NCBI GenBank assembly: GCA_001819495.1
Contig: MHMW01000028.1
Span: 5,398-69,397, forward strand
DNA from: Candidatus Portnoybacteria bacterium RBG_19FT_COMBO_36_7
GTDB taxonomy: Bacteria > Patescibacteriota > Minisyncoccia > Portnoybacterales > GWB1-42-6
Length of the DNA stretch: 64,000 nucleotides
Direction of reading: 5' to 3'
Made by a program: the position numbers and the translations under genes. The notes below the pieces were generated by a model. It did no database searches and was not told the DNA's origin. It saw only the letters and a program-made list of their open reading frames with translations. Numbering within the stretch: position 1 is the first letter of the stretch; the number at the start of each line of letters is the position of its first letter. Below are positions 1-64,000 of the stretch, one piece after another.

Positions 1-47
1 GATATATATTGTTAGTATGTTCACCTCGTGATATTATTAATATAATG

Positions 48-515
48 AAAAAACGCACATGGACAGAGCAACAATTAAAATGCGCGGTTAGAGATTCTTT
101 CAGCTATCGGCGTGTTTTAAATAAATTAGGATTGCGTGAAGCAGGCGGTAATTACAGCCAGATTAAAAAATATATAAAAGAATACCATTTAAATATATCT
201 CATTTTAAAGGAAAGGGTTGGAACGCGGGCATGAGAGGCATAGGTAAACCAATTGTGCCTCTTGAAAAAATTTTAGTTAAAGACAGCTCATTTCAGAGTT
301 TTAAATTAAAAAAAAGGTTATTTGCGGCAGGATTAAAACCTAAGTGCTGCGAAGAGTGTGGTTGGAATAAAATTTCCAATGACGGCAGAATGCCTCTTGA
401 ATTAGACCATATAGATGGTAATAGTAGGGATAATCGTTTAGAAAATATAAGAATTCTTTGTCCGAATTGCCACAGTTTGAAACCGACACATAGAGGACGG
501 AATAGAAAAAAGTAA
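48..515 (+). CDS. HNH endonuclease (His-Me finger), probably a mobile-element or homing-type nuclease. The ORF-track start at 9 is a TTG; the ATG at 48 (MKKRTW...) is the more likely start.
   Basis: The C-terminal motif ELDHIDGNSRDNRLENIRILCPNCH is a classic HNH. There is a TATAAT immediately upstream of the ATG at 48 and no clear RBS. Confidence 0.65.
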   Translation, partial: KKRTWTEQQLKCAVRDSFSYRRVLNKLGLREAGGNYSQIKKYIKEYHLNISHFKGKGWNAGMRGIGKPIVPLEKILVKDSSFQSFKLKKRLFAAGLKPKCCEECGWNKISNDGRMPLELDHIDGNSRDNRLENIRILCPNCHSLKPTHRGRNRKK

Positions 516-519
516 ATTT

Positions 520-602
520 GCCGCCGTGGCGGAATTGGCATACGCACGACACTTAAAATGTCGCGCCCAAAAGGCATGTGGGTTCAACTCCCACCGGCGG
601 CA
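520..602 (+). tRNA. tRNA-Leu (anticodon UAA), class II with a long variable arm; CCA is not encoded.
   Basis: Hand fold: 7-bp acceptor stem GCCGCCG/CGGCGGC, U8, a 3-bp D-stem with GG in the D-loop, anticodon stem CGACA/TGTCG with loop CTTAAAA (U33, anticodon TAA, A37), a 14-nt variable arm with a 3-bp stem, T-stem GTGGG/CCCAC with T-loop TTCAACT, and discriminator A73. Confidence 0.85.
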
Positions 603-614
603 CAATAAGCTAGT

Positions 615-639
615 GTGGGTTCTATTCCCACCCCGGGCA
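615..639 (+). repeat. Imperfect direct repeat of the tRNA-Leu 3' end (T-arm plus acceptor 3' strand), 12 bp downstream of the tRNA. Possible att-site or remnant of a second tRNA.
   Basis: GTGGGTTCTATTCCCACCCCGGGCA closely resembles GTGGGTTCAACTCCCACCGGCGGCA at 578-602. Confidence 0.45.
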
Positions 640-778
640 CTATCCTTCGCTAAAGCTACGGAATAGCAAGCCAAATATCTAATTTCAATAATTCGGATGT
701 CAGGCCTTACGTAGCCTTGGCGTAGTAGGCCACCCCAGGCACCAGTATTTGACTTTCGGGAATATCAAACAAAAATAA

Positions 779-806
779 CCGCTTTTGAAGCGGCTATTTT
801 TGTTTA
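779..806 (+). terminator. Rho-independent terminator.
   Basis: Hairpin CCGCTT-ttg-AAGCGG followed by CTATTTTTGTTT. Confidence 0.6.
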
Positions 807-995
807 GTGGATTATGTTAAAAATTATTTAATAATTTGCTCGGGCAATAGAAAAAAAATTTCATAACACTTTTATTAAATATTTAAAAAGCTTTATTATA
901 CTGCACTATTTATAATAAATTATATCATAGATACAATATGATATTTCTAACGGGGTGGATAACTAAAATTAAAAAATAGGATATAATTAAATTAA

Positions 996-1601
996 ATGAA
1001 AAACTCTGATTTTAAAGAGACAATAGAACGCCTCAGGAAATTGGATGCCAGGACAAGAGGCGATTTGCTGGATGTGGCTGACGATTATCTTAAAAAAACC
1101 GGCAAGGCGGAGCTTTTGGAAAAAATTGTCGCCAAAACCGCCGATTATGGTTATTCTCTGACCTTCAAAGAGATTCATGCGATGAGATGGTATCCGGTGG
1201 CCATGGAAATCGCTCTTTTTTTCTCAATGATAGAGATTCTTGGCTGGGAAGAAAAAGATATAAAAGAATTCGGCAAAAGCTTTGTGAAGATCTCATTTAT
1301 CGAAAGAATTTTAGCTAAATATTTCATCGCGGTGGAAAAAACATATCAGCAAGCGCCGGTTATCTGGAGGCGGCATATGGATTCAGGAGAGCTGGAAACT
1401 CATGAATTTAACAAAGCAAAAAAATACTGTGTTTTAAGGCTAAAGGGGCTGGACCTGCACCCGCTATATTGCATATTTTTGGCAGGGATGTTTGAGGGCA
1501 TGGCCGATTTCATCACCGGTTCAAAAATAAACCGCTGTCAAGAGTCACAATGTGTTTTTAGAGGCGATGATTATCACGAGTTTATCGTCAGCTGGGAATA
1601 A
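996..1601 (+). CDS. V4R-domain-like ligand-binding protein (COG1719-like), paralog A of a tandem pair.
   Basis: The C-terminal NRCQESQCVFRGDDYHEFIV resembles the V4R Cys/Glu/Cys motif. It shares a WYP...K.Y...W.EF architecture with the next ORF. Confidence 0.4.
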   Translation: MKNSDFKETIERLRKLDARTRGDLLDVADDYLKKTGKAELLEKIVAKTADYGYSLTFKEIHAMRWYPVAMEIALFFSMIEILGWEEKDIKEFGKSFVKISFIERILAKYFIAVEKTYQQAPVIWRRHMDSGELETHEFNKAKKYCVLRLKGLDLHPLYCIFLAGMFEGMADFITGSKINRCQESQCVFRGDDYHEFIVSWE

Positions 1602-1620
1602 AATTAATTAAATAAATTTT

Positions 1621-2214
1621 ATGGATGAGGCAGTATTAAAAAAACTGAAAGAGATACCCGGCGAGGTGAGGGGAGTGACCATGCAGACCGACGCCAATTA
1701 TGTCTTAAGAAAGATAGGAGAGGAAGGGCTGGCAAAGCTGCAGCAAAAAACCAAGCAATTGGGCTGGGAAATAGATTATAAGCATATCAAGACTATGGGC
1801 TGGTATCCTTTGGGGCAAAGGGTTGTTTCTCTGCTGGCCGCCAAAGAAACTTTTGGCTGGGGCGATAAAGAAATTCAGGATATGGGCAACTGCGCGCCCA
1901 AATATTCTTTTATTGCCAGCACCATGCTCAAATACTTTTTGTCAGTTTCTAAAGTTTTTCAGGAAGCGGCCAGATACTGGGACAAACACTACAGCGTGGG
2001 GAAACTGGTGCCCGTTAAAATTGACGAGAAAAATAAATTTGCGCTTCTGAGATTAAAAGATTTTAACGTGGATCCGGTTTTCTGTCCTTATTTTACCGGC
2101 TATTTTTTAAGGATAAGCCAGATGGTCATCAAAAGCGAAAAAATTACTGCCGAGGAAACAGAATGTCCTTCTAAAGGGGGCCAATGGCACGAATTTTTAA
2201 TGAAATGGGTATAA
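1621..2214 (+). CDS. V4R-domain-like ligand-binding protein, paralog B of the tandem pair.
   Basis: Collinear weak similarity to 996-1601 (MGWYP, KYF..V.K..Q, ECPSKGGQWHEFLMKW). Confidence 0.4.
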   Translation: MDEAVLKKLKEIPGEVRGVTMQTDANYVLRKIGEEGLAKLQQKTKQLGWEIDYKHIKTMGWYPLGQRVVSLLAAKETFGWGDKEIQDMGNCAPKYSFIASTMLKYFLSVSKVFQEAARYWDKHYSVGKLVPVKIDEKNKFALLRLKDFNVDPVFCPYFTGYFLRISQMVIKSEKITAEETECPSKGGQWHEFLMKWV

Positions 2215-2810
2215 TGGAAAAATCAGGAGTTAAAAAAAACAAAGACCGCGATGTATATTCGGACATAAGTGAGGAGCTGGAAGAACTTGAACGATATATC
2301 GGCGAACTCTCCACTTTTATGCCGACGCCTTTTTGCATTGTCAATCCGTCTGACATGATTTTGAATATTAACAAGGCATTTTGCGATTTGACCGGATATG
2401 ATGAGCTGGAAATTGTTGGGGAGCAGATTTACAAGATATTTGAGAGCAATGAAGAAGCAGAGATTCTGAGAGAAAAAGTTTTGAAAGACGGACTGGTTCG
2501 GGGGCAAGAAATGATATTGGTTACCCGAAGCGGGAAAAAGATAAATATCAGCGTTTCGGCTTCTTTGAGAAGAGACCAAGACGATGAAATAATCGGTTAT
2601 TTTTTCGCCTTTTCGGATATAAGCGAGCTCAAAAAAATGCAACGGCAGCTGGAGCAAAAAGTTGAAGAAAGAACCAGGGAATTGAGCGAAAAGATCAGTG
2701 AGCTTGAAAGATTCAATCAGCTGGCAATCGGCCGAGAATTAAAAATGGTAGAGCTGAAAAGCGAAATAGAAAATCTTAGGGACCAGCTTGAAAAGATTAA
2801 AGGAAAATGA
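2184..2810 (+). CDS. Stand-alone PAS-domain sensor protein with a C-terminal coiled coil (ERTRELSEK linker) ending in a GRELKMVELK motif; no output domain.
   Basis: PAS-like core (NPSDMILNINKAFCDLTGYDELEIVGEQI ... DDEIIGYFFAFSDISE). The linker motif EERTREL is typical of PAS-histidine kinases. AAGGGGG lies 3 nt before the ATG. Confidence 0.6.
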   Translation: MARIFNEMGIMEKSGVKKNKDRDVYSDISEELEELERYIGELSTFMPTPFCIVNPSDMILNINKAFCDLTGYDELEIVGEQIYKIFESNEEAEILREKVLKDGLVRGQEMILVTRSGKKINISVSASLRRDQDDEIIGYFFAFSDISELKKMQRQLEQKVEERTRELSEKISELERFNQLAIGRELKMVELKSEIENLRDQLEKIKGK

Positions 2811-2841
2811 CCTTTTTAATTGCGCATTATCTATGTAAAAC

Positions 2842-2870
2842 AAAAAAGGCCTTCAAGGCCTTTTTTGTTT
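2842..2870. terminator. Bidirectional rho-independent terminator between convergent genes.
   Basis: AAAAAAGGCCTTCAAGGCCTTTTTTGTTT. Confidence 0.7.
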
Positions 2871-2873
2871 AAT

Positions 2874-3515
2874 TTATGATTCAAGGATTTCCACTGTCAG
2901 ATATTTTACTCCAAACTGCAGGGCCTGGGAGCGGGATTCCATCCAGATATCTATTTTGTGACTGTTTCGTTTAGCCATCCTGTCTTCAACGACAAAGATC
3001 TTGTCGCCGTAAATTTCAGGGAACCTGACCATGGTGCCGAATTTAAGAAAATTACAGGCTACGATTCCGTCGCGAACGGTGGAACCAGCCGCGGTTATAA
3101 ACGGCGAACTGTCGGTCTGGTCGGGGGTGCTGGAATAGGCAGTGGTAATCACTTTCTTGGTTTCATTAATTGAAACATCGGGAACAATAGGAGTCTCAAG
3201 ATTAGATATTTCGGCTTCGTTTTTTTTCTGAAACAGCGGACTCATTTGGCCGGCTATGACTGAATCATAGATAAGCGTCAAAAAACCATAATCCAAACCA
3301 AACGCTTGGGTGAACGAATATATTGGCATAGTCGTGCCTTCCAATGCCAGCAAAGCCGGCTTTTGACAGGATATTGTTTCGTCTTGGGCAGATGTGGCTT
3401 TAACGGGTAAAAATCCTGAAACACTCAAATACATTATTCCGACCAGTACCATGTATTTGGGCAGATTGGCTACTTGTTGAAATAGTGCGTATTTAATTGT
3501 GGTTAATTTAGTCAT
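2874..3515 (-). CDS. Secreted 3D-domain (MltA/YuiC-like, double-psi beta-barrel) cell-wall-binding protein. I put the likely start at MTKLT (3515) rather than the ORF-track start at 3650.
   Basis: The C-terminal GSTVRDGIVAC..LKFGTMVRFPE..GDKIFVVEDRMA..HKIDIW matches 3D-domain signatures. Hydrophobic signal-like segment MTKLTTIKYALFQQ...MVLVGIMYLSVSGF. Confidence 0.55.
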   Translation of the reverse strand: MTKLTTIKYALFQQVANLPKYMVLVGIMYLSVSGFLPVKATSAQDETISCQKPALLALEGTTMPIYSFTQAFGLDYGFLTLIYDSVIAGQMSPLFQKKNEAEISNLETPIVPDVSINETKKVITTAYSSTPDQTDSSPFITAAGSTVRDGIVACNFLKFGTMVRFPEIYGDKIFVVEDRMAKRNSHKIDIWMESRSQALQFGVKYLTVEILES

Positions 3516-3915
3516 AAGTTTAAAAATATTTATCCTAGGCCTAAGTGGCCTTTTTGGCTTGTTTCCCTTATAAAAAAGGAATAAACCAAACAAAAAACCC
3601 CGTTTGTTTGGGGAATATGAGATTATAGCATGCCAGGAGGCAAAAGTCAAGATTTTGTGGTAGAAGCTACTCTAGACTAGCTCCTTTCGGTTTTGCACAT
3701 AATACGCTGTTAAATTGGCTGAAAAGAAAAAAATAAAATATTTTAGTGAAGAGCTTAAAGCTACATTATCAAAACTTGGTGTTGAGGTTATTCTTTTTGA
3801 GAATAGACTTGTTTCTTTGCCAAAAAGGAAAATAATAAAGTGGTATTTTTTTGCCTTTTTAAATCGGCTCGTTTTTTTGTTTGGGGAGAGACTGATGTTA
3901 TAATAATCAAAAATT

Positions 3916-4106
3916 ATGGACTTTGCTTTTTTAATACATTCAAGGACTATACTGATGTTCAGAGAAAATTTAAAGTTGCAAAATATCTCCCTAAATCCTG
4001 GGTAGAATTTTGGTGTCTGCATTGGCCGCCAGTGGTGGTGTCTAAAATTGACGGGCTGAAAGATAAAAAGGAGGAGATAAAAAAATCTATTGATTACTGT
4101 GTATAA
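3916..4106 (+). pseudogene. Degenerate, frameshifted copy of the 'mini-gene' repeat (MDFAFLIHS... start plus DYTDVQRKFKVAKYLPKSWVEFWCLHWPP body plus Lys/Glu-rich tail).
   Basis: About 120 bp is nearly identical to 8440-8560. The ATG frame stops after 24 codons because of a 1-nt indel relative to the 8440 copy. Confidence 0.4.
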
Positions 4107-4165
4107 GAAAACCTCCTCAGTTTTTTTAACTTCAGGGGTTTTTGTTAAGATTGTTTTTCGGAGGA

Positions 4166-4837
4166 TTAAACCGCCATGAGTTGCGCTTCTCGTCCGACCA
4201 ACGAACCGTAACCATTGAAAGCATACCAGAGTTCGGTTGAAAGGACGCTGGAAGCAAGAAAGAGTTGATTGAATTTCGCCCAGGCAACGAAAAGGATAGC
4301 GAAGTCGTCTTTGATATTGCCAGGCCGATTTTCTTCCAAAATCCGGCTAACTTCGCCTTTTTTGACCGCACCTTCGAGGGTCGCGATCATAGTCATAAGC
4401 GACGAGGTTTTCACCGACAGCGATTCAATTAAAGATTCAAAGAGGACCAAAACTTCGCAGAACCCTCCTTTTATCATCTTTTCTGAAATTATTTTCCACG
4501 AGGTCGAGTCCACAAGGCCATTTCCGGCAAGCGATTCTCCTAATTCCCGCAAGTTCAGCTTCCTTAATGTGGGAAGATCTGCGAAATCTTTTTCATCCAT
4601 CTTCTGCCTGATTTTCCCGATCATCTTTGTGGCTCCCGTGAGAGATTGCATGGAGAAATTCAGGTGCTTGCTGATAACGGAGGTATCGCCATTTTGGCCG
4701 TTCAGCTCAGCAAGGATAACATCTTCAAGGGCAACATTGCCCAACTCAAGCTCTGCATAAGCTAAGCTCAGAAACCGCGAAAGTCTCGTTGATTCCGCCA
4801 AATAAATATGACATGGTTGATGATTTTTTCCACCCAT
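4166..4837 (-). CDS. Hypothetical protein.
   Basis: 223-aa ORF with GGAGA upstream of the ATG. No recognisable motif. Confidence 0.45.
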   Translation of the reverse strand: MGGKNHQPCHIYLAESTRLSRFLSLAYAELELGNVALEDVILAELNGQNGDTSVISKHLNFSMQSLTGATKMIGKIRQKMDEKDFADLPTLRKLNLRELGESLAGNGLVDSTSWKIISEKMIKGGFCEVLVLFESLIESLSVKTSSLMTMIATLEGAVKKGEVSRILEENRPGNIKDDFAILFVAWAKFNQLFLASSVLSTELWYAFNGYGSLVGREAQLMAV

Positions 4838-4914
4838 AACTTTTCTCCTTTCTTTGTATTTTCAGTAATTCAAAAAAATTCACGCCTTGATCGATTAAAT
4901 CACCACCTCCTTTT

Positions 4915-5352
4915 TTATGAAAAGAGCTTACTGACTTGCTTTTTTGTCAGATACATATAAGAAAGACGGGGATCGCAATAATGTCTTCCTTTTTTTATCT
5001 TTCCTTTATCTATTTCTAAAACAACAACTAAAGGAGTTCTATAAACCTTTTTTGTCTTTGGATCTGGATAACTTTCAATCATTTCAACCATAACAACTTC
5101 CTGGCCCTCCGCGATATTTTTTATATCATATTCTCTGCCTTTTATTGGATAGACTACAGCCAACTCATTCTTTATATCCACCGAAGTTTTAGGAAATAAT
5201 CTGTCGTTTTTCCCTTGATAAACCCAAGTCATGGTATAACCGGCCTTCATTTTTTTTAAGGCAGCCTTAACATCGCCCTTGATTTCATCATTTAATATAT
5301 CAAGAACGGTTTTTACATTATTAGTTATTTTTATATTTTTAGGAATTCTCAT
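4915..5352 (-). CDS. Hypothetical small protein, possibly NTF2/SnoaL-like fold. The ORF-track N-terminal extension to 5505 runs into a non-coding repeat and is probably not translated.
   Basis: ORF from MRIPKNIKI... The upstream 150 nt is the promoter-like direct repeat. Confidence 0.35.
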   Translation of the reverse strand: MRIPKNIKITNNVKTVLDILNDEIKGDVKAALKKMKAGYTMTWVYQGKNDRLFPKTSVDIKNELAVVYPIKGREYDIKNIAEGQEVVMVEMIESYPDPKTKKVYRTPLVVVLEIDKGKIKKGRHYCDPRLSYMYLTKKQVSKLFS

Positions 5353-5433
5353 AATGTTGACCCAAATATTACACACAAAAGTCCGTTTGTCAATCTTGGG
5401 CGGATAGGGCAATTTTTGCCATCTGAGATGGGG

Positions 5434-5505
5434 TTTTTGTTTAGGGCGGGGTGGATGATTGAACAACTTCACGCCTGGCAGGCGAAAGTGATATAATAGA
5501 AGCAA
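5434..5505 (+). promoter_or_regulatory. Copy 1 of a ~70-bp direct repeat carrying an extended -10 promoter (TGATATAAT), upstream of the small gene pair at 5572-6035.
   Basis: TTTTTGTTTAGGGCGGGGTGGATGATTGAACAACTTCACGCCTGGCAGGCGAAAGTGATATAATAGAAGCAA; copy 2 at 6077-6150. Confidence 0.5.
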
Positions 5506-5571
5506 ACTTCCCTTGAAAGGTACACTATCTGATACTTGACTTTTTAAAATTTCGGACTAAAATGTAACTGT

Positions 5572-5748
5572 ATGAAAAAAATTATATCAAAAGATAAAAC
5601 TCAAGCCGGCCTTATAAAGCGAATAGAAAATTTACTGTCTGAGCAGACAGGTATAATTTTATCTGCAGTCGACCAAAAAGTCGCGAAGCTAGAAAAAAGA
5701 ATTGATGATTTTGACTTTTTAATATATTCAGCTAAAATCAAATCATGA
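5572..5748 (+). CDS. Small coiled-coil protein (58 aa), paralogous to the next ORF and translationally coupled to it through an ATGA overlap.
   Basis: Hand-translated: MKKIISKDKTQAGLIKRIENLLSEQTGIILSAVDQKVAKLEKRIDDFDFLIYSAKIKS. It was too short for the ORF track. Confidence 0.4.
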   Translation: MKKIISKDKTQAGLIKRIENLLSEQTGIILSAVDQKVAKLEKRIDDFDFLIYSAKIKS

Positions 5749-6035
5749 AAAAAGAGCAAACCATTACCAAGGATTATCTTGAAAAAACCCTTGATAAACG
5801 ACTGTCGCAACAGGCGCAGGTTATTATTGCGGCGGTTGACAGTGTGCTCCAAAAAAGGCTGGAAAAAGTAAAAACGGAATTGAAAAACGATATTAATAAC
5901 GTCCAAACCCTGATTGACGGCTACGTCAAAGCACAGGAAGATTTTAAGCAGGAATTTGTTATTCTGAAAGAGGAAGTGAAACAGATAAAACAGGTGCTAA
6001 AGAAAAAACTGGGAGTAGAAATCCAAGCTTTCTAG
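5745..6035 (+). CDS. Small coiled-coil protein (96 aa), paralog of 5572-5748.
   Basis: LS.Q.QVIIAAVDSVLQKRLEK mirrors LSEQTGIILSAVDQKVAKLEK. A terminator hairpin GCCATCCCTTGATGGC plus T-run follows. Confidence 0.5.
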   Translation: MKKEQTITKDYLEKTLDKRLSQQAQVIIAAVDSVLQKRLEKVKTELKNDINNVQTLIDGYVKAQEDFKQEFVILKEEVKQIKQVLKKKLGVEIQAF

Positions 6036-6076
6036 TTTCGTCAAATAAAACTAACCACAAGCCATCCCTTGATGGC

Positions 6077-6150
6077 TTTTTTTGTTTGGGGCGGGGTGGA
6101 TGATTGGGCAACTTCACGCCTGACGGGGGAAAGTGATATAATAGAAGCAA
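6077..6150 (+). promoter_or_regulatory. Copy 2 of the 70-bp promoter-bearing direct repeat.
   Basis: TTTTTGTTTGGGGCGGGGTGGATGATTGGGCAACTTCACGCCTGACGGGGGAAAGTGATATAATAGAAGCAA. Confidence 0.5.
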
Positions 6151-6188
6151 GTCTTCGCCAATGAAGATAGTTTAAGATTTGTAAAATG

Positions 6189-6259
6189 CCAAGCAGTGAA
6201 AATTCGACTGCCTGGCGGCAAATAATTTTTAACCTGTCGAATTTCTACTACTTGGTATG
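6189..6259 (+). promoter_or_regulatory. Inverted-repeat leader element (CCAAGCAGTGAAAATTCGAC ... GTCGAATTTCTACTACTTGG) ending at an ATG (MDFAFL... ORFlet). It is a paralog of the element in the dnaA 5' leader.
   Basis: About 20-bp imperfect inverted arms. The same arms (CCAGGTAGTGAAAATTCGAC / GTCGAATTTCTATTACCTGG) sit at 54148-54277, immediately before the dnaA ATG. Confidence 0.45.
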
Positions 6260-6342
6260 GACTTTGCGTTTTTAATACATTTACGCCTAAATTAAAAATC
6301 CCTCATTGATAGGGATTTTTTGATACAGTGAGCAATAATAAG

Positions 6343-6888
6343 TTAAGATTTTTTCTTTCTGTATTCTTCTTTAAATTTCAAAAATTTATTTTTAAGATCG
6401 TTAAATTTTTTTATACCGATATTCCAAGAGTCTAATCCTTTATCAAAAATAACAAATTGATGATAAGCAATCTGTATAGCACCTTCCTCGGGATTAACAA
6501 TATACCACTTGCTATCAATAAAACATTCGGCAAAAATATGCCCTTCAATGTATTTTTCGTCTCCTATATCTAACCATTTTCGCCTTATTGCCTCAACATA
6601 TACGGTAGGGATTTTTCTTACCCTGGCAAAAGCAATAAAAACCAAGGCATAATCAGTGCAGCCGGTGGTGACTTTGCTTTTTATTATTTCATCCGCTGTT
6701 CTCTTTCTAAAAAATTTTTTCTTAAATTCAACTGAATCTGTATCTTTGATATTTTTCTGCACCCATTGTAGCATCTCAAAAATAAGTTCAAGCCCCTCGT
6801 TTTTAAAAGTCGAGGCTATCTCAATAATTTTAGGTGTAATTTCGGTCTGCTGACCACTTTTTAAATATTTTTTAATTTGTTTATTCAT
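6343..6888 (-). CDS. Transglutaminase-like cysteine peptidase domain protein.
   Basis: GCTDYALVF (Cys), GHIFAEC (His) and a downstream Asp give the Cys-His-Asp transglutaminase-like core. Confidence 0.6.
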   Translation of the reverse strand: MNKQIKKYLKSGQQTEITPKIIEIASTFKNEGLELIFEMLQWVQKNIKDTDSVEFKKKFFRKRTADEIIKSKVTTGCTDYALVFIAFARVRKIPTVYVEAIRRKWLDIGDEKYIEGHIFAECFIDSKWYIVNPEEGAIQIAYHQFVIFDKGLDSWNIGIKKFNDLKNKFLKFKEEYRKKKS

Positions 6889-6949
6889 GCGATTAATATA
6901 GCAAATTGGTATAAAAAAGAAAAGGGACCGGAATTTTCCGATCCCTCAA

Positions 6950-8050
6950 TCACACAGTCGACAACGAATGGTCTAATTCCATAATCGCAGACTTCATGTG
7001 TCTAAGTATCTTCTTTGTAGCTGAACAAAAATAGTTGAGAGATGATAATAATTGGCCATTGATATACCGATAATAGGTACAACCTCCATTGCAGATATTA
7101 GCCCATTCACAACTTAAACATTCCTTCTTCGATGCTTGAATCTCGCCCTTAAGACTCTTCCACTTTTTTGAACACAACAAGCTTTTCAGAGTTTTCTCCA
7201 TTATATTGCCGATTCTGAACTTATCAATGCCTACAAATCTGCCGCATAAATATAGGTCACCGTTGTAATCAAGCGCAAGATAAGCAGCGCACTCATTGGC
7301 GCAATGACAAATAGTCGGTCGCCCTCCGATCAGCCCTTGAAAATAACTTTCTAACGGCTGAATTTTAATATCTGGGTCGTCCTTTGCCATCCAGCAGTCG
7401 AAAATTCTGATCATGAAACTCGCATATCCAAGGGGGGTGATAGAAAAACTGGCCATCTTTCCATTCTCTTTCTCGGCACACACCGATAAATTGAGCCTGC
7501 CGAGACCGGAACTAACAAAAAAATCCCATATAGCATCTACGTTTTTTGCCGCATTTTTTGTGATAACAGAAATGATACCCGGATTAAAACCATTAACCTT
7601 CAGTACCTCGATTCCTTTCATTACTCTTTCAAATGACCCACTACCATTGAATATTTTTCGAAATTGATCATGAATCTTTTTGGGTCCATCTAAGCTTACT
7701 CCGATTTTAAATGCATTCTTTTTGAAAAATGCTGCCCATTCTTGATCAATTAAAGTACCGTTTGTCTGGACACTATTTAGATATTGTTTGCCTTTCAGGT
7801 ATCTGGCTTGGAAACCAACTGCTGCTTCGTAAAAATTTATTCCGGCAATCAACGGTTCGCCCCCGTGCCAGACGAAAGAAAAACTGTTTTCGTCAAGCTC
7901 TGATAACTGACAAATAAAAGTCTCGAGAAGACGTATATCCATCTTCAGCTTTTTTTCTTCTTTCGTTTTCGACCACAGATTGCTATTGTAACAATAATCA
8001 CATCTTAAATTACACAAAACAGAAACTGGTTTCATGATAAAGGTCAGCAT
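6950..8050 (-). CDS. Radical SAM/SPASM enzyme of the anSME (anaerobic sulfatase-maturating enzyme) family. I think it more likely a peptide-modifying maturase here.
   Basis: KPVSVLCNLRCDYC (CX3CX2C), FVWHGGEPLIAG, SVQTNGTLIDQEW...GVSLDGPKKIHDQFRK, and SPASM cysteines CHCANEC...CGRF...CLSCEWANICNGGC. Collinear, by recollection, with Clostridium anSME, which carries these same four motif blocks. AGGAGGA lies upstream of the ATG. Confidence 0.8.
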   Translation of the reverse strand: MLTFIMKPVSVLCNLRCDYCYNSNLWSKTKEEKKLKMDIRLLETFICQLSELDENSFSFVWHGGEPLIAGINFYEAAVGFQARYLKGKQYLNSVQTNGTLIDQEWAAFFKKNAFKIGVSLDGPKKIHDQFRKIFNGSGSFERVMKGIEVLKVNGFNPGIISVITKNAAKNVDAIWDFFVSSGLGRLNLSVCAEKENGKMASFSITPLGYASFMIRIFDCWMAKDDPDIKIQPLESYFQGLIGGRPTICHCANECAAYLALDYNGDLYLCGRFVGIDKFRIGNIMEKTLKSLLCSKKWKSLKGEIQASKKECLSCEWANICNGGCTYYRYINGQLLSSLNYFCSATKKILRHMKSAIMELDHSLSTV

Positions 8051-8113
8051 ATATCCTCCTTTTATGCCTGAAAAAATAGGGGAGGCAAAAATTTTTGTCT
8101 CCCCACCGCCCGA

Positions 8114-8266
8114 CTAATCGGATCTGTCACCATATTGAGAATCACCATACCCATCTCCGTAGGGACTAGCGCTATGGCACTTGTAAGTCCGATCAGGCGA
8201 CTGCTTCCGCATTGCCATCATTCGTGCCAAAATACGGACACCTTTTTTCTTTTTAGGCGCTTTCAC
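8114..8266 (-). CDS. Candidate RiPP precursor peptide (50 aa; GTG start). Sequence: VKAPKKKKGVRILARMMAMRKQSPDRTYKCHSASPYGDGYGDSQYGDRSD.
   Basis: Hand-translated minus-strand ORF. AAGGAGG lies 8 nt upstream of the GTG. A consensus promoter sits directly upstream and the radical SAM gene 63 nt downstream on the same strand. It has a Lys-rich leader-like N-terminus and a YGD-repeat C-terminus with a single Cys. Confidence 0.5.
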   Translation of the reverse strand: MKAPKKKKGVRILARMMAMRKQSPDRTYKCHSASPYGDGYGDSQYGDRSD

Positions 8267-8293
8267 GGCCAACACCTCCTTTCTATTTGGAAT

Positions 8294-8338
8294 GAACTAC
8301 GATATTTTATAATAATAGACAAAAAGCGACTTGTCAAT
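8294..8338 (-). promoter_or_regulatory. Near-consensus sigma70 promoter (TTGACA, 17-nt spacer, TATTAT) driving the peptide, radical SAM and (likely) transglutaminase-like genes.
   Basis: The minus strand reads cat-TTGACA-agtcgctttttgtctat-TATTAT-aaaatatc. Confidence 0.6.
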
Positions 8339-8439
8339 GTTTTGCTAAGGGTACCTAAAGTGCTATAATGTAACTAAATCTTCGTAAGCTAAGATTTAAA
8401 TAATCCTAATTGGAAAGAATAATTTAAGGTTTATTTAAA

Positions 8440-8717
8440 ATGGACTTTGCTTTTTTAATTCATTCAAGGGATTATACTGATGTTCAGCGAAAATTTAAAG
8501 TTGCAAAATATCTCCCTAAATCCTGGGTGGAATTTTGGTGTCTGCATTGGCCGCCAGCCGCGAACTGAAAATGGTCGAACTTAAAAAGAAGATAAAAGAG
8601 ATGGAGGGAAAACGGGAAAAGATTAGTTCATATGAAACTAGACCAAATAATAAATTTAATATTAGATTATATATCCATGAAATGGTTAATGTTATATATA
8701 TTTTGATGTATGAATAA
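8440..8717 (+). pseudogene. 'Mini-gene' repeat copy. It reads MDFAFLIHSRDYTDVQRKFKVAKYLPKSWVEFWCLHWPPAAN*, then, in the +1 frame, ...SRELKMVELKKKIKEMEGKREK... (ORF track 8535-8717). It looks like an internally deleted relic of a sensor gene.
   Basis: Its 5' end is identical to the sequence preceding gene 20447. Its 3' tail is homologous at DNA and protein level to the C-terminus of 20447-21598 and of 2184-2810. Confidence 0.45.
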
Positions 8718-10257
8718 TATTTTAATATTTGGAGATAGTATAACCGCTGGGAGGGGAGTTAAAAAAGTTAAAAATTGGACATCAAAATTGTCTTCAGTTT
8801 TCGATGCAAAAAATACATATGAAACTATTATTTATAATCTAGCTATCCCGGGAGAGACTTCAAAAGATCTAATTCAACGTATTAATTTTGAATGCCAGAC
8901 GAGAACAAAAAAACTCACCAATAACGATGCAATTTCTATTGTTATCGCTATAGGAATCAACGATTCTAGAAACATTGGGACCCATGATGAACTAAATACA
9001 CCATTGGATGTTTTTCGCCAAAATATTGAGACATTAATAGATATTGCGCATAAATTCACCAATGACTTAATTTTTATCGGCCCAACGCCCGTTATTGAAA
9101 ACAAAATGTCATTAGGCGAACATCTTTATTTTTTAAATAAAAACATAGCTGAATATAATAAGAATATTAAAGAAATCTGCAATACGAGAAGGGTTAATTT
9201 CATAGATATTACAGATGGCTGGCTAAATTTTGATTATGAAAAATTATTAGCCGAAGATGGCATACATTTGAATGAACTCGGACATGAAAAAATCTTTGAA
9301 AAAATTTTGCCTTTTATAGATAAAAATTTTAGTTCTTTTGATTCATTTCAAATACTAAAACAAGAATTATCACTTTCAGATAACGATATAAAAATTTTAC
9401 AATCAAAATTTTCAGATAAAAGATTCTGCATTAACTCATTATTGCTTGGCCAGTCTTTTGATGAAATACCGGAAATTATTTTTGCAGGAATATGCCTAAG
9501 AAAAGACATTGATGAGATATGCCTGAGTACTGTCTATCAAATTTTAATGCCTATAAAAATAGCTTCTTACCTCAAAATTCCTGCTGTAATCATCTTACCC
9601 ATTAAAGAAGAATCTTTTCTACAAACAAAATTTGCTTCGGAATATACTGCATTGGGTGAAAAGCTTGAAAAAGGCATCAAAAATATTGCAAAAGATCTTG
9701 GCAATATAAAAGTTCAAGTAATAAATACAAGTACAATGGAAGGCAACGATAAAATAAAAAAAACCTTAGAAAAATTAAGGATAGTCCTTCCAGAAATAGA
9801 ATCGCGATATTTATTCACTATTTCTGAGATTAAACCAAGCAAGATAGTCCACTTTAGAAAAAGGATTTTGGCAGACAAAAGATCTATTGCTGGACATAGT
9901 TTTTATTTTATGAATCAGATTTCTGGCCTAAATAAGTTCCTCCTTGTTGAAGATATAAATCAAAGCAATTGTCCAATATATGCTAGAAGATTTGAACAAT
10001 CTAAACATGTTAATTTTTTGGCTCTTTTATCGCTTCCAAATATGTCTGGGAATAAACCGATGTTTAATTCAGAAAAGGACGAAAGATTATTATTGGGGAT
10101 GGATGAAAATTATTATCGAAATGCCTGGAATAAATCTTCTGAGTCAGTAAGAAATCTGTATTTAGAAACTTTAAAATTATTAGATAGTCATGAAACCAAA
10201 ATATATAATTTTGAATATTTTTTAAAAAACATGAAAAAAGTCTCTAATTATTTTTAA
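8710..10257 (+). CDS. SGNH/GDSL-family hydrolase (N-terminal domain) with a ~300-aa C-terminal extension of unknown function.
   Basis: N-terminal FGDSITAG (catalytic Ser block) and C-terminal-of-domain DGIHLNELGH (Asp/His). Confidence 0.65.
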   Translation: MNNILIFGDSITAGRGVKKVKNWTSKLSSVFDAKNTYETIIYNLAIPGETSKDLIQRINFECQTRTKKLTNNDAISIVIAIGINDSRNIGTHDELNTPLDVFRQNIETLIDIAHKFTNDLIFIGPTPVIENKMSLGEHLYFLNKNIAEYNKNIKEICNTRRVNFIDITDGWLNFDYEKLLAEDGIHLNELGHEKIFEKILPFIDKNFSSFDSFQILKQELSLSDNDIKILQSKFSDKRFCINSLLLGQSFDEIPEIIFAGICLRKDIDEICLSTVYQILMPIKIASYLKIPAVIILPIKEESFLQTKFASEYTALGEKLEKGIKNIAKDLGNIKVQVINTSTMEGNDKIKKTLEKLRIVLPEIESRYLFTISEIKPSKIVHFRKRILADKRSIAGHSFYFMNQISGLNKFLLVEDINQSNCPIYARRFEQSKHVNFLALLSLPNMSGNKPMFNSEKDERLLLGMDENYYRNAWNKSSESVRNLYLETLKLLDSHETKIYNFEYFLKNMKKVSNYF

Positions 10258-10292
10258 ATGTCCTAAAAATTCTACAGAAGCAAAAAATAAAT

Positions 10293-10327
10293 AAGCTCGC
10301 TGAGATTATATTATCAGCGAGCTTATT
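10293..10327. terminator. Bidirectional terminator (perfect 11-bp stem).
   Basis: AAGCTCGCTGA-gattatattat-TCAGCGAGCTT. Confidence 0.7.
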
Positions 10328-10340
10328 AAATTTATTTCGA

Positions 10341-12107
10341 CTAAATGCCGAATTCTTTATTTATTACATCTGTAATACCTTCCATGTCAAATTTGAAATA
10401 TTCAATTAGCTCGTGAAGTCTGCCTGTCGTACCGCATGAAAAACCATGCCCCTTAATGCACGACGGCTTAGCTTCCGAATATTCCATAACTGCTTTGGCT
10501 ACGGCTGATTGAAGCACAAATGGATTACCATTGTAGACAGTCAATACAGGCACATCAGACTCCAACATTTTTACAAAGGTGCTATCAAGTTCTTTCATGT
10601 TAATTACATTCACTACTTTTATTCCAACACCACGTTCATCATGTTTCATTGCCGCTTTAATAACACCTTCGATAGGTAATCCCGAGGATACAATTACAAG
10701 CTTTGTATTGTGTATTGGCCAATAAACAACGTAGGCAATAATGTTCCGCTCTAAAGAATCTACCACAAAAGGGGTTACCTTACTGCTATGCAAACGTAGA
10801 TATATTGGACCAGGATAAACCGTAAACGACCAATCGAGACAATTCTTTAAATCAATTGAATCGGCTGGTTCCAATAGAATCGCGCCGGGCATATTGAGTA
10901 ATGCGCCTGACTGGCCTGTCGTTTGATGAGTGGCTCCATTATGCACTTCGCAAATCCCGCTATCAGATCCCATAATTACCATCTTCGAATTAGCCTGGCA
11001 TACAGCATGTATCTGGTCAACCGCCCTGAAAAGGAATGGATCCCCACCAGCTATGAAAATTCTTGAATTTTGGTCAGTGACAGATATACCATGCGCCATG
11101 GCAATGAGATGCTGTTCTCGAATCCCGACATCAATAAAACGAACGTGCGGCTGATTAAATCCACACTGGTCAGATAGCTCCTTAACGGTCACATCCGCCG
11201 TTAATACATAAAACCTTATCCCGGGATGATTTTGAAATAAATCTGTTAACTGACGAAGATAATGGACTAACCCCACTTCAAAATCATCAGTGATTTCGGG
11301 GACAAGCTGCACTTTTAGATTACTAGATGAAGAAATATTCTTACGAGATATACATACCGGCAGAAATACATTTTTCAATCTTTCCGAAATTACCGATTCA
11401 AGCATATCCGATCCCACTCTATCAATATATCTTTTTTCTTTGTCAATGGCATCAATGACGTAGTTTTTTGGGCAAACACTTATAGTGTGATATCCGCTTA
11501 AATGAGCCTGGGCATTTTCCAATTCCTTGCCTTTTATTGTATTGGCAATAAAAATTGTCGGCTTTCTCTCTTCGCGGCTTGATTGCAAAGCCATCATTAT
11601 TCCCTCAATAGAATGCCCATCCCGAATTTCTTTCACCGACCAACCATATCCTCTCCATATAGTTAATTGGTCCGACTCACTATCTACTGCGATTGTCGGC
11701 TGCGCGAGTTGTTTGTGATTTCGGTCCATAATACATGCAAGACTGGAAAGATGCGCATGACTAGCATATCTCGCTGCCTCACTAACATTTCCTTCCTGTT
11801 CTTCACCATCCCCAAGAAAAACCCAGGTCGTAGCTGGTATTTTCTGTTCCTTCAATGCAATGGCTGATCCGATACCATATGAAAGAACCATGCCCAGCAT
11901 TCCACTTGGAGTAATATCAACCCCTGGCAAATGCTCCATCGATTCATGCCCTTGTAGTCTAGAGCCAAGAGTTAAATACGAAGCAAGTTCTTCTTGCTTT
12001 ATCCATCCAAGAAGAGAAAATATACTGTAACGCAGGGGACCAAGATGGCCTCTTACTAGCACCCTATCACGACCTTCATGCCGCGGATTATTCGGATCGA
12101 ACTTCAA
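10341..12107 (-). CDS. tkt: Transketolase (TPP-dependent). It starts about 50 aa short relative to typical TktA, so the N-terminus may use an alternative start.
   Basis: NPRHEGRDRVLVRGHLGPL (matches NP.W..RDRFVLS.GH), GDGEEQEG TPP-binding motif, pyrimidine-binding and C-terminal domains. Confidence 0.75.
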   Translation of the reverse strand: MKFDPNNPRHEGRDRVLVRGHLGPLRYSIFSLLGWIKQEELASYLTLGSRLQGHESMEHLPGVDITPSGMLGMVLSYGIGSAIALKEQKIPATTWVFLGDGEEQEGNVSEAARYASHAHLSSLACIMDRNHKQLAQPTIAVDSESDQLTIWRGYGWSVKEIRDGHSIEGIMMALQSSREERKPTIFIANTIKGKELENAQAHLSGYHTISVCPKNYVIDAIDKEKRYIDRVGSDMLESVISERLKNVFLPVCISRKNISSSSNLKVQLVPEITDDFEVGLVHYLRQLTDLFQNHPGIRFYVLTADVTVKELSDQCGFNQPHVRFIDVGIREQHLIAMAHGISVTDQNSRIFIAGGDPFLFRAVDQIHAVCQANSKMVIMGSDSGICEVHNGATHQTTGQSGALLNMPGAILLEPADSIDLKNCLDWSFTVYPGPIYLRLHSSKVTPFVVDSLERNIIAYVVYWPIHNTKLVIVSSGLPIEGVIKAAMKHDERGVGIKVVNVINMKELDSTFVKMLESDVPVLTVYNGNPFVLQSAVAKAVMEYSEAKPSCIKGHGFSCGTTGRLHELIEYFKFDMEGITDVINKEFGI

Positions 12108-12270
12108 AATTCCTCATTGGGTAAAAGAAAGAATCGTAGATCTGACACTCTTAAAAATCAAACACGGAAAATCCCCAATGCAATCTTTACCTATTGATAC
12201 AAAGAAAATCGATAAAGATTTTAATAGCCTATTCCCTGATATGGAAAAAATAATAAAAAATATCAAATAA

Positions 12271-12711
12271 ATGGGCAAAGATCAAAACTGCGTTTTTTGT
12301 GAAGCTAAAAACAAAAAACTACAAAAGATTGCCGAAATTGGGACAATTGAGATTTGGTATCCAAACTCTCCCGTTATAATGGAGCATGTTATTTTAATTC
12401 CTTCCCGCCACGTAGAAAAAATTGAAGAATTATCAGATCAAGAAGCAAAGGATCTAATCGTTGCTGTCAGAAAAATTGTAAATAGCTTCAAAAAACTATA
12501 CAATACCGATGGTTTTAATCTTTTTACAAATGAAGGACAAAGCGCCGGCCAGCATATTAGACACATCCATTTCCACTATTTTGGCCGTTCCAAAAATGAA
12601 AAAATCAGCCCGCTTGAAATATTAAATAATCAAAAATCATATAAAAGAGAAAAATTGTCTGATAAGCAAATTAAGCAACTGATCAATAAGATCAAAAGAG
12701 CAATATTATGA
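12271..12711 (+). CDS. HIT-family hydrolase.
   Basis: Histidine triad HIRHIHFHYFG. Confidence 0.75.
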   Translation: MGKDQNCVFCEAKNKKLQKIAEIGTIEIWYPNSPVIMEHVILIPSRHVEKIEELSDQEAKDLIVAVRKIVNSFKKLYNTDGFNLFTNEGQSAGQHIRHIHFHYFGRSKNEKISPLEILNNQKSYKREKLSDKQIKQLINKIKRAIL

Positions 12712-13565
12712 AAGCAAAATCTTTATATCAAAAATTAAATAAAGATTTTGAGCTGAATAAATGTAAAGATGATTGGAGTGAAATAGAAACGAATGACCTG
12801 ATCGCTAAAGATTTTAATAAAAGGTACATGGGTTTATTTTTAGACAGCGCATCGGAAATAAAAGGATGCTTTACAGCTGTGTTTCCAAGTGAATTAATTT
12901 TAAAAAAGGTGCTAACTTCAGGCAAAAAAGACATACTTCTGTTTCTGCACCACCCCATGATCTGGAATTTAGGTTTTAAGGGTTACCCCTTTAAAAGCAT
13001 TCAAAGGGAAACGCTTTTAAAACTGAAACAAAACAGAATTTCTGTTTATGTTCTCCATGTGCCTCTAGATAAAAACGGTCAATATTCAACAACAGTTTCA
13101 CTGGCCAAGGCCCTTGAAATTAAGCCTAAAAGTTATTTTTGCAAATATTTCGGGGTCAAGGTGGGCGTTATCGGAAAAACAAACTGCAAAACAGTTGACG
13201 AAATGGCTCAAAAAATAGAAACGGCTGTCGGCCATAAATTGAAAATTTGGAGCTACGGCTCATCTAAAATAAAAAATGGTATAGTTGCTTTAATTGCTGG
13301 CGGTGGCAATGACCCGGATGCCATTAAGGAAATTGCTGGTTTTGGAATTAATTTATTTATCACTGGAGTCACAAAACCAAACAAAAATTTTCAGCCCTCA
13401 ATAGACGCACATAATGTAGCAAAAAAGAACAAAATAAATATAATAGGTGCCACTCACTATTCAACTGAAAAGTTTGCCTGCTTGGCGATGAATAATTATT
13501 TTAAAAAAATCGGTCTTCCTGGCCAATTTCTTGATGATCGGCCGGATCTAAAAGATTTGCAATAA
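12708..13565 (+). CDS. Nif3/YqfO-like dinuclear metal-centre protein (COG0327).
   Basis: LFLHHP and GATHYSTE motifs typical of NIF3. Confidence 0.5.
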   Translation: MKAKSLYQKLNKDFELNKCKDDWSEIETNDLIAKDFNKRYMGLFLDSASEIKGCFTAVFPSELILKKVLTSGKKDILLFLHHPMIWNLGFKGYPFKSIQRETLLKLKQNRISVYVLHVPLDKNGQYSTTVSLAKALEIKPKSYFCKYFGVKVGVIGKTNCKTVDEMAQKIETAVGHKLKIWSYGSSKIKNGIVALIAGGGNDPDAIKEIAGFGINLFITGVTKPNKNFQPSIDAHNVAKKNKINIIGATHYSTEKFACLAMNNYFKKIGLPGQFLDDRPDLKDLQ

Positions 13566-13569
13566 ATCT

Positions 13570-13995
13570 ATGACAAATATAGCATCCGTCGTTCGCGGAA
13601 TTATCTTAAAAGAAGATAAAATCCTATTATGTAAATTAAAGGGGGCTGATTACTATTTTTTCCCGGGCGGCCGGATTGAGTTTGGCGAAACGGCACAACA
13701 AGCATTGGAACGCGAGCTGAAAGAAGAATTGGAACTGTCTGCCGAAAAATTTGAATATATAGGCACAATAGAAAACTTCTTTTCGGAAAAAGGTAATAAA
13801 TATCACGAAATCAATCTTGTATTTCACGTTGAAGCCGAAAATGCCACAGACAAAACTCCAGAAGACCATTTAGAGTTTTTCTGGAAAGACATAAATAAGC
13901 TCGTAGGGGAAAATATCGAGCCAACTGCCTTAAAAAACACCTTCCTCAAATGGCTCAAAGATAAAAAATTATTCTGGGGAAGTGAAAAAGAATAA
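13570..13995 (+). CDS. NUDIX hydrolase.
   Basis: Nudix box GGRIEFGETAQQALERELKEELEL. Confidence 0.8.
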   Translation: MTNIASVVRGIILKEDKILLCKLKGADYYFFPGGRIEFGETAQQALERELKEELELSAEKFEYIGTIENFFSEKGNKYHEINLVFHVEAENATDKTPEDHLEFFWKDINKLVGENIEPTALKNTFLKWLKDKKLFWGSEKE

Positions 13996-14004
13996 AATAC
14001 TATT

Positions 14005-14235
14005 ATGGATAAATGTATATTTTGTAAGATCATAAATAAAAAAGTTCCAGCTAAAATAGTTTACGAGGACAATAAAGTGATCTGTTTTTTACCTAAAAAG
14101 ATGGAAGTTTACGGGCATACTTTAATTGTGCCCAAAAAGCACTACGCAGACATATATGATATTCCAGAAGAAAAATTTAGCTATATCATCAAGACCGCGA
14201 AAAAATTGGCTGTAAATCCGGATGTGCAAACATAA
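14005..14235 (+). pseudogene. Truncated HIT-family gene: N-terminal 76 aa only, lacking the HxHxH triad.
   Basis: CIFCKII...VYED...GHTLIVPKKH is the HIT N-terminal half. The ORF ends before the catalytic triad and about 210 bp of AT-rich non-coding DNA follows. Confidence 0.5.
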
Positions 14236-14309
14236 TTATCACCCCTTTCTTTAATAGATTTCATCTTATATTATCATACATTAGATTTAATAACAATATA
14301 TGGCAAAAC

Positions 14310-14338
14310 TTGACACATAATCATTTTTAGGCTATATT
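14310..14338 (+). promoter_or_regulatory. Sigma70-like promoter (TTGACA, 17-nt spacer, TATATT) for gene 14448.
   Basis: cTTGACAcataatcatttttaggcTATATT. Confidence 0.5.
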
Positions 14339-14447
14339 TTACTATACTTAAATCTAATAAATAATACTTCAAATTGCATCTAGTAGACGGAATATTCAAT
14401 ATAGTTCTTAATAGTAGGTTAAAAATAAATAAAGAAAGGAGAAGTCG

Positions 14448-14855
14448 ATGACAGTATTCGTAGGGAGAGAAAAATGGGAAGAGGCCGGGCATAGAGTTGT
14501 AGAAAAAGCAGAAAGCATGATACAAAATGATTTCGGGGACAGACTAATGATATGGTCAATAATGGGAGAAATTTTTTCAAAGAAAAAAGTTCAAAAAGAA
14601 TATTTTCAAGAATTGTGCTCATCAACGCTTAATAACGTACAAAACACATTAGATCTCTTTAATGCTGAGATCAAAGAATGTTTGACTTCCGGAAGGAAAC
14701 CAGCAATGACAAAAAAACAATTCAATGCTATTATGAAAGAAACTCCGCAAATTACCATCAGAGATCATCGAATAATTAATCCGGACAATCCGCAAAGAAG
14801 ACAAGAAATTAGAAAAGTTTTGCTAGAAGCTTGGACCAGTGAAAAAGATCATTAA
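14448..14855 (+). CDS. Hypothetical protein.
   Basis: 135-aa ORF with AAAGGAGAAG RBS. A strong terminator (ATATGGAGGC...GCCTCCATAT plus T-run) follows at 14883-14924. Confidence 0.5.
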   Translation: MTVFVGREKWEEAGHRVVEKAESMIQNDFGDRLMIWSIMGEIFSKKKVQKEYFQELCSSTLNNVQNTLDLFNAEIKECLTSGRKPAMTKKQFNAIMKETPQITIRDHRIINPDNPQRRQEIRKVLLEAWTSEKDH

Positions 14856-15052
14856 GATCCGTGGGAAAATCAATATGGAGGCTAATTTATAAAATACTGC
14901 CTCCATATTTTTTTATGTAATCATCTTTTTTAAAAAAATTATTAAATTCCAGCCCAGAACGGGCTTTTTATTTTAGATATTAATCAAATTGTATAATTAC
15001 CAAATAATCTTGACTTATTTTATTATTAGTGTTACTATTTTAAAATAAGCTT

Positions 15053-16177
15053 ATGTTACCTGATTATATAAAAAAGAACATAATTCATGATGACAAAGTA
15101 TTCGCTTCTTTTAAAAACAGAGGGTCTTTTAATATACCATCATATAATCCAAAAGAACATTACAAGCATTTAACGAATAGCAAATATTATTATGCTCTTA
15201 TCGCGTTTAGACATCATTTGAAATCAGTTTCAGATTATTATTTCGGCATAAAGCAAAGGGCAAAGAATATTGACCTTTTTATGCTAACTCCGAGTATATC
15301 TTCTCCGATGGGCCCTGGATCTAGCTCAGAACCAATCAAAATACAATTAGGCAAGATAAAAACTTGTCTTGTAGATTCGTCACAATTCGGCCTCGAACCA
15401 CTCCTCTTAAATAAATCTAATAAAGTATATTGCTATCTACCTTCCATGCGGGGGGAGGACTGTGACCATCGACATCTTAATCAATTCTATCACTGCGAGT
15501 TTGAAATGATTGGTAAATTCGATGAATTGGTGCCTATTATTGAAGACTACATAAAACACCTGTCTGCCGCTATTTTGCTGATGCGAAATATTGTAGATAA
15601 AATCAGCGGCGACCCAACAAAAACAAAGGCAATGATGATAAAAATAATAAAAACAGATAGATTTCCTGAAATTTCGTTTGATGAAGCGACGAACATCCTC
15701 ATAAAAAATAAAGGGGAAAATTATGTAAATATCACGCGTCACGGAAAAGATATCAGCTGTCAAGGAGAAATAGAAATCATGAAAGCTTTAAAAGTTGATA
15801 CGCCTTTATGGATTAGATATTTTGACCGAGACAGGGTTCCTTTTTATCAAAAACCAGATCCTAAAAGCCCCAACAAAACCATAAATGCCGACCTGCTTTT
15901 CCCTCCAATTGTAAAAAATTCTTTTGGCGGTGAAATTGTCGGCTCGGGGCAAAGACAGGATTCTCCTAGAGAAATACATGAATCGTTAAAGAGACAAAAT
16001 AATATCTCCCCAAAACCTTACGAGTGGTATATCAATTTACGGAAATTGCCAGGATATAAAACAACATCGGGATTTGGGCTGGGAATAGAAAGATTTATTG
16101 CTTGGGCCCTAGCCAAGCAAAACATCAGAGATGTTATTTTGTATCCCCGAATTAAAAATGTTGAAACTTATCCTTAA
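15053..16177 (+). CDS. Class IIb aminoacyl-tRNA-synthetase catalytic-core paralog lacking an anticodon-binding domain (AsnA/AS-AR-like or EpmA/PoxA-like amino-acid ligase).
   Basis: Motif 2-like MRGEDCDHRHLNQFYHCEFEM (compare FRxE....RHLxEF..E.E) and motif 3-like GFGLGIERFIAWALAKQNIRDVILYPR. Confidence 0.55.
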   Translation: MLPDYIKKNIIHDDKVFASFKNRGSFNIPSYNPKEHYKHLTNSKYYYALIAFRHHLKSVSDYYFGIKQRAKNIDLFMLTPSISSPMGPGSSSEPIKIQLGKIKTCLVDSSQFGLEPLLLNKSNKVYCYLPSMRGEDCDHRHLNQFYHCEFEMIGKFDELVPIIEDYIKHLSAAILLMRNIVDKISGDPTKTKAMMIKIIKTDRFPEISFDEATNILIKNKGENYVNITRHGKDISCQGEIEIMKALKVDTPLWIRYFDRDRVPFYQKPDPKSPNKTINADLLFPPIVKNSFGGEIVGSGQRQDSPREIHESLKRQNNISPKPYEWYINLRKLPGYKTTSGFGLGIERFIAWALAKQNIRDVILYPRIKNVETYP

Positions 16178-16193
16178 TCATCAACTAAAACAT

Positions 16194-17261
16194 ATGCCTC
16201 AATCAGAAAATAAAAAATGGCATTGGCAATTAAAAAACAGCATCAAAACGGGTGAACAATTGGCAAAATACATAAACCTAACAGATAAAGAGAAACGAGA
16301 CATAAAGAAAGTTACTGAAACTTATAAAATGTCCATCACCCCCTATTACGCTTCACTTATGGATAAAAACGATTCTAATTGCCCCTTACGAAGAATGGTT
16401 ATACCTAATATCGCCGAACTAGATAGTCCACCCGCAATACCCGACCCTAACAAAGAAAAGTCTTTTGAAAAGGCCACGGGCTTAAGACAAGAGTTTAAAG
16501 AAAAATGTACTATCCTGCTGACTTTAATGTGCCCCAATTATTGCAGGCACTGTTTTAGAAAATATTGGGTTGGAAGAGTGAATAGTGTTTTAACCAACCG
16601 ACAGATAGATGAAGTGGTGAAGAAGATTAACAGCAATAAAAACATAGAAGAGGTATGTATTTCTGGGGGAGATCCGCTTATTTTGTCTAATGATCGTATT
16701 GACTACGTTTTAACCAAGCTCAAAAAAATTAAGCATGTTGATGTTGTAAGATTATATACTAGAACTTTAGTATTTCTGCCACAAAGAATAACTGATAATT
16801 TAATAAAAGTCCTTAAGAAGTACCCAACACTCTATATCTGCACCCATTTTAATCATCCAAAAGAACTGACTAAAGAATCAATAGCCGCCTGCAGAAAAAT
16901 AGCAGATAATGGAATACCTATTTTTAATCAGTCAGTTTTATTAAAGGGGGTCAATGATAACTCCAAAACGATGAAAGATTTGCTTTGGGGCTTAGTAAAA
17001 AATAAAGTAAAACCTCTTTACCTTCAACATTGCATAAAAACTATGGGTAATGACTATTTAGTTACTAAAATAGATGTAGGACAAAAAATTATCAAAGATC
17101 TTTATTGCCATATGTCTGTATTGGGAATCCCTCTATATGATGTTATTTTATATTCAGGCAAGGTTTTAATGATGCCCGACTACGTAAAGAAAGATAAAAA
17201 TGGAAGGCGATTTTTTACTAATTTACTCGAGGAAAAATTTTACATTGATAAATTAGAATAA
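16194..17261 (+). CDS. KamA-family radical SAM aminomutase (lysine 2,3-aminomutase / EpmB-like). The ORF-track start at 16131 overlaps the upstream gene; ATGs at 16158 or 16194 are the plausible starts.
   Basis: CPNYCRHCFRK (KamA-type CX3CX2C with CRHCFR), WHWQL...ITPYYASLMD N-terminal KamA signature. Confidence 0.75.
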   Translation: MPQSENKKWHWQLKNSIKTGEQLAKYINLTDKEKRDIKKVTETYKMSITPYYASLMDKNDSNCPLRRMVIPNIAELDSPPAIPDPNKEKSFEKATGLRQEFKEKCTILLTLMCPNYCRHCFRKYWVGRVNSVLTNRQIDEVVKKINSNKNIEEVCISGGDPLILSNDRIDYVLTKLKKIKHVDVVRLYTRTLVFLPQRITDNLIKVLKKYPTLYICTHFNHPKELTKESIAACRKIADNGIPIFNQSVLLKGVNDNSKTMKDLLWGLVKNKVKPLYLQHCIKTMGNDYLVTKIDVGQKIIKDLYCHMSVLGIPLYDVILYSGKVLMMPDYVKKDKNGRRFFTNLLEEKFYIDKLE

Positions 17262-17269
17262 TAAATTCT

Positions 17270-18454
17270 ATGGAGAATTTTGAACATGTAAAAAAAGAAG
17301 GTAATTTGCCCGAGGAATTTGAACAAGGGGAAATTTTTAAGTATCAAGAATTTATTAAACAAACCTATATTGAAAGTTTTTCAGAAAAAAATTTTAGCGT
17401 CCATGAAAGCATAGATCTGGTAGCTGGCAAAACAGATTCCAGTATTTTATTTATCGGTTCAACAATAAGTGCATTAAAACCTTTATATATGAATAATGAA
17501 ATTCCGCCAAACGGGGTTGTAATCAATCAACCTTGTATTAGAACTCATAATTTAAAAAATATATATTCCGAACAGTCTAATAAAGGTAATACTTTTTTTA
17601 ATCTTATGGGCGGCATGTCAGAAGCAGATAGATTTTCAGATATCTACAAATTGTCTTTACAGTATTTTATTGAATCCTTAAATATTAATCGCGATCGTCT
17701 TTTTATTAGGGCTACTTCCGAAGATAAAGATATTTTGGAAAATTTAAAATCCGAAAAAGATCACCCAGAGTTAGAGTTGGATGGGAGACAACCGGATTAT
17801 TATAGATGGAGATATGGTATCAAGGGTGTCTCTGGCAGAGGAATTGCCCTTGCAATTCGTAATGCTGTTAATCAAAAAGAATCTATGACATTGGGTAATA
17901 TTATTATTATGGAAAGCGATGATCACCCCAAAACTGTTCAGTGGGGATACGGAGTTGAATCAATAATTAGCGGCATTTACAACAAAGATAGAGCTATTGA
18001 AGGATCTTTAATCAGCCAAGTGGTGCCATATGAAATTGGTCTAAAATCAAAATTCGCAGATGCATTGGCAGCAGTAATAGAAATGTACAATTCGGGATTG
18101 AAGCCAAACAACCGAGGAGCCGCCAGCTATTTGAAGGCTTATCTTAGAGGAATGTCCTATCTGATAAATAAATTAAATATTGAAAAAAATACACTAAAGG
18201 AGTACGTTTCGGAGTATTGTAAATTAAGAAACATCAATGATGCAGGCTTTATTTACGATGAAATAGTTAATGGCATAAACGACCACGATGATAGTGTTAA
18301 TAAAATGGTTCAAGCTTTGAAGGAAAAATATCTGTCTGAAACGAAAAAAATAACTAATTCAAAAAAGGCAGTTAATAAACTCAGCAATAAATATAGGATA
18401 CATCCTGAGGAAGTAGTAATTATTATAGATAATTTATTTGCAAAAAAAGATTAA
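17270..18454 (+). CDS. Stand-alone alanyl-tRNA-synthetase catalytic-domain-like protein, with no editing or C-terminal domains.
   Basis: QPCIRTHNL...NTFFNLMGGMSEADRFSDIYK aligns to the AlaRS motif QKCIRT.D...HHTFFEMLGN.SFGDYFK. Confidence 0.45.
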   Translation: MENFEHVKKEGNLPEEFEQGEIFKYQEFIKQTYIESFSEKNFSVHESIDLVAGKTDSSILFIGSTISALKPLYMNNEIPPNGVVINQPCIRTHNLKNIYSEQSNKGNTFFNLMGGMSEADRFSDIYKLSLQYFIESLNINRDRLFIRATSEDKDILENLKSEKDHPELELDGRQPDYYRWRYGIKGVSGRGIALAIRNAVNQKESMTLGNIIIMESDDHPKTVQWGYGVESIISGIYNKDRAIEGSLISQVVPYEIGLKSKFADALAAVIEMYNSGLKPNNRGAASYLKAYLRGMSYLINKLNIEKNTLKEYVSEYCKLRNINDAGFIYDEIVNGINDHDDSVNKMVQALKEKYLSETKKITNSKKAVNKLSNKYRIHPEEVVIIIDNLFAKKD

Positions 18455-18467
18455 TAATTTTTATGAT

Positions 18468-19232
18468 ATGAAAATAATAGTAGCAATCAGCGGGGGAGAA
18501 ATAGGTAGGCCTGGCTATCCTGTCGAGACAACAGAAATTGACAAAGAAATAATAAAATTAAGCGGGAAAAAGAGAGCTAATTTGCTTTTTATTCCCACAG
18601 CCAGTTCTGATGCAGAAGGATATGTAGAAACTGTAAAAAAACATTTTGGCGAAAGATTGGGTTGTAGGGTTGATGTACTGTATTTAATTAATTCAGGTAT
18701 AGTCAAAAAAGAAATTGGAAAAAAGATTTTTTCCTCAGATATTATTTATGTTGGTGGAGGGAATACATTAAAAATGCTCAAAGTCTGGAAAAAAAATGGT
18801 GTAGATAAAATTTTGAAAAGGGCCTGGAAACGAAAAATTGTTATATCTGGATTGAGCGCAGGGGCAGTTTGTTGGTTTAAATATTTTAACTCAGATTCAA
18901 AAAAGTTTATAAAAGGAAAGAATAATTATCAATTAATAAAATTAAAGGGATTAGGTTGGCTAAACGCATCTTTTTGTCCCCACTATGATACGGAAGAAAA
19001 AAGAAAACGCCATTTAAAAAAAATGATGTTAAAAACACCGGGAATCGCTTTGGCTGTTGATAATTGCTGTGCGGTAATAATAGAAAATGATAAATATCAA
19101 GTGATATCATCAAAAAGGACTGCGAATGCTTATAAAGTATTCTGGTTGAACAAAAAATTCTATCAAATAAAAATAAAAAAAGTGAAATTGTTTAAGCCAC
19201 TAGGTGAATTGCTTAAAAAAACAAATATTTAA
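18468..19232 (+). CDS. Peptidase S51 (PepE dipeptidase E / cyanophycinase family). The ORF-track start at 18438 is a TTG; I prefer the ATG at MKIIVAISGG.
   Basis: IPTASSD...IIYVGGGNTLKMLKVW...ISGLSAGAV, the S51 Ser nucleophile context. Confidence 0.65.
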   Translation: MKIIVAISGGEIGRPGYPVETTEIDKEIIKLSGKKRANLLFIPTASSDAEGYVETVKKHFGERLGCRVDVLYLINSGIVKKEIGKKIFSSDIIYVGGGNTLKMLKVWKKNGVDKILKRAWKRKIVISGLSAGAVCWFKYFNSDSKKFIKGKNNYQLIKLKGLGWLNASFCPHYDTEEKRKRHLKKMMLKTPGIALAVDNCCAVIIENDKYQVISSKRTANAYKVFWLNKKFYQIKIKKVKLFKPLGELLKKTNI

Positions 19233-19369
19233 GCATGTGCTTGATGAAAAACTTCAAAGGCAGGTGTGTTTTTGCAAAGCTCTACTACAATAGATACCAT
19301 CTCTTAATCACCTCTTTCCTGGCATCTTAAACTTACGAAATCCGAGATTTTTAAATTTTTTATAGCATT

Positions 19370-20194
19370 ATGAATAGACAATTGACAGAAAAAGATATTA
19401 TTGACATGAGCTACGTTGATTTTTTAGCTCTATTAAATGAAACTAACAGGCCGCCAGGCGGTAAAGATTCGGTTAGGAGAATTGCTATTAATTCATTTAT
19501 TGATTCGAACTCGCGCGTTCTTCATTCTGGGTGCAATACTGGTTACTGTAGTTTTGAAATAGTCCATTTAGTAAAGTGTAATGTTGTAGCTATTGATATT
19601 AATAAGAATATGGTATTAGCGGCTAAAAACAAGCTGAAGCTGGAACCTAATTTGTTTAAGAAAAAATTCTCATTCCAAGTTGGCGACGCTCATAAACTTA
19701 AGTTTAAAAGCGATAGCTTTGATCTTGTGTTTTCAGGTGGATCAACTGCGTTTATGTCTGACCCTTCACGCGTAGTTAGGGAATACAAAAAAGTCTGTAA
19801 ACCATATGGTTTTGTAGGTGATATGTGCCTATTTTATAAAAAATTACCGCCGACAAATCTGCTAAATAAAGTTAATAAATTACTGAATATCAAAATAAAG
19901 CATTGGGGAAAAGAGTATTGGCTTTCTTTGTACAATAACGAAGACCTGGAATTATACTATGATTATACAAATGACATGCCATATGATCCAACCAATAAAA
20001 AAATTAGAGAATACTCAAAAAAAATGGTTGAATTATCACTAGATAATTATCCAAACAATGTAAAAAGGGTTGCTGTGGAAAAATTATTTGAATATATGAC
20101 ATTATTTAATAAAAATAATAAGTATTTAAGTTACTGCGTGTTGTTATTCAGAAAAGATATTTCAAGAAAACAAATTTCATTATTTGGAAAATAA
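19370..20194 (+). CDS. Class I SAM-dependent methyltransferase.
   Basis: Motif I VLHSGCNTGYCSFEI and motif post-I VAIDIN. Confidence 0.65.
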   Translation: MNRQLTEKDIIDMSYVDFLALLNETNRPPGGKDSVRRIAINSFIDSNSRVLHSGCNTGYCSFEIVHLVKCNVVAIDINKNMVLAAKNKLKLEPNLFKKKFSFQVGDAHKLKFKSDSFDLVFSGGSTAFMSDPSRVVREYKKVCKPYGFVGDMCLFYKKLPPTNLLNKVNKLLNIKIKHWGKEYWLSLYNNEDLELYYDYTNDMPYDPTNKKIREYSKKMVELSLDNYPNNVKRVAVEKLFEYMTLFNKNNKYLSYCVLLFRKDISRKQISLFGK

Positions 20195-20407
20195 TTTAGT
20201 TTATAATGAATCATTAAAAAATCCAAAAAATTAAAACTGGGTGATGAATAATTAAAGAAAAGAGCAAAAGCAGTTTTGACCTAACACTGAAATAGCCTCT
20301 AAAAGGGGCTTTTTCTTTTTAGTTAAAGTTTGGTATAATATAATCAAATTCCCATTTTAGGGCTATATTAATTATGCTAACGACCGAATTTTGGAGGGGA
20401 TATCCAA

Positions 20408-20446
20408 TATGGACTTTGCTTTTTTAATTCATTCAAGAGATTTAAA
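20408..20446 (+). repeat. Copy of the conserved 'mini-gene' 5' end (ATGGACTTTGCTTTTTTAATTCATTCAAGAGA = MDFAFLIHSRD...) directly upstream of the sensor gene; the GGAGGGGA RBS precedes this ATG.
   Basis: The same 30 nt occur at 3916, 8440 and (partially) 6257. Here the frame stops after 15 codons and the annotated gene starts 1 frame off at 20447. Confidence 0.5.
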
Positions 20447-21598
20447 ATGCCCCTAATCAATATCAAATCTCTCATCTTGCTGATCGTCGCGCTGCTCAAT
20501 CTGTCGCTGGGCATTTTGGTGTTCTTCAAAAACAAAAAGGATAAAATAAACATCTATTACGCTTTCACTGCCTGGAGCACTGCTGGCTGGGCATTCGGTT
20601 TGGCTATGTTCTATATGATAAGCGATCTGAATATTGCCCTGCTCTGGTATGAATTAGTCGCTTATGTCTCTGCCGCTTTAATTGGCGCCAGCTTCCTTTC
20701 CTTCTCTTTTGTTTTCCCTTTTGTTAAAGAAAAGCCAAAAACAATCTTTAAAATTATATTTTTCATATTCACTGCTTTTATTCTGGTTATCACCGTCTGG
20801 CCAAAATTAATGATACCCAGAATTGTTGAAAACTCTTGGGGCAGAGGAGGAGAACTAACGGTTTATTACAATTTCTATGTTGTCTATTTCACCATGTGCA
20901 TGATCGGCGCATTCGGCAATTTCATCCAGAAATACAAAAGTGCTGACGAGTCGCAAAAAATCCAAATAAAATATGTCTTTGCCGGAACTCTGACTGCCGC
21001 AATCTGGGGCACATTATGTAATCTTTTCTTGCCCTGGTTCAAAATATATGCGCTAATGTGGGCTGGTCCATATCTTACAGTTGCTATGGTTGGACTAATC
21101 GCTTATGCTGTTCTTAAGCACCATCTGATGAACATCAAAGTCATCGCCACTGACTTTGCCGTTGGGGTAATGGGAGCAATATTATTGATATTGCCTTTTT
21201 TTATGCCAAATAACCTGCTAAGATTCCTAACTGGAGCAATTTTTATTCTATTCTGTTTTTTTGGCTACTATTTGATAAAAACCACTTATGAGCAAGCCCG
21301 GCGCAAAGAAGAAGCCCAAAAAATCGCTATTCAGGAAAGGTTTTCGAAAGAAGAGGCGATCTGGAGCGCCCGGCAACTCCAAAGATTCAATGAAACATTA
21401 GAACAAAGCGTTAAACTGAGGACAAAAGAACTAGAACAAGCAAAAAATATTGCAGAGCAAAAGGCCAAAGAAGCAGAAAGCAAAAGAGAAGAGCTCGAAA
21501 AATTCTATGAAGTCACTGTAGGCCGGGAACTAAAAATGGCGGAGTTAAAGAAAAAGATTAAAGAAATGGAGGAAAAATCAGAGGAAGAAAATAAATAA
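20447..21598 (+). CDS. HisKA_7TM-type membrane sensor protein without a kinase domain. It has an N-terminal 7-TM domain, a coiled coil, and a C-terminal GRELKMAELKKKIKEMEE tail.
   Basis: The TM domain is paralogous to 22252-23862 (FAGTLTAAIWGTLCNLFLPWF...GLIAYAVLKHHLMNIKVIATDFA vs LIGTLATATIGIFFNLLLPIF...GFIAYAVIRHHLFDIKVIATEIF). The C-terminal LRTKELEQAK linker is followed by the RELKM motif. Confidence 0.6.
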   Translation: MPLINIKSLILLIVALLNLSLGILVFFKNKKDKINIYYAFTAWSTAGWAFGLAMFYMISDLNIALLWYELVAYVSAALIGASFLSFSFVFPFVKEKPKTIFKIIFFIFTAFILVITVWPKLMIPRIVENSWGRGGELTVYYNFYVVYFTMCMIGAFGNFIQKYKSADESQKIQIKYVFAGTLTAAIWGTLCNLFLPWFKIYALMWAGPYLTVAMVGLIAYAVLKHHLMNIKVIATDFAVGVMGAILLILPFFMPNNLLRFLTGAIFILFCFFGYYLIKTTYEQARRKEEAQKIAIQERFSKEEAIWSARQLQRFNETLEQSVKLRTKELEQAKNIAEQKAKEAESKREELEKFYEVTVGRELKMAELKKKIKEMEEKSEEENK

Positions 21599-21607
21599 TA
21601 TATTTAA

Positions 21608-22234
21608 ATGAAAGACAAACATAAAATCTCTTTTTTCTTTTTCTTAAAAGCTTGTTTTAAATTTAGAGCTAGACAAATATCTAGTCCCGAAGAATTGTCA
21701 GCAGCATACAAATTAAGAAAGGTAATTTATTCTGACCTCCTGAAATGGGTATCATGTAACGAAGAACAAGAAACGGATGAATACGATAAATATGCAACTC
21801 ATTTCGGGGTATTTAATAAACATGACGTTGTGGCTTATTGCAGATTAATAATAGCAGTTAATCCCACAATGTTAGAAAATAATTTTAAAATGATTTTAGG
21901 GAAAGAGAAAATACGGAAAGAAAAAGATACTGCTGAAATTTCCCGCCTAACTCTAGACAGAAAGTTTATAGGTAATCGACGCGGAAAAATAATTCAAGCT
22001 CTTCTTTATAGAAAAATTTTTCACTGGTCAAGGCAAAATGGAATTAAATTTTGGTATATAGTAGTCAGAGAAGGATTTTTCAACAATCTAAAAGCTAATT
22101 TTGACTGCCAACAAATAGGAAAAACCTATTATTTCAAAGAAAATGACTCCGCTATTGCGGCAATAATTGATTTACAAAAATCTCTAGAATTTGTTCGACG
22201 AACCAATAAATTTCTATATTGGTGGTATAAATAG
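21608..22234 (+). CDS. LuxI-family autoinducer-synthase-fold protein (acyl-homoserine-lactone synthase-like / N-acyl amino acid synthase-like GNAT).
   Basis: Aligns to the conserved LuxI/LasI blocks LR..VF......W...E.D.YD, CRL...T.P.ML.N.F and E.SRF: LRKVIYSDLLKWVSCNEEQETDEYD, VVAYCRLIIAVNPTMLENNF, TAEISRLTLD. Confidence 0.55.
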   Translation: MKDKHKISFFFFLKACFKFRARQISSPEELSAAYKLRKVIYSDLLKWVSCNEEQETDEYDKYATHFGVFNKHDVVAYCRLIIAVNPTMLENNFKMILGKEKIRKEKDTAEISRLTLDRKFIGNRRGKIIQALLYRKIFHWSRQNGIKFWYIVVREGFFNNLKANFDCQQIGKTYYFKENDSAIAAIIDLQKSLEFVRRTNKFLYWWYK

Positions 22235-22251
22235 CACTTTTAAGCTTAACT

Positions 22252-23862
22252 ATGTCAAGTATATTAACGCCCAATATAGTTTCTTTATTGATAACCACTG
22301 CCTTTAATGTGCTCTTGGCATTTTTTATTTTGTCAAAAAACAGAAAAAGTCCAGTTAACCGAATATTCAGTTTCTTGGCTTTAGGTGTAGCTCTTTGGTC
22401 TTTCACAAATATAGCTACTCAGATCGTAAAAACTGTCCATCAAGGCATTCTTTGGTCACAAATAAGTTATTTAAGTACCCTTATAATTGCGGTCTCTTTC
22501 TTTTTGTTCTCTATTATTTTTCCGGAAGAAGAAAAAATGAGCAAAAGCAGATTTTTTATTCCTGTAATTATTGCCGCGATAGTCACTTCCGTATTATTAT
22601 TCATCCCTAAATTTGTTATTGAAACCGTGACACTTTCTCCTTGGAAAATCATGACTAATCGAGGCGCCTATCTTTATACGGCATCGTTTGTAGGAATGCT
22701 GCTTTTTTCTTTCGGAAATATTTTAAGAAAATATCGCCAACTCAAAGGAGAACAAAAAGCCCAAATAAAATTCGTATTGATTGGCACACTCGCGACAGCA
22801 ACAATTGGGATATTTTTTAATTTATTACTACCGATATTTTTTAATTACTATGGCCTTGTCTGGTTTGGTCCAAACGCCGGCCTAGTCATGGTCGGCTTTA
22901 TAGCTTACGCGGTAATAAGGCATCACCTGTTTGATATTAAAGTAATCGCGACTGAAATTTTCAGTATTTTAATTTCGCTTTCTGCCTTAATTGATGCCCT
23001 ACTTTCGCAGACACCAACAGAATTTACATTAAAATTTCTACTTTTTTCGGCAATTTCTTTGTTCAGTATTCTATTGATTCGGGGAGTCTTAAAAGAAGTG
23101 AAAACTAGAGAACAACTTGCGGCACTAACAGAAAAATTACAAAAAGCAAATGATGATCTGCAAAAATTGGATAAGGCCAAAAGCGAGTTTATATCCATTG
23201 CTTCCCATCAGCTCCGCACTCCTTTATCCGTGATAAAAGGTTTTGTTTCCATGCTGATTGAGGGCTCCTATGGCAAGATTCCCGATAAAGGCAAAGAAAT
23301 TCTGTCCAAAATAGGGGCCAGCTCCGACCGCTTAAACAGACTTATTGACGACCTGCTTGACTTATCGCGCATGGAGGGCGGCCAGATGAAATACGAATGG
23401 AATTTTATCAATCTGGCCGAATTGGCTGGCAGCGTGGTTGATGAGCTCCAGCCCCAGGCCGACAAAAAAGGCATTAATTTCAAATGGCTCAATCAGGCGC
23501 CAGAAAAAATGTTCGTCAGAGCCGACAAGGAAAAATTAAGGCAGGTTGTCATGAACCTGATTGACAATGCCATCAAATACACATCCAAGGGATTTGTTGA
23601 AGTAAAACTGGTCAAGACGCCCGAAAATCAGGCAAGATTATCGGTTAAGGATTCGGGAGTGGGCATGGACCAGGAAGAAATGAATCTGATTTTCGGCAAA
23701 TTCGTGCGCGGCAAAAAAACGCCTCGGCTCTGGACCGAGGGAGTGGGTTTGGGGCTCTATGTGGCGCGCAAAATTTTAGAAGAGCACAAAGGCAGCGTCT
23801 GGGCAGAGAGCGAAGGAGAAGACAAAGGCAGCACGTTCTTTATGGAAATACCGGTTTACTAA
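22252..23862 (+). CDS. Sensor histidine kinase (HisKA_7TM N-terminal membrane domain plus HisKA plus HATPase_c).
   Basis: H-box ISIASHQLRTPLSVIKGF, N-box VMNLIDNAIKYT, G-boxes DSGVGM and GVGLGLYVARKI. The N-terminal 7-TM domain is paralogous to 20447. Confidence 0.85.
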   Translation: MSSILTPNIVSLLITTAFNVLLAFFILSKNRKSPVNRIFSFLALGVALWSFTNIATQIVKTVHQGILWSQISYLSTLIIAVSFFLFSIIFPEEEKMSKSRFFIPVIIAAIVTSVLLFIPKFVIETVTLSPWKIMTNRGAYLYTASFVGMLLFSFGNILRKYRQLKGEQKAQIKFVLIGTLATATIGIFFNLLLPIFFNYYGLVWFGPNAGLVMVGFIAYAVIRHHLFDIKVIATEIFSILISLSALIDALLSQTPTEFTLKFLLFSAISLFSILLIRGVLKEVKTREQLAALTEKLQKANDDLQKLDKAKSEFISIASHQLRTPLSVIKGFVSMLIEGSYGKIPDKGKEILSKIGASSDRLNRLIDDLLDLSRMEGGQMKYEWNFINLAELAGSVVDELQPQADKKGINFKWLNQAPEKMFVRADKEKLRQVVMNLIDNAIKYTSKGFVEVKLVKTPENQARLSVKDSGVGMDQEEMNLIFGKFVRGKKTPRLWTEGVGLGLYVARKILEEHKGSVWAESEGEDKGSTFFMEIPVY

Positions 23863-23867
23863 TTTTC

Positions 23868-24653
23868 ATGAAATACTTTGAAATTGTAAAATTAAAAGAA
23901 ACTCCGATAATCTGTAATATTCCGCACAGTTCGATTGAAATCCCGCCAGAGTTCAAAAAAGATTTTTCTTTGTCCCAACGGGAATTAAAATTGGAAATAA
24001 AAAGATTAGCTGATCTATATATTGATTCATTTTTTTCAAATTTATTGAATGATCATGGTGGTATAATTTCCAAGGTCAGCCGCATTGTTGTTGATACAGA
24101 AAGATTTTCCGACGACGAAAAAGAGCCGATGTCAAAAGTCGGCATGGGCGCGATATACATAAAGAATGAAGCAGGGGAAACAATTAGGGAAATAGATGAA
24201 GCACGAAAACAAAAACTTCTAACACAAATTTATCAACCATACCATCAGGCGCTAACTAAACTGACAAACGATTGTCTATTGCAATTCAATAAATGCCTGA
24301 TCCTGGATTGTCATAGTTTTCCCTCTGAACCGCGGTCTTATGAATCAGATCGAAATAAAGACAGGCCGGATATCTGCCTGGGCACGGACGAATTCCATAC
24401 GTCGGAAGAATTAAAAAATATTTTCTTTGAGAATTTTAAGTTGGCGGACTTTTCCATCAAAATTAACAGCCCATTTGTTGAAACAATGGTTCCTGAGAAA
24501 TTTTATCAGAAAAATAAAAATGTTTCTTCGATTATGATAGAAATTAACCGCAAACTTTATATGGACGAAAGTACCTTTACTAAAAATAATGTCTTCGATG
24601 AAGTTTCAGACAAGATTTGTATGATTATTAAAGAATCGGTGGAATCTTTTTAA
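23868..24653 (+). CDS. N-formylglutamate amidohydrolase-family (FGase) zinc hydrolase-like protein.
   Basis: NIPHSS...LILDCHSF motif typical of the FGase family. Confidence 0.45.
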   Translation: MKYFEIVKLKETPIICNIPHSSIEIPPEFKKDFSLSQRELKLEIKRLADLYIDSFFSNLLNDHGGIISKVSRIVVDTERFSDDEKEPMSKVGMGAIYIKNEAGETIREIDEARKQKLLTQIYQPYHQALTKLTNDCLLQFNKCLILDCHSFPSEPRSYESDRNKDRPDICLGTDEFHTSEELKNIFFENFKLADFSIKINSPFVETMVPEKFYQKNKNVSSIMIEINRKLYMDESTFTKNNVFDEVSDKICMIIKESVESF

Positions 24654-24656
24654 TAT

Positions 24657-25115
24657 ATGAGAATGAATAAACCAGATCAGACACTAGCAGAAGATTTAAA
24701 ACTCCGAGAAATTCCTGCAGAAGAATTTATAATTCAAAGAGATAAACTTCCTCCGAGCTTGCGTGCATTTTTGGACCCGCATACGAAAGAAAAATATGAA
24801 GAAATGAAAGCGGCTCTTTTTCTATCAGAAGATAATAACAGCGGCTTTGGTTTAAGGCCCGATGGCGGTCTTATATCTGTCTTTTCTTTAGAAAAAGAAA
24901 AAGGACCAAAATTAGTACAAGAAGCGTTATCCCGCGGTGCCAAATATTTAAGCTGCTGCGGGGAGAAACTAAAAGAATTATATGAGGAAGCGGGATTTGT
25001 GATAACTAAACATAAAGATTGGGACCAGGAGTTCGCCCCACCAGACTGGGATTATGAACGATTCGGCACGCCGAACTATTATGAAATGAAATTAAAAAAA
25101 CCGGAAACTAGTTAA
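24657..25115 (+). CDS. Hypothetical protein.
   Basis: 152-aa ORF packed between neighbours. No recognisable motif. Confidence 0.4.
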   Translation: MRMNKPDQTLAEDLKLREIPAEEFIIQRDKLPPSLRAFLDPHTKEKYEEMKAALFLSEDNNSGFGLRPDGGLISVFSLEKEKGPKLVQEALSRGAKYLSCCGEKLKELYEEAGFVITKHKDWDQEFAPPDWDYERFGTPNYYEMKLKKPETS

Positions 25116-25120
25116 ATTTT

Positions 25121-25627
25121 GTGAAAAATATTGAATTAAAAGTGAAAATTAATAGCATCAGAGGTATAGCTGGATTACTGAAAAAACTACACGCAAAGCA
25201 TAGGGGAGTTCTAAAACAAATAGATACATATTATAACGATAAGGAAGGAAGGCTAAAAATCAGGGAAGTTAACGGAAAATATTTTGAAAAGATATTTTAT
25301 AAAAGACCGGATAAGGAATCGTCAAAAATCTCATTCTATACAGTATCTAAAATTAAAAAACCGCAATTACAAAAAGAAAAAAGCTTTTTAAAAAAGGCTC
25401 TTGGAGAAAAAGTCATTGTTGAAAAACAAAGAGAGTTGTGGATATTAAAAAATACTCGCGTGCATTTAGATAGAGTTAAGCATCTGGGAAATTTCCTTGA
25501 ACTAGAAACAGAAGTCGAAAAAGCGGGGAAGAATGCCGAAAGAGAACACAAAGAAATTATAGATCAATTGAATCTTTCAAAATATAAACCTTTCGCCAAA
25601 TCATATAGCGATATGCTGATGAATTAA
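25121..25627 (+). CDS. CYTH-domain protein (class IV adenylyl cyclase / triphosphate tunnel metalloenzyme family).
   Basis: IELKVKI...YY...LKIRE...KR...LELETEV pattern of the CYTH tunnel. Confidence 0.5.
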   Translation: MKNIELKVKINSIRGIAGLLKKLHAKHRGVLKQIDTYYNDKEGRLKIREVNGKYFEKIFYKRPDKESSKISFYTVSKIKKPQLQKEKSFLKKALGEKVIVEKQRELWILKNTRVHLDRVKHLGNFLELETEVEKAGKNAEREHKEIIDQLNLSKYKPFAKSYSDMLMN

Positions 25628-25686
25628 AATTTTGAATTTTGAAATTCGAATTTCAAATCAAATTCTAATTCGTTAATTTTGAAACA

Positions 25687-25809
25687 GTGCAAACCAAAAA
25701 AACATTTGACCTCGAAGAAAAAACGGCAAAATTTGGCTTGGAAATTAGAAATCTACATTGCTTGACTTTTAAAAAATCAGATGTAAAATACAGACATGCG
25801 CAAAATTGA
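25687..25809 (+). pseudogene. N-terminal fragment of a four-helix-bundle (23S rRNA IVS-type) protein.
   Basis: TFDLEEKTAKFGLEIRNL resembles IYDLEERTAKFGENIIEF of 42822-43202. It is truncated after 40 codons. Confidence 0.3.
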
Positions 25810-26014
25810 GCTAAAAAATGTAGTCTGGAAAGAGGGCAAACATTATGTGGCCTGGAATTTAAATACCAGTGTTTCTAGTTTTGGCGGCACAAAAAAAGAG
25901 GCATTGAAATGTTTGGAAGAGGCGCTGACCTTGTATTTTGAAGACATGCCGATTTCCAAGATAGCAAAAGTGGAGCGCCCGGATATGGTTCCGCTGAATT
26001 TTACATATGCCTAG
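25796..26014 (+). CDS. HicB-like (UPF0150) antitoxin-type protein.
   Basis: VVWKEGKHYVAWNLNTSVSSFGGTKKEALKCLEEALTLYFED matches the HicB N-terminal domain pattern. Confidence 0.5.
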   Translation: MRKIELKNVVWKEGKHYVAWNLNTSVSSFGGTKKEALKCLEEALTLYFEDMPISKIAKVERPDMVPLNFTYA

Positions 26015-26081
26015 GCCCATCCCATTGAAACTTGTACTTAAAGTCCTTCGCGCCAAGGGCTTTATTTTTGTTTCATAAGCT

Positions 26082-26225
26082 GGCAGTCACGCTAAATTTC
26101 ACAAACCGGGCAATCCGATAAAAACGGTGATCGTAAAAATAGGCAAGAAAGAAATCCCGCACGGAACATTTCAATCCATTTTGCTTCTTTCCGGACTTTC
26201 CGAAAGCGATTTTAGGAAGAGATAG
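26082..26225 (+). pseudogene. HicA toxin remnant: C-terminal two-thirds only, with no start codon.
   Basis: GSHAKFHKPGNPIKTVIVKIGKKEIPHGTFQSILLLSGLSESDF resembles HicA (GSH..F.HP....VTVP.HG.K.L..GTL.SILKQAGL). An in-frame TAA lies immediately upstream. Confidence 0.35.
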
Positions 26226-26403
26226 ATATTTTAAAAAAATGAAGGGCGTATTTCATCTCATAATTATAAAAAAGCCGATGACCAAAAACTAAAAGAACTT
26301 ACAAAAAAAATACGAAGTTAAAATGCTGATTAAATTATATAAAGATTAAAAAAGAAGCCCGAGAGAATAATCTCTCGGGCATATTCATTGTTGCCAAATT
26401 AGA

Positions 26404-27726
26404 TTAGGGGGTAAGCCTATTAACACCCCTATATAGATACGTAACTTCACGTACGTTCTTAAAGCCGAGCAAAACCATTAACATACGCGTAAGCCCGAAT
26501 CCATATCCTCCGTGAGGCGGACATCCATACTTGAAGAAGTCTAAATAGTATTGAATCGATTCAGGCCTGAGGCCTTTCTCTTTAATCTGCTTCAGCAGGA
26601 TATCGTATCTGTGTTCTCGTTGAGCTCCAGTGGTAACTTCAAGCCCCTTCCATATTAAATCAAAGCTTTTTGTGATCGTTGGCTCGTCTTCGTATCTCAT
26701 ATGATAGAACGGCCTGACAGAGATAGGATAATCGGTGACGAATACAAATTCATGTTTATAGTGTTCTTTAATGTACTTGGCAAGCAGTCTCTCTCCTTCT
26801 GGATCCAAGTCACCTTTACTGCCCCTGTCTATCGTATGACCTATCTTTTCCAATATTTTATAAGCCTCTGCCATCTTTATTCTTGGAAAAGGTAAATCTG
26901 GCACGATCACTTCTTCTTTGAACATTTCTTTGATCCGTTCTCCGTGCTCCTCCTTTATACCTTTCAATATTTCATGGAGCCATTGCTCTTCAAGGTGCAT
27001 GACGTCTTCGTGAGATTTAATCCAGGATATCTCCACATCAACACTCGTAAACTCTGTATCGTGCCTTGAAGTAAAAGAAGGGTTAGCTCGAAAAACGGGC
27101 CCGATCTCAAAAACTCTGTCAAACCCTGCTGCCATAGCCATCTGTTTGTAAAACTGAGGTGACTGGGCAAGGTATGCATATTTGCCGAAATATTCGACTC
27201 TGAATAATTCGGCACCGGATTCACTCGCACTTCCCATGAATTTAGGCGAATGGATTTCAATAAATCCGTTCTTGATCCAGAAATTACGCATCTCTTGTTC
27301 AATCGTGGTTTGGACCTGAAATACGAGCAAGTTCGATGGCTGCCGCAAATCTAAGAATCTCCAATCCAGACGATTTTCTAGGGAAGTCTCTTTCGGATCG
27401 ATTGGCAGCGGCGACATGGCTAAATTCAATATTTTGATCTCATCAATCACAATCTCTATCTGTTGGAGTTTCACCTGATCATTTTTAACCACGACCCCAG
27501 AAATTTCAATTGCAGACTCCGACGTAAGACTGTCGATTAATTTCTCGATAGGATCATCGCCACCTTTACGTTCATGAATTGCCTGGACAAGACCCGTTTT
27601 ATCCCGGACAATGATAAATTGCATCTTTTTTTGTTTGCGGATAGCATGAACCCATCCATCAATAGTGGTTTTTTCGTTAATCTTCTCTTTCAGTTTTCCG
27701 ATTAAAGTCCTCTTCATACCTTTCAC
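26404..27726 (-). CDS. aspS: Class IIb aminoacyl-tRNA synthetase, archaeal/eukaryal-type short form, most likely aspartyl-tRNA synthetase.
   Basis: N-terminal OB anticodon-binding fold, motif 2 FRANPSFTSRHDTEFTSVDVE, motif 3 GGYGFGLTRMLMVLLGFKNVREV, and AGGAGGTGA RBS. Confidence 0.6.
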   Translation of the reverse strand: MKGMKRTLIGKLKEKINEKTTIDGWVHAIRKQKKMQFIIVRDKTGLVQAIHERKGGDDPIEKLIDSLTSESAIEISGVVVKNDQVKLQQIEIVIDEIKILNLAMSPLPIDPKETSLENRLDWRFLDLRQPSNLLVFQVQTTIEQEMRNFWIKNGFIEIHSPKFMGSASESGAELFRVEYFGKYAYLAQSPQFYKQMAMAAGFDRVFEIGPVFRANPSFTSRHDTEFTSVDVEISWIKSHEDVMHLEEQWLHEILKGIKEEHGERIKEMFKEEVIVPDLPFPRIKMAEAYKILEKIGHTIDRGSKGDLDPEGERLLAKYIKEHYKHEFVFVTDYPISVRPFYHMRYEDEPTITKSFDLIWKGLEVTTGAQREHRYDILLKQIKEKGLRPESIQYYLDFFKYGCPPHGGYGFGLTRMLMVLLGFKNVREVTYLYRGVNRLTP

Positions 27727-27766
27727 CTCCTATTCAATATAAACAGAAAGTCTAGAAAATGCAAGT

Positions 27767-29095
27767 CTACGGCGCGACTTTCCGCCCAAACGTCCGAAAG
27801 AAAGGAATTGTATCCCGAACATGGGGAATACGTAGAAGCCACCGAATAAATCTTTCAATCCCCATACCAAATCCAATATGGGGGACGCAGCCGTATTGCC
27901 TTAAATCTCGTAACCACTCATATTGAGGATTGCCAAGTTTTCCTTTTTCTTTCATTCGTTCATCCAGCATCGCCAGATCATGAATCTTTTCTGCTACTCC
28001 CAATATTTCTCCAAATCCTTCGGTTGCTATTAGGTCGGCCGTTTTAGTTACCCTCGGATCGTTTGGGTTAATAACGTACGGGAAAGGTTCTACGCTGCGT
28101 GGGATACCGATTACCCAGAAAGGCTTCTGAAAATGATTTGATAAAAAGGCCTCTTCTTCTGTGCCTAAACTTTTACCAAATTCAAATTCAAATCCATTTC
28201 TCTGAAGCAGCGAAACGGCTTCAGTATAGCTAATGCGATCGTAGGGTGTATCTTTCCCAGCATCGCAAAGTATAGATCCCAAAGTTTTTAATAGTTCTCC
28301 CGCTTCTTCGCAGCAACGCTGGGTGACATCTTTTATAAGACTTTCAACAATATACATGATGTCATCCAGATTACCGAACGCAACCTCTGCTTTTAGATGC
28401 CAATATTCCATTAAATGCCTCTTGCTTTTGCTTTCTTCCCCGCGAAAGCTAGGCCCAATGTTATATACTTTCTCAAAAGCATGAACTGCGCTTTCTAAAT
28501 AGAAACCTACGCACTGGGTCAAAAATATATCCTGATCGTGTACTCTTAACGGAATTGCGGATCGGTCTTCATAAAGCGGTGTTGGGGTTAATACTGGCGC
28601 AGTAATTTCAATGAAACCGTTATTGCGAAACCACTGATGTATTATCCCCATAGCTATGTGTCGAAAACGCAATATCGCCATTAATTTTTCATTGCGCAGA
28701 TAGAAATGGCGATTGTTCATCAACTGCTCTTGGATCTTGGGCTCAAAAATATCAATTTCGCCACGCGGTTGCGGAAATATCTGAATTGTGGCCAAACCAA
28801 TAATCTCTATGCGATCAACAGAAATCTCACGCGCTAATCCTGTTCGTATAATCTTCTTCCTCAAAACGCCCTCTACTTTAATTGATGATTCTGGGGTCAC
28901 TTTTGTTGCCACATCGAAGTCACTTGGAATAACTTTTGCCCTTTCTACTACGGCCTGTATACAACCAGTAGAATCACAAATATCAAGAAATATGACCTTA
29001 CCATGCTTTCTCTTTGCCTTTACCCATCCTAATAATACTATCTTAGTATCTAGATTAACTCTTTCTTTCAAATCTACTATATACAGCTCTTTCAT
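27767..29095 (-). CDS. asnS: Asparaginyl-tRNA synthetase (class IIb). I place the start at MKELYIVDL, behind a strong AAGGAGG RBS, rather than the ORF-track 29116.
   Basis: Motif 2 FRGEESKSKRHLMEYWHLKAEVAFGNLDD closely resembles the AsnRS motif FRAE.S.TSRHLAEFWMLEPEVAF; motif 3 GFGMGIERFIRWLL...VRDTIPFPR. Confidence 0.6.
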   Translation of the reverse strand: MKELYIVDLKERVNLDTKIVLLGWVKAKRKHGKVIFLDICDSTGCIQAVVERAKVIPSDFDVATKVTPESSIKVEGVLRKKIIRTGLAREISVDRIEIIGLATIQIFPQPRGEIDIFEPKIQEQLMNNRHFYLRNEKLMAILRFRHIAMGIIHQWFRNNGFIEITAPVLTPTPLYEDRSAIPLRVHDQDIFLTQCVGFYLESAVHAFEKVYNIGPSFRGEESKSKRHLMEYWHLKAEVAFGNLDDIMYIVESLIKDVTQRCCEEAGELLKTLGSILCDAGKDTPYDRISYTEAVSLLQRNGFEFEFGKSLGTEEEAFLSNHFQKPFWVIGIPRSVEPFPYVINPNDPRVTKTADLIATEGFGEILGVAEKIHDLAMLDERMKEKGKLGNPQYEWLRDLRQYGCVPHIGFGMGIERFIRWLLRIPHVRDTIPFFRTFGRKVAP

Positions 29096-29256
29096 GACGT
29101 GCCTCCTTTTATTCATTTTTTAAGAAACTATCAGAATTTTAATCCTCTATAATACTAATTTCATAAAGAATTGTCAATATTTTGTTATGGTTCATTTACC
29201 TATTTAAAATACCTATAGTATAATATAATAAACAGATTAAATCTTAATTAAAACCT

Positions 29257-30795
29257 ATGCCTTCCAAGATTTTTTCAGCCGCTTTAATCGGCCTGGACTG
29301 CCTGCCGATTGAAGTTGAGGTTGATATGTCGCCGGGCCTGCACTGCTACAATATAGTCGGCCTGCCTGACGCGGCTATCAAAGAATCAAAGGAAAGGATT
29401 TCCTCGGCCATCAAGAATTCTGGCGCCTCGCCGCCTCATCATTCAAACAGAAGGGTCACGGTGAACCTTGCGCCGGCGGATCTGAAAAAAGAAGGGCCAA
29501 GCTACGACCTGCCCATTGCCGTGGCTTTTTTAATTGCTTCTGAACAAGTCGCGCCAAAAAATATTGACCTGGAAAAAACTTTATTTCTTGGCGAACTTTC
29601 GCTTGAGGGAAAATTGCGCCATGTCAACGGCGTTCTGGCTGCCGCGCTTATGGCCCGCGAAAAAGGCTTTGCCACTTTATTTGTTCCTCATGAGGATGCG
29701 GCCGAAGCCGCGCTGGTTGAAGGCTTGGAAATTATCGGCGCCGACACTTTAGAAAATCTTTTTTTGCATCTGGAAAAAAAACAAATAATAGAGCCAACGC
29801 CCTTAACAGACATTGCTAAATATTATATAGAAACCGATTCGCCATATGACATGGCCTATGTCAGGGGACAGGAGCATGCCAAGCGCGCTTTGGAAATTGC
29901 CGCGGCCGGCGCCCACAATCTTATAATGTCCGGGCCGCCGGGCGCCGGCAAAACTTTGCTGGCCCGGACAATGCCGACAATCCTGCCTCCCTTATCGCTG
30001 CCAGAATCGCTCCAAGTGACAAAAATTTTCAGTGTGGCTGGCCGGCTGGGAGAAAACAGACCGCTTATCACCCAGCGACCTTTCCGCAGCCCTCATCACA
30101 CGGCTTCTGCTCCGGCCCTGGTCGGAGGCGGCAACCACCCAAAACCCGGCGAAATAACCCTGGCGCACCGGGGCGTTTTGTTTATGGATGAGTTTCCGGA
30201 ATTTCACCGCGACGTTCTGGAAGCCCTGCGCCAGCCCCTGGAAGACGGAGTGGTGACAGTTTCCCGGGCTCAGGGAACGCTCAATTTTCCGGCCCGCTTC
30301 ATTTTGGTAGCGGCCATGAATCCCTGCCCCTGCGGCAACGCTACGAATCCTTTAAAAAACTGCGTCTGCACACCGAATCAAATTTCAAAATATAAGCGCC
30401 GGATTTCCGGCCCCTTAATGGACCGCATCGATCTTCACATAGAAGTGCCGCCGCTAAAATATGAAAAGTTGGCCGGCGAAAAAGTTTCGGAAGAAAGCAG
30501 AGAGGTCAGAAAACGCGTTGAGGGCGCCAGAGAAACACAAAGAGAAAGATTTAAAGAAGAAAGTAATTCTGTCAATTCCGAAATGAGCATCCAGCAGATA
30601 AAAAAATACTGCCAGATTGATTCGACTTCCCAGCAAATCTTAAAAAACGCGGTTAACACCATGCATTTATCCGCCCGCGGCTATCACCGAGTGCTCAAAC
30701 TCTCCCGCACTATTGCCGACCTCGCCGGCCAAATAAATATTCTGCCATCTCATCTGGCCGAAGCGCTGCAGTATCGGGCCAAAGAAGAAATATAA
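29257..30795 (+). CDS. comM: YifB/ComM-family Mg-chelatase-like AAA+ ATPase.
   Basis: Lon-protease-like N-terminal domain, Walker A MSGPPGAGKTLLAR, Walker B VLFMDEFPEF, C-terminal ChlI-like region. Confidence 0.85.
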   Translation: MPSKIFSAALIGLDCLPIEVEVDMSPGLHCYNIVGLPDAAIKESKERISSAIKNSGASPPHHSNRRVTVNLAPADLKKEGPSYDLPIAVAFLIASEQVAPKNIDLEKTLFLGELSLEGKLRHVNGVLAAALMAREKGFATLFVPHEDAAEAALVEGLEIIGADTLENLFLHLEKKQIIEPTPLTDIAKYYIETDSPYDMAYVRGQEHAKRALEIAAAGAHNLIMSGPPGAGKTLLARTMPTILPPLSLPESLQVTKIFSVAGRLGENRPLITQRPFRSPHHTASAPALVGGGNHPKPGEITLAHRGVLFMDEFPEFHRDVLEALRQPLEDGVVTVSRAQGTLNFPARFILVAAMNPCPCGNATNPLKNCVCTPNQISKYKRRISGPLMDRIDLHIEVPPLKYEKLAGEKVSEESREVRKRVEGARETQRERFKEESNSVNSEMSIQQIKKYCQIDSTSQQILKNAVNTMHLSARGYHRVLKLSRTIADLAGQINILPSHLAEALQYRAKEEI

Positions 30796-30832
30796 ATTAA
30801 AAATTCAAAATCCAAAGTTCAAATGTCAAACT

Positions 30833-30860
30833 AAAAAGCCCAGAAGGGCTTTTTAGTTTT
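30833..30860. terminator. Bidirectional terminator.
   Basis: AAAAAGCCCAGAAGGGCTTTTTAGTTTT. Confidence 0.65.
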
Positions 30861-30869
30861 TTCTCTTTA

Positions 30870-32072
30870 TTAGAAATTTCTCGCCTTGCCGGCCAGAGGA
30901 TTGGTCGCGCCCCTGACCTCAAAATGCAGGTGGCAGCCGGTAGATCGGCCGGTGGTGCCCATCAGCATTATCAGCTGTCCTTGCACAACTTTCTCACCGG
31001 TTTCAACTAAAAGCTTTGAAGCGTGGCCATAAAGAGTGACTACGCCGTTTGGATGCTGAATCTTGATGTATTTGCCGTAGCCGCCGTTATAGCCGACGCC
31101 GTCAGAAAGAGTCACTGTGCCCCCCGCAGCCGCGTATATCGGCGTACCGCAGGTATCAGCGATATCAACTCCGTTTGAAGCGTGAATTCTGCCCCAGCTG
31201 TGGCCGGTGGTCGGAATAATCAGCCAGCCAGCCGGAATAGTTGATTCTGCGTATTTTTTGGTCGGCGTGGTATATTTGGGCGTGGCCGCTGTTGCGGGCA
31301 TTCCGCCGCCCGGGATTATCAGATATTCGCCAACTCCGATCGTGCCTTCCAAAGACAAATCATTGAAAGCGATAATCTCCATTTTATCACCTTTGTATTT
31401 TTTGGCGATGGCATCCAGAGTATCGTTTTTGCCCACCTGCACCCGCACGCCGTTAATCGGCAAAATAATAAGTTCCTGGCCCGGCTTGATAATGCTGTAT
31501 TCGGTCAGGCCGTTAGCCGCCAACAAAGTATCGGTGTTGATGCTAAAACTGATGGCAATTTTTTCCGGATTATCTCCTTCTTTGACGATATATTTCACGA
31601 TTTCGTTTCTGAAGCCCGAAAACATGGCGTTTCCCGAAGGATTGGCCAAGGAAACAACAGAATTATTTTCAACCACCATCATGTCATAATCTTCGTATTG
31701 ATCATCAGCAGTAAAATCTATCTGAGCCTGGGCAATCGGCGCCACCAGCGAACCAAATACCATAGGCCCGCCCAAAACGCCGTTGTCTGACACATTCTGC
31801 AAGGTCTGATCAATTGCGGTGCCTTCCTGAATTTCGCCCTTCACTATTTCGCCGGCCTCTTCCATGAACAGATGGGGCCTTAAGTTTTCATCTTTTGTCC
31901 ATGGTGAGCCATAAAAATCAAGAGTCAAAGCCACAAACAAAATAACGGCCAACGATGCCAGCCATTTGCGCTGCCCCCATATAACGCTAAAAATCACTTG
32001 CCTGAGTGATTTATTTGGGTTTTTTTGCTCTTTGGGGAAGCTTATTTTATTCAGTTTTAGTGGTTTGGACAC
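30870..32072 (-). CDS. LysM-domain M23-family peptidoglycan metalloendopeptidase.
   Basis: Two LysM-like segments (EGDNPEKIAISFSINTDTLLAANGL; GKNDTLDAIAKKYKG...AFNDL) and M23 motifs HASNGVDIA (HxxxD-like) and GCHLHFEV (HxH). Confidence 0.8.
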   Translation of the reverse strand: MSKPLKLNKISFPKEQKNPNKSLRQVIFSVIWGQRKWLASLAVILFVALTLDFYGSPWTKDENLRPHLFMEEAGEIVKGEIQEGTAIDQTLQNVSDNGVLGGPMVFGSLVAPIAQAQIDFTADDQYEDYDMMVVENNSVVSLANPSGNAMFSGFRNEIVKYIVKEGDNPEKIAISFSINTDTLLAANGLTEYSIIKPGQELIILPINGVRVQVGKNDTLDAIAKKYKGDKMEIIAFNDLSLEGTIGVGEYLIIPGGGMPATAATPKYTTPTKKYAESTIPAGWLIIPTTGHSWGRIHASNGVDIADTCGTPIYAAAGGTVTLSDGVGYNGGYGKYIKIQHPNGVVTLYGHASKLLVETGEKVVQGQLIMLMGTTGRSTGCHLHFEVRGATNPLAGKARNF

Positions 32073-32302
32073 GGTATTTTACTCATCTATAATATCATTT
32101 TTGCCAAAGGACAGTCAAGGAAATCCTCCACAGGCATTCCACAACAATTTCACAGCAAAATTGCGCGGTTTTTAGCCATAGCAGCCGGCCTGGGCGCTGT
32201 TCGCGGCTTTCATCATATGAATGTAAACTTTTTAATTTTGCACTGCCATTTTGATTTTTTCATTTTGAATTTTTAATTTTTGCGCTATACTTAAAAAGTC
32301 TT

Positions 32303-34246
32303 ATGCCCTATATTACCGACCAGCTTAACGAAAAACAAAAAGAGGCGGTTACCACCATTGACGGCCCTCTTTTGATAGTGGCCGGGCCGGGTTCTGGCAA
32401 AACAAAGGTTTTGACGCACCGGATAGCTTATCTTATCCAGCAGAGGGTTGCCCCGCAAAATATTTTAGCTGTTACCTTCACCAACAAGGCCGCCTCTGAA
32501 ATGAAAGAAAGAGTGCAGAAATTGCTGGCGCACAACAAATTTGCCAAGCCTTCAACCCCAGCGCATCTGCCGACGCTTGGCACATTCCATTCTGTCTGCG
32601 CTCGCCTTTTAAGAAATGAAGCAACCTCGCTTGGCTACAAAAAAGACTTTGTCATTTTTGACGACAAAGATTCGCTGGCCATGATAAAAAAAGTAATGGC
32701 CGAGCTTGAGATATCAGCCGACCAATTCAAGCCCGAAACCATCGCCAATATGATCTCGCAGGCCAAAAGCGAGCTCATTGACCAAAAACTGTATCAGGAA
32801 AATTCAGCCGAAGCTTATTATCAGCAGATCGTCGCCAGAGTTTATAACGGGTATCAGGCCAGTCTCAAAAAGAATAACGCAATGGATTTTGACGACCTGA
32901 TAATGCTGGCCAGCAAACTTTTTTTTGAGCAGCCGGAAATCCTGGAAAAATATCAGGACATTTTCAGATATATTCTGGTTGACGAATATCAGGACACCAA
33001 TCACGCCCAGTATGTATTTATCAATCTGCTGGCCAAAAAATACCGCAACATCGGCGCTGTCGGAGATTTTGACCAGTCTATCTATGCTTTCCGGGGCGCG
33101 GATTTCCGCAATATCCTGAATTTTGAAAAAGACTATCCCGACGCCAAAATAATATATCTTGAACAAAATTATCGCTCGACAAAAAACATTCTGGCCGTGG
33201 CCCAGTCAATAATCATCAAAAACAAAAGCCGCAAGGAAAAACAGCTCTGGACAGAGAACAAAGACGGACATCCTATTATTCTGTTTGCCGCCGCAGATGA
33301 AAAAGAAGAAGGCATATTTGTCATCAGGGAAATTGACCGGCTGATCAAAGAACACAGACTTTCTTTCAAGGATTTCACGGTTCTTTATCGCACCAACGCC
33401 CAATCCCGCGCCATTGAAGAATCTTTTCTTAAATTCGGCCTGCCTTACAAGGTTGTCGGCACGGTGAAATTCTACGAAAGAAAAGAGATAAAAGATATCC
33501 TGTCTTATCTCCGGCTTTTACAGAACCCCGATGATATGCTGAGCCTTGAACGCATTGTCAATGTGCCGCCGCGGGGCCTGGGCCGGGCAACAAACATCCA
33601 CGAATTGAACGCCGGCGGCGCCACGTCTTTGGCTTCGGCCACGCCAAAAAAGATGCGGGCCTGGGAAAATTTCAAAAAAATGACGGATGACCTGCGCCAA
33701 ACTTCAAAAATCCTGCCGCTTTCACAAACCCTAAAACAAATCATCGGCCGCACGGAATTTGAAAAATATCTGCGCGACGGCACCGAAGAAGGGGAGATGC
33801 GCTGGGAGAACGTCAAAGAGCTTTTTACCGTTACCAAAAAATACGATGTGCTTGCACCAAAAGAGGGAATCTCCAGCCTGCTGGAAGAAGTCGCCTTGCT
33901 TTCAAATCACGATGAAGTTGAAACCAAAACAGACGTCGTCAACCTGATGACTCTGCATTGCGCCAAAGGGCTTGAATTTCCGGCTGTCTTTATCGTCGGG
34001 TGCGAAGAAGGGCTTTTCCCGCATTCCCGCTCTCTGCTGGACGCCTGGGAAATGGAAGAAGAAAGGCGTCTCTGCTATGTGGGACTGACCCGCGCCAAAC
34101 AATTTCTGTATCTGTCCTGGGCGAGCCAACGAAATCTTTACGGCTCAATCCAGGTTAACCCGCCGTCGCGTTTTCTCTTTGATATCCCCAAAAACCTGAT
34201 CAATTTACAGGGAGAACAAGGAGGATTGGAGGAATATGATTTTTAA
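32303..34246 (+). CDS. pcrA: ATP-dependent DNA helicase, PcrA/UvrD family (SF1A).
   Basis: Walker A AGPGSGKTKVLTHRIAYL, motif II ILVDEYQDTN, and conserved UvrD blocks through the C-terminal VGLTRAKQ. Confidence 0.9.
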   Translation: MPYITDQLNEKQKEAVTTIDGPLLIVAGPGSGKTKVLTHRIAYLIQQRVAPQNILAVTFTNKAASEMKERVQKLLAHNKFAKPSTPAHLPTLGTFHSVCARLLRNEATSLGYKKDFVIFDDKDSLAMIKKVMAELEISADQFKPETIANMISQAKSELIDQKLYQENSAEAYYQQIVARVYNGYQASLKKNNAMDFDDLIMLASKLFFEQPEILEKYQDIFRYILVDEYQDTNHAQYVFINLLAKKYRNIGAVGDFDQSIYAFRGADFRNILNFEKDYPDAKIIYLEQNYRSTKNILAVAQSIIIKNKSRKEKQLWTENKDGHPIILFAAADEKEEGIFVIREIDRLIKEHRLSFKDFTVLYRTNAQSRAIEESFLKFGLPYKVVGTVKFYERKEIKDILSYLRLLQNPDDMLSLERIVNVPPRGLGRATNIHELNAGGATSLASATPKKMRAWENFKKMTDDLRQTSKILPLSQTLKQIIGRTEFEKYLRDGTEEGEMRWENVKELFTVTKKYDVLAPKEGISSLLEEVALLSNHDEVETKTDVVNLMTLHCAKGLEFPAVFIVGCEEGLFPHSRSLLDAWEMEEERRLCYVGLTRAKQFLYLSWASQRNLYGSIQVNPPSRFLFDIPKNLINLQGEQGGLEEYDF

Positions 34247-34316
34247 TAAATTTTTAATCTCTAATTTTTAATTTTATAAATAATTTCTTAATTTTTAAAT
34301 GTTTAAAATTTAAGAT

Positions 34317-35294
34317 TTGTTTAAAAATTATAAAATTTTGAATCTGTTATCTGTAAAAGATATCAAAGGCCTGTTGCAAAAATATGATGCCGCCCCTCTG
34401 AAACGCATGGGGCAGAATTTTTTAATCAACCGCGGCGTATTGGAAAAAATAATTGAGGCGGCGGATCTGGACAAAAAAGATATTGTCCTTGAAATCGGGC
34501 CGGGCTTGGGCACCTTGACCCAAGAGCTGGCCAAACGCGCCAAAAAAGTCATCGCCATAGAAAAAGACAGAAAATTCGCCCAAATCCTGAAAGAAACGCT
34601 GAAACAATATAAGAATGTGAAGATAATTCAGGGGGACGTTCTTGAATTTCCAATTTCCAATTTCCAATTTCCAATTAAATTTCAAATTTCAAATTTCAAA
34701 TTTCCAAAAAAATATAAATTAATAGCAAATTTGCCCTATAATATCGCTTCGGCTGTTATCAGAAGATTCTTGGAAACAGAAAATACGCCACAGGAAATGA
34801 TTGTAATGGTCCAAAAGGAAGTTGCCCAGAGAATTTGCGCCTGCCCGCCATCGCTGCGCTCAGGCGCTAGCAGGCGGGCCTCGCCCGTCCGAAGCTCCGC
34901 TAAACGTAGCGAAGGAGGGCAAACCGCCCGCATGTCTCTTTTGGCTGTTTCCGTCCAGTTTTACAGCGAACCAAAAATTATCAGCCATGTTTCAAGGGGC
35001 TCTTTCTGGCCGAGCCCAAAAGTTGATTCGGCTATATTGAAAATAGTTCCCTTTAGCGACCCTGATGCCCGAATACACCCCAATGACCCGAATGCTTTTT
35101 TCAAAATTGTTAAAGCCGGATTTTCCAGCCCGCGCAAGCAGCTGGCTGGCAATTTGAGCAAACGCTTAAAAATAGAGCGCCATATAATAGAAAGAGTGTT
35201 AAAACAAGCGGGGATTGACCCCAGCCGCCGGGCTGAAACACTGAGCATGGAAGAATGGATAAAGATAGTCAAATATCTAATTCCCAATATCTAA
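34317..35294 (+). CDS. rsmA: 16S rRNA (adenine1518/1519-N6)-dimethyltransferase RsmA/KsgA, carrying two lineage-specific in-frame insertions. The ORF-track start is a TTG; the ATG at MGQNFLIN (34407) is an alternative.
   Basis: GQNFLIN, EIGPGLGTLT (SAM motif I), NLPYNIAS, and the C-terminal FWPSPKVDSAILKIVP block. Confidence 0.85.
   Translation: MFKNYKILNLLSVKDIKGLLQKYDAAPLKRMGQNFLINRGVLEKIIEAADLDKKDIVLEIGPGLGTLTQELAKRAKKVIAIEKDRKFAQILKETLKQYKNVKIIQGDVLEFPISNFQFPIKFQISNFKFPKKYKLIANLPYNIASAVIRRFLETENTPQEMIVMVQKEVAQRICACPPSLRSGASRRASPVRSSAKRSEGGQTARMSLLAVSVQFYSEPKIISHVSRGSFWPSPKVDSAILKIVPFSDPDARIHPNDPNAFFKIVKAGFSSPRKQLAGNLSKRLKIERHIIERVLKQAGIDPSRRAETLSMEEWIKIVKYLIPNI
34646..34708 (+). repeat. 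Tandem heptanucleotide array (ATTTCCA/ATTTCAA, about 9 units) inside the rsmA coding sequence, encoding FPISNFQFPIKFQISNFKFP.
   Basis: Directly visible: gaatttccaatttccaatttccaatttccaattaaatttcaaatttcaaatttcaaatttccaaa. The same motif family forms intergenic microsatellites elsewhere in the window. Confidence 0.7.
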
Positions 35295-35412
35295 TTTCCA
35301 ACAAAATTTTAAATGCCTTAATAACTAAAAAGTCTCGCTTCGCGGGACCCGTCTAGTGGCAGGCGAACTGGATTGAAAATTAAAAATTGGTAATTGGTAA
35401 TTTTATAGACAT

Positions 35413-35453
35413 GTGGATAACTGATTGAAAATCGGTTATTTTTTTGTGGATAA
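35413..35453 (+). promoter_or_regulatory. Two perfect DnaA-box 9-mers (TGTGGATAA) in direct orientation, 32 bp apart, in an AT-rich spacer.
   Basis: acaTGTGGATAActgattgaaaatcggttatttttttGTGGATAAatatg; a TATAAT-like (agTATAATaaa) follows. Confidence 0.5.
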
Positions 35454-35482
35454 ATATGTAGTATAATAAAATTAACAAAAAG

Positions 35483-36445
35483 ATGTTATCAAATAAACCC
35501 AAAAAATTCAGCGTTTTCGTGGCGGTTTTGATATTATTTTTTGGCGTTTTTTTTGGTGGCTTTTTATTTATCAAATCCAAAAGCGGCTCTGCCAGCATCA
35601 GCGGCCAGATAAGCTATCTTCTTGGCAGCAATACAAATTCAATCGCGCAGGATAAAAATCTTGATTCTGACAGCGACGGCCTGCCCGACTGGCAGGAAAA
35701 AATCTACAAGACCGACCCCAAAAAAGCGGACACTGACGGCGACGGCTACATGGACGGCGAAGAAGTGGCTTCCGGATACGACCCGACCAAAAAAGCGCCC
35801 AATGACGCCTTGCCCGGCACAGACGCAAGCAAAGCGCGGCCCATGCCAAAAAACCTGACCAAGGCCTTAAGCCAAAAGCTTGGCCAGGCAATTTTGAGCG
35901 GCAAAATTGCTTCTTTTAACAAAGAAACTGGCCAGCCCTTGACCGCCAAAGAAATCCAAAGCGAAGAAGGACTGAAACAATTGATTGAAGAAGCTTCCAG
36001 CCAAATGACAGCCGATTTCTCGCTTCCCGACATTCCGAATAAAGAAATAAAAATTTCAATCAGAATCAACGAAAAAGAAACACTGGCTTATCTGGATAAT
36101 CTCGGCCAATGCCTTCATGAAATGCCAAAAAAACCTGAATCGGAACTGCAATTTCTTTACGAAGCAGTCAAGAGCCGCAATTTTTCCAAAGTTAAAGAAA
36201 TCAGCGGCCTTTATGAAGATACTTATAATAAATTAAAGCAGGTAACCGTGCCGCCCAATATGGTTTCGGTGCATAAAAGAATTCTGGGTGTTCTCTGGGC
36301 AACCAATAATATTTACAAGGCGGTTATTAACATTGACCAAGATCCACTCAAAACAACTATCGCTTTTATGAGCTATGAAAACATAGCCAAAAAAACAGAA
36401 AAATTAATCCTGGACATGATAAAGGAAAGAGCAAAGTTTTTCTAA
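35483..36445 (+). CDS. Secreted/membrane-anchored protein with thrombospondin-type-3-like Ca-binding repeats (DxDxDG).
   Basis: N-terminal TM/signal segment; DSDSDGLPDWQEKIYKTDPKKADTDGDGYMDGEEVASGYDP. Confidence 0.5.
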   Translation: MLSNKPKKFSVFVAVLILFFGVFFGGFLFIKSKSGSASISGQISYLLGSNTNSIAQDKNLDSDSDGLPDWQEKIYKTDPKKADTDGDGYMDGEEVASGYDPTKKAPNDALPGTDASKARPMPKNLTKALSQKLGQAILSGKIASFNKETGQPLTAKEIQSEEGLKQLIEEASSQMTADFSLPDIPNKEIKISIRINEKETLAYLDNLGQCLHEMPKKPESELQFLYEAVKSRNFSKVKEISGLYEDTYNKLKQVTVPPNMVSVHKRILGVLWATNNIYKAVINIDQDPLKTTIAFMSYENIAKKTEKLILDMIKERAKFF

Positions 36446-36469
36446 AAATAAATTATCATTCAGCCATAA

Positions 36470-38023
36470 ATGATGAAATTTCCAAATAATCACAAAAAAT
36501 CCATTGCCGCTTTCCTGATTTTATTTGCGCTCCTGGCGCTGGCCGGCGGCCTTCTTATTCCCCAAAAACCGGCCAAAGCGCTCAACGCCACATTAGTGCA
36601 GCAGATTATTCAATTTATAATGGATAAGGTAAGCTGGGCAAAGGATTACGCAAAACAGCTGGAGCAGGAACTCTCGCTTAGCACAGTTGAAGAAATACAG
36701 GAGTGGTTTAAAGACGACACTCTTGAGCGCCGCGACCAGAGAGAATCATGGAATGAGGAAAGAAAAGAGCTGCTTGATGAACTGGTCAATGACGTGCTGG
36801 ACAATATGAAAGATATGGGAGACGGTGAACCGGCTTTTGTTGATCCATGGGCAGATTATCTCCAGGAAAAAACCCAAAAATATTTTGATGATTTTGTTGA
36901 AAACGAATTAGAACAGGCCGAAATATGCGAAACTTTTGAATCAGAGATCAAGGAATCGATTAAGGCCGGCAACGAACCATCTTATACGGAGCAGGCGGCA
37001 TCTAAAATAAGCAATCCTCAGGCGCTGTTGGATGGCGGCAGCCAGACTTTTTGGGACGATTATCTTGCAATGATTATGCCTTCGGGTAATCCTTTTGGTT
37101 CTTATATGATCGCCTCGGACGCAAAATTAGAACAAGAAGGCCTTGGCTATACAGCTGAAATATTTAAATTAACTGCCAACCAGGGTTTCCGCGGCACAGA
37201 AGAAACACCCGGCATAATCCAATCCTATGCGGCCCAGCGGGCCAGCATGATGGACCTTGATTATCTCCTAAATTCTGACGAGCTTGAAACATATTTTGGC
37301 TCGGTGGCTGACGCTTTCATCAACCGGATTTTCAGCGAGGGTTTAGAAGAAATGGAAACAGACGAATATGAACAGACCGAGCCGCCGCCTGATTATCCTC
37401 CTCAGGTAGACCCTGAAAAAGAAACCGTAACCTCTGTTGAATCTGATATCCCGCTTAAAAATGCTCTTGACCAAGCTCTAAAAGAAGCTATGACTCAGCT
37501 TGAAGATCTGCTTAGCGTGCAGCAGGAGAATTTAGAAGTGCTTCAATCAATTCAAGCTCTTCAAATTGAATGCGGCATCTCCACGCAAAACTCAACTGAA
37601 GAGATTAATTATATTAACGGGGCAATTGCCGAAACACAAAATATTATAGACTCAATCCAGCAGGCAATTGATGATTTTAATGCTTTAATCCCAATAATGG
37701 AAGATGTCTTGGATGCCTACGAATCAGGCGATCAAGATGCAATAGACTCGGCCTTAGCCGCTTATAACCAAGCTTATCCAGTCCTGATTTCAGACGTCAA
37801 CCAGATTACCGGCGAATCATCCGACGACTTCGCCAGCATGATTGAAAATCTTGGCAATTTTATAAGCGATACTATGGATCAATTAAATATATATCTGGAA
37901 CGCCTCGGCACTGAATCGGGCTCCATCTGCAGAGTTAATCTATATCTCAATAATCTTTATGCGTGGCTCCAATGCCTCAACGTCTGCTGCGCTGATATGT
38001 GTGATCCGGGGTTTATATTTTAA
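36470..38023 (+). CDS. Hypothetical secreted acidic protein with a Cys-rich C-terminus, in the type IV secretion-like cluster.
   Basis: Signal peptide MMKFPNNHKKSIAAFLILFALLALAGG. No recognised domain. Confidence 0.45.
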   Translation: MMKFPNNHKKSIAAFLILFALLALAGGLLIPQKPAKALNATLVQQIIQFIMDKVSWAKDYAKQLEQELSLSTVEEIQEWFKDDTLERRDQRESWNEERKELLDELVNDVLDNMKDMGDGEPAFVDPWADYLQEKTQKYFDDFVENELEQAEICETFESEIKESIKAGNEPSYTEQAASKISNPQALLDGGSQTFWDDYLAMIMPSGNPFGSYMIASDAKLEQEGLGYTAEIFKLTANQGFRGTEETPGIIQSYAAQRASMMDLDYLLNSDELETYFGSVADAFINRIFSEGLEEMETDEYEQTEPPPDYPPQVDPEKETVTSVESDIPLKNALDQALKEAMTQLEDLLSVQQENLEVLQSIQALQIECGISTQNSTEEINYINGAIAETQNIIDSIQQAIDDFNALIPIMEDVLDAYESGDQDAIDSALAAYNQAYPVLISDVNQITGESSDDFASMIENLGNFISDTMDQLNIYLERLGTESGSICRVNLYLNNLYAWLQCLNVCCADMCDPGFIF

Positions 38024-38079
38024 TCGTTAAAACCGAACATCTGAAAAACTTTTTCAAGAAAAACAGAAAAACTCTCTTA

Positions 38080-40179
38080 TTGGCTACTCTAACGGTTATA
38101 GCAGTGTCCGCTTTTTTTGTTTTTATCCCAACGCAAACAAAGGCCCAAGACGACGGAGGATCGACCACACCACAACTAGATGAATACGGACAACCAATAC
38201 CAGAGAAAACTTTCGAACAAACCACAGGGACAACTCCGGAAGCAGCAAAAGCAGCAGGCACAGAAGCTGGCAAAAAAGCTAAAGCCAATGGCGGATTGTG
38301 GAGCTGGATAGGCAATATGACTTTTAAGGTCGTCTTTAAACTTATAGACGGGATTCTTCAGGTTGTTTTAACTATTTTTGGCTGGATTCTTTATTTAGCC
38401 GCTGCTTTTCTTGATTTTGTATTAAATAGCAATCAGCTTAACAAGTTTACCAACGCAGAAATTGTCAAAGTCGGCTGGAAAATTTCCAGAGATACGGCCA
38501 ATATGTTCTTTGCCCTGATTCTGCTCATCATTTCTTTTGCCACTATCTTGCGCATAGAAAGCTACGGCATCAAACAAGTTCTGCCCCGCCTCATCATCGC
38601 CGCTCTTTTGATAAATTTCAGTCTAACTATTGCTGGCGTGATTGTTGATTTTTCGCAGGTTTTGACAAAACATTTTATTAATATGGGCGTATCGGGAACC
38701 AATGGCCAGAGTATCGGCACCACATTAGCTGACAAGATGAAAGTTACCCAAGGCGTTCTTAGAAATGCCGAGGAATCCGGTGCCCCACCAATAAACGAAG
38801 GGCTAGACGCTCTTGCCGCAGCTGCTATCGGGCTTTTTGCCGGTATTATTGTCATCTTAATAGCAGCTTTCACTATCTTTGCGGCCGCTATTTTCCTTAT
38901 GATACGTTATATTGCCCTCCTTTTCCTGCTTATATTGGCGCCTCTGGCCTGGTTCTTTTATATCGTGCCCGCCACCAGAAACTACTGGAGTATGTGGTGG
39001 AGCACTTTTCTCAAATGGGTTTTTTTCGCGCCTGCTTACGCTTTTTTCCTTTATCTCTCTTTAGAAATAATCAAAAGCGATCTCATGAAAAACATAGGAG
39101 TAGATTCCAATACTGTTGCGGCCGCAAAGGGATTTGGCCGATATACCCTCCCCACAATAGTTAATTTTATAGTTATCATCGGATTCCTACTTGGCTCTCT
39201 CATTGTCGCGCAAAAATTGGGGGTGATGGGCGCAGGAGCGGCTATGTCCATGGTTAAAAGGTCCGGCAAGAGCGTGGGCAAATTTGCCGCCAGAAAAGGC
39301 ACCGGTTATGACAAGTGGGCTCCGGCAGCAACTCGTCTATCCGGAGCGACCCTCGCCAAAATTCCTGGCTTTAAAAATTTAGGGAAGTCTCTCCAAGGCA
39401 GAGCAATCCAAATGAAAGAAAAAAGGCTTGAAACTCCGCAAAACAAAGCACTACAGAAATATTATAATTCTCTGTCACCAAGTGATCAGCTGGCGGAAAT
39501 GAATAGAGCCAATGGCCAAGCTAAACTTATTGCCACTCAGGCAGCTCAATCCAGCGGCGCATTAAACACCGCCTCTACGGCTGATCTAAAAACAGCGGCG
39601 AATACCTTTAGACAATTTGGCAAAGATAAAGAAGCGCGCGACCTTGAGAATAAACGGCCGGAGATTTCTGTAAATGTAGATTCGGCTATTAAAAAGATAT
39701 CCGAAGAAGGCAATCTTAATTCAATACATGCTCAATCTTTGGATAACCATGAAGTGGTTGAGGCCATTGTAAAATATAATGGGCCGGCAGCAATAGAAGC
39801 CCTTCGGAATAAATCCAAACAACACGAAGACAAACTTGTCCCAACGCTTGAAAAACTTGCCAAGACTCATCCAACAGATGACAAAATTCAGTTTGCATAT
39901 GCGTCTCAGTCTGGCGATGTGTCAAGAATGACTACTGCCCAAAAAGAAGAATGGGCGTCAAAAGCCGGACCGGCAGGACTCTCACGAATGAAAATTACAA
40001 ATGTTTTAGATATAGCGCCTATAGCGGCAAATATACCGCCGAATACTCTACGTAAAATCGTCCAGGAAATGAAAGATCCTACCACTATAAAAATGATTGT
40101 AAATCATGTTATCAGCAATACAAGCACCAAAGCAAATAAAGCCGCCAGTGCCGATCCTTTTATAGCTAACCAGATTTAA
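38080..40179 (+). CDS. Polytopic membrane protein, VirB6/TrbL-like (type IV secretion channel component), with a ~300-aa soluble C-terminal domain.
   Basis: N-terminal signal/TM segment followed by at least 6 hydrophobic helices (e.g. VVLTIFGWILYLAAAFLDFVL, IIVILIAAFTIFAAAIFLMIRYIALLFLLILAPLAWFFYIV). Context: next to VirB3- and VirB4-like genes. Confidence 0.4.
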   Translation: MATLTVIAVSAFFVFIPTQTKAQDDGGSTTPQLDEYGQPIPEKTFEQTTGTTPEAAKAAGTEAGKKAKANGGLWSWIGNMTFKVVFKLIDGILQVVLTIFGWILYLAAAFLDFVLNSNQLNKFTNAEIVKVGWKISRDTANMFFALILLIISFATILRIESYGIKQVLPRLIIAALLINFSLTIAGVIVDFSQVLTKHFINMGVSGTNGQSIGTTLADKMKVTQGVLRNAEESGAPPINEGLDALAAAAIGLFAGIIVILIAAFTIFAAAIFLMIRYIALLFLLILAPLAWFFYIVPATRNYWSMWWSTFLKWVFFAPAYAFFLYLSLEIIKSDLMKNIGVDSNTVAAAKGFGRYTLPTIVNFIVIIGFLLGSLIVAQKLGVMGAGAAMSMVKRSGKSVGKFAARKGTGYDKWAPAATRLSGATLAKIPGFKNLGKSLQGRAIQMKEKRLETPQNKALQKYYNSLSPSDQLAEMNRANGQAKLIATQAAQSSGALNTASTADLKTAANTFRQFGKDKEARDLENKRPEISVNVDSAIKKISEEGNLNSIHAQSLDNHEVVEAIVKYNGPAAIEALRNKSKQHEDKLVPTLEKLAKTHPTDDKIQFAYASQSGDVSRMTTAQKEEWASKAGPAGLSRMKITNVLDIAPIAANIPPNTLRKIVQEMKDPTTIKMIVNHVISNTSTKANKAASADPFIANQI

Positions 40180-40184
40180 AAACT

Positions 40185-41300
40185 ATGCCAGATGATTTTC
40201 TTCAAAAAGTAAACTTGTTGCCTCAAGCTGTCAAAGACGTTATTTTTTCAAATTTGCCAGCTTCAGAAAATTATAAGGCTGCCACCAGTTACGGAATTAA
40301 TGATGCAAGGCTAAATATAATTGCAAAGATAATCGGCCTTGTATTTGTCAAGGACGTTCCATTAGAAAAACTGCCAGATGCTTTTCAAAAAAATCTGCAA
40401 GTAGAAGAATCAATTGCAACAGGTTTAGCTTTATCTATAACAAAATCTGTTTTCTTGCCATTAAAAGATTTTTTTACTGACGTCGAAAGCTTAACTATCG
40501 CCTGGTCGCCAAAAGCCGCTCCGCCAACTTTCCCGCCCCAGTCATTGGGAATTGAGACAGAAGAGAAACCGACCCAAGCTGATGCTCAAGGACAAGCTCA
40601 GGTTACTGCCGGACCAGAAACAGAATACCATCGGACAATTGCATCGGCTCTTGCTAAAAATGAAGACGCATTATCAAAACAGATCATCACCACCAATCCG
40701 ATAAAGTTTGCCGATTCGGAAATGCTAAAATTCCCTTCGGTCAAAAATTGGCTGGCCGACTACCTAAAATACAGAAGTAATTTTCCAGACCAGGAATATT
40801 CCTTAATCAGAGCCAAGTATATCAACGATACCCCGAATACCAAAGGTTTGAGCGAAAAGGAACGCCTGATACTTGCTCAGATATTAAGATCGCATGACGA
40901 ATTTACCGCTCTGCCTTTTTCTCAACAAACCGGCTTATTGCTTATAGACAAATTAGAATTGCCGATAAACGCGCCGCCAAAACAGCCGCCAGCTGCTCCC
41001 GCGCCACAACCGGCAACTCAGGCACCTCCAAGAATCCCTGTTCAGCAATCGGCTGCACCAGCACCGATTATACCGACCTATCCCGCGACACCCGCACCGC
41101 CCAGCGCTTTGCCGGCTAGCCAACCTCCCAAACCTGCTGCCGCACAAACTGCACCTCCGTCCCAGCCGCAAAAACAAGATACTTATCGGGAACAAGTCAG
41201 TTCGCAAGATATGGCCGGGCCGCAGCCTGCGCCAAAACCGGTGCCAAAGCTTAACGGAAATGTCATCAATCTGAAAGATATCTCATCCTGGCAACAATAG
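40185..41300 (+). CDS. Hypothetical protein with a Pro/Ala/Gln-rich C-terminal region.
   Basis: PPKQPPAAPAPQPATQAPPRIPVQQSAAPAPIIPTYPATPAPP low-complexity tail. Confidence 0.45.
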   Translation: MPDDFLQKVNLLPQAVKDVIFSNLPASENYKAATSYGINDARLNIIAKIIGLVFVKDVPLEKLPDAFQKNLQVEESIATGLALSITKSVFLPLKDFFTDVESLTIAWSPKAAPPTFPPQSLGIETEEKPTQADAQGQAQVTAGPETEYHRTIASALAKNEDALSKQIITTNPIKFADSEMLKFPSVKNWLADYLKYRSNFPDQEYSLIRAKYINDTPNTKGLSEKERLILAQILRSHDEFTALPFSQQTGLLLIDKLELPINAPPKQPPAAPAPQPATQAPPRIPVQQSAAPAPIIPTYPATPAPPSALPASQPPKPAAAQTAPPSQPQKQDTYREQVSSQDMAGPQPAPKPVPKLNGNVINLKDISSWQQ

Positions 41301-41339
41301 GTATTTTTGATTTTGATATGTCATTCTGATCTTTGAATT

Positions 41340-41642
41340 TTGATATTTGATAAAATATTTATGCAATTCAACGTCCCCCAGTTTTTGAATATTGAAGACA
41401 AAGTCATCGGTCCTTTTACTTTAAAACAATTCGGCTATCTGGCCGGCGCAGGCGGAGTAATTTTTTTGATATATACGGCAGTGCCAAATTTATTTCTTTT
41501 TATTTTGCTTTCAATTCCCGTTTTTACCTTTGCTGTGGCGCTGGCATTTTTAAAAATCAACGGCCGGCCTTTTATAAACATCATCATCTCTTTTATCATT
41601 TATACAGGCAAGCCCAAACTTTTTATCTGGAGAAAGAAGTGA
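41340..41642 (+). CDS. PrgI/VirB3-like small two-TM type IV secretion protein.
   Basis: MQFNVPQFLNIEDKVIGPFTLKQFGYLAGAGGVIFLIY followed by a second TM helix. Size and topology are those of PrgI/VirB3, and it sits next to VirB4. Confidence 0.45.
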   Translation: MIFDKIFMQFNVPQFLNIEDKVIGPFTLKQFGYLAGAGGVIFLIYTAVPNLFLFILLSIPVFTFAVALAFLKINGRPFINIIISFIIYTGKPKLFIWRKK

Positions 41643-41675
41643 GAACAGCGATCCTAATTTACAAATTACATCCGA

Positions 41676-42113
41676 ATGCTCCGAATACATAAAAAGGTGC
41701 TGCATGCAGAAATATCTTACGAGCTGACAGGAATTTTATTTAAACTTCACAGAACATTAGGCCGTTTCTGCCGAGAAAGACAATATTGCGATAAACTAGA
41801 AGAATTATTAAAAGAAAACAGATTTGAATATAAGCGTGAATATGAAATTAGCAAATTAAAAAATAGTATTCAGGGCGATAAGACAGACTTTTTAATTGAA
41901 AACAAGATTATCCTTGATATCAAAGCGAAGAAATTTATAACAAAAGAGGACTATTTGCAAATGCAACGATATTTGCAGTGTTCAGAATTAGAATTAGGAC
42001 TAATTGTTAATTTTCGCAATACATATTTAAAACCAAAAAGGATATTGAATACAAAATTATATTCGGATAATTCGGATGCCCATTCGGATTATTCGGATCG
42101 CTTTAACAGATGA
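41676..42113 (+). CDS. GxxExxY-family protein (PD-(D/E)xK-like), a selfish/intervening-type ORF.
   Basis: TDFLIENKIILDIKAKKFITKEDYLQMQRYLQCSELELGLIVNF matches the GxxExxY family C-terminal half (DllVe.kvivElKav......aQllnYLk...l.lGLLiNF). Confidence 0.6.
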   Translation: MLRIHKKVLHAEISYELTGILFKLHRTLGRFCRERQYCDKLEELLKENRFEYKREYEISKLKNSIQGDKTDFLIENKIILDIKAKKFITKEDYLQMQRYLQCSELELGLIVNFRNTYLKPKRILNTKLYSDNSDAHSDYSDRFNR

Positions 42114-42796
42114 ACGGATCCTCAAAACAAAAATCAAGCGTCCTGAAAAAAATTCCCATTGCCGATATCAAAGACAATGTGGTTATAATGAAAGACACCT
42201 CGCTAAGAGGCGTTTTAATGACAAATTCGCTCAATTTTTCTTTAAAATCAACCGAGGAACAGGACGCTATCACATACCGATATCAGGATTTCTTAAATTC
42301 GCTTGATTTTCCGCTCCAGATACTGATTGTCACCAGAAAATTTGACGTTTCCGATTATCTGGTCATGCTGGAAAAAAAGCGCAACGAGCAGGATAATGAA
42401 CTTTTAAAAATCCAGGTTTCCGAATACATTGATTTTATCAAAGGACTGACCCAGTTGGTCAATATCATGAGCACCTATTTTTATCTTGTTGTGCCTTTCT
42501 CTCCAAGCGAAGAGGCAAAAAAGAAAGCAGAGGGAAAGGGGATATCGGGCAATATCACCGGCCTTTTCTCGGGATTTGGCAAAAAAGACGCCCAGCAGAA
42601 AATCCAGAGCTATGACGAACTGCGAACCGGCCTCTGGCAGAGAATGGAGTATATTTCTTCAGGCCTTTCGGCCATCGGCCTAAAAACCGTCACCTTAAAC
42701 AACGAGGAATTGCTTGAGCTTTATTATCGGATGTATAACCCTGATGCCAAAGAAAAGCCGAAAATAGAGACGGAACAACCAATTCCCAATTCCTAA
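42110..42796 (+). CDS. Type IV secretion-associated hypothetical protein. It loosely resembles the N-terminal region of Gram-positive VirB4/PrgJ-type proteins.
   Basis: IPIADIKDNVVIMKDTSLRGVLMTNSLNFSLKSTEEQDAITYRYQDFLNSLDFPLQILI pattern. Weak; context only. Confidence 0.3.
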   Translation: MNGSSKQKSSVLKKIPIADIKDNVVIMKDTSLRGVLMTNSLNFSLKSTEEQDAITYRYQDFLNSLDFPLQILIVTRKFDVSDYLVMLEKKRNEQDNELLKIQVSEYIDFIKGLTQLVNIMSTYFYLVVPFSPSEEAKKKAEGKGISGNITGLFSGFGKKDAQQKIQSYDELRTGLWQRMEYISSGLSAIGLKTVTLNNEELLELYYRMYNPDAKEKPKIETEQPIPNS

Positions 42797-42821
42797 TTTC
42801 CAATTTCCAATAAAAATCCCA

Positions 42822-43202
42822 ATGCCAAATGAAAAAAGAATTTATGACTTGGAGGAAAGAACAGCTAAATTTGGAGAAAACATCATAGAATTTGCCAAAA
42901 AAATACCTAAAACTCCCATAACTATTCCCTTAATAAGTCAACTAGTCAGATCAGGAACGAGCATCGGCTCCAATTATTGCGAAGCGGACTGCGCAGAATC
43001 ACGAAAAGACTTTGAACATAAACTGGGGATATCTAAAAAAGAAGCAAAGGAATCCAAGCACTGGTTAAGAATGGTGGCAAAAGCAGTCCCGGAACTAAAG
43101 GAATACGCCAAAACTCTCTGGAAAGAATCTAATGAGCTTCAATTAATATTTATTTCAATAATTAAAAAATCTAAAATCAATAAAAATAAATTTGAAATTT
43201 AG
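42822..43202 (+). CDS. Four-helix-bundle protein (23S rRNA intervening-sequence protein family, TIGR02436-like), a selfish/intervening-type ORF.
   Basis: IYDLEERTAKFGENIIEF...IPLISQLVRSGTSIGSNYCEA...KDFEHKLGISKKEAKESKHWLRM is the family signature. Confidence 0.65.
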   Translation: MPNEKRIYDLEERTAKFGENIIEFAKKIPKTPITIPLISQLVRSGTSIGSNYCEADCAESRKDFEHKLGISKKEAKESKHWLRMVAKAVPELKEYAKTLWKESNELQLIFISIIKKSKINKNKFEI

Positions 43203-43251
43203 AAATTAGACATTTTATTGGTAATTATTAATTGGATATTAGAAATTTTTT

Positions 43252-45096
43252 ATGGATTTGCCATTTTTTTCAAAAAAACCGAAAGCCAAAAAGGACGATA
43301 AAGAAGAAGAACGGGATATTATCCAGCAGGTGGCTGATCTGGTTGCCCCGCCGGCCTTGCAGATAAGCTCCAATCATCTGCAGATCGGCGGAAAATTCTG
43401 CCGCGTCCTTTTTGTCTTCACTTATCCAAGGCACCTGGTCACCAATTGGTTCTCTCCGATCTTAACCCTTGATAAAGAAATGAATGTTTCCATGTTCATC
43501 CATCCGGCCGACACCAATGTGGTCTTAAATCAGCTCAGAAAAAAAGTGACTCAGGTCCAGTCGCAGATATCCATAGAAGAGGAGAAGGGCAAAGTCAGAA
43601 ATCCGGTTTTGGAAACTGCCCTTCATGACATGGAAGGATTAAGAGACGTCCTCCAGCAGGGGACCGAAAAGTTCTTTTATTTTGGCATCTATCTGGCTCT
43701 TTTTGGCAATTCCTTAAAAGAGATAGACGAAGTTGAAAACGAAATCCGTTCTTCCCTTGAATCAAAGCTTGTTTATGCCAAGCCGGCTTCTTTCCAGCAG
43801 GAGGCAGCTTTTTATTCCATTCTGCCCTTAGCCAAAGACGAGCTATATATCAACAGCCCTTTAAATACTTCTCCCATCTCAAGCACCTTTCCTTTTGTTT
43901 CCTCTGACCTTTCACATAATAAAGGCATCCTCTATGGCATCAACCGCCACAACAACAGCCTGGTGCTTTTTGACCGATTTTCAATGGAGAACGCCAATTC
44001 GGTCATCTTTGCCAAATCGGGCGCCGGCAAAAGCTACACTGTCAAGCTGGAGGTCCTGCGCTCGCTCATGCTTGGCACAGACGTAATTGCCATTGACCCG
44101 GAAAACGAATATCAGTATTTAACCGAAACTGTCGGCGGCTCCTACATCAAAATTTCCATTAATTCGCCCAATCATATCAACCCTTTTGATCTGCCCATGC
44201 CGGCCAGGGACGACCGGCCGGCCGATCTTCTGCGCACAAACATCATTAATCTGGTCGGGCTGCTGCGCATCATGCTTGGCGGGCTGACTCCTCAGGAAGA
44301 CGCAGTGCTTGACAAAGCGCTTTCGGAAACCTACGCTTCCCGCGACATCACGCCCGAATCCGATTTCACAAAAGTGACCCCTCCTTTGATGGGCGACTTA
44401 AAAACTGTTCTGGAAAACATGGAAGGCGGACTGGCCATTGCCCAGCGCCTGGAAAAATACACCACCGGCTCCTACGCGGGCTTTTTCAACCAGCCCACAA
44501 ACATCGCCATCAAGAACAAAATGGTTACTTTTTCCATCCGTGACATGGAAGAAGAATTGCGGCCGGTAGCCATGTATGTTGTTCTGCATTATATCTGGAA
44601 TTTAATCCGCGCCCAGCTCAAAAAGAGAATTCTGGTGGTTGACGAAGCCTGGGTGATGATGAAAAACGAAGACGCCGCTTCTTTTATGTTTGGCATTGCC
44701 AAGAGATGCCGCAAATATTTCCTGGGGCTGACGACAATCACCCAGGACGTGGCTGATTTTATGACTTCGCCCTACGGCAAGCCGATTGTCAGCAATTCAT
44801 CAATTCAGTTATTGATGAAACAGTCGCCGTCCACGATAGAAATCATCAAACAGACCTTTAACCTGACCGACCAGGAAAAATATCTGCTGCTTGAGTGCAA
44901 TGTCGGAGAGGGAATATTTTTTGCCGGATTAAAACACGTTGCCATCAAAGTTGTCGCTTCGTATTCCGAAGACCAGGTAATTACTTCTGACCCGGCCCAG
45001 CTTTTGGAAATTGAAAAAGCTAAAACAGAACTATCTGAACAGGAAGCAGTCCAGAAACAGCAAAAAGACAAGCCCTTAACCAACGAACCAGCTTAG
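43252..45096 (+). CDS. VirB4/TrbE/PrgJ-family type IV secretion ATPase (Gram-positive-type, about 614 aa).
   Basis: Walker A IFAKSGAGKSYTVK, Walker B ILVVDEAWVMM, and an N-terminal I.P.A...S.HLQIGG.F.RVLFV..YP signature of conjugative VirB4 homologs. Confidence 0.8.
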   Translation: MDLPFFSKKPKAKKDDKEEERDIIQQVADLVAPPALQISSNHLQIGGKFCRVLFVFTYPRHLVTNWFSPILTLDKEMNVSMFIHPADTNVVLNQLRKKVTQVQSQISIEEEKGKVRNPVLETALHDMEGLRDVLQQGTEKFFYFGIYLALFGNSLKEIDEVENEIRSSLESKLVYAKPASFQQEAAFYSILPLAKDELYINSPLNTSPISSTFPFVSSDLSHNKGILYGINRHNNSLVLFDRFSMENANSVIFAKSGAGKSYTVKLEVLRSLMLGTDVIAIDPENEYQYLTETVGGSYIKISINSPNHINPFDLPMPARDDRPADLLRTNIINLVGLLRIMLGGLTPQEDAVLDKALSETYASRDITPESDFTKVTPPLMGDLKTVLENMEGGLAIAQRLEKYTTGSYAGFFNQPTNIAIKNKMVTFSIRDMEEELRPVAMYVVLHYIWNLIRAQLKKRILVVDEAWVMMKNEDAASFMFGIAKRCRKYFLGLTTITQDVADFMTSPYGKPIVSNSSIQLLMKQSPSTIEIIKQTFNLTDQEKYLLLECNVGEGIFFAGLKHVAIKVVASYSEDQVITSDPAQLLEIEKAKTELSEQEAVQKQQKDKPLTNEPA

Positions 45097-45177
45097 AATA
45101 ATTTCCAATTACCAATAACCAATTTCCAATAAAGTCCCGCTTTGCGGGACTGGATTAGAAATTAGAAATTTTAAGAT

Positions 45178-45588
45178 ATGGCGACTGCCGAAGAATTATA
45201 CGAACAACAATTTAACCAAGACAGAGCGCGGCAGGAAGCAATGGCAGCCGAGCAACAGCTCAAGGCAAGCGGCAGAAGCGAGCCGGCGTCTTTTCCCTGG
45301 CTGATGCTTTGTGTGGCGATAATTTTTGACCTCGTTGGTTTTATCCCTATTCTTAATATTTTTACCGATATACTTGCCTGTCTAATTCTTTGGCTCTGGA
45401 AACATTCCTATAATTCAAAGACCAATCCGCTAATAGACATTGTGGCCGCAAAAATCGTGGATTTTCTATGTTTGGGATTTTTGCCTTCCAGCACCTTTAC
45501 TGTTGTTTATTCCTATATCAAAAAGAAAGCTGCCTCCAAGGCAAATTCGGCAGTCGGAGGCAGATTTTTAGCAAAATTAGCAACATAA
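45178..45588 (+). CDS. Small membrane protein (2-3 TM), type IV secretion-cluster associated; hypothetical.
   Basis: Hydrophobic segments WLMLCVAIIFDLVGFIPILNIF and ILACLILWLW. Confidence 0.4.
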   Translation: MATAEELYEQQFNQDRARQEAMAAEQQLKASGRSEPASFPWLMLCVAIIFDLVGFIPILNIFTDILACLILWLWKHSYNSKTNPLIDIVAAKIVDFLCLGFLPSSTFTVVYSYIKKKAASKANSAVGGRFLAKLAT

Positions 45589-45598
45589 CATAATCAAA

Positions 45599-46420
45599 AT
45601 GAAAAAAATTATTATACCAATTTTTTTAATTTTATTTTTTCTGCTGGTTCTGCCTCTCGTTGCCTCGGCCATTGAATATCCTTTTGGTAATATGAGCCAA
45701 GATCCCTCACCCTGCGAATATGTCAGCGTTCTTTTTGTCTGGGGCCTAGGGATTGTCGGCGCGGTGGCTGTGACTGCAATCGCTTACGGCGGCTTCAGAT
45801 ATATGGTCGGCCAGGTGCAGGAAGGCAAAGAAATAATTTATTCAGCGTTGCTCGGCCTATTGCTTCTGATGGCTTCTTGGCTGATTTTATACACTATCAA
45901 TCCTGATCTGGCAACGCTGAAATGCGATACCGCAAAGACAGCTAGCGGGACACCTACAGGCACGCCCAGCGGGACGCCAAGCTCACCAACTCCCAGCACA
46001 CCAAGCGGGACAACTTCTGGAAACACCCTTTCAGAGCAAGCCGCCAGAGATCAATTAACGGCCGCCAACATCGGTGTTAAAAGCGATTGCCCTGTTGGAC
46101 AGTCTTCAAATTGTGTTGATCTTGAAGGAATGAAACAAGAGACAATAGACGAAATAAAGTCAATTGCGAATCAAGCTGGCACCTCTAATGTTTATGTTAC
46201 GGCCGGAACAGAAGGATGCGGCACAGTCCATTCTACCGGCTCAAAAAGCCACTGCACAGGCGATAAATTTGACCTAAGAATAGACCCTGAGCTTAATAGC
46301 TATATTGAAAACAATTACACCAATATCGGAACCCGCAGCGACGGAGCACAACAATACAGAGCCCCTTCGGGAGCAATTTATGCAAAAGAAGGCGACCACT
46401 GGGATGTTGTTCGCGCTTGA
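45599..46420 (+). CDS. VirB2/TrbC-like pilin-type protein with a Thr/Pro/Ser-rich linker and a Cys-containing C-terminal domain.
   Basis: Signal peptide, then two hydrophobic helices (VSVLFVWGLGIVGAVAVTAIAYGGF; IIYSALLGLLLLMASWLILY) in the pilin-like arrangement, then TPTGTPSGTPSSPTPSTPSG. Confidence 0.35.
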   Translation: MKKIIIPIFLILFFLLVLPLVASAIEYPFGNMSQDPSPCEYVSVLFVWGLGIVGAVAVTAIAYGGFRYMVGQVQEGKEIIYSALLGLLLLMASWLILYTINPDLATLKCDTAKTASGTPTGTPSGTPSSPTPSTPSGTTSGNTLSEQAARDQLTAANIGVKSDCPVGQSSNCVDLEGMKQETIDEIKSIANQAGTSNVYVTAGTEGCGTVHSTGSKSHCTGDKFDLRIDPELNSYIENNYTNIGTRSDGAQQYRAPSGAIYAKEGDHWDVVRA

Positions 46421-47550
46421 TAAAAATTATTTTTAAAATGACCAAAAAAAAGTTTTTCATCATAATTTTGGTCCTTTTTCTTTTAACCAGCGGAGCGCTG
46501 GTTGTTTATAATTTCTTTTTGAAAAACGGAAACGCGCCGGCCGAAAATGAAACTGGTTTTCCGGAAAACGAGCTTAACCTGAAAATTACAGCCATCAGCC
46601 ATGAAAAAGTTCTTGCGCCTGCCATCGGCGAGGACAACAAAACCATAAAATATTATCTTGAAGACAGCGGCCGGGTTTCTTCTTTGGCTTTTGACGGCTC
46701 TAACGAGGAATCTATCTCCGGAAACAGTCTCCCGGGCTTGTCCGAAGTTATCTGGTCGCCTGACAGAAAAAAAGTCATCGGAATATTTTCCACCATCACG
46801 CCCAAAAAATATTTCTATGACTATCGGACAAAAAAATCGATTTTATTGAACGAAAGCATAAAATCAATCGCCTGGGCGCCTTCCAGCGAAAAAATAGCTT
46901 ATCAATACGAAACATCTGACGGCCTTTATAACAATATCGGCGTTGCCGATCCTGACGGAACCAGCTGGCGCGCTGTTTTTCAGACCCGCCTGACCGATCT
47001 GGTCGTTGCTTGGCCTGCCGCCGATAAAATCTGTTTTTTTAACAAACCAAGCAGTCAGACCGCAGGATCTCTGTTTGCCATTGACCCGGATTCAGGCGCC
47101 TTTACAAAAATTCTGTCTGACTTATACGGCCTTGACATAAAATGGTCGCCTGACGGCCAAAAAATGGTATATCAGACCACAGACCAAAACGGCAAAAATC
47201 TGAAATTATACGTTGCTTATTCTGACGGCAGCCAGCAAAAAGAGATGCCGGTCCAGACACTGGCTGAAAAATGCGCCTGGTCTTTTGATAATCAGTCCAT
47301 CTATTGCGCTGTGCCTCAGCAATTTTCCCAGTATGCGATCTGGCCGGATGATTATAACTTTAACCGCGTCTCTCTCATCGACGATTTTTACATCATAAAT
47401 ACGGCTTCGCTGGCCAAAACAAAAATTGCCGGCTCTGATACCGCGCAATCATTTGACGCCCAAAACCTGATTTTGGCGCCGGGCAACGATTATCTTTTAT
47501 TTATCAACAGAAAAAACAGACTGCTCTATAATATAGAACTTGATTTCTAA
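46417..47550 (+). CDS. PD40/TolB-like beta-propeller repeat protein with an N-terminal membrane anchor.
   Basis: Repeated WSPDRKKV, WAPSSEKIAYQY and WSPDGQKMVYQ motifs. Confidence 0.55.
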   Translation: MIKIIFKMTKKKFFIIILVLFLLTSGALVVYNFFLKNGNAPAENETGFPENELNLKITAISHEKVLAPAIGEDNKTIKYYLEDSGRVSSLAFDGSNEESISGNSLPGLSEVIWSPDRKKVIGIFSTITPKKYFYDYRTKKSILLNESIKSIAWAPSSEKIAYQYETSDGLYNNIGVADPDGTSWRAVFQTRLTDLVVAWPAADKICFFNKPSSQTAGSLFAIDPDSGAFTKILSDLYGLDIKWSPDGQKMVYQTTDQNGKNLKLYVAYSDGSQQKEMPVQTLAEKCAWSFDNQSIYCAVPQQFSQYAIWPDDYNFNRVSLIDDFYIINTASLAKTKIAGSDTAQSFDAQNLILAPGNDYLLFINRKNRLLYNIELDF

Positions 47551-47554
47551 TAAC

Positions 47555-48904
47555 TTAACCTGTCTGCATTTTTTTTACGGCCCCCAAAGAAACTGCCAAA
47601 GCCAAAACCAGCCAAAAGACGACCGCCAGGTCGTTTTTAAAATAGGTCGTGTCAATTAAGCCATGCAGCAGAATATAGATCATCAGTGCTGCCAAAATAA
47701 GCAAAAGTTGACCGCGGGCATGGATTGCGTTTTCGCCGCGAGGACTGTTTGAACCCAGCCCTTCGCCAAGGGCTGGGCGAGTTCCGCAGCAAGAAAATGC
47801 AGTCCATGCCCGCGTTATATATATAAAAAATACTATTATCAACCATAAAAATCCGATCAATCCAATCAGCCCAGTCTGCAGCCAAAATGCCAAAAAAAGA
47901 TTGTGCGGCTGGGGTGATGACCATTCCAAATAGGGGACGGAAAATCTGCTTTGGTATTTTAAATAATATTCCTGAAACATGCCCGGCCCGATGCCAAAAA
48001 CAAAATGGTCTTTGCCTATTGCCCAGGCGGCCCGCCAGATCATGAGTCTTGATTGCCAGGAAGAACGGGGGGAATGCAGAAAATTATCCAGTTTCTCGCT
48101 TTTTGATTGAGAAACAAATAAAATACCGACAAGAAGCAAAAACAACAAACCGCACACAGCCAACATCCTTTTTTTATTTTTTGCCCTGCCAAACAGCCAA
48201 AATACAATTGCGGCAAGCAAGGCAATCCAAGCCGCGTAAGAAAATGTCAAAAAAAGAGCCGCAGCATCAACCGCTAAAGCAGCCAGCCAAAGCGGCTTTT
48301 CTTTTTTTTCGGCCAAACCAATCATTGCCAAAGCGGTAAAAAAACCGGGCGCCAGCGCCATGGCCAAGTGATTGGGAGAAAGAAAAAATGCCGCCAGCCT
48401 TCTGTCAAAAGTGATTTCTCCTGATAAAAAATAAATAAGCCCGACTACGCCTATCAGGCCGCCAGAAATTGCCAGCCAGCAAAATATTTTTTTAATTTGC
48501 GCTTCGTTTTTTATTTCTGCGACAACCATCAAAGCAAAAATCAGGGGCACAACAAACCAGCTTTTTAAAATTCCGGCAGAAACTTCTAAGTTTTGGGAAA
48601 GCAGAGTTGATAAAATTGCCCCGTTTAAAATAAGCAGGGCTGGCAAAGAAAACTTTCTAATTTCAAAAAATTCAACAGCCCGATATCGTTTATTGGCCAG
48701 CCATAACAAGAACAGCAACCCGATCATTATCTCCAGAACATTCATCGGGATAAAAAAGATTTTTATCTTAAAAAGATATAACGGCAGCAAAAAAACGGTT
48801 AAGTATATTCTATTCTCAAACTTTTTCTGAGCCAGCCATAAAAATCCGGCCAAAAAAATGACCAGCCCCGCTATTTCATAAATTGAATCAAGCCAGATGC
48901 TCAT
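47555..48904 (-). CDS. O-antigen ligase (Wzy_C) family membrane protein, carrying a GC-rich in-frame insertion.
   Basis: SRLMIWRAAWAIGKDHFVFGIGPGMF...PHNLFLAFWLQTGLIGL signature; 10 or more TM helices. Confidence 0.7.
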   Translation of the reverse strand: MSIWLDSIYEIAGLVIFLAGFLWLAQKKFENRIYLTVFLLPLYLFKIKIFFIPMNVLEIMIGLLFLLWLANKRYRAVEFFEIRKFSLPALLILNGAILSTLLSQNLEVSAGILKSWFVVPLIFALMVVAEIKNEAQIKKIFCWLAISGGLIGVVGLIYFLSGEITFDRRLAAFFLSPNHLAMALAPGFFTALAMIGLAEKKEKPLWLAALAVDAAALFLTFSYAAWIALLAAIVFWLFGRAKNKKRMLAVCGLLFLLLVGILFVSQSKSEKLDNFLHSPRSSWQSRLMIWRAAWAIGKDHFVFGIGPGMFQEYYLKYQSRFSVPYLEWSSPQPHNLFLAFWLQTGLIGLIGFLWLIIVFFIYITRAWTAFSCCGTRPALGEGLGSNSPRGENAIHARGQLLLILAALMIYILLHGLIDTTYFKNDLAVVFWLVLALAVSLGAVKKMQTG

Positions 48905-49030
48905 TTGAGGTACTAGAAATTCGACTTGAAATTAATCTTGTCTGATTAAATTTAAGTCTTTTTTCAACGCCAAGTAGATGCTATACCCGACTATTTTTGT
49001 CAACCACCGAGGCGGGCGACTGTAGAATTT

Positions 49031-50395
49031 TCACTGCCTGGCAGGTTTTAAATTTACGCTGATAAGCGCCAATACTATCATAAGACATGCCAAAATCGCC
49101 GGGTTAAAAATAGATGTTTCAAAAAATGAATGAACGGCAAAATAAGCAAGCGACCCGGCCAGCCCGATCTTCAAAAAAGTTTTGCTGTCCGGCGCTGCCC
49201 GGTCTTTTTTCAAAGAAACAGCCAGCTGGCAAAAACTTCCGCTAAGCAAAAATAGCCAGGCGGCTAAGCCAAAAATTCCGGTCTCAGCCGCGATATCCAA
49301 ATAAAGATTATGACTGGTAATAGGATTGCGATAGACGGCCAAAGGATCCACGGCTCTGGAATAATTTCCCAGGCCCTTGCCAAAAACCGGATTATCCAAA
49401 AAGACCAGTATTGATTGTTTCCATATCTGAAGACGGCCAAGGGAAGAACCCTCCGACAACAGAAAGCTGGAAATAAAACGACTGACTATAGGAACGGCAA
49501 AAATCAACAAAATCAGCAGGGATAATACCGAACCGGTTAAAATTACTGATTTTTTCTTCCTGTCCAAAAAAGTCCAAGAATAAAACAGGATCACAGTTAT
49601 TGAAAAAAACAGCCCCAGATAGCCTCCCCGCGAAAATGTCAGCAGCAGCACCGCCAGCATTATAACAGTACAGGCAACTAAAAAATAGCCTGTTTTTTTT
49701 GCATAAATAACCTTGACTATGGCCAGCGGCAAAACCAGTCCTAAAAAAAATGCCATCATATGAGGATCGGGAAACAAGCCAAATGCCCGCATGAGAGTAC
49801 CCCCGCCGACACTGACGAACCAGCTGGGATTCTGGACGACCAGCCCTGAAAATGAACCGCCCCAAAAAATCGGGCCGATGGTGCCCGAATACAGCCTGAT
49901 TAAAGCCGGGAAACCGACAAAAAATTGGCTGAAAAATTGAGTAAGCCCGATAACCGAAGAAATAAAAGCTCCCAGGATTAAAGTGTTAATTATTTTTTGA
50001 TAATATATTTTTTTGCAAGCCAAACCCGCTATAAAAAAATAAAGAGGAAAAATGGATAAAAAAACAGCCAGCTTCCTTATTCCCCAGCCAAGTTCGCTTG
50101 CAAACGCAAGAGAAGCCGCGCTAATTGTTGCAATAGCGATCAAGCCGAATCCCTGAAAACTGGATATAAGGAGTTTTTTCTTTAGAAAGGCGGCTGCCGC
50201 CAGCCAGATTAAAAAAAATGCCGGGATAATAATCCTGACCGAAGCCAAATCAATATCGGCACTGACATTAAGCGCGATGCCAAAAGGAATATATAAAATT
50301 ATAAGAAGGGCACAGAAACCCAAAATTCGCCAGATTTTCTTCTGGTTGCCGGATTCTTGATTGCTCAAAGAAAAAACACTCTCTGAGCGGCTCAT
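49031..50395 (-). CDS. O-antigen ligase (Wzy_C)-like membrane protein. The start at MSRSE overlaps the flippase stop in an ATGA arrangement; the ORF-track start is 50419.
   Basis: FSRGGYLGL, GSSLGRLQIWKQSILVFLDNPVFGKGLGNY and ITSHNLYLDIAAETGIFGL. Confidence 0.65.
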   Translation of the reverse strand: MSRSESVFSLSNQESGNQKKIWRILGFCALLIILYIPFGIALNVSADIDLASVRIIIPAFFLIWLAAAAFLKKKLLISSFQGFGLIAIATISAASLAFASELGWGIRKLAVFLSIFPLYFFIAGLACKKIYYQKIINTLILGAFISSVIGLTQFFSQFFVGFPALIRLYSGTIGPIFWGGSFSGLVVQNPSWFVSVGGGTLMRAFGLFPDPHMMAFFLGLVLPLAIVKVIYAKKTGYFLVACTVIMLAVLLLTFSRGGYLGLFFSITVILFYSWTFLDRKKKSVILTGSVLSLLILLIFAVPIVSRFISSFLLSEGSSLGRLQIWKQSILVFLDNPVFGKGLGNYSRAVDPLAVYRNPITSHNLYLDIAAETGIFGLAAWLFLLSGSFCQLAVSLKKDRAAPDSKTFLKIGLAGSLAYFAVHSFFETSIFNPAILACLMIVLALISVNLKPARQ

Positions 50396-51807
50396 GTTTG
50401 TCTTCTGGTCAAAGCCCATAGTTCATTTGGCGAGACAGCTCGAAACACTAGCAGAAGCGGGAAATAAATCAAAAGGGCAATAACCAGCAAAATAAAAATA
50501 TTGAGGTCTCTGGCAAAATAAAGAACCGATGACATGATGGCGGCAGACAGAAATATCTTGGCCAAAATTCTGAATTTCGGAATGTAGTTAGCGGTTTTTT
50601 TGATAACAACCAGCATAAGAACTGTGACGAACGCCTCGGTAAAAAGGGTTGAGCTGGCCGCTCCCCAGTAAGAAAATCTCGGAATAAGAATCAGATTTAT
50701 GCTAAAATTCACCACCGCCCCAATGGCGTAAATTTTGGCCAATGCTTTTTGTTTTTCAAGGGCAATAATCATATTTGAGAACAGACTGCCTAAAAAAATA
50801 ATAGCCGTGGCAAAAATCAGAATATTCAAAACACCGGCTGCCTCTCCAAATTGCGCTCCGGCAATAAGCGCAATAATAGGGTCTGATAAGACTATCCCTC
50901 CCAAAGCCATGGGCACGGCAAAAATTAGCATTATATCCAGGCCACGCTGAGAAACCTTTTTAAATTCCGCCTGATTTGACAAAGCGAATTTTGATAAAAG
51001 AGGCATTAGCAGCCCGACAAAAAGCGCCGGGAAAAATATCATACTTTCCAGAATCTTATAGGCCACACCATAAATGCCGACATCCCCGGCCGGTTTCATT
51101 ATTGATAGCATGAGCGTATCCAGCTTAAAATAAATCATGACAAAAATGGCAGAGATGGCCAGCGGGAAGCTTTCTTTCATTATCCTGCGCCAATAGCTCA
51201 GGTTCCAGCGGATCTTAACTGCGGTATATTTCTGAACAAAGACATAGATTAATAAAAAATTAGCGAAACTGCCAAGGCTTGTGGCCAGAATTATGTTAAA
51301 AAAGCCCATGTTTTTGAAAATAAAAAATCCGACAAAACCCATTTGAACTATCCGGCCGGCCAGCTCGCCGATTGCCACTTTTTCCATTTTCAGATATTTC
51401 TGGAATACCGTCACCAAAACCTGGGTGTTGGACAGAGACCAGAAACCAAAAGAGGCCATAGCAATGCCAATTTTTGTTTCCGTGCTGTAAGGGAAAAACC
51501 AGGCAACAGCCGGCGCCAAGGCAAATATAAAAAGGCCGCTGAAGAATCTGAAAGAAAATGCCTGGCTGACGATTTCAGATTCAGCTGCCCCTTCTTTTGA
51601 GATCTCGCGCAGGGTTATTGAATAGAGCCCCAGATCCGCCAGTACGGAAAAGATATACAAAAAAGCCATGACGATGCTGTAATTTCCGAAATTGTCCTGA
51701 CCCAGATACCTGGTCACCAAACCGAGAGTGAACAGAGCGATTGCCGTGCCCGATATCCGCGAAACAGCAGAAATAATTGTATTATAGGCAATTTTTTTAG
51801 CCAGCAT
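50392..51807 (-). CDS. MOP-superfamily oligosaccharide/lipid-II flippase (Wzx/MurJ-like).
   Basis: About 14 TM helices and a polysaccharide-biosynthesis-protein pattern (AISRISGTAIALFTLGLVTRYLG...). Confidence 0.7.
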   Translation of the reverse strand: MLAKKIAYNTIISAVSRISGTAIALFTLGLVTRYLGQDNFGNYSIVMAFLYIFSVLADLGLYSITLREISKEGAAESEIVSQAFSFRFFSGLFIFALAPAVAWFFPYSTETKIGIAMASFGFWSLSNTQVLVTVFQKYLKMEKVAIGELAGRIVQMGFVGFFIFKNMGFFNIILATSLGSFANFLLIYVFVQKYTAVKIRWNLSYWRRIMKESFPLAISAIFVMIYFKLDTLMLSIMKPAGDVGIYGVAYKILESMIFFPALFVGLLMPLLSKFALSNQAEFKKVSQRGLDIMLIFAVPMALGGIVLSDPIIALIAGAQFGEAAGVLNILIFATAIIFLGSLFSNMIIALEKQKALAKIYAIGAVVNFSINLILIPRFSYWGAASSTLFTEAFVTVLMLVVIKKTANYIPKFRILAKIFLSAAIMSSVLYFARDLNIFILLVIALLIYFPLLLVFRAVSPNELWALTRRQT

Positions 51808-51839
51808 GGCTCAAAAGGCCGGCGGACAACAGTGTTTTT

Positions 51840-52307
51840 TTAAGCATCGCTGCCGGGCCTGATTACAACTCTTCGCGACTGCCCCTCTCCCTCACTTTCG
51901 GTTCTCACCCCCTCAATGTCTTTGAGCGCCAGATGAATAATTCTCCGCTCATATGAACTCATCGGCTCCAATACCTTAACATGCCCTTCGCTCGTCACCT
52001 GCCTGGCTAATGATAATGCCATTTCTTTCAAAAGTGATATTCTGTTCCCTTTGTAATTATTAACGTCAACTATAAAATTTATCGGGCCGATTCCCAGCTT
52101 CTTGTTGGCGACAACTCTTAAAATATGCTGTAGGGCCAATAAATTTTCGCCGCCCTGGCCAATGAGCAGACCTGCTTCTTCGCTCTGAAGAGAAACCATC
52201 AAACACTCTTGCTGGCTGGCGTCAATCTCAACAGCCGCTCCAAAATCCATTTTTAATAAAGTCTCTTCTGTTAATTCTTTTAATTTTTCTTTAAGATTGT
52301 TGTCCAT
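51840..52307 (-). CDS. jag: Jag/KhpB (KH plus R3H domain RNA-binding protein).
   Basis: KH: GLLIGQGGENLLALQHILRVV. R3H: MSSYERRIIHLAL...VRTESEGEGQSRRVVI. Conserved position next to yidC. Confidence 0.8.
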   Translation of the reverse strand: MDNNLKEKLKELTEETLLKMDFGAAVEIDASQQECLMVSLQSEEAGLLIGQGGENLLALQHILRVVANKKLGIGPINFIVDVNNYKGNRISLLKEMALSLARQVTSEGHVKVLEPMSSYERRIIHLALKDIEGVRTESEGEGQSRRVVIRPGSDA

Positions 52308-52330
52308 TTTTTAACCCATGCCAAAAAATT

Positions 52331-53062
52331 TTAAGCCTTCTGGTCTTTGAGCTGCTTGGTGCGCGGATTTAAAACGAAATACTGCTGGACAATGCCAAAA
52401 ATGGTGGTCGCCAGCCAATAAAGAGCCAGCCCGGCCGGCAGGGAAGCGGCGATAAAAATCGTAAATATAGGAAACAGATATACCATCTGTTTGCTCATCG
52501 CGCTGGCAAAATCATTTCCGCCCGAAGAAGAGCTCGTTTGAGGCGTTATCATTTTTGATTGGATGAATTGCGCGATACCGGCCAAAACCGCCAGTATGAT
52601 ATTTTTTTGGGACAAATCAAGAATGCCCAAAAACATATTGTTGATTACTTCGGGGCGAGCAACAAAACTATAAAGCCTGACAAAATTTTCCTCGTTAAGA
52701 CCGGCTCTCAACACGCTGAAAAGTCCCCAAAGAACAGGCAACTGTACCAAGATTGGCAGACAGCCAGAAGCCGGATTAATTTTATGCTCTTTATACAAAT
52801 CCATCATAGCCCGGCCCTGTTTTTCTTTGTCGTCTTTATATTTTTGCTGAATTTCCTTTATCTTGGGCTGAATCAACTGCATCTTCTTCTGTGACTTTAT
52901 CGCTTTCTGGTTGAGGGGATAAAGAACAATCCTGATGATAATTGTTAAAACAATGATGGCGATACCCAGGTCATGCCCGGGAATAACGTTATATAAAAAA
53001 ATCAAACCGTTAAGAAGCGGCTTATATATGACTTCATTATATAATAAACTAAAAATATTCAT
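52331..53062 (-). CDS. yidC: YidC/Oxa1-family membrane protein insertase (short form).
   Basis: YPLNQKAIKSQKKMQLIQPKIKEIQQKYK...INPASGCLPILVQLPVLWGLF. Confidence 0.9.
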   Translation of the reverse strand: MNIFSLLYNEVIYKPLLNGLIFLYNVIPGHDLGIAIIVLTIIIRIVLYPLNQKAIKSQKKMQLIQPKIKEIQQKYKDDKEKQGRAMMDLYKEHKINPASGCLPILVQLPVLWGLFSVLRAGLNEENFVRLYSFVARPEVINNMFLGILDLSQKNIILAVLAGIAQFIQSKMITPQTSSSSGGNDFASAMSKQMVYLFPIFTIFIAASLPAGLALYWLATTIFGIVQQYFVLNPRTKQLKDQKA

Positions 53063-53087
53063 CTGGTATCAGACTGTCTTAAAACTT

Positions 53088-53342
53088 TTAAGGCACGGGG
53101 TCCCATCCTCCGTGACTAAACGGATGGCATCGAACAATCCTTTTTAACCCTAGCAGGCCGCCTTTTAACATACCAAATTTTTTTGTCGCCTGCAAGAAAT
53201 ACTGGGAGCAAGTCGGGTAGAAACGACAGGCGTTCCCTCGCTGCGAGAGAATCGGTGAAATAAAAATCTGGTAGCCACGAATAAATAGTCCCGCCCCGCT
53301 AGCTATTATAGATCCCGGCTTTTTTAAATATATTTTCAACAT
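53088..53342 (-). CDS. yidD: YidD membrane protein insertion efficiency factor.
   Basis: [10 protein letters not shown]...[14 protein letters not shown]...[14 protein letters not shown]. Confidence 0.8.
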
Positions 53343-53643
53343 CTTTAGCTATTTCTTTCTGATTTTTTCCCGCAATCTTGGTTTTGGCAAAAATCAGAAT
53401 ATCAAAGTTTTTATTAATCAAAGGAGTCAATAATTTAACGGTTTCGCTCAAACGCCGCCTGATCTTGTTGCGAACAACCGCTTTTTTTGATACCTTCAGC
53501 CCGGCCACAAATCCAAAACGGCAAGAATCATGGTCGTTTGGCAAAAATCGTATCTGGACAAACTCTCCAGAAAATGACATCCCTTTCCTGGAAACATTTC
53601 TAAAATCGACTGTTTTTTTTAGTCTGTTGCTCTTGGCAAACAT
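53299..53643 (-). CDS. rnpA: Ribonuclease P protein component.
   Basis: RLKKTVDF..V...G....EFVQIRF...[24 protein letters not shown]. Confidence 0.9.
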
Positions 53644-53646
53644 TTA

Positions 53647-53781
53647 TTAAACACTCAGACGCCGGCGTTTTTTGTTCCTTCTGTTTCTTAAAACCCGACG
53701 GCCGCCAAATGTCCTCATCCGCTTGAGAAAACCATGAGTTTTTTTGCGTTTTCTTTTTTTAGGCTGGTATGTCGTGCTCAT
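53647..53781 (-). CDS. rpmH: 50S ribosomal protein L34.
   Basis: Hand-translated: [44 protein letters not shown]. It sits 3 nt upstream of rnpA and was too short for the ORF track. Confidence 0.85.
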
Positions 53782-54278
53782 AGGGTCGGCTTTGTTTTAA
53801 TATTTTAAACCTTAATGAAAGAAATTCGCATTTCTTTGACATCAAATTAAGTTTAGTATATTATTAAATAACGCAAAAGTCAATTCAAAGACACGTCTTT
53901 CCACAGATAGTGCACATTTTATGAACAAAATCAGTTTTTTGCGGCATTTTAAATGATTTTTCTGTGAACTTTTGATATGATATAATTGGCAACAAGGGAT
54001 AGATAAAAAATTATTTTTTATTTTGACCGAGTGAACCGATTGTCCCCAGAACTACAATCCTCTCGGGATATCGTCGGAAAAAAATAATTTTTTTCCTTTT
54101 TTTATCGAAATTAAATTTTAATAATATTTATATTCCAAAAACGTATGCCAGGTAGTGAAAATTCGACAGATATCTTTTAGTATAAATTTTCACTTCATTC
54201 GCCTGGTAAAGAATCTATTTTAAAATATAGAAATTCTGACTGACTTTATTTAGTTTAGTCGAATTTCTATTACCTGGT
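53782..54278. promoter_or_regulatory. AT-rich rpmH-dnaA divergent intergenic region. It is the probable oriC/promoter region and contains a TTGACA-17-TATTAT promoter (about 53844-53872) and the inverted-repeat leader element at 54148-54277.
   Basis: Classic rnpA-rpmH / dnaA-dnaN divergent origin arrangement; degenerate DnaA-box-like 9-mers (TTTCCACAG). Confidence 0.55.
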
Positions 54279-55658
54279 ATGACTAATCACGAACTATGGC
54301 AGGCAGCATTGGGCGAAATTGAGCTCAATATCTCCAAGACAAATTTTATAACCTGGTTCCGCAATACCGATATTATTAAAGCAAAAGATAGCTCAGTGAC
54401 CATTGCCGTCCCAAACGCCTTTTCCAAAGAGTGGCTTGAGAATAAATATAATAAACTAATTTTAAAAGCTATCCGGAATGTCTCTCCTGAAACAAAAGAT
54501 GTTGAATTTATTATCAGTGCCCTGCCTTCGGCAAAATTAGCACCCGAGATGACATTAGCGACTGTAAAATCTGCCAAGAAAAAAGAGGTAAATGAACTCG
54601 GACAGCCGTTTCAGGAATTCGAGATCAATAAAGATACTCATTTAAATCCAAAGTACACCTTTGATAATTTTATCGTCGGCTCTTTTAATGAACTGGCTCA
54701 GGCCGCCGCTCAGGCAATCACAAAAAATTTGGGGAAGCTTTATAATCCTCTTTTCATTTACGGCGGCGTGGGACTAGGAAAAACTCATCTTATCCAGGCG
54801 CTTGGCAATGAAATAGTAAAAAACTACAATAGCGAAAAAAAGGTCTGCTATATCAGTTCTGAAAAATTTACAAGCGAGCTGGTTGACGCCCTCTACAACG
54901 GCCAAGTTGAAGAATTTAAGGATAAGTATCGGCAAATCGATGTTCTTATCATAGATGATATCCAGTTTTTGGCCGGGAAAGAAAAAACTCAGGAAGAGTT
55001 TTTCCACACTTTTAACGCCCTTTACCAGAACAATAAACAGATAATCTTGAGCTCTGACCGGCCGCCACAAGCTATTTCAACGCTTGAAGAACGTCTTAAA
55101 TCACGCTTTGCCGGCGGCATGATTGCCGACATCTCGTTTCCCGACCTTGAATCGCGCATCGCCATCTTAAAAGAGAAGGCTTATGAAAAAAAATTTGAGG
55201 TAACCGACGAAATTTTGAATTATATAGCCAATCATATCCAAAAAAACATCAGAGAACTAGAAGGAGCGCTTAACCGCATTGTTATTTCCGCCAAACTGCG
55301 CAATACCATTCCCTCTGTGCCAGAAATCTCAAAAATATTAAATAATATCACATCTCCGCTATCCAAAAAAATCAGCTATAAGACCATCGTTCAGGCAGTG
55401 GCTGATTTTTATGATATAAACACCGGTCTTTTAGTTAACCGATGCCGGAAAAAAGAACTTGTTTATCCCCGACAAGTAGCAATGTTCCTCATCCGCGAGG
55501 AATTAAAAAGTTCTTATCCTTTTATCGGAGAAAAATTAGGCGGCCGCGACCACACTACTGTTATGTATGCTTGTGAAAAAATTACCAAAGAATTAGAAAA
55601 TAATGAATCTCTCCAGCAAGAAATTAATCTGATAAAAGAGCATTTTTATAATACTTAA
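54279..55658 (+). CDS. dnaA: Chromosomal replication initiator protein DnaA.
   Basis: AAA+ Walker A GGVGLGKTHL, Walker B LIIDDIQF, sensor motifs, and the C-terminal DNA-binding domain (RQVAMFLIRE...GGRDHTTV). Confidence 0.95.
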   Translation: MTNHELWQAALGEIELNISKTNFITWFRNTDIIKAKDSSVTIAVPNAFSKEWLENKYNKLILKAIRNVSPETKDVEFIISALPSAKLAPEMTLATVKSAKKKEVNELGQPFQEFEINKDTHLNPKYTFDNFIVGSFNELAQAAAQAITKNLGKLYNPLFIYGGVGLGKTHLIQALGNEIVKNYNSEKKVCYISSEKFTSELVDALYNGQVEEFKDKYRQIDVLIIDDIQFLAGKEKTQEEFFHTFNALYQNNKQIILSSDRPPQAISTLEERLKSRFAGGMIADISFPDLESRIAILKEKAYEKKFEVTDEILNYIANHIQKNIRELEGALNRIVISAKLRNTIPSVPEISKILNNITSPLSKKISYKTIVQAVADFYDINTGLLVNRCRKKELVYPRQVAMFLIREELKSSYPFIGEKLGGRDHTTVMYACEKITKELENNESLQQEINLIKEHFYNT

Positions 55659-55865
55659 TATCTAGTGGATAACATATTTAATAACTATCTTATTTTATAT
55701 TAGTAAAAATTATTAATTTTAATAATTAAATTTAATAATAAATAATTAATAGCTTATTCACATGTTATTTAATGAAAATTTATAATCCAGGATTTAAAAA
55801 ATATATTTTTCCACAGTTTTATACAATTCTAATAATATCACCTTTTTTAAAAATATTAATTTAAA
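55659..55865. promoter_or_regulatory. dnaA-dnaN spacer: highly AT-rich, with a DnaA box (TTATTCACA) and a near-box (aGTGGATAA). Candidate oriC/DUE.
   Basis: tagTGGATAAcat at about 55673 and cTTATTCACAtg at about 55762; 80% or more A+T. Confidence 0.5.
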
Positions 55866-56987
55866 ATGAAAATTACCTGTCTTCAGGAAAATTTAAAAAC
55901 TAATTTAAATATTGCCCAAAATATAGTTGGTAAGAATTTAACTTTGCCGATTTTAAATAATCTATTACTTGAAATTGATAATGGACAGCTGAAAATTTCT
56001 TCAACTAATCTTGAAATTGGTATTAATACATGGACATCAGGAAAAATAGAAAAAACCGGCTCAATTACATGTCCAGCAAAAATTCTAACCAGTTTTATAA
56101 ATAATCTACCTAATAAAAAAATTGAATTAGAGGCAAAAGATAATAATTTATACATCAAATGTGAAAATTATAAGGCAGCGATTAAGGGTTTAAGCGCTGA
56201 AGACTTTCCTTTAATTCCAAAAATAAAAGAAAAACCAATATCTGTTTTTAAAAAAAGCGAAGCGTTAAAGAATGACTTAAATAAAGTGGTTGGAGCAGCT
56301 GCTTTGTCTGAATCCAGGCCTGAATTTTCAGGAGTCTTGTTTAAATTTGAAAAAGATTCGGTCAGATTTGTTGCGACAGATAGTTTTAGGCTGGCGGAAA
56401 AAATAATATACCAGACCAGCAGCATCAGTCAGCCAAATTCACTTATCGTTCCTCAGCGGACAATCCAGGAATTAATAAGGATTTTAGGAGAGAAGCAGAG
56501 CCAGGAAGTAAGGTTTGTCTTGGGAGACAGCCAGATTTTATTTGATCTTGATGAAGTGCAGTTAATCTCCCGCCTAATTGACGGACAGTACCCAGATTAT
56601 CAACAGATTATCCCTAAAAACTTTGAAACAAAAGTCACTTTATCAAAGGACGAGCTTATTAATAATATCAGGATTGCCAGTATTTTTTCTAGTAAAATAA
56701 ACGACGTGAAAATACTTATCCGGTCAGAGAAGATAGAAATACTATCCCAAGACCCGGACCTAGGAGAAAATAAGTCGCAAATGTCAGCCCGGGTACAGGG
56801 CAAGCCGATGGAAATTATTTTTAATTTCAGATACCTGATGGAAGGACTGGCTAATATCGGCACTAAACAAGTTTTGCTGGGGCTAAACCCAGAAATTCAG
56901 GGCACAAGCTCAAGATCCAACCCAGCAGTGATTAAGCCGGTCGGAGAAGACGGATATCTTTACGTCGTCATGCCGATTAAAACTTAA
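55866..56987 (+). CDS. dnaN: DNA polymerase III beta sliding clamp.
   Basis: Three-domain beta-clamp pattern (MKITCLQENL..., ...LNPEIQGT...YLYVVMPIKT C-terminus). Confidence 0.9.
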   Translation: MKITCLQENLKTNLNIAQNIVGKNLTLPILNNLLLEIDNGQLKISSTNLEIGINTWTSGKIEKTGSITCPAKILTSFINNLPNKKIELEAKDNNLYIKCENYKAAIKGLSAEDFPLIPKIKEKPISVFKKSEALKNDLNKVVGAAALSESRPEFSGVLFKFEKDSVRFVATDSFRLAEKIIYQTSSISQPNSLIVPQRTIQELIRILGEKQSQEVRFVLGDSQILFDLDEVQLISRLIDGQYPDYQQIIPKNFETKVTLSKDELINNIRIASIFSSKINDVKILIRSEKIEILSQDPDLGENKSQMSARVQGKPMEIIFNFRYLMEGLANIGTKQVLLGLNPEIQGTSSRSNPAVIKPVGEDGYLYVVMPIKT

Positions 56988-57012
56988 ATTTTATTCTGAG
57001 GCTAAAAGAAGA

Positions 57013-57306
57013 ATGTGGACGACGATAAAAAAAATATTGCCTGTCAGTATCAGGAAATTGGGCTTGGGTCAAGTTCTTGAATTGAATGATATTTGCTTTT
57101 GTTGGGATAAAATGCTCGAAGAGCTTTTTGGCGAAATCTACAGGAATAAAAGCAAGCCGATTTCTTTGAAAAATAAAACGCTGATAGTGGATTGTTTGAA
57201 TTCAGTTTGGGCTTCCGAATTGCAAATAAAACAGCTGCAGATCATTAAACAGATAAACGGTAATTTTAGCAGAGAACTGGTTGAGAGAATAAGGTTTATT
57301 AGCTGA
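57013..57306 (+). CDS. DUF721/DciA-like protein, a small protein commonly found downstream of dnaN.
   Basis: W..i....i...lg....l.dg.L.V.c.nSvWAsELq.....I...IN pattern. Confidence 0.45.
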   Translation: MWTTIKKILPVSIRKLGLGQVLELNDICFCWDKMLEELFGEIYRNKSKPISLKNKTLIVDCLNSVWASELQIKQLQIIKQINGNFSRELVERIRFIS

Positions 57307-57317
57307 TAATTTTTTAA

Positions 57318-57360
57318 AAATAAATCCGCCCCGCTAAAAAGGACGGATTTTTATTTTGTT
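57318..57360. terminator. Bidirectional terminator between the DUF721 gene and the PBP gene.
   Basis: AAATCCGCC-ccgctaaaaa-GGACGGATTTTTATTTTGTTT. Confidence 0.55.
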
Positions 57361-57382
57361 TGGATAAAACTAAGATTATTTT

Positions 57383-60016
57383 TTATTGTCTTTGGGAATC
57401 CTGGATAATGACACCCGGGGCCGCGATATAAACCCGCGCTTGAGCCTCTTGTCTGTTATAGACCTGGTCATAGGCCCGGACCTTGATCAGATGGCTGGTG
57501 CCTGTCACGCGGTTGGGCAGATTGAAATTAAACTGAAAAGGCTCTTGCGTGATTACACCGATGAGTTCCTCATCAAAGAAAAAGTCAACCTGTTTAATGC
57601 CAAGTTTGGCAAAAACCAATGTATAGATATTGACGCTTTTCTGGCTGATTGTCTGACCGTCGCTTGGTGAGACAATCGTTAACGTCGGCTGGTTTTCTGG
57701 TACGTGAACATCATCATATTGGGTTGGCGGCTGGATAGGCACCCAGCCGGAATTGGCCGCCCAATTTTGGATTGGTGCCTCCCAGTTGAAAAACTGGGGA
57801 TCGGTTTCGGGGTTGCCGGGGGGTTCGCCCAAGGGATCATCTTTGTCTACATAATATAAAATCGTGTGGATTTGCTGAAATGGCACTTCCTGAATGAGGT
57901 CTGGTGGCGTCAGATCAGTGGCTAATTTGCCAGAAATTCTGTCTATTTTTACTTTATTTTCAGAAAATATTTGGCCGGATAACACTGCTTTGGTTGACGA
58001 AGCTGTTGATTTGGGGCTGATGAATTGTTCAGGTTTTTTTATCAGGTTAAAGCTGGAAGCGGTTTCAAGGTTATTTTTTGATTTTAGTTCATAAGCTTTT
58101 TTCATAAAAGCATTCCAAATGGGAGCAGCCGCGTAGAGGCCGGCGCCGGCTTTGGCCATTGGCGTATTGTCGTTATTGCCGGCCCAAACGCCAGCGACCA
58201 GAGAAGGAGTATAGCCGACTGTCCAGGCGTCGCGGTATTCCTGAGTAGTGCCGGTTTTGACAGCGGTTGGCCGCTCGGCAATATAAAGAGGGGAGGAAGC
58301 GCCAAAAACCGGAGTCCGGGCTTCGTTATCGGAAAGAATATTAGAAATGGTTCTTGCAATTTGCGGGTCCAAAACTTTTTGTGGTTTGGCGGCAAATTCT
58401 TCTAGGGCGTTACCCTTTGAATCCTCTATTTTTAAAATCGCGGTTTTTTCGTTCTTAATTCCGTCGGCGGCAAAAACGCCATAAGCTGCCACCTCGTCAA
58501 TTAATTTAACTTCGCCGCCGCCCAAAACCAGAGCCAGGCCATAGCGGCTGGTATCTTTTAAAGTAGTAAAGCCCATTGCTTGGGCTGTTTTGATGGTTTG
58601 CGGAATGCCGGCCAGATACAGGATTTTGACCGAAGGAATATTCAAAGACTGGGCCAGTGCCTGTCTTAGAGTGACCGGACCTCTAAAATTGCCGTCGTAA
58701 TTTTGGGGATTATAACATTTGTTGCCGTTAAATTCATTGGCCGATGCATCCGCAGGACAATTAGAATTAAACTCAGTTTTTAAATCAAACAAAATCGTTT
58801 CCGGCGTAAGTCCTTTTTCAAGCGCCTGGGCATAAGCAAAAGGCTTAAAAGAAGAACCCGGCTGGCGGTCTCGGATAGCTACGTTGACATTGGGTTCAAA
58901 ACGGCAATTTTTTCCTGGGTCGCAGTCTGAAGGCAAAGAAGTATCAAAATAATCTTTTGAACCGACCATCACCAAGATTTGCCCAGTTTTGGGGTCAACA
59001 GCGGCCAGAGCCGCATTGTAAGCGCCGTATTTTTTTTGATTACTGGCTGCTCCTTCCTCAATTATTTGTTCCGCTGCTTCCTGCAGTTCCCAGTCAAGAG
59101 TGGTATAAACCTTGAGCCCGCCGTTTTCCACTACGTCCTGGCCAAACTTTTCCTCAATATACTCTTTGACGTACATGACAAAATGAGGCGCTTTGATCAG
59201 CTGGGGGCTTTTTGTAAAATTAAGCTTTTCATTTTTGGCGGTGTCGGCTTCTTGTGCGGTTATCTGTCCGAGTTTTGTCATTCTCTCTAAAATATATTCC
59301 TGCCTGGCCTTTAAATCTTCAAGATGCGAGCCGAAAGGTGAAAGATAGCTTGGTCGGTTGGGTAAGGCGGCTAAAGTCGCGCTTTCCGCCAAAGTTAAAT
59401 CCCTGGCTGATTTGCCAAAAAAAGTCTGAGCAGCTGATTCAATGCCATAAGCGTTGGAGCCGTAAGGAATTTGGTTCAGATAAAAGCCCAGGATCTCGTC
59501 TTTTGAGTATTTTGCTTCCAGCTCCAGCGAAAGAATCCATTCTTTGATTTTCCGGGAATATAGGCGTGCATCAGTCAGCATAGATTTTTTAATGAATTGC
59601 TGAGTAATGGTTGAACCACCACCGGCGGATCTATCACCGGTCAGGACACCCCAGACTGCGCGGGCAATGCCCTTGAAATCCAAACCGGAATGATTGTAAA
59701 AATTGGCGTCTTCAACGGCGACGGTAGCATTTTTTAAATATTGCGAGATCTGGTCAAAAGGAACAACTGTTCTTTTTTCTTCGCCGTGCACATCATAGAG
59801 CATAACGGTGCCTGTCCGGTCGTAGATCTTGGTGGATTGGGTTATCTGACGCTCCGAAATCCTGCTGGGATCGGGCAGATCTTTGGCAAAATAGACAAAG
59901 GCTCCAGCAGTTAAAATGATTATTGCTAAAACAAAATAGCCTGACAAGACCAGGACTTTCTTGAATAATTTCTTTTTATGTTTGGTAATGTAAAAATACG
60001 GACGATAATACCTCAT
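57383..60016 (-). CDS. Class A penicillin-binding protein (PBP1A-type bifunctional glycosyltransferase/transpeptidase) with a C-terminal extension.
   Basis: GT51 motifs VAVEDANFYNHSGLD and GGSTITQQ; transpeptidase SxxK (GSSFKPF), SxN and KTG(T) motifs. Confidence 0.9.
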   Translation of the reverse strand: MRYYRPYFYITKHKKKLFKKVLVLSGYFVLAIIILTAGAFVYFAKDLPDPSRISERQITQSTKIYDRTGTVMLYDVHGEEKRTVVPFDQISQYLKNATVAVEDANFYNHSGLDFKGIARAVWGVLTGDRSAGGGSTITQQFIKKSMLTDARLYSRKIKEWILSLELEAKYSKDEILGFYLNQIPYGSNAYGIESAAQTFFGKSARDLTLAESATLAALPNRPSYLSPFGSHLEDLKARQEYILERMTKLGQITAQEADTAKNEKLNFTKSPQLIKAPHFVMYVKEYIEEKFGQDVVENGGLKVYTTLDWELQEAAEQIIEEGAASNQKKYGAYNAALAAVDPKTGQILVMVGSKDYFDTSLPSDCDPGKNCRFEPNVNVAIRDRQPGSSFKPFAYAQALEKGLTPETILFDLKTEFNSNCPADASANEFNGNKCYNPQNYDGNFRGPVTLRQALAQSLNIPSVKILYLAGIPQTIKTAQAMGFTTLKDTSRYGLALVLGGGEVKLIDEVAAYGVFAADGIKNEKTAILKIEDSKGNALEEFAAKPQKVLDPQIARTISNILSDNEARTPVFGASSPLYIAERPTAVKTGTTQEYRDAWTVGYTPSLVAGVWAGNNDNTPMAKAGAGLYAAAPIWNAFMKKAYELKSKNNLETASSFNLIKKPEQFISPKSTASSTKAVLSGQIFSENKVKIDRISGKLATDLTPPDLIQEVPFQQIHTILYYVDKDDPLGEPPGNPETDPQFFNWEAPIQNWAANSGWVPIQPPTQYDDVHVPENQPTLTIVSPSDGQTISQKSVNIYTLVFAKLGIKQVDFFFDEELIGVITQEPFQFNFNLPNRVTGTSHLIKVRAYDQVYNRQEAQARVYIAAPGVIIQDSQRQ

Positions 60017-60173
60017 TGATACTAATTATGCCAAAAAAAAAATTTTTTTTCAACCCCGCACTCAAGATTACTCTACGATTAGACAGGCAGTTCTGTTTCG
60101 TCAAGACAATGAAACAAAAGCGGTTTTCTTTTGGAAAACCGCTTTTTGTAGTGATAAAAATTTAAAAATAATT

Positions 60174-60302
60174 ATTCATCGTCGTCTTCTTCAAGTTCAA
60201 GATCGTCTTCTTCTGCTGGCTCTGCTTCTTCTGTCTCCGTTTCTTCTTTCTCTTCTGGTTCATCTCCTTCTGGCTGATTTAAAATTAAGTCTTCGGTCAT
60301 AA
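60174..60302 (-). CDS. Possible 42-aa extremely acidic peptide (MTEDLILNQPEGDEPEEKEETETEEAEPAEEDDLELEEDDDE). Speculative.
   Basis: Hand-translated ORF in the ruvC-PBP spacer with no clear RBS. A symmetric terminator (AAAAGCGGTTTTC-tttt-GGAAAACCGCTTTTT) follows at about 60115-60150. Confidence 0.2.
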
Positions 60303-60495
60303 AAAAGTTTAGAGGGTGTTTATTATTTTTTACCGACCTTTCGCAGATAGTTTTCTTTTTGTGAAGTCATTTTATTAGATTATTTTTTGCCTGTCAAGAC
60401 CCGATAGAAGTTTTTCTAAAGCGCCAATTTTTAAATGTAAGCCGTAGGCGATTCGCCAAAAATCTATTTCGTTAACATTAGGTTAGGAAGAACTT

Positions 60496-61044
60496 CTAAA
60501 CGGGTTCGGGCTTTTGTGAATTTTTACTGCAGTGGGCACCGCAGATAGCAATGGCCAGTGCGTCCGCGGCGTCATCCGGCTTGGGAATTTCTTTTAAGTC
60601 CAGCAGTAGCTTAACCATTTTTTGTATTTGCTGTTTTTCGGCCCGACCATAACCAGAAACTGCCTGCTTGACCTGAAGCGGAGTGAATTCAATGACCGGT
60701 ACGCCGAGGTTTGCAGCAGCCAGGGTCGCTATGCCTCTGGCTTGGCTGACAGAAATCACTGTTTTGGCATTTTTGAAAAAGAATATTTTTTCCACAGCTA
60801 AACAATCTGGCTTGAAATTTTTTATGAGCTTAATCAGCCCCTTGTAAAGAATTTTTAGACGAGAGGCCTCATTAAGATTTTTTGCCGTTTTTAAGCAGCC
60901 GTAGCCAACCAGCCTATTTTTATTTTTTTCAGCCCTGATGCAGCCATATCCCATAATTGCCGTACCCGGGTCAATGCCCAATATAATCAAAATTTCTGAT
61001 TTCCCCGCCTGCCAAAGCCAATAGTGATTAATTAATATCGGCAA
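60496..61044 (-). CDS. ruvC: Crossover junction endodeoxyribonuclease RuvC. The true start is probably an internal TTG near 60990, giving M-IILGIDPG.
   Basis: IILGIDPGTAIMGYG (catalytic Asp), ...AVEKIFF (Glu), and C-terminal DAADALAIAICGAH. Confidence 0.9.
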   Translation of the reverse strand: MPILINHYWLWQAGKSEILIILGIDPGTAIMGYGCIRAEKNKNRLVGYGCLKTAKNLNEASRLKILYKGLIKLIKNFKPDCLAVEKIFFFKNAKTVISVSQARGIATLAAANLGVPVIEFTPLQVKQAVSGYGRAEKQQIQKMVKLLLDLKEIPKPDDAADALAIAICGAHCSKNSQKPEPV

Positions 61045-61237
61045 TTACAGACGGTTAAATTTGATAAAAATTTAAATAAGACCTGGCCGCCTCGGTTATT
61101 GGCGGGCAGGTAATTTCTAATTTCTAATTTAGTCCCGCGGAGCAAGACTTTTTTGTCTCCCTTCGGGAGACCCCCTCAGAGGGGAGAAATTAGGTATTAG
61201 AAATTGGTTATTATTTAAGTTGACTAGAATAACTCGG

Positions 61238-61975
61238 TCAATTAGATATTTTTGAATTAGAATAGATTTCCTGTACATCCTGATGCTCATCCAGCGCCTC
61301 AAGAAGTTTTTCCATAGATTCTTTTATCTTGACATCCTCTATCTTAATTTCGTTTTTGGGGATCCAGTCCAGCGAGACTGATTCGGGTTTGACACTTTTT
61401 GCTTCCAGAGACTTTTTAACCTTTTCCATGTCTTCAGCTCTTGTATAGACCTCAAGCAATTCTTGTGTCTGCCAACGCAAGTCATCCGCGCCGCAGTCTA
61501 TCGTCAGAAGTTCCAGATTTTCTTTGTTGATGCCGGACAAAGATGAATTGATGACAATCGCACCCTTGCGCTCAAACAGCCAGAGGACGCTGCCTGCCTG
61601 GGCCATTTTTGCGCTATGCTGTCCTAAAAGATATTTTATTTCGGAAACCGTCCGATTTTTGTTATCGGTCAGTGTCTCAATTATTAGAGCTGTGCCGCCA
61701 GGCCCATAGGCCTCAATGGTCAGTTCTTCCATTTTTATACCTTCCAGATCCCCCAGGCCCTTTTTGATTGCCCGTTCAATTTTTTCATTTGGCATATTGA
61801 AAGAGCGGGCTTTTTCTATTGTTAGGCGCAGCTGAGGATTGGTATCCGGGTCGCCGCCTTTTTGCCGCGCCACGACAGATATTAAATTAGAAAGCTTGGA
61901 AAAAAGCTTGCCTTTTTTAGCGTCAGTTATCGCTTTTTTATGCTTTATTTGAGACCATTTGCTGTGGCCGGACAT
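61238..61975 (-). CDS. yebC: YebC/PmpR-family transcriptional regulator.
   Basis: MSGHSKWSQIKHKKAITDAKKGKLFSKL. Confidence 0.9.
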   Translation of the reverse strand: MSGHSKWSQIKHKKAITDAKKGKLFSKLSNLISVVARQKGGDPDTNPQLRLTIEKARSFNMPNEKIERAIKKGLGDLEGIKMEELTIEAYGPGGTALIIETLTDNKNRTVSEIKYLLGQHSAKMAQAGSVLWLFERKGAIVINSSLSGINKENLELLTIDCGADDLRWQTQELLEVYTRAEDMEKVKKSLEAKSVKPESVSLDWIPKNEIKIEDVKIKESMEKLLEALDEHQDVQEIYSNSKISN

Positions 61976-62044
61976 AGAAAATTAAAAAATAAAAATGAAA
62001 AATTAAAAATTGTATCACTAGATTCTAAATATTAGCACCGGGAT

Positions 62045-63514
62045 TTATTCTCTGTCAATCAATTTTTTGCGTTTGAAATAGACTATGGCGATTCCCGAAA
62101 AACAGGAGAGACCAACAATGGCAGCCAGGGCCAGCAGGGGACTAAAATCCGAACTTTTTTCTGCGATTTGGGCGACAGCAGGGACATAAGAAACCGCCGC
62201 TTGGGTTTGGGAAAGAGGTTTTTCGTCAGGAGAGTCGGCTGGCGTAGCGTAATTATCTATTTTTTTGCTGCTAACCGCGATTTTTTCTTGGCTGACCGCT
62301 TCGGAAATTGCCGTGATTGTCTGAGGTGGGCTTTGCTGAACTGGAGACAAATCGTTTGTTAAGTCAGAATGTTTTGTCTGGGGCGGATCGGATGTCTTTT
62401 GTGTAATTTTTTTATTTTCTTGGCCTGGCGTGGGTTGGTTTGTCCAGAACCATGAGCCGTTCTCAAAGCGGCTGGATGAAAAATCAGGCTTTGCGTTTGT
62501 GTAAGAAATAGAATGAAGGAACTGGCCATCGGGCCAGACTAGCCTAATCTGGTCACCTCCGTTATTTAAAATATTTTTTCCCAGTTCAATCTTGAGAAAT
62601 TGACCCGGGTTTATCAGTGTGCCATCCGAGATTTTTTGCGGCGAACTTTCTTGGACCGCATCATCAATCTGCCAGCCGGAAAGATCTATTATTTGCTCGC
62701 TGAAGCTTAATAGTTCAACCCACTCATTTTCCGATGATGGCCAAGGCATAAACTCATTAATTAAAACCTTATCAGAGTAGTTGCTGTAGACGGGCGAAGC
62801 CGAAGAAGCAGTTTCGTCTGGCGGAGTTGCTGTGGTGATTTCATTTTGCTGTTGCGAAGTTTCTTGTTTGGCCGTATTAACAATCGTTCCGTTTGCCTGG
62901 CCAGGCGTCGGTGCGAGAAATATCTGCCAATCGTCGTTCAAGTTTCTATCCTGGCCGTCTTGTTTTAAGCCAAGAGACTGGCCTTCGGATGCAGCAGGCA
63001 GGAATTGCTCTCTTTGCCAAATAAGAGCAGAAGCAGCGGTTGGTTCCAGGGTCTGGCCGGCTTTGCCATATTCAAGATAGTCAACAATTGTGTCTTTATT
63101 GTGTTCTTTTGAGTTGAAAAGCGCGATGAACCCGGAAGTATTTCCGATATTGGCATCAATCGTTTCTGTTTTGGTAAAGATCTGATTGGCTGTATTTTGG
63201 CCGTCAGCCCGCCAGAGGATCAAAAGATGCGAATTTGGCACAAGCAAAAAAGGCGGAAAAGTGAAATATTTTCCGGAACCATTAATTTGCCATCCGTTAA
63301 GCTGGACTGCCTGACTGCCTGAATTATAGAGCTCGATCCATTCTTTGCCGGTATCGCCGCCCTCCGGGTCTGAAAAAATTTCGTTAATTACCACCTGCGC
63401 CCAAGAAAATTTCGGAATAAAAAAAACCGCAATAAAAGCGATTAATAAGAAATTAAGAAATTGAACAAATAACTTCCGGCTCTTTTTAGCGGCTATGATC
63501 ATTGACATAATCAT
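62045..63514 (-). CDS. Cell-surface protein with two lamin-tail-domain (LTD) repeats and a C-terminal TM anchor. The start is probably at MIMSM/MSM (63502-63514) rather than the ORF-track 63547.
   Basis: VVINEIFSDPEGGDTGKEWIELYNSG...LNGWQI and VLINEFMPWPSSENEWVELLSF...LSGWQI match LTD. The C-terminal LLALAAIVGLSCFSGIAIVYFKRKK is a TM anchor. Confidence 0.55.
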   Translation of the reverse strand: MIMSMIIAAKKSRKLFVQFLNFLLIAFIAVFFIPKFSWAQVVINEIFSDPEGGDTGKEWIELYNSGSQAVQLNGWQINGSGKYFTFPPFLLVPNSHLLILWRADGQNTANQIFTKTETIDANIGNTSGFIALFNSKEHNKDTIVDYLEYGKAGQTLEPTAASALIWQREQFLPAASEGQSLGLKQDGQDRNLNDDWQIFLAPTPGQANGTIVNTAKQETSQQQNEITTATPPDETASSASPVYSNYSDKVLINEFMPWPSSENEWVELLSFSEQIIDLSGWQIDDAVQESSPQKISDGTLINPGQFLKIELGKNILNNGGDQIRLVWPDGQFLHSISYTNAKPDFSSSRFENGSWFWTNQPTPGQENKKITQKTSDPPQTKHSDLTNDLSPVQQSPPQTITAISEAVSQEKIAVSSKKIDNYATPADSPDEKPLSQTQAAVSYVPAVAQIAEKSSDFSPLLALAAIVGLSCFSGIAIVYFKRKKLIDRE

Positions 63515-63992
63515 GATGAATTTGCGAAAGCGTGTTCTGCACCTCATAGGGCTTTGGGATGTCTTCTAGTATAAAAACATTATCTTCTTTTGGTTCCCTG
63601 ATCTTATCAAAAGTGCCAGCCGTTCTAATTTCCAGGCTTCCGTAGTTAACGAAAGTTTTTATAATTCCTTTGACGCTAACGGTTATGTCTTGGATTCTTG
63701 AAAACGAAAGCTCTGACACCTCCCGCCTGAACAACCCTTTCTGATAAGTACTGATAATCCTTTGATTGGTTATGATCCAATAATCAAGATAAATATTCAC
63801 CCAATTAATTGCCAGCCCTGCCCAGGCGAACAGCCACCAAAGGGAACAAAAAAGCCAGAAAAAAGGAGCAAAGAAAACGCTTTGAATATTTAAATAAGAA
63901 GCAGTGAGCCAAAGAACAAAAGGTATCAAAAATACAGGCAGAAACCAGATGAGCGAGAAAGTTAATACAAGCCAGTGGCGGCGCAGCGTCAT
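63486..63992 (-). CDS. Bacterial PH-domain (bPH_2/YdbS-like) membrane protein.
   Basis: Two N-terminal TM helices, then DYWIITNQRII...LSFSRIQDITV...GSLEIRTAG. Confidence 0.55.
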   Translation of the reverse strand: MTLRRHWLVLTFSLIWFLPVFLIPFVLWLTASYLNIQSVFFAPFFWLFCSLWWLFAWAGLAINWVNIYLDYWIITNQRIISTYQKGLFRREVSELSFSRIQDITVSVKGIIKTFVNYGSLEIRTAGTFDKIREPKEDNVFILEDIPKPYEVQNTLSQIHHDYVNDHSR

Positions 63993-64000
63993 TATAATTT

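Follow-up and report, generated by a model that had tools for sequence, protein, structure and literature searches.

Apparent 5′ stubs of a lost oxidoreductase-like gene at the cassette borders of a Portnoybacteria accessory island

Introduction

Patescibacteria (CPR) have tiny genomes with few recognisable mobile elements, and the gain and exchange of accessory genes in these organisms are therefore poorly understood. Integrons combine an intI integrase gene with an adjacent attI site and a Pc promoter, and imperfect palindromes (attC) mark their cassette borders. The orphan module arrays of rhs and cdiA are made of 3′ fragments of a still-functional gene and lie downstream of toxin genes. 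Prochlorococcus islands (tycheposons) carry partial tRNA genes as copies of the integration target (bioRxiv 10.1101/2020.12.28.424599). For putative mobile promoters the defining threshold is 80% identity or more across 50 nt or more in front of genes that are not paralogues (Matus-Garcia, Nijveen and van Passel 2012; PMC3575422); by design, that study left out repeats reaching into coding sequence.

Here we analyse a 64,000-nucleotide stretch ("the window") of Candidatus Portnoybacteria bacterium RBG_19FT_COMBO_36_7 containing a locus that resembles each of these systems in part. Like target-littered islands, the locus and its counterparts in other genomes are hypervariable and display co-oriented fragments of a single gene between blocks of cargo, with strains gaining or losing DNA at the fragments. 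Unlike in tRNA-target islands, the would-be target is the beginning of a protein-coding gene, the fragment carries a promoter-like site and varies tenfold in length, neither the window nor the annotated arrays yielded an integrase or a fixed core, and the target gene is gone. As with putative mobile promoters, highly similar upstream regions precede unrelated genes with no association with IS elements; unlike them, the window repeat enters coding sequence, occurs at one locus only and delimits cassettes. The linear succession of unrelated, often promoter-less cassettes at one site, the conserved border element and the platform promoter recall integron arrays. In contrast to integrons, Pfam scans gave no tyrosine-recombinase domain and no intI-type integrase, the cassettes lie in both orientations, and the gene stubs at the borders vary in length. 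Apart from the stubs, the array borders show terminator hairpins of the ordinary kind, with no attC-like palindrome noted, and Rfam scans returned no match to a border element in the window. Finally, displaced gene fragments kept beside swapped-in modules, with homologous recombination in the retained fragment, are shared with rhs/cdiA orphan modules; here, unlike there, the fragments are exclusively 5′, the gene is lost and the cargo is not paralogous. The locus is thus a variant of known island architecture, whose distinctive features are the promoter-bearing 5′ end, the recombinase not found, the variable borders and the lost target.

Results

A four-copy repeat resembling the start of an oxidoreductase gene

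A search of the window with the 29-nt string ATGGACTTTGCTTTTTTAATWCATTCAAG yielded perfect matches at 3916, 8440 and 20409 and a match with three mismatches at 6257; 100 shuffles produced none. This agrees with the original prediction of a repeat with three full copies and a partial one, save that the last copy had been placed at 20408. All four copies (ATGGACTTTGC...) lie on the + strand. An assembly artefact was excluded, as the copies are non-identical and similar multi-copy arrays occur in many independent assemblies.

The repeat had been taken for an end of the nearby 7-TM sensor gene. A word-indexed protein search retrieved only short Portnoybacteria proteins (47-88 aa) that have their first 20-58 residues in common and unrelated tails, as if no full-length gene existed. 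This conclusion was overturned by an exhaustive HMMER search and a pattern scan of genome contigs. With the longest stub protein (88 aa) as query, HMMER identified full-length proteins of 337-358 aa at 59-71% identity; altogether, stubs align from residue 1 with proteins of 337-360 aa at 59-90% identity. Because these matches are to full-length oxidoreductases, the repeated module corresponds to the 5′ end of a separate gene (hereafter X) and not to that of the sensor gene. X encodes an acyl-ACP-reductase-like NAD(P) oxidoreductase of about 340-360 aa, as judged from homology. Full-length X proteins have a Shikimate_DH-type NAD-binding domain and match the acyl-ACP reductase structure 6jzq (E 1e-18); TIGR04058 and the reductase part of PigE (N-terminal region) also match. 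The scores fall far under the equivalog cut-offs (89 versus 450 bits). More than 300 X homologues were found in Patescibacteria, and an intact X is present in one Portnoybacteria genome (L027). Hence, full-length homologues beginning MDFAFL(I/V)H do exist in relatives, as had been envisaged, except that they are oxidoreductases of 339-360 aa and not sensors.

While relatives of X match the AAR family and the PigE reductase domain, the window has 5′ fragments only. It retains just the first 8-57 codons of X, so no enzyme is encoded. Searches of the window and of all array loci detected only N-terminal pieces and, even at E≤1, nothing of X beyond residue 88; neither the window nor any array locus, arrays on short contigs being incomplete, contained a full-length X.

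The four stubs differ in length and in what follows them. Copy 1 (3916-4106, + strand) is homologous to X up to about nt 171 (position 4086). A 1-nt deletion after nt 30 shifts its frame, the alignment to full-length X homologues otherwise continuing to that point; some 20 unrelated nucleotides then lead to a stop. The open reading frame at 3840-4106 corresponds to the annotated 88-aa hypothetical protein P0001 of Candidatus Portnoybacteria RBG_19FT_COMBO_36_7. Copy 2 (6257-6321, +) retains about 25-28 nt of X within a 12-codon ORF (MDFAFLIHLRLN, then stop), which is followed by a hairpin and T-run (6294-6321); the identical junction is found in contig L068. Copy 3 (8440-8556, +) comprises 117 nt, or 39 intact codons. 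Copy 4 (20409-20456, +) has about 36-38 nt of X in a 15-codon upstream ORF (MDFAFLIHSRDLKCP, then stop), with a GGAGG sequence 8 nt 5′ of its ATG. As originally described, this copy lies just upstream of the sensor gene and out of frame with its ATG (20447); moreover, its stop overlaps the sensor start by 10 nt. Relative to the ancestral X site described below, copy 4 is on the side of the kinase, upstream of the kinase-proximal block (sensor, LuxI-like gene and HisKA_7TM kinase).

Promoter-like blocks and leaders upstream of the stubs

The repeat unit appears to extend past the coding stub, to a conserved terminator/promoter block and pieces of a shared 5′ UTR. The block, TTTTTGTTTGGGG…TTCACG-18-TATAAT with TG, occurs at 5434-5505 and 6079-6150 (92% identity over 72 nt) and partially at 3872-3897. 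The first of these (repeat D7 and promoter scan; + strand) is followed by small ORFs and no stub. The second is part of a segment (6059-6256, +) comprising a terminator hairpin (6059-6078), the block itself and a 106-nt leader, also present in L063, that runs up to copy 2. Having different sequences downstream of each member, the 5434-5505/6079-6150 pair falls within the definition of putative mobile promoters. Stubs in L002, L003 and L068 are likewise preceded by the block, and the intact X in L027 has a related arrangement of terminator and T-run on its upstream side.

Upstream of copy 1 (3872-3915, +; repeat family D10), a T-run/GTTTGGGG motif is followed by an extended -10 element, TGTTATAAT, at 3896-3904. 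The 11 nt that separate it from the ATG amount to a near-leaderless layout. The -10 to ATG spacing is 10-11 nt in copy 1 and L002 and 7 nt at the full-length X locus in L014. Copy 3 is preceded (8342-8439, +) by a promoter-like site, TTGCTA-16-TATAAT with TG, and a leader remnant (…AATAATTTAAGGTTTATTTAAA) that shows homology to the 5′ UTR preceding the L001 and L003 stubs. The segment upstream of copy 4 (20294-20408, +) contains a terminator (20294-20310), an extended -10 (TGGTATAAT, 20331-20339) and the GGAGG leader, homologous to the L003 5′ UTR. Thus, copies 3 and 4 have each kept pieces of a 5′ UTR whose complete version is found in L001 and L003. By sequence and promoter scan, promoter-like sites with an extended -10 lie upstream of all four window copies, and most stubs have such a site just upstream. 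At 20447, at 8710, in L090 and in L003, the stub ORF runs up to or into the start of the gene that follows. Evidence for a structured RNA or riboswitch in the leader was lacking, with a fold z-score of only -1.25. The sole Rfam match in the window is a tRNA, and the leaders gave nothing at E≤1 except one chance-level hit.

An accessory island at the presumed site of X

In L011, L014-L018 and L027, the gene order is acyltransferase, X and a HisKA_7TM kinase of about 535 aa, with a 95-aa ORF between acyltransferase and X in L027. In these relatives X is co-oriented with the kinase gene and abuts or overlaps it, an arrangement consistent with co-transcription of the two. Counterparts of both flanks were recognised in the window. 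On the left, two small ORFs of 58 and 96 aa (5572-6035, +), immediately left of copy 2, show 58% identity in tblastn to the L027 95-aa ORF upstream of X and represent the ancestral left flank; their homologues lie upstream of stubs in L047, L074 and L083. On the right of copy 4, a HisKA_7TM histidine kinase (22252-23862, +) is orthologous (52% aa) to the kinase directly after intact X, and marks the ancestral right flank. The next gene of L027, ComM-like, has its window counterpart at 29257 (82% aa identity).

The GC content is 0.32-0.35 across 8-26 kb and 0.40-0.49 beyond. Together with the synteny, this places the stubs across an accessory island of low GC content that occupies the ancestral position of X. 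Copies 2 to 4 enclose 14 kb of cargo. Between copies 2 and 3, on the - strand (6343-8275), are a transglutaminase-like gene, a radical SAM/SPASM gene and a 53-aa precursor-like ORF. From copy 3 to copy 4, the cargo includes a GDSL lipase (8710), transketolase, HIT, NIF3 and NUDIX genes, aaRS-like and radical-SAM genes, an S51 peptidase and a methyltransferase. Pfam scans revealed no integrase, resolvase or transposase domain in the main ORFs of the window, nor was any such domain found inside annotated arrays. The lone integrase seen is of the rve type and lies at one extremity of contig L003, some 3 kb before the first stub there. A literature search on Portnoybacteria genomic islands returned nothing.

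Similar arrays in other genomes and recombination at the stubs

Pattern scans of genome and metagenome collections, combined with context look-ups, identified 78 stub copies in 37 distinct junction contexts. Contigs with several copies have up to four stubs, in every case uniform in orientation. The right-hand breakpoints in X are scattered: nt 25, 29, 38, 66, 81-83, 92, 97, 117, 136, 141, 144-148, 171, 222 and 267, the one at nt 81-83 being common to four junction contexts. The cargo of these arrays comprises AbiEii pairs, HicAB pairs, APH/methyltransferase/NUDIX/glycosyltransferase sets, pairs of aaRS-like and radical SAM/SPASM genes, and PqqD-radical SAM genes with MFS. Among 2.9 million viral contigs none carries the stub pattern, for which reason a phage or plasmid origin was rejected.

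Comparison of related contigs places strain differences within the stubs. Over 6.2 kb, L083 and L003 show 99.86% identity, which breaks off at about X nt 68 within a stub; the cassettes then differ. Beyond the differing cassettes, as compared through contig L077, comes in both the same kind of stub-plus-UTR module, 97.7% identical. Near-identical strains parting inside a stub suggest that homologous recombination at the stub modules swaps cassettes. Window copy 2 and L068 have in common the right-hand junction and the transglutaminase-like gene beyond, while their left leaders differ. A precursor/radical-SAM/transglutaminase cassette lies between two stubs both in the window and in L063, in opposite orientation.

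The sensor gene and the GRELKM tail

The 7-TM sensor gene (20447-21598, +) has no kinase domain. Its product is a paralogue (28-31% aa) of the downstream kinase and carries GRELKM at its C-terminus. No exact match to the sensor protein turned up in public assemblies. A sensor-paralogue 3′ relic, SRELKMVELKKKIKEMEGKREK… (8557-8717, +), follows the copy 3 stub, out of frame with it, and its stop overlaps the GDSL-lipase ATG (8710). The SRELKMVELKKKIKEMEGKREK tail agrees with the C-terminus of sensor 20447 at 17 of 22 aa and at 47 of 66 nt (71%). The homology proposed between this tail and the sensor is therefore confirmed at the protein level, the DNA similarity being that of an old paralogue; the tail at 8440 would be the relic of a sensor paralogue once located 3′ of that stub and not a copy of gene 20447. 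Within the window, the GRELKM tail trails only this stub, being absent from copies 1 and 2. The fusion of 5′ module and tail announced for both 3916 and 8440 thus exists at 8440, out of frame, and not at 3916, where the alignment to X simply goes on to about nt 171. A one-step microhomology deletion does not fit the 8440 junction, GGCCGC being present on both sides.

The PAS protein encoded at 2184-2810 (+) does end in GRELKM, as had been noted, which makes the motif a common C-terminal module of local signalling proteins. Fusions of stub and tail are found independently in three lineages: at X nt 117 in the window, at nt 148 in L081 and, in frame and encoding 47 aa, at nt 60-66 in L002. In all three, the tail starts within 8 codons of each other. 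In L003, a 116-aa 3′ relic of the same sensor type lies directly before a stub. Together, the recurrent fusions and the L003 relic suggest that the stub-then-sensor arrangement, as in copy 4, was probably once widespread, the sensor body having been deleted repeatedly.

Substitutions in the stubs are overwhelmingly synonymous

Copies 1 and 3 differ by four synonymous and no non-synonymous changes (P about 0.001 under neutrality); L003 copies A and B by seven synonymous and two non-synonymous changes (P about 2e-4 under neutrality). Between lineages, dS in the first 39 codons of the stubs is 0.8 to >2 and dN is 0.03-0.09 (dN/dS about 0.03-0.07), and the nucleotide identity of the stubs is 80-88%, versus 63-66% for the neighbouring kinase gene. 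Several stubs are nonetheless frameshifted, stopped, or cut to 8-12 codons.

The stubs have the appearance of pseudogenes in their N-terminal homology, ancestral position and truncation (cuts at 25-171 nt and a frameshift in copy 1), and in that the remainder of X is missing; they depart from it in that the pattern of substitutions is not neutral. With divergence so nearly confined to synonymous sites, simple decay or old neutral scars are insufficient. The pattern would require recent and repeated derivation from functional alleles, overwriting by functional alleles, or selection on the peptide. It suggests that the stubs are cut from, or repeatedly overwritten by, functional alleles circulating in the population.

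Discussion

We regard it as probable that the repeats are 5′ stubs of the lost gene X which, together with its promoter module, represent recombination scars and joints at the cassette borders of a flexible-island hotspot. X would have been lost in the Portnoybacteria lineages bearing stubs and its site turned into a hotspot for accessory DNA. A module made of the X promoter, the 5′ UTR and the first 25-270 nt of X would have been duplicated several times, so as to sit, in constant orientation, at the borders of unrelated gene cassettes. Such modules would provide portable homology, through which ordinary homologous recombination, within the genome or with DNA from related strains, could add, remove and exchange cassettes. 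Illegitimate deletions would trim the right side of each stub at differing points, and some stubs were probably retained as putative promoter and translation start for downstream genes. Behind this explanation are the identity of X and the synteny as read from the alignments, the confinement of the stubs to 5′ ends, their common orientation, the recombinases not found in the window or the annotated arrays, and the strain-level crossovers inside stubs. The mechanism of duplication and the role in expression we infer.

Some features of the arrays fit this explanation less readily. The copies differ from one another almost solely at synonymous sites. Random insertions should leave 3′ fragments of X as well, and none was seen in the window or the array loci. 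No array ends in an intact X. The clustering of the tail starts and of the nt 81-83 breakpoints hints at less randomness than expected from plain decay. At 25-38 nt, the shortest stubs of the window come close to the minimum length at which RecA-mediated recombination is efficient.

If correct, the explanation makes the locus a concrete example of how the promoter-bearing 5′ end of a destroyed gene can be reused as the border of swappable cassettes, with strains recombining inside it. It also accounts for a group of small "hypothetical proteins" of 47-88 aa, each with MDFAFLIH as its first residues, that are annotated in Portnoybacteria MAGs and are not related to sensors. If the synonymous-only divergence arises because functional alleles continually overwrite the stubs, it would directly attest to frequent homologous exchange in uncultured populations.

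Other origins of the stubs deserve consideration. Integrative elements targeting the 5′ end of X could each bring their own promoter and first codons, displaced 5′ ends piling up as attachment-site scars. The islands where partial targets of tRNA-targeting elements lie scattered are a precedent (bioRxiv 10.1101/2020.12.28.424599), direct repeats throughout and 5′ ends only are what such a process should produce, and most copies have a promoter-like site just upstream. Synonymous-only divergence would be expected as well if element-borne copies must encode a working N-terminus. What makes this origin unlikely in our eyes is that no integrase, recombinase or transposase was found in the scanned ORFs of the window or in annotated arrays, and that the part shared by the stubs, with right-hand breakpoints from 25 to 267 nt, goes down to 25 nt and leaves no fixed core. 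Furthermore, no array closes in an intact X (short-contig arrays being incomplete), viral contigs lack the stub, and strain crossovers fall at different positions of the module. The strong synonymous bias could alternatively mean that the short ORF (MDFAFLIHSRD…) functions as a leader peptide or micropeptide, regulating or coupling downstream translation. The GGAGG 8 nt before the ATG at 20409, the overlap between stub stop and sensor start, and the 12-codon ORF at 6257 with its hairpin and T-run are in line with this idea. We find it improbable, however, for a sequence that is the conserved N-terminus of a 340-360 aa enzyme and whose versions here range from 8 to 88 residues, carry unrelated tails and can be broken by a frameshift (copy 1) or a stop (L003 copy B); the leaders before it match no known RNA family.

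The readings of the original prediction were centred on the sensor: decayed sensor copies, ends of a sensor-carrying mobile unit, or silent donors. In their favour are the stub-plus-tail fusions in three lineages (window 8440, L002 and L081) and the L003 sensor 3′ relic adjoining a stub, together with the probably wide spread of the stub-then-sensor arrangement. As explanations of the repeat they seem highly improbable, since the 5′ module does not come from a sensor, the tail shares only 71% of its nucleotides with the expressed sensor and is missing from copies 1 and 2, the cargo between copies is unrelated to sensors, and neither inverted repeats nor a recombinase was found in the window. 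The scatter of right-hand ends (25 to 267 nt) speaks for decay, as does the first reading in spirit, yet a full-length homologue exists and the gene concerned is X. Closest to the data comes the idea of conserved cassette ends: the stubs do lie at cassette boundaries and act as recombination joints, but the cargo is varied, no recombinase was found and the breakpoints do not coincide. Silent donors find no place, since the stubs have no sequence in common with the sensor body and are separated by unrelated cargo. A further reading sees the array as a dedicated platform for expression and capture, an integron analogue without integrase, whose unit is selected for driving cassettes and for its mobilising homology. 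Consistent with this, co-oriented arrays of multiple stubs, filled with diverse cargo, are found repeatedly in several populations of Portnoybacteria. Stubs are also sites of cassette exchange, roughly half of them run straight into the gene that follows, and the leaders of L003 copies A and B, differing at 7 of 103 positions (read by eye), are far better conserved than synonymous sites in the stub (pS 0.33). On the other hand, a terminator and opposite-strand cargo come after many stubs (copies 1 and 2, L001, L063 and L096), one cassette is found in both orientations between stubs, and frameshifts and stops occur within stubs. There being no sign of selection for the platform itself rather than for a by-product of recombination, we hold this reading to be rather doubtful. 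In a form that dwells on the process, Portnoybacteria, without obvious mobile elements at this locus, would rely on co-oriented promoter-leader-stub units to capture, express, excise and exchange cassettes by RecA-type recombination, including with DNA taken up from neighbours, and continual exchange with functional alleles of the population would keep the units uniform; so worded, an integrase-free platform can be entertained as a tentative possibility. The cassettes concerned carry peptide-modification, toxin-antitoxin and glycosylation genes, and they adjoin a sensor-kinase locus.

A recurrent junction and a GC-rich block at the edges of stubs

X, the lost acyl-ACP-reductase-like gene whose leftover 5′ ends make up the stubs, is cut at the identical place, nt 81-83 of its coding sequence, in four junction contexts from stub-bearing loci of other genomes (L039, L047, L070, L003 12029, L083 6093 and 11450). 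Past this cut lies GGG(C/A)TTTTTTGTT, which is the start of the terminator/promoter block, followed by divergence into differing cassettes. At the opposite end, a GC-rich stretch roughly 60 nt long directly precedes the stub ATG in two such loci (L001, positions 745-808; L003, positions 4184-4241, 10767-10824 and 11971-12028). In both, TTCGCATG direct repeats are present on either side of this block, and the stub copies of the window lack it. The block may represent a very small insertion; the fold predicted for it is not significant (z -1.25).

Gene content of the cassettes and of the rest of the window

A RiPP-like cassette, encoded on the minus strand of the window (6343-8275), lies between two stubs. 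It combines genes for a transglutaminase-like protein and a radical SAM/SPASM enzyme with a precursor-like ORF of 53 aa, whose C-terminal end is YKCHSASPYGDGYGDSQYGDRSD. All three also occur in L063 (7578-9470), with a near-identical precursor C-terminus and an orientation relative to the flanking stubs opposite to that in the window.

In the window (15053-19232), aminoacyl-tRNA synthetase paralogues of class II Asp/Lys/Asn and AlaX-like types adjoin an S51 peptidase gene and genes for radical SAM enzymes; pairs of synthetase-like and radical SAM/SPASM genes are recurrent cargo in the arrays of co-oriented stubs from other Portnoybacteria (L090 and L091). A tandem pair of full-length class II Asp/Asn/Lys-type synthetase genes (26404-29116, minus strand; 440 and 449 aa) is bordered by the kinase locus on one side and a ComM-like gene on the other.

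A LuxI/acyl-homoserine-lactone-synthase-like gene (21608-22234; PF00765, 3.5e-17; NF052393, 1e-15) has a HisKA_7TM kinase gene on one side and the gene for a 7-TM sensor that lacks a kinase domain on the other. The whole (20447-23862) resembles a quorum-sensing locus, here in the genome of a member of the Patescibacteria.

A TraG/VirB4-like P-loop ATPase gene (43252-45096), with unannotated ORFs as neighbours, may belong to an apparatus for type IV secretion or DNA uptake and bears on the route by which foreign DNA might enter the island.

The dnaA and dnaN genes occupy positions 54279-56987, and cumulative GC skew turns there, near 56 kb; the replication origin therefore lies approximately 30-35 kb from the island. 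Where the region of lower GC begins on the left (9-603), a gene for an HNH endonuclease stops 5 nt short of a tRNA-Leu(TAA) gene. Intergenic runs of AATTTCC/AATTTCA-type heptamer repeats are found at 25628-25677, 34645-34727, 42781-42830 and 45100-45149.

What the first reader, a model, noticed from the sequence alone, without database searches (positions are those of the whole stretch)
6343..8338. Candidate RiPP operon: consensus promoter, 50-aa Lys-rich/YGD-repeat peptide, anSME-family radical SAM/SPASM enzyme and transglutaminase-like cysteine protease.
A near-perfect sigma70 promoter (TTGACA-17-TATTAT) and the window's strongest SD (AAGGAGG) drive a 50-aa ORF, VKAPKKKKGVRILARMMAMRKQSPDRTYKCHSASPYGDGYGDSQYGDRSD. 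This peptide sits 63 nt upstream of, and is co-oriented with, a radical SAM protein that is collinear with anaerobic sulfatase-maturating enzyme (CX3CX2C plus a full SPASM twin-cluster domain). No sulfatase is in the window, and the peptide lacks the C/S-x-P-x-R sulfatase motif. The peptide has a basic leader-like N-terminus and a C-terminal core with one Cys and three Tyr-Gly-Asp triplets. This Omega-X-X pattern is reminiscent of substrates of three-residue-cyclophane-forming or thioether-forming (ranthipeptide/QhpD-like Cys-to-Asp) SPASM enzymes. The next gene on the same strand is a transglutaminase-like Cys protease that could act as leader peptidase. The 8135-8368 plus-strand ORF in the track is the antisense of this peptide and lacks an RBS. 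To my knowledge such a locus is not a standard CPR feature.
Basis: partly seen in the sequence, partly recalled or inferred. Interest (0 to 1): 0.85.

Follow-up and report, generated by a model that had tools for sequence, protein, structure and literature searches.

The report
Conserved Tyr-X-Asp peptide maturation cassette
A small three-gene cassette in an uncultured Portnoybacteria (CPR) genome encodes a 50-residue peptide with repeated Tyr-X-Asp units, a radical SAM enzyme derived from sulfatase maturases, and a cysteine peptidase; the same trio recurs in related genomes, so it is very probably an undescribed family of enzymatically cross-linked peptides.

Summary
On the minus strand lie a TTGACA-17-TATTAT promoter, an AAGGAGG ribosome-binding site, a 50-codon ORF (8266..8114), a hairpin with a T-run, a 366-aa radical SAM/SPASM gene (8050..6950) and a 181-aa transglutaminase-fold gene (6888..6343).

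Promoter and SD alone are no better than chance. Conservation makes the case. Every contig of sufficient length retrieved through a peptide homologue also carries the rSAM and the transglutaminase-fold gene. Flanks differ and gene order is sometimes rearranged. Invariant residues show synonymous codon changes.

The enzyme is not a sulfatase maturase. It scores below the anSME cut-off. Tyr24 and Asp277 of anSMEcpe are replaced (Asn/His; Cys-Gly-Arg). No sulfatase signature occurs in the 64 kb.

Across 28 precursors the constant feature is 3-12 Tyr-X-Asp triplets with variable X. Cys is absent from two. Sister clades carry Trp-Asp-Lys or Trp-X-Asp/Asn repeats.

Best reading: a triceptide-like pathway. 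The rSAM cross-links each Tyr to the residue two positions on, and the peptidase removes the basic leader. The chemistry is inferred. The cassette matches no curated family, and named sources are all Patescibacteria. It is a new variant of a known kind.

The parts
8309..8337 (-). Sigma-70-type promoter, TTGACA-17 nt-TATTAT, about 70 nt upstream of the peptide start codon
   Evidence: 11 of 12 matches. TTGACA-N16-18-TAnnnT is found 70-120 nt upstream of the peptide start in 9 of 11 loci examined, window included. Function is inferred.
8275..8281 (-). Shine-Dalgarno AAGGAGG, 8 nt upstream of the GTG start
   Evidence: AGGAGG-type sites precede the peptide gene in the relatives.
8114..8266 (-). 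Precursor peptide gene, 50 codons plus stop. Residues 1-27 form a basic leader with the motif KKGxRILxxM. Residues 28-50 form the core, YKCHSASP-YGD-G-YGD-SQ-YGD-RSD.
   Evidence: 26 homologous peptides were found in the protein databases, plus locus-derived ones. Synonymous codon variation occurs at the invariant residues.
8071..8104 (-). GC-rich hairpin (GGGGAGACAAAAA/TTTTTGCCTCCCC) followed by TATTTTTT, lying between the peptide stop and the rSAM SD. Probably a partial terminator that sets a high precursor-to-enzyme ratio.
   Evidence: A hairpin of different sequence occupies the same position in 11 of 12 loci, and one position changes on both sides between the window (A.C) and L003 (G.U). 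The attenuator function is inferred.
6950..8050 (-). Radical SAM/SPASM peptide maturase, 366 aa, with no N-terminal RRE domain. It has CX3CX2C plus eight auxiliary-cluster cysteines. It carries Asn22 and Gly270-Arg271 where anSMEcpe has Tyr24 and Asp277-Phe278.
6912..6947 (-). Terminator-like hairpin (11 pairs) with a T-rich tail, between the rSAM and the transglutaminase-fold gene
   Evidence: In other loci the two genes are 30-60 nt apart or overlap (L009).
6343..6888 (-). Transglutaminase-fold cysteine peptidase, 181 aa, with Cys77 and His117 and with Asn132 in place of the usual Asp. It is the presumed leader peptidase.

Best explanation
This is a self-contained three-gene RiPP cassette.

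1. A strong promoter and SD give abundant 50-residue precursor. A hairpin with a T-run after its stop codon lets only part of the transcripts continue into the enzyme genes.
2. The radical SAM/SPASM enzyme descends from anaerobic sulfatase maturases but has lost their catalytic Tyr and Asp. It recognises the amphipathic basic leader (KILxxM). It uses the 5'-deoxyadenosyl radical to abstract a hydrogen from the beta-carbon of the third residue of each Tyr-X-Asp unit. The resulting radical attacks the Tyr ring, and the auxiliary clusters remove the electron. This yields one three-residue cyclophane per unit, at -2 Da each: three in this peptide, and possibly a fourth at Tyr28-Lys29-Cys30.
3. The invariant Arg/Lys that follows the fourth SPASM cysteine (Cys-Gly-Arg) is proposed to hold the Asp/Asn side chain.
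4. The transglutaminase-fold Cys-His-Asp/Asn peptidase then removes the leader.

Shown here: the gene content, the conservation and linkage of the three genes, translation-level selection on the peptide, loss of the anSME hallmark residues, and the Tyr-X-Asp repeat logic.

Inferred: the nature of the cross-link, the role of the Arg, the cleavage site, attenuation by the hairpin, and the biological role of the product.
For: Linkage. The peptide-rSAM-peptidase trio is found in relatives reached from the rSAM, from the peptide and from the peptidase. Flanking genes are unrelated between loci. L013 has the order peptide-peptidase-rSAM, and L030 has the rSAM convergent to the other two genes.

The peptide is a real gene. 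Invariant Tyr, Cys, His, Gly and Asp codons vary at the third position. A full HMMER scan of 1.84 billion representatives returns only 12 small peptides plus one 610-aa protein with a weak repeat match.

The enzyme is not an anSME.
- It scores 318.5 bits against a cut-off of 349.45 on TIGR03942. Five other cassette rSAMs score 254-313. A sulfatase-linked control scores 472.6.
- anSMEcpe Y24 becomes N/H and D277 becomes G in every cassette rSAM. All sulfatase-linked rSAMs keep Y...CDH.
- Every rSAM in the fetched loci that carries the Cys-Gly-Arg/Lys motif has a transglutaminase-fold gene beside it where the contig is long enough, and no rSAM with the anSME-type Cys-Asp motif has one (L005's second rSAM merely shares a contig with a cassette).
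- The cassette rSAMs form one clade in an NJ tree.
- No sulfatase signature occurs in the window or in cassette loci.

Cyclophane logic.
- 28 precursors hold 113 Tyr-X-(D/E/N) triplets. X3 is Asp in 108. X2 takes 14 different residues. There are 3-12 triplets per peptide.
- L104 has 12 tandem triplets and no Cys. L041 has YVN/YAN/YGN.
- Sister clades carry WDK or W-X-D/N repeats behind a similar leader.
- The second-best curated match is DynA, a curated peptide-maturase model. Several models named as cyclophane-forming (GrrM/OscB, YhhB, AmcB, FxsB, XyeB) follow, all collinear and without an RRE.
- The AF2 model (pLDDT 93.4) matches the triceptide synthase ChlB almost as well as anSME, TM 0.87 against 0.89.
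- There is precedent for predicting triceptides from Omega-X-X motifs (MicA YSK/HAS/FTK, PMC12912966). There is also precedent for an active-site residue that influences substrate specificity at X3 (HtkB D214, PMC11499958).

Peptidase. AF2 gives pLDDT 97.5. The best PDB match is a putative cysteine protease, 3isr, at TM 0.67. C77 is invariant, and H117 is present in 51 of 52 sequences.
Against: - No chemistry was observed, so the cross-link type is inferred from sequence patterns only.
- The rSAM reaches no curated cut-off for any cyclophane-forming family. By sequence it is closer to anSME than to any characterised triceptide synthase.
- The Tyr-X-Cys-His motif is kept in 26 of 28 peptides, so Cys probably has a role that this model does not explain.
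- The window peptidase has Asn at the triad Asp position (5 of 52 sequences).
- The peptidase subfamily also occurs without an rSAM or peptide (L101, L105), so its role need not be leader removal.
- A terminator-like hairpin lies between rSAM and peptidase in this window.
- No exporter or immunity gene is consistently linked to the cassette.
- The catalytic roles of anSMEcpe Y24 and D277 are recalled from Goldman et al. 2013 (PNAS). They could not be checked in the paper library.
Confidence: 0.55

Rival explanations
1. The cassette is a RiPP pathway, but the rSAM acts on the conserved Cys. One option is a Cys-to-Asp thioether, as QhpD and ranthipeptide maturases make. The other is conversion of Cys30 to formylglycine, as its anSME ancestors do. 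The Tyr-X-Asp repeats would then serve as acceptor sites or as a functional part of the product, for example in metal binding.
For: Tyr-X-Cys-His is present in 26 of 28 precursors. The enzyme is most similar to anSME, which abstracts the Cys/Ser C-beta hydrogen (PMC5682303). PapB and QhpD models give significant but sub-threshold matches.
Against: Two members with intact rSAM and peptidase have no Cys at all (L030, L104). There is only one Cys against 3-12 repeats whose number varies. The anSME residues Y24 and D277 are lost. PapB scores 151.6 against a cut-off of 340, and QhpD scores 113.9 against 453. Unlike QhpD, this enzyme has no N-terminal extension.
Confidence: 0.17
2. The rSAM performs a different radical reaction on the Tyr-X-Asp units. 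Options include a C-O or C-N cross-link (as in darobactin and dynobactin), Tyr C-beta chemistry, epimerisation, or decarboxylative coupling. The product may be a set of small excised units rather than one macrocyclic peptide, which would be a PQQ- or mycofactocin-like cofactor logic.
For: DynA and DarE/DarW models are among the best matches. PqqE-type enzymes couple a Tyr to an acidic residue and are followed by a peptidase (established knowledge). No exporter or immunity gene is linked to the cassette. Repeat number varies from 3 to 12.
Against: None of those family cut-offs is reached. The X2 residue varies, which would make the excised units heterogeneous. The model's fold similarity to PqqE is low, TM 0.58. 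There is no direct evidence for this reading.
Confidence: 0.18
3. The rSAM is an ordinary anaerobic sulfatase maturase serving a sulfatase encoded elsewhere in the genome. The small ORF is a chance or unrelated feature.
For: The best NCBIfam and PDB matches are anSME. Only 64 kb of the genome could be inspected.
Against: The score is below the curated cut-off, while a sulfatase-linked control passes. Y24 and D277 are lost. There is no sulfatase signature in the window. The peptide is conserved under protein-level selection, and every contig of sufficient length retrieved through it also carries the rSAM.
Confidence: 0.02
4. The peptide and rSAM form a pair, but the transglutaminase-fold protein is not the leader peptidase. 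It may be a housekeeping CPR cysteine peptidase or transglutaminase that is merely often adjacent, or it may act on the product in another way, such as C-terminal trimming or isopeptide formation.
For: Close homologues stand without an rSAM or peptide in L101 and L105. The window copy has Asn for the triad Asp. A terminator-like hairpin precedes the gene. The transglutaminase fold supports several different reactions.
Against: The gene remains adjacent despite two different rearrangements of the cassette (L013, L030). Every rSAM in the fetched loci that carries the Cys-Gly-Arg/Lys motif has this gene beside it where the contig is long enough, and no rSAM with the anSME-type Cys-Asp motif has one. 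The genes overlap in L009.
Confidence: 0.2

Closest known systems
Triceptides: three-residue cyclophane RiPPs made by rSAM/SPASM 3-CyFEs such as XyeB, GrrM/OscB, YhhB, HaaB, HtkB, ChlB and MicB
   Same: [quoted passage not shown] The single rSAM/SPASM maturase lacks an RRE domain and is encoded next to the precursor. The AF2 model matches ChlB at TM 0.87. A Pro precedes the first motif, as in MicA.
   Different: The maturase reaches no curated 3-CyFE cut-off: GrrM/OscB 190 of 310, YhhB 177 of 445, AmcB 147 of 425, FxsB 115 of 370, XyeB 114 of 450. The repeat unit is Tyr-X-Asp, and the strings searched in the paper library gave nothing ('YGDGYGD'; a term search combining radical SAM, SPASM, transglutaminase, precursor peptide and Patescibacteria found nothing on this family). 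The partner peptidase has a transglutaminase fold. All named sources are Patescibacteria. The cross-link itself is unproven.
Anaerobic sulfatase-maturating enzyme (anSME; TIGR03942; PDB 4K36-4K39)
   Same: It is the closest relative by sequence (E 5e-54 to anSMEcpe, about 29% identity) and by fold (TM 0.89). The length is the same, CX3CX2C is present, and all eight auxiliary-cluster cysteines are kept.
   Different: The score is below the curated cut-off (318.5 against 349.45). Tyr24 is replaced by Asn and Asp277 by Gly. The substrate is a dedicated 50-aa peptide without a C/S-x-P-x-R motif. No sulfatase lies nearby.
DynA and DarE (dynobactin and darobactin maturases)
   Same: DynA is the second-best curated match, at 282.7 bits and full-length collinear. 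From established knowledge, these enzymes make side-chain cross-links between an aromatic residue and a residue two positions on, within short cores. Triceptide and daropeptide maturases are said to share an origin (PMC12912966).
   Different: The score is far below the cut-off of 450. The precursors (WNSNVHSYRF, WNWSKSF) are Trp-based with a single core and come from Proteobacteria. They have no transglutaminase-fold partner.
Lasso-peptide B (B2) proteins: transglutaminase-fold cysteine leader peptidases
   Same: A small Cys-His-Asp transglutaminase-core protein (PF01841) is encoded beside a RiPP precursor and its modifying enzyme (established knowledge for lasso peptides).
   Different: There is no lasso cyclase and no RRE/B1 partner. 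The best structural match is an uncharacterised putative protease, 3isr, not a lasso B protein. Protease activity was not tested. Homologues also occur outside the cassettes.
PqqA/PqqE/PqqF and MftA/MftC/MftE (peptide-derived cofactors)
   Same: Each has a short precursor, one rSAM/SPASM enzyme that acts on a Tyr (coupled to an acidic residue in PQQ), a peptidase, and no exporter (established knowledge).
   Different: The repeat number is variable and X2 varies. The further tailoring enzymes of those pathways are absent. Fold similarity to PqqE is low, TM 0.58.

Membership tests
Radical SAM / SPASM superfamily | CX3CX2C radical SAM motif and Pfam PF04055 and PF13186 above their gathering scores | tested here: met
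   PF04055 scores 63.8 (cut-off 29.5) and PF13186 scores 29.4 (cut-off 21.5). The motif cysteines are C13, C17 and C20.
Radical SAM / SPASM superfamily | Cysteine ligands for two auxiliary [4Fe-4S] clusters | tested here: met
   All eight positions aligned to anSMEcpe C255, 261, 276, 330, 317, 320, 326 and 348 are Cys (ligand list from PMC5682303).
Anaerobic sulfatase maturase (anSME, TIGR03942) | Score at or above the curated equivalog cut-off | tested here: not met
   The score is 318.5 against 349.45. NF010308 gives 240.5 against 484, and NF010321 gives 223.8 against 441. The control L060 scores 472.6 and 680.5.
Anaerobic sulfatase maturase (anSME, TIGR03942) | Active-site Tyr24 and Asp277 (anSMEcpe numbering) are conserved | tested here: not met
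   The window enzyme has Asn and Gly at these positions, and every cassette rSAM has N/H and G. All sulfatase-linked rSAMs have Y and D. The catalytic role of these residues is recalled from Goldman et al. 2013 and was not re-read.
Anaerobic sulfatase maturase (anSME, TIGR03942) | A sulfatase substrate with the C/S-x-P/A-x-R signature is encoded nearby or in the genome | tested here: not met
   The regex gives no hit in any ORF of 150 aa or more in the 64-kb window, or in cassette loci. It gives canonical hits beside eight classical anSMEs. The rest of the genome could not be searched.
RiPP biosynthetic cassette (generic) | A short precursor with a conserved leader and core, genetically linked to its modifying enzyme across genomes | tested here: met
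   Protein-level selection on the peptide is shown.
Triceptides / 3-CyFE | One or more aromatic-X-X motifs in the core of the precursor | tested here: met
   The window peptide has three Tyr-Gly-Asp units plus Tyr-Lys-Cys. The 28 family members hold 113 Tyr-X-(D/E/N) triplets with variable X2.
Triceptides / 3-CyFE | Maturase belongs to a curated cyclophane-forming rSAM family (GrrM/OscB, YhhB, XyeB, AmcB, FxsB) | tested here: not met
   All matches are significant but well below the cut-offs. Fold similarity to ChlB is TM 0.87.
Triceptides / 3-CyFE | Aromatic carbon to C-beta bond on the third residue (-2 Da per motif) | not testable with these tools
   This requires co-expression followed by MS/MS and NMR.
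DynA (dynobactin maturase, NF041298) | Score at or above the cut-off, and a dynobactin-type precursor | tested here: not met
   The score is 282.7 against 450. The precursor is unrelated to WNSNVHSYRF.
Ranthipeptide / QhpD-type thioether maturases | Cys donors in the substrate, and family HMM score at or above the cut-off | tested here: not met
   PapB scores 151.6 against 340 and QhpD scores 113.9 against 453. Family members L030 and L104 have no Cys.
Transglutaminase-like cysteine peptidase (PF01841) | Pfam score at or above the gathering score, and a transglutaminase/papain-like fold | tested here: met
   The Pfam score is 34.2 against 23. The AF2 model has pLDDT 97.5, and the best PDB hit is 3isr, a putative cysteine protease, at TM 0.67 and E 5e-8.
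Transglutaminase-like cysteine peptidase (PF01841) | Cys-His-Asp catalytic triad | tested here: inconclusive
   Cys77 is present in 52 of 52 sequences and His117 in 51 of 52. Position 132 is Asp in 47 of 52, but Asn in the window protein and four others. Asn is used by papain-type triads (established knowledge).

The most novel reading that the evidence does not exclude
The Tyr-X-Asp units are not just rings in a peptide antibiotic. Each would be cross-linked by chemistry not yet described for RiPPs. The transglutaminase-fold peptidase would then excise them, giving 3-12 copies per precursor of a small Tyr-Asp-derived redox-active or metal-binding molecule. That would be a PQQ- or mycofactocin-like cofactor or public good made by genome-reduced CPR bacteria. 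It would also explain the absence of exporter and immunity genes and the large radiation of related cassettes in this phylum.
Probability: 0.1. Interest if true: 0.85.

Novelty: new variant of a known kind. Interest (0 to 1): 0.6.

Why it matters
CPR/Patescibacteria have tiny genomes and few recognised natural-product pathways. Despite that, a compact peptide-modification cassette is maintained across many lineages: about 28 precursors of this type and 144 clusters of the partner peptidase. It sits within a wider radiation of anSME-derived enzymes paired with tandem aromatic-X-X peptides.

If the prediction holds, four things follow:
- An unrecognised Tyr-X-Asp family is added to the triceptides.
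- It shows how a protein-maturing enzyme (anSME) was converted into a peptide cross-linker by replacing its catalytic Asp with Gly-Arg.
- It provides a minimal three-gene system, with a 366-aa enzyme lacking an RRE, for making multiply cyclised acidic peptides.
- It gives a handle on what CPR cells secrete or use when interacting with their hosts.

The test is simple: a two-plasmid co-expression followed by mass spectrometry.

Tried and rejected
- The genome-contig scan with the single rSAM protein found only two distant or partial relatives and no cassette.
- Viral contig scans with the peptide and peptidase profiles found nothing, so the cassette is not evidently phage-borne.
- NCBIfam, Pfam, PHROGs and PADLOC gave no family for the peptide or the neighbouring unknown ORFs. 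The PADLOC pVip hits to the rSAM reflect generic radical SAM core similarity.
- The paper search for 'YGDGYGD' returned no papers. Searches for CPR RiPPs and for rSAM with transglutaminase found nothing on this family.
- I could not retrieve the anSMEcpe structure paper or the SPASM review to verify the roles of D277 and Y24. I therefore relied on the empirical contrast between sulfatase-linked and peptide-linked enzymes.
- I first assumed that peptide P0125 was linked to rSAM P0031, which keeps Y and D, because both have a longest contig of the same length. The look-up showed this was a coincidence: P0125 sits beside a 364-aa rSAM carrying His at the Tyr24 position and the Cys-Gly-Arg-Phe motif.
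- I considered a QHNDH-like small-subunit system. It was rejected because no qhpA/B/E/F/G-type genes are present in any locus.
- I considered a mobile-island origin because of the 106-nt direct repeats that bracket 4.5 kb. The repeats are duplicated 5' fragments of a gene. No integrase or transposase was found, so this remains unresolved.
- Exact-sequence look-up of the window peptide and of the antisense ORF found neither in the protein collection.

Full report
**What is in the window.**

The minus strand between 8337 and 6343 carries, in order:

- A TTGACA-17-TATTAT promoter (8337-8309, 11 of 12 matches).
- An AAGGAGG site (8281-8275), 8 nt before a GTG at 8266.
- A 50-codon ORF ending at 8114: VKAPKKKKGVRILARMMAMRKQSPDRTYKCHSASPYGDGYGDSQYGDRSD.
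- A GC-rich hairpin followed by TATTTTTT (8104-8071).
- A second AAGGAGG site (8061-8055).
- A 366-aa gene (8050-6950).
- A strong terminator-like hairpin (6947-6922).
- A 181-aa gene (6888-6343).

Pfam calls the 366-aa protein Radical_SAM plus SPASM, and the 181-aa protein Transglut_core. The rSAM protein is 100% identical to a hypothetical protein of Candidatus Portnoybacteria bacterium RBG_19FT_COMBO_36_7.

Taken alone, the promoter and SD are not remarkable. AAGGAGG occurs 12 times in the window against 8.6 expected. There are four 11/12 promoter matches in the first 20 kb.

**Is the small ORF a gene, and is it linked to the enzymes?**

rSAM homologues at 77%, 50% and 46% identity were traced to their contigs. 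All have a 50-56-aa ORF just upstream and a Transglut_core gene just downstream. The upstream ORFs encode the same peptide family.

I then searched from the peptide side.

- A word-indexed search of 5.8 billion proteins with a four-peptide profile found 14 small proteins.
- A full HMMER pass over 1.84 billion cluster representatives found 13 hits. Twelve are small peptides of the same family, and one is a 610-aa protein with a weak repeat match.
- The family is therefore rare and specific.
- Five of these peptides were traced to contigs. Every contig long enough carries the rSAM and the transglutaminase-fold gene beside the peptide.

The flanking genes differ from locus to locus. They include type IV pilus genes, NUDIX, DegT, a glycosyltransferase and FtsW. 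The gene order is rearranged twice: peptide-peptidase-rSAM in L013, and peptide-peptidase convergent with the rSAM in L030. The three genes therefore travel as a unit.

Across eleven loci the invariant Tyr, Cys, His, Pro, Gly and Asp codons vary at the third position (TAC/TAT, TGC/TGT, GGA/GGC/GGG/GGT, GAT/GAC). This shows selection on the protein sequence. The antisense frame, which is the 8135-8368 plus-strand ORF in this window, contains stops in five of the eleven. TTGACA-N16-18-TAnnnT lies 70-120 nt upstream of the start in 9 of 11 loci, and AGGAGG-type SDs recur.

A GC hairpin, usually with a T-run, lies between the peptide gene and the next gene in 11 of 12 loci. Its sequence differs each time. 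This is the pattern expected for a partial terminator that keeps the precursor in excess over its enzymes. That function is inferred.

The window peptide itself is absent from the protein collection, so it was not annotated.

**What the radical SAM enzyme is and is not.**

Its best curated match is the anaerobic sulfatase maturase model TIGR03942, at 318.5 bits against a cut-off of 349.45. Next is the dynobactin maturase DynA (282.7 against 450). Several cyclophane-forming families follow: GrrM/OscB 190, YhhB 177, AmcB 147, FxsB 115 and XyeB 114. All of these are collinear over the full length. None reaches its cut-off.

Five further cassette enzymes behave the same way, at 254-313 bits on TIGR03942. 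A control enzyme that sits beside a sulfatase signature scores 472.6 on TIGR03942 and 680.5 on NF010308.

The radical SAM motif starts at residue 13. There is therefore no N-terminal RRE domain, unlike QhpD, SCIFF and CcpM-type maturases, whose models align from about position 90.

Aligned to anSMEcpe (PDB 4K36, E 5e-54), the enzyme keeps all eight auxiliary-cluster cysteines. The ligand list comes from PMC5682303. However, it has Asn at Tyr24 and Gly at Asp277, so the anSME motif Cys276-Asp277 becomes Cys-Gly-Arg.

From memory of Goldman et al. 2013, Asp277 and Tyr24 are the residues implicated in anSME catalysis. I could not re-read that paper. I therefore tested the point empirically on 80 metagenomic loci fetched with a profile of the clade.

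- Every rSAM next to a canonical sulfatase signature keeps Tyr...Cys-Asp-His.
- Every rSAM with Cys-Gly-Arg/Lys has a transglutaminase-fold neighbour wherever the contig allows, and none of the others does.
- In a neighbour-joining tree (no bootstraps, so only indicative), the Cys-Gly-Arg/Lys enzymes form one clade. It is sister to a Cys-(Asn/Ser/His/Glu/Ala)-Arg clade and well separated from the sulfatase-linked anSMEs.
- No ORF of 150 aa or more in the 64-kb window, or in any cassette locus, has the sulfatase signature. The same regex finds it beside eight classical anSMEs.

The AF2 model (pLDDT 93.4) superposes on anSMEcpe at TM 0.89. It superposes almost as well on ChlB, a solved triceptide synthase whose native motif is Tyr-Asp-Arg, at TM 0.87. 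CteB follows at 0.75 and PqqE at 0.58 (the ChlB motif is from PMC11499958). In summary, the enzyme is an anSME descendant by fold and ancestry, but it fails each functional membership test for anSME.

**What the peptide family says about the chemistry.**

I collected 28 distinct precursors. Their leaders share an amphipathic basic motif: KKGxKILxxM in the close relatives and [VI]L[LI]xA[IV][KR] in the distant ones.

The core begins with Tyr-X-Cys-His in 26 of the 28. It then carries Tyr-X-Asp units. There are 113 Tyr-X-(Asp/Glu/Asn) triplets in all. The third residue is Asp in 108. The middle residue takes 14 different identities (Gly 66, Ser 16, Glu 7, Asp 6, Asn 5 and others). There are 3 to 12 units per peptide.

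- The window peptide has three units.
- Many relatives have a fourth (YGDYSDA, YGDYEDAV).
- L104 has twelve in tandem (YIDGYEDYPDYDDNYDDYNDYDDYNDYHDYSDEYYDD) and no Cys.
- L030 replaces Tyr-X-Cys with Tyr-Asn-Asp and has no Cys.
- The more distant cassette L041 has an rSAM with Cys-Gly-Lys and a weaker peptidase match. Its peptide carries YVN, YAN and YGN.

So the aromatic first residue and the Asp/Asn third residue are conserved, the middle residue is free, and the copy number varies. This is the signature of the Omega1-X2-X3 motifs of triceptides, where a radical SAM enzyme bonds the aromatic ring to the beta-carbon of X3 (PMC11499958). MicA was recognised as a triceptide from exactly this kind of pattern and confirmed by a -6 Da shift (PMC12912966).

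The neighbouring clades of the same enzyme radiation reinforce this. Eight loci encode, just downstream of the rSAM, peptides ending in (K)PWDKAWDKGPWDKGHWANRK behind a PKVLLQAKKEA leader. L031 encodes NWYGEDWPDWDNDWDNSWDNS...WEDWNEWSDWNNS. Others encode Tyr/Cys/Asp/His-rich tails. None of these enzymes reaches a curated cut-off either.

The replacement of the anSME Asp by Gly-Arg/Lys would place a positive charge where the substrate's acidic or amide X3 side chain should sit. In HtkB and HaaB, one active-site residue (D214/H204), modelled next to X3, influences which X3 is accepted, and exchanging it shifts the preference between Lys/Arg and Ala. For the present enzyme this is an analogy, not a result.

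**The transglutaminase-fold protein.**

It is strongly conserved within the cassettes, at 229-333 bits against a profile of eight of them. The family has 144 clusters at E of 1e-3 or better. All members with a taxonomic name come from Patescibacteria, Portnoybacteria or Pacebacteria, apart from one labelled only 'bacterium'.

The AF2 model is very confident (pLDDT 97.5). It matches a putative cysteine protease (3isr, TM 0.67). It matches other transglutaminase-fold proteins more weakly, including the CPR protease CPR-C4.

Cys77 is invariant and His117 is present in 51 of 52 sequences. Position 132 is Asp in 47 of 52 but Asn in the window protein. A papain-like Cys-His-Asn triad is possible, but this is a caveat.

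Two of four homologues traced are in peptide-rSAM-peptidase trios (L103, L104). The other two stand without them: L101, beside a TehB-like methyltransferase, and L105. Leader removal is the simplest role, by analogy with lasso-peptide B proteins, but it is not proven. In this window a terminator-like hairpin separates the gene from the rSAM.

**Most likely mechanism, and how sure.**

I am about 85-90% confident that this is a genuine precursor-maturase(-peptidase) cassette. I am about 50% confident that the modification is an aromatic-to-C-beta cyclophane on each Tyr-X-Asp unit. The combined model therefore gets 0.55.

The conserved Tyr-X-Cys-His is unexplained. It could be a fourth Omega-X-X site, a recognition element, or part of the product's function. 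The main rivals are Cys-centred chemistry and a different radical reaction on the same units. Cys-centred chemistry is weakened by the two Cys-free members. The plain-anSME reading is effectively excluded.

**Novelty.**

The peptide has no Pfam or NCBIfam model. The motif string appears in no paper of the library. Searches for CPR RiPPs, and for radical SAM combined with transglutaminase, found nothing on this family. I cannot exclude that it is listed in the supplementary tables of large rSAM-RiPP surveys that I could not search.

It is a new variant of a known kind, namely radical-SAM-modified and probably triceptide-like RiPPs. It is distinguished by the Tyr-X-Asp repeat precursor, the anSME-derived Cys-Gly-Arg maturase clade, the transglutaminase-fold partner and its restriction to CPR bacteria.

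Noticed in passing
window 3927-4032 and 8452-8557: A 106-nt direct repeat (90% identical) brackets a 4.5-kb segment that holds the cassette and four unknown ORFs. Each copy is the first ~37 codons of a plus-strand gene (MDFAFLIHSRDYTDVQRKFKVAKYLPKSWVEFWCLHWPP). Both copies are truncated, and the left one is frameshifted. The same fragment lies upstream of the cassette in the 77% relative (L003 1-120). This may be a scar of insertion or recombination. No integrase was seen.
   Followed up: partly
window 5434-5505 and 6079-6150: A 72-nt direct repeat (92% identical), found only twice in the window. Each copy lies immediately after a terminator-like hairpin and contains a TG-extended TTCACG-18-TATAAT promoter-like site on the plus strand. 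The second copy points antisense into the 3' end of the transglutaminase-fold gene.
   Followed up: partly
L034 5094-5267; also L038, L045, L058, L059, L061, L076, L005 4179-4346: A sister rSAM clade keeps Cys-Asp-Ser-Phe but has Ala, Thr or Val at the Tyr24 position. Immediately downstream it has a conserved ~50-aa peptide with the leader PKVLLQAKKEA and tandem Trp-Asp-Lys units (..KPWDKAWDKGPWDKGHWANRK). It looks like another uncurated triceptide-type family. In L005 it sits back-to-back with the Tyr-X-Asp cassette.
   Followed up: partly
L031 5156-5359; L043 390-554; L047 3804-3926; L056 3727-3906; L037 465-584; L074 730-882: Further anSME-like rSAMs are paired with other acidic aromatic-rich peptides. 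Examples are W-X-D/N repeats in L031..SYCDLYSDDILYCADHHD.. in L043..YCTDHHE.. and ..YCEDHHE.. in L047 and L056, and ..CPCDDYENYSDCEDSD in L037. Several have a TehB-like methyltransferase convergent downstream.
   Followed up: no
L007 9038-11269; L009 9563-12171: In two loci a YcaO gene lies 2-4 kb downstream of the cassette, with a nitroreductase-family gene in one and a 645-aa AMMECR1 protein in the other. This may be a second RiPP pathway in the same neighbourhood.
   Followed up: no
window 5572-5748 and 5745-6035 (+); 4915-5352 and 4166-4837 (-): Inside the repeat-bracketed segment are two adjacent small coiled-coil paralogues and two ORFs of 145 and 223 aa. None matches Pfam, NCBIfam, PHROGs or PADLOC. 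They are not conserved next to the cassette in other loci.
   Followed up: partly
L101 4001-5156: In another Portnoybacteria genome, a 56%-identical transglutaminase-fold protein is paired with a TehB-like methyltransferase, with no rSAM or Tyr-X-Asp peptide. This arrangement was seen on more than 20 contigs.
   Followed up: partly

Follow-up and report, generated by a model that had tools for sequence, protein, structure and literature searches.

A five-gene patescibacterial operon around an AgnA-like AsnRS core: a candidate pathway to an aminoacyl-phosphoramidate nucleotide

The five genes at 15053-20194 of the window (the whole 64,000-nucleotide stretch of DNA analysed) form a plus-strand operon in an ultrasmall bacterium of the candidate phyla radiation (CPR). 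We lean towards reading it as a ribosome-independent pathway to an acyl- or aminoacyl-phosphoramidate nucleotide, a compound of the aaRS-inhibitor class that would mimic an aminoacyl-adenylate as agrocin 84 and processed microcin C do, with a built-in hydrolase. In this model an AgnA-like AsnRS core would use an asparagine-like substrate and ATP to create a carboxamide-N-P linkage to AMP, either through MccB-like chemistry (activated asparagine, succinimide) or by direct N-adenylylation, and an MccD/AgnB1-like SAM enzyme would alkylate the resulting phosphoramidate. An aminomutase would convert a non-basic amino acid into a beta-amino acid for attachment by an AlaRS-like ligase, probably to cap the free amine, and an S51 hydrolase comparable with MccG/MccF would protect the producer by cutting the toxic species, while uncapped, at its aminoacyl-N bond. 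The operon combines relatives of enzymes for the synthesis and detoxification of the 'Trojan-horse' antibiotics agrocin 84 and microcin C, and on this model its product would be a small nucleotide that blocks protein synthesis. The folds, homologies, conserved synteny and S66/S51 exchange set out below are observed, whereas each chemical step, the product and its target are inferred. The earlier note on this DNA had drawn no connection to agrocin 84 or microcin C.

All five open reading frames described in that note are present, and profile searches and models agree with the folds that it had named. Together the genes lie in a low-GC island and are flanked on both sides by terminator-like hairpins, which occur only as often as expected by chance: one at 14951-14965 (+), 5' of the operon and consistent in position with its boundary, and one at 20294-20310 (+), 100 nt past the last gene and between the five genes and a 7TM/LuxI-like module. 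A promoter-like site at 15010-15038 (+; TTGACT-17-TACTAT with TG) lies just 5' of the first gene, as a consensus match of a kind not enriched over shuffled sequences. The same five-gene grouping is seen again, in the same order, on the independent metagenome contigs L091-L094 (L093 and L094 stop inside the third gene), and L106 carries the same gene set in another order. This recurrence shows that the grouping is no chance neighbourhood and supports the proposal, already made in the earlier note, of a dedicated small-molecule pathway built around aminoacyl-tRNA synthetase (aaRS) paralogues.

The first gene (15053-16177, +) encodes a 374-aa truncated AsnRS paralogue, the proposed maker of the P-N linked acyl- or aminoacyl-adenylate. 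As previously described, it is a catalytic core only: Pfam tRNA-synt_2 (PF00152) matches residues 103-367 alone, no OB-fold anticodon domain is found by Pfam, and motifs 2 and 3 are those given in the earlier note. AsnRS structures are the top PDB matches by fold to its AlphaFold model (pLDDT 83.9), and the best hit of a sequence-profile search of the PDB is AsnRS 1x54 (E 2e-34). It aligns over its full length with AgnA of pAgK84 (32% identity, E 4e-49), sharing the motifs SSPMG.GSxS, L[VA]DS (in which the AsnRS Gln is Asp), FxH[CS]ExE and PFYQxP, and it keeps an AsnRS-type pocket, with Phe at the AspRS Lys198 position, HxExE and Arg301. The protein is thus an AsnRS-derived, AgnA-like core; both the full-length homology with shared derived motifs and the retained Asn-type pocket argue for the nucleotide reading, AgnA itself being the proposed (and only proposed) maker of the agrocin 84 phosphoramide bond (PMC8323819). 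Of the two class IIb synthetases elsewhere in the window that had been called canonical, the AspRS (26404-27726) is so, clearing the cutoff for a non-discriminating AspRS; the 'AsnRS' (27767-29116) scores too low for either asnS cutoff and has substituted Asn-recognition residues. This sub-cutoff, substituted 'AsnRS' is a CPR-wide feature.

The last gene (19370-20194, +) had been described as a methyltransferase that methylates. Its class I SAM-dependent fold stands, and the methylation does not follow, as the protein belongs to the MccD/AgnB1 subfamily: it matches AgnB1 over its full length (30% identity, E 2e-47) and E. coli MccD at 29% over 192 aa (E 4e-22), AgnB1 and MccD being themselves related (E 5e-29), and MccD matches 20 of 21 members of this SAM-enzyme subtype across related loci. 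MccD alkylates the phosphoramidate of microcin C, its substrate being a peptidyl-phosphoramidate nucleotide; alkylation of a phosphoramidate is therefore the better reading here, and the dual homology is a further argument for a nucleotide product.

A similar revision applies to the fourth gene (18438-19232, +). Its S51 family is secure (PF03575 Peptidase_S51, E 9e-47), with Ser140/His182/Asp208 located by alignment, but the dipeptide-trimming role first proposed is not, since the same slot elsewhere holds an MccF-type S66 enzyme. The S66 protein occurs in 80 of 87 related loci (about 90%), and the two families exchange between sister contigs, L091 having S66 and L092 having S51 in the same position as the window. 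These S66 enzymes match MccF structures over their full length (E 1e-47 to 1e-57) and LdcA weakly, and 78 of 82 sequences retain Ser118/His311, Glu243 (as Glu or Asp) and Trp186, which in MccF stacks against adenine according to the literature. Aminoacyl-phosphoramidate nucleotides are cleaved by both S51 (MccG) and S66 (MccF) enzymes, and processed microcin C is a published substrate of S51 MccG enzymes (PMC9239234). Hydrolysis of an aminoacyl-N(phosphoramidate) bond is thus the better reading of the S51 enzyme, and the exchange of hydrolases argues for the nucleotide model. The acyl moiety is uncertain, since the S66 family does not conserve N220 and K247, which bind the Asp side chain in MccF.

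The second gene encodes a radical SAM/PLP 2,3-aminomutase of the KamA family, as proposed (TIGR00238, 243.8 bits against a cutoff of 199.2), and falls below every equivalog cutoff, namely those of Glu-, Arg- and Lys-2,3-aminomutase and EpmB. Its reported overlap with the first gene is doubtful: similarity to lysine 2,3-aminomutase does not start until residue 21, and with the ATG at 16194 as start codon the 47-nt overlap from the listed start (16131) gives way to a 17-nt gap, so the overlap is probably a start-codon artefact and the gene is better placed at 16194-17261 (+). Aligned to LAM 2A5H, it has Ile in place of both D293 and D330 and retains the PLP lysine K337; all cluster-linked orthologues (L091-L095, L106) share this signature, with Ile/Val and Ile/Pro at the two positions, whereas unlinked relatives retain Asp/Asp. 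The protein belongs to a clade confined to these clusters, in which both lysine-binding aspartates are lost; the replacements exclude Lys as the substrate and make Arg unlikely. The neighbouring gene (17270-18454, +), the proposed second ligase, encodes a protein like the AlaRS catalytic fragment, without editing or C-Ala domains, as the earlier note had recognised: the AlaRS N-terminal domain PF01411 covers residues 29-161, and an AF2 model (pLDDT 89.5) finds AlaRS catalytic fragments as its top Foldseek hits over nearly its whole length (E 1e-13 to 4e-15, TM 0.62-0.72). The motif-2 Arg is retained, Asp235 is Gln and the motif-3 Arg is Ser, so the usual amino-acid activation may be absent. 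Only 12 homologues were found, and the gene adjoins the aminomutase in every inspected locus with a close homologue (L091-L095, L106).

A survey of 87 related loci, the window included, places the operon in a wider family. Its core, an AgnA-like protein together with a SAM enzyme and an MccF-like hydrolase and in most cases joined by a second aaRS-like protein, occurs widely among Patescibacteria, a setting in which we found no paper on it. The trio is near-invariant, while the second aaRS-like protein varies (family c4 in 30 loci, AlaRS-like in 26, LysRS-like in 14, ThrRS in 4), and the aminomutase, found in none of the 86 other loci, is an optional add-on. Other loci contain additional microcin-C-type parts (an MccE-N-terminal-like PLP decarboxylase, an AdoMet decarboxylase, an MFS exporter, GNATs, HIT and NUDIX proteins), seven have an RlmN/Cfr-like radical SAM enzyme, and some are adjoined by LeuRS, LysRS or ThrRS genes, an adjacency only weakly above chance in such small genomes. 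The microcin-C-type parts and the adjoining LeuRS and LysRS genes, comparable with AgnB2 in agn, favour a nucleotide product, as does the bracketed low-GC island. Some loci have a kinase, a NUDIX protein and an AdoMet decarboxylase without a second aaRS-like gene, which suggests that the core compound needs only the AgnA-like enzyme. The search with the AgnA-like protein found 923 homologues; among the 120 listed, those from CPR, DPANN and other lineages share 60-73% identity at about 372 aa, and this level of identity, combined with the low GC content of the island, marks the genes as a mobile accessory module. Several observations count against the nucleotide reading: identities to AgnA, AgnB1 and MccD are just 29-32%, the operon has no exporter and the window no extra aaRS copy, the AlaRS-like protein has neither Asp235 nor the motif-3 Arg, the S66 substrate residues vary, and the Asn pocket retained in AgnA sits badly with the leucine-like acyl group of agrocin 84.

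A less probable but credible variant keeps the product class and makes the hydrolase biosynthetic. Here the AgnA-like enzyme would adenylylate the side-chain amide nitrogen of asparagine, S66 or S51 would remove aspartate to leave adenosine 5'-phosphoramidate, the MccD-like enzyme would alkylate it, and the second aaRS-like enzyme (here AlaRS-like and fed by the aminomutase) would acylate the P-NH2, setting both the amino acid and the target synthetase. Such a route would account for a constant trio beside a varying second ligase and for the synthetase genes adjoining some clusters. It would also suit agn, which holds the same trio (AgnA, AgnB1, AgnC5) although AgnA's Asn-type pocket is hard to square with agrocin 84's leucine-like acyl group. 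When MccF or MccG cleaves processed microcin C, the product set free is exactly adenosine phosphoramide. In the Campylobacter O-methyl-phosphoramidate pathway, a parallel, glutamine is the nitrogen donor. However, the loci without any second ligase do not fit, MccF-type enzymes have no known biosynthetic precedent, and in the canonical AsnRS arrangement it is the alpha-carboxylate that lies at the ATP alpha-phosphate rather than the amide; S66 pocket positions do co-vary with cluster architecture, although this may reflect shared descent alone.

The remaining explanations are far weaker. A signalling pathway, or a pure resistance island with no antibiotic producer, tied to the LuxI-like acyltransferase and 7TM kinases is improbable. 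In 15 of the 87 loci, window included, a 7TM histidine kinase is encoded no more than 8 kb from the core, and the S51/S66 enzymes could detoxify foreign adenylate mimics, as could the HIT (12271-12711, +; PF01230, E 1e-16) and NUDIX (13570-13995, +; PF00293) hydrolases upstream, possible accessory (for HIT, also immunity) genes of uncertain membership found near 4 and 13 of the 87 cores, respectively. Yet the kinase enrichment is modest, the LuxI-like gene adjoins no other related locus in the survey or the sister contigs, hairpins separate the modules, and the AgnA-like ligase, aminomutase and AlaRS-like ligase, with intact catalytic motifs, would be needless for resistance; the suggested link to the LuxI-like/sensor module therefore loses all but the recurring kinase. 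Still more doubtful is primary metabolism, with an archaeal-type asparagine synthetase (AS-AR) beside unrelated housekeeping genes (a beta-amino-acid osmolyte enzyme, a dipeptidase, a methyltransferase). Beta-amino acids are known osmolytes, and 'asparagine synthetase A' is the best NCBIfam model for the first protein (residues 34-372); however, its 145.9 bits fall far short of the 389-bit cutoff, AS-AR structures match much less well than AsnRS (3e-9 against 2e-34), the Asp-binding Lys of AspRS is Phe, and across phyla the gene is strictly linked to MccF-like and MccD/AgnB1-like ones in a mobile module. Some truncated aaRS paralogues are known to modify tRNA or EF-P, and the layout of an aaRS core adjoining a KamA-family gene had suggested EpmA/EpmB logic, but transfer of a beta-amino acid to EF-P or another macromolecule is very improbable and largely refuted, given an AsnRS-derived core (EpmA models E about 0.005), an EpmB score (194.5 bits) well under its cutoff of 369.3, the lost Asp pair, an optional aminomutase, no efp among the window ORFs scanned (as the earlier note, itself doubtful of a plain EF-P pair, had observed) and no role for the MccD-like and MccF/S51 enzymes.

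For the preferred nucleotide reading, the closest known system is agrocin 84 (agn, pAgK84, Rhizobium rhizogenes K84), which shares the truncated AsnRS and adjacent AgnB1-type SAM enzyme, an MccF-like S66 enzyme (in sister loci, not the window), nearby NUDIX genes (two on pAgK84) and, in some related loci, a LeuRS comparable with the resistant AgnB2. It differs in that homologues of AgnC1-C4, C6, C7 and AgnD-AgnG are undetected here, a few scattered weak matches aside, so that 3'-deoxyarabinose and glucofuranosyl-phosphate chemistry is absent, while the window adds the aminomutase and AlaRS-like ligase, has S51 for S66 and comes from CPR, not a rhizobium. Microcin C shares the MccD-type transferase, the S66/S51 slot, an upstream HIT hydrolase (in microcin C MccH, which cleaves the processed compound at its P-N bond) and, in other loci, the decarboxylase, MFS pump and GNATs; no related locus has an MccB (ThiF-like) homologue and short Asn-ending ORFs are not enriched upstream, so the product is not a RiPP and its proposed P-N bond must come from the aaRS paralogue. 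EpmA (PoxA/GenX), although likewise lacking an anticodon domain, derives from LysRS, and its pairing with an aminomutase is unconserved here. AS-AR (AsnRS2; PDB 3P8T, 1NNH) also consists of a core derived from AsnRS, lacks the anticodon domain and takes a free amino acid instead of tRNA as its substrate, and differs in gene context and in a similarity far weaker than that to AsnRS. BlsG, the arginine 2,3-aminomutase of blasticidin S, and LAM share the KamA fold, CxxxCxxC cluster and PLP lysine with the window aminomutase, which also has BlsG's 2-residue loop deletion; the first Asp is still present in BlsG, and both are in LAM, in contrast to the cluster-linked clade. Finally, ascamycin, with its AlaRS-like AcmF, and phosmidosine, a prolyl N-acyl O-methyl-phosphoramidate of 8-oxoadenosine, are small aminoacyl-nucleoside inhibitors of the aaRS type involving an aaRS-like enzyme or an N-acyl phosphoramidate, and serve here as leads.

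Five closely spaced open reading frames (ORFs) were called on the plus strand of the window between 15053 and 20194, and together they most likely form a nucleotide-antibiotic cluster of the agrocin 84/microcin C type. They encode an AsnRS-like catalytic core resembling AgnA (ORF 1, 15053–16177), a KamA homologue (ORF 2, ending at 17261), an AlaRS-like protein (ORF 3, 17270–18454), an S51 peptidase (ORF 4, 18438–19232) and a SAM-dependent enzyme (ORF 5, 19370–20194); the source record contains only the last three, all labelled hypothetical. The earlier note's description of these genes is confirmed with three corrections, concerning the start of the KamA gene (probably 16194 instead of 16131), the status of an ‘AsnRS’ encoded elsewhere in the window and the methyltransferase subfamily of ORF 5. 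Its interpretation of them as a biosynthetic cluster is supported in part, the likeness it noted to EpmA/EpmB and the link it suggested to a LuxI-like module not being borne out.

A promoter-like site (15010–15038, plus strand) lies on the 5' flank of the five genes and terminator-like hairpins (14951 and 20294, plus strand) bracket them, although motifs of both kinds occur at chance level. HIT (12271) and NUDIX (13570) genes are found upstream on the same strand, and between the NUDIX gene and the operon a 76-residue ORF (14005–14235, plus strand) covers no more of the HIT domain than its N-terminal 59 positions, without the histidine-triad end, and looks like the remnant of a second HIT gene. 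Downstream, a kinase-less 7TM protein, a LuxI/GNAT-like acyltransferase and a 7TM histidine kinase are encoded in a row (20447–23862, plus strand). The low GC content of the 8000–26000 region (32–35%, versus 40–49% in 26–52 kb) suggests that the operon and its HIT, NUDIX and sensor neighbors lie on a horizontally acquired island. The proposed partnership between the cluster and the LuxI-like gene was rejected, as no such gene adjoins any other AgnA-like locus. No exporter was detected in the operon. Some 20 kb away (38080–45096, plus strand), genes for TrbL/VirB6-like (38080–40179) and TraC (43252–45096) proteins point to an apparatus for type IV secretion or a conjugation-like process. On the minus strand (6343–8050), a radical SAM-SPASM protein (6950–8050) adjoins a transglutaminase-like protein (6343–6888), possibly forming a peptide-maturase pair. 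An anti-phage defense system was also considered and dismissed, PADLOC giving no meaningful match for the aaRS-like or peptidase genes.

In ORF 1 (374 aa), residues 103–367 align with the catalytic domain of class IIb aaRSs, and no OB-fold anticodon domain was found in the protein. The best PDB matches to its AlphaFold model (pLDDT 83.9) are AsnRS structures, and a profile of its family likewise finds Pyrococcus AsnRS best (E 2e-34), ahead of AspRS (~1e-16) and the archaeal asparagine synthetase AS-AR (3e-9). Hydrophobic Phe114 occupies the site of the Asp-binding lysine of AspRS, and both the AsnRS ‘HxExE’ segment (FYHCEFE) and the side-chain-binding Arg301 are kept, so that the predicted amino-acid pocket is of the AsnRS type. 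One change is specific to the AgnA-like family, in which an invariant Asp takes the place of the first Gln in the QSxQ motif. AgnA itself aligns with ORF 1 along its full length (32% identity over 370 aligned positions, E 4e-49) and shares the family-specific motifs, the Gln-to-Asp change included. The family numbers 923 ORF 1 homologues in all, the 120 listed being ~372 aa long and 60–73% identical to the window protein. When each species was represented by a single genome, scanning yielded 134 loci, most of them in Patescibacteria, with others on a Calothrix plasmid, in DPANN and other archaea, and in metagenome-assembled genomes (MAGs) labeled Bdellovibrionales, Micavibrio and Desulfobacteraceae. 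This is a large, apparently undescribed family centered on the candidate-phyla-radiation (CPR) bacteria, to which the window's source, Candidatus Portnoybacteria bacterium RBG_19FT_COMBO_36_7, belongs. No publication connecting CPR bacteria with agrocin-type genes came up in our literature searches, and those on AlaRS paralogs with aminomutases, AsnRS with MccF, aaRS-like proteins with CPR, and AsnRS with phosphoramidate and agrocin returned only reviews that do not cover it.

The pairing of ORFs 1 and 2 had been likened to EpmA/EpmB, which beta-lysylate EF-P. The evidence argues against this analogy. EpmA/GenX models match ORF 1 over only ~30 residues (E 0.004–0.006), and its nearest relatives are AsnRSs, which excludes a LysRS-derived ligase of EpmA type. 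ORF 2 passes the KamA-family model and fails every substrate-specific equivalog, scoring 194.5 bits with the EpmB model against a cutoff of 369.3, and the equivalents of the two lysine-binding aspartates of lysine 2,3-aminomutase (LAM), Asp293 and Asp330, are both Ile. Moreover, no EF-P domain was found among the window ORFs scanned, and across 87 related loci surveyed the window alone carries a KamA gene beside the AgnA-like one.

ORF 5, whose fold is that of class I SAM-dependent enzymes, resembles AgnB1 along its full length (30% identity over 271 aa, E 2e-47). Both proteins match E. coli MccD (E 4e-22 for ORF 5, 5e-29 for AgnB1), as do 20 of the 21 members of the ORF 5 methyltransferase subtype across the loci. 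MccD is known to modify the microcin C phosphoramidate with a 3-amino-3-carboxypropyl group taken from SAM. The MccD-like subtype of ORF 5 is distinct from the common ~280-aa methyltransferase of other loci, which has only weak, SAM-motif similarity to AgnB1 or AgnC3 and was rejected as a protein of either type.

In our survey, in which ORFs were called in 87 loci and labeled via seed proteins, an S66 peptidase adjoins the AsnRS-like gene in 80 cases, a SAM-dependent enzyme occurs in virtually all, and most often there is a second aaRS-like protein of class II. The S66 proteins match MccF and MccF-like structures over their full length (E 1e-47 to 1e-57) far better than murein LdcA, to which only the N-domain aligns (E 1e-8 to 1e-18), and we therefore discounted an LD-carboxypeptidase function in murein recycling. 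When 82 of the sequences were aligned with E. coli MccF, the Ser118/His311 pair proved invariant and the Glu243 position held Glu or Asp. Trp186, the residue that in MccF stacks against the adenine ring of processed microcin C, is conserved in 78 sequences and replaced by another aromatic residue in the remainder; the residues that bind the Asp side chain, N220 and K247, are not conserved. Across the 80 loci the equivalents of 220 and 247 vary with cluster architecture, being R and E in most loci with an AlaRS-like gene, and P and G or E and E in loci with the c4 family, a second aaRS-like partner. This co-variation could reflect different acyl groups, or merely shared descent.

In the window the corresponding slot is filled by ORF 4, a Peptidase_S51 protein (E 9e-47). 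Among PDB entries it is most closely related to Lmo0363 of Listeria and not to PepE, and its predicted catalytic residues are Ser140, His182 and Asp208 by alignment, the last being Glu in the nearest homologue of ORF 4 (on contig L092). Processed microcin C has been shown to be cleaved at its carboxamide bond by S51 peptidases of the MccG type, whereas E. coli PepE gives no protection (Yagmurov et al., mBio 2022, PMC9239234). HIT hydrolases (MccH) are reported to cut the P–N bond of processed microcin C. By analogy with this literature, the S51 protein would be functionally equivalent to the S66 hydrolase in the cluster. The strongest argument that the two do the same job is their mutual replacement within one cluster type, as an S66 protein is encoded even in a sister contig (L091) that shares the window's aminomutase. 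The swap also provides independent support for a recent claim, namely that aminoacyl-nucleotides are substrates of S51 peptidases.

Scanning metagenomes with the KamA protein recovered independent contigs carrying the same operon. One (L092) has the AsnRS-like, KamA, AlaRS-like, S51 and MccD-like genes in the window's order; L091 has the AsnRS-like, KamA, AlaRS-like, MccD-like and S66 genes; L093 and L094 hold the first three genes, with both contigs ending inside the third; and L095 and L106 carry the same set rearranged, the latter with a GNAT gene and a bona fide LeuRS gene alongside. The cluster-linked aminomutases form one clade, with Ile or Val (motif HC[IV]KT) at the position of LAM Asp293, Ile or Pro at that of Asp330, and a glycine loop shorter by two residues. 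Remoter matches without a cluster retain both aspartates, and BlsG retains the first. Loss of the Asp pair excludes lysine as the substrate and makes arginine unlikely. The substrate is possibly neutral, for instance Leu or Ala, or acidic, in which case the adjacent Lys would bind it; the acidic option still stands because none of the 40 plasmid records listed carries an annotated glutamate 2,3-aminomutase with which to compare the pocket. ORF 3 matches the N-terminal AlaRS domain, and AlaRS catalytic fragments superpose along nearly the full length of its AlphaFold model (pLDDT 89.5). It retains the motif-2 arginine, with Gln replacing the alpha-amine-binding Asp235 and Ser the motif-3 arginine. 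Only 12 homologues are detectable in all, and wherever a close one occurs in the loci that were read, it adjoins the aminomutase. ORF 3 is not an AgnC1 homologue, with no BLAST similarity between the two.

The second aaRS-like protein varies widely, belonging to the uncharacterized ~385-aa c4 family in 30 loci, and being AlaRS-like in 26, LysRS-like in 14 and ThrRS in four. The c4 protein (for example L079:4029–5186, minus strand, and 29 other loci) is thus the commonest partner of the AgnA-like gene; the sole signal it gives in databases is weak similarity to motif 3 of HisRS (E 0.001), and it too lacks BLAST similarity to AgnC1, which rules out that assignment. The LysRS-like operon member (L001:13979–15286 and ~10 further loci) is 431–462 aa long and scores 286 bits against a cutoff of 468, and is sometimes followed by a more typical second LysRS (L032, L040, L095). 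In seven loci (L002:13023–13931 and six others) a 301-aa RlmN/Cfr-like radical SAM enzyme without the N-terminal domain (197 bits versus a cutoff of 290) is encoded between the S66 hydrolase and the LysRS-like gene, and might methylate adenine C2 or C8 of a nucleotide product, not rRNA. Other recurrent genes encode 7TM histidine kinases (within 8 kb in 15 of the 87 loci), NUDIX proteins (13), HD phosphohydrolases (nine), APH-type kinases (eight), HIT proteins (four), AdoMet decarboxylases (four), PLP decarboxylases (three), GNAT enzymes (three) and MFS pumps (three).

LeuRS genes adjoin the clusters of L106, L008, L014 and L088, among others, and are full length at the first two. Directly after the cluster, L014:8631–10538, L088:8263–10161 and L089:7446–9344 encode LeuRSs of 632–635 aa whose alignment to full-length LeuRS falls into two blocks and which have no CP1 editing domain; those of L088 and L089 pass the bacterial leuS cutoff. 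These are possible immunity genes akin to AgnB2. The enrichment of neighboring aaRS genes and kinases is modest given such small genomes.

The two class IIb synthetases elsewhere in the window had been described as canonical, which does not hold for the ‘AsnRS’. This full-length protein (27767–29116, minus strand) falls under both NCBIfam asnS cutoffs (328 versus 414; 298 versus 342.6) and carries changes at Asn-recognition segments, with TQCVG for SQSxQ, WH[IL]KAE for WHLELE and G[IV]AEK for GGSQR. Since this signature is common to 119 CPR homologues at ≥57% identity, the altered pocket is a lineage trait and the gene was rejected as a dedicated resistant target; judging from these motifs, the whole CPR lineage may recognize its amino acid differently. 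The adjacent AspRS (26404–27726, minus strand) passes the cutoff for a non-discriminating aspartate--tRNA(Asn) ligase (506 versus 353), so the organism may make Asn-tRNA indirectly, and this makes the role of the unusual AsnRS-like neighbor more puzzling.

These comparisons enabled us to propose a model for the window operon. In this model, the AgnA-like enzyme would use an Asn-like substrate and ATP to join a carboxamide nitrogen to the phosphorus of AMP, the MccD-like enzyme would alkylate the resulting phosphoramidate, the aminomutase and AlaRS-like ligase would supply and then attach a beta-amino acid, and the S51 hydrolase would remove uncapped, toxic aminoacyl-nucleotide in the producer. 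Loci that combine the AgnA-like gene with kinase, NUDIX and AdoMet decarboxylase genes and have no second ligase suggest that the first enzyme alone makes the core compound. A serious alternative keeps the product class and gives the hydrolase a biosynthetic role: the amide nitrogen would come from asparagine, and the hydrolase would release aspartate, leaving an adenosine phosphoramidate for the variable second ligase to acylate. This would explain why an invariant trio sits next to a variable ligase, why AgnA has an Asn pocket despite the leucine-like acyl group of agrocin, and why LeuRS, LysRS or ThrRS genes adjoin some clusters; however, it leaves the ligase-free loci unexplained.

A broader reading of the nucleotide-antibiotic family accommodates either role for the hydrolase. 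Modular, ribosome-independent toxins that mimic aminoacyl-adenylates would be widespread in ultrasmall episymbiotic prokaryotes (Patescibacteria, DPANN archaea and MAGs labeled as predatory bacteria). An AgnA-type AsnRS paralog would forge the P–N bond and an MccD-type enzyme decorate the product; a swappable second ligase of AlaRS, LysRS, ThrRS or c4 type would fix the amino-acid identity or uptake cap; and an MccF/MccG-type hydrolase would serve as the immunity factor or release the phosphoramidate. The window variant would add a beta-amino acid, the product of a 2,3-aminomutase whose specificity is new, and agrocin 84 would be one rhizobial offshoot of a large family. Taken jointly, these propositions are tentative, and we consider it rather more probable that the whole fails at some point than that it holds. 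If it is true, the toxins may arrest translation in host cells. The AgnA/AgnB1/MccF-like core is present in >130 species-level genomes and ~900 protein clusters, mostly of CPR bacteria, organisms that are thought to be poor in secondary metabolism and to live on other cells. Should the products be aaRS inhibitors, they would be a plausible weapon or host-control agent of episymbionts, and the clusters would provide a simple system of three to five small genes for the unsolved agrocin-type P–N bond step, a set of natural adenylate mimics possibly directed at different synthetases, and new activities including an AsnRS-derived N-adenylyltransferase, a 2,3-aminomutase for non-basic amino acids and an AlaRS-fragment ligase.

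Identities to characterized relatives are ~30%, and the nearest known systems each share part of the cluster. AgnA, a truncated AsnRS, is the enzyme proposed to make the phosphoramide bond in agrocin 84. The agrocin 84 pathway was described as unknown in a 2021 review, which reported related clusters from a single strain of Ensifer and 19 genomes of actinobacteria only (PMC8323819). As in the window, the agn genes of pAgK84 place AgnA with an adjacent AgnB1-type SAM enzyme. A tblastn search of plasmids with the S66 protein matched agnC5 (‘MccF-like’) on pAgK84, and a DNA-level search for agnC5 in E. coli genomes gave no match. In contrast to agn, the window has an S51 peptidase in place of AgnC5 and no detectable counterpart of the resistant synthetase AgnB2, as the 64-kb window holds no LeuRS or extra aaRS gene besides AspRS and the CPR-typical AsnRS-like gene. 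Searches of all loci with AgnC1–C4, C6, C7, D, E, F and G (phmmer) gave no or scattered weak matches. The resemblance to microcin C lies in the MccD-type SAM transferase and the MccF/MccG-family hydrolase and, in other loci, in matches of the MccE N-terminal domain to the three PLP decarboxylases and of MccC to the MFS pumps. MccB, the ThiF-like adenylyltransferase of E. coli, has no match in the window or any locus, and short upstream ORFs ending in Asn, as an MccA-like precursor would, are not enriched (10 of 202, in eight of 78 loci), which together exclude a microcin C-like RiPP. The kinship is therefore mixed, with the tailoring and hydrolase parts held in common with microcin C and the presumed P–N-forming enzyme with agrocin 84.
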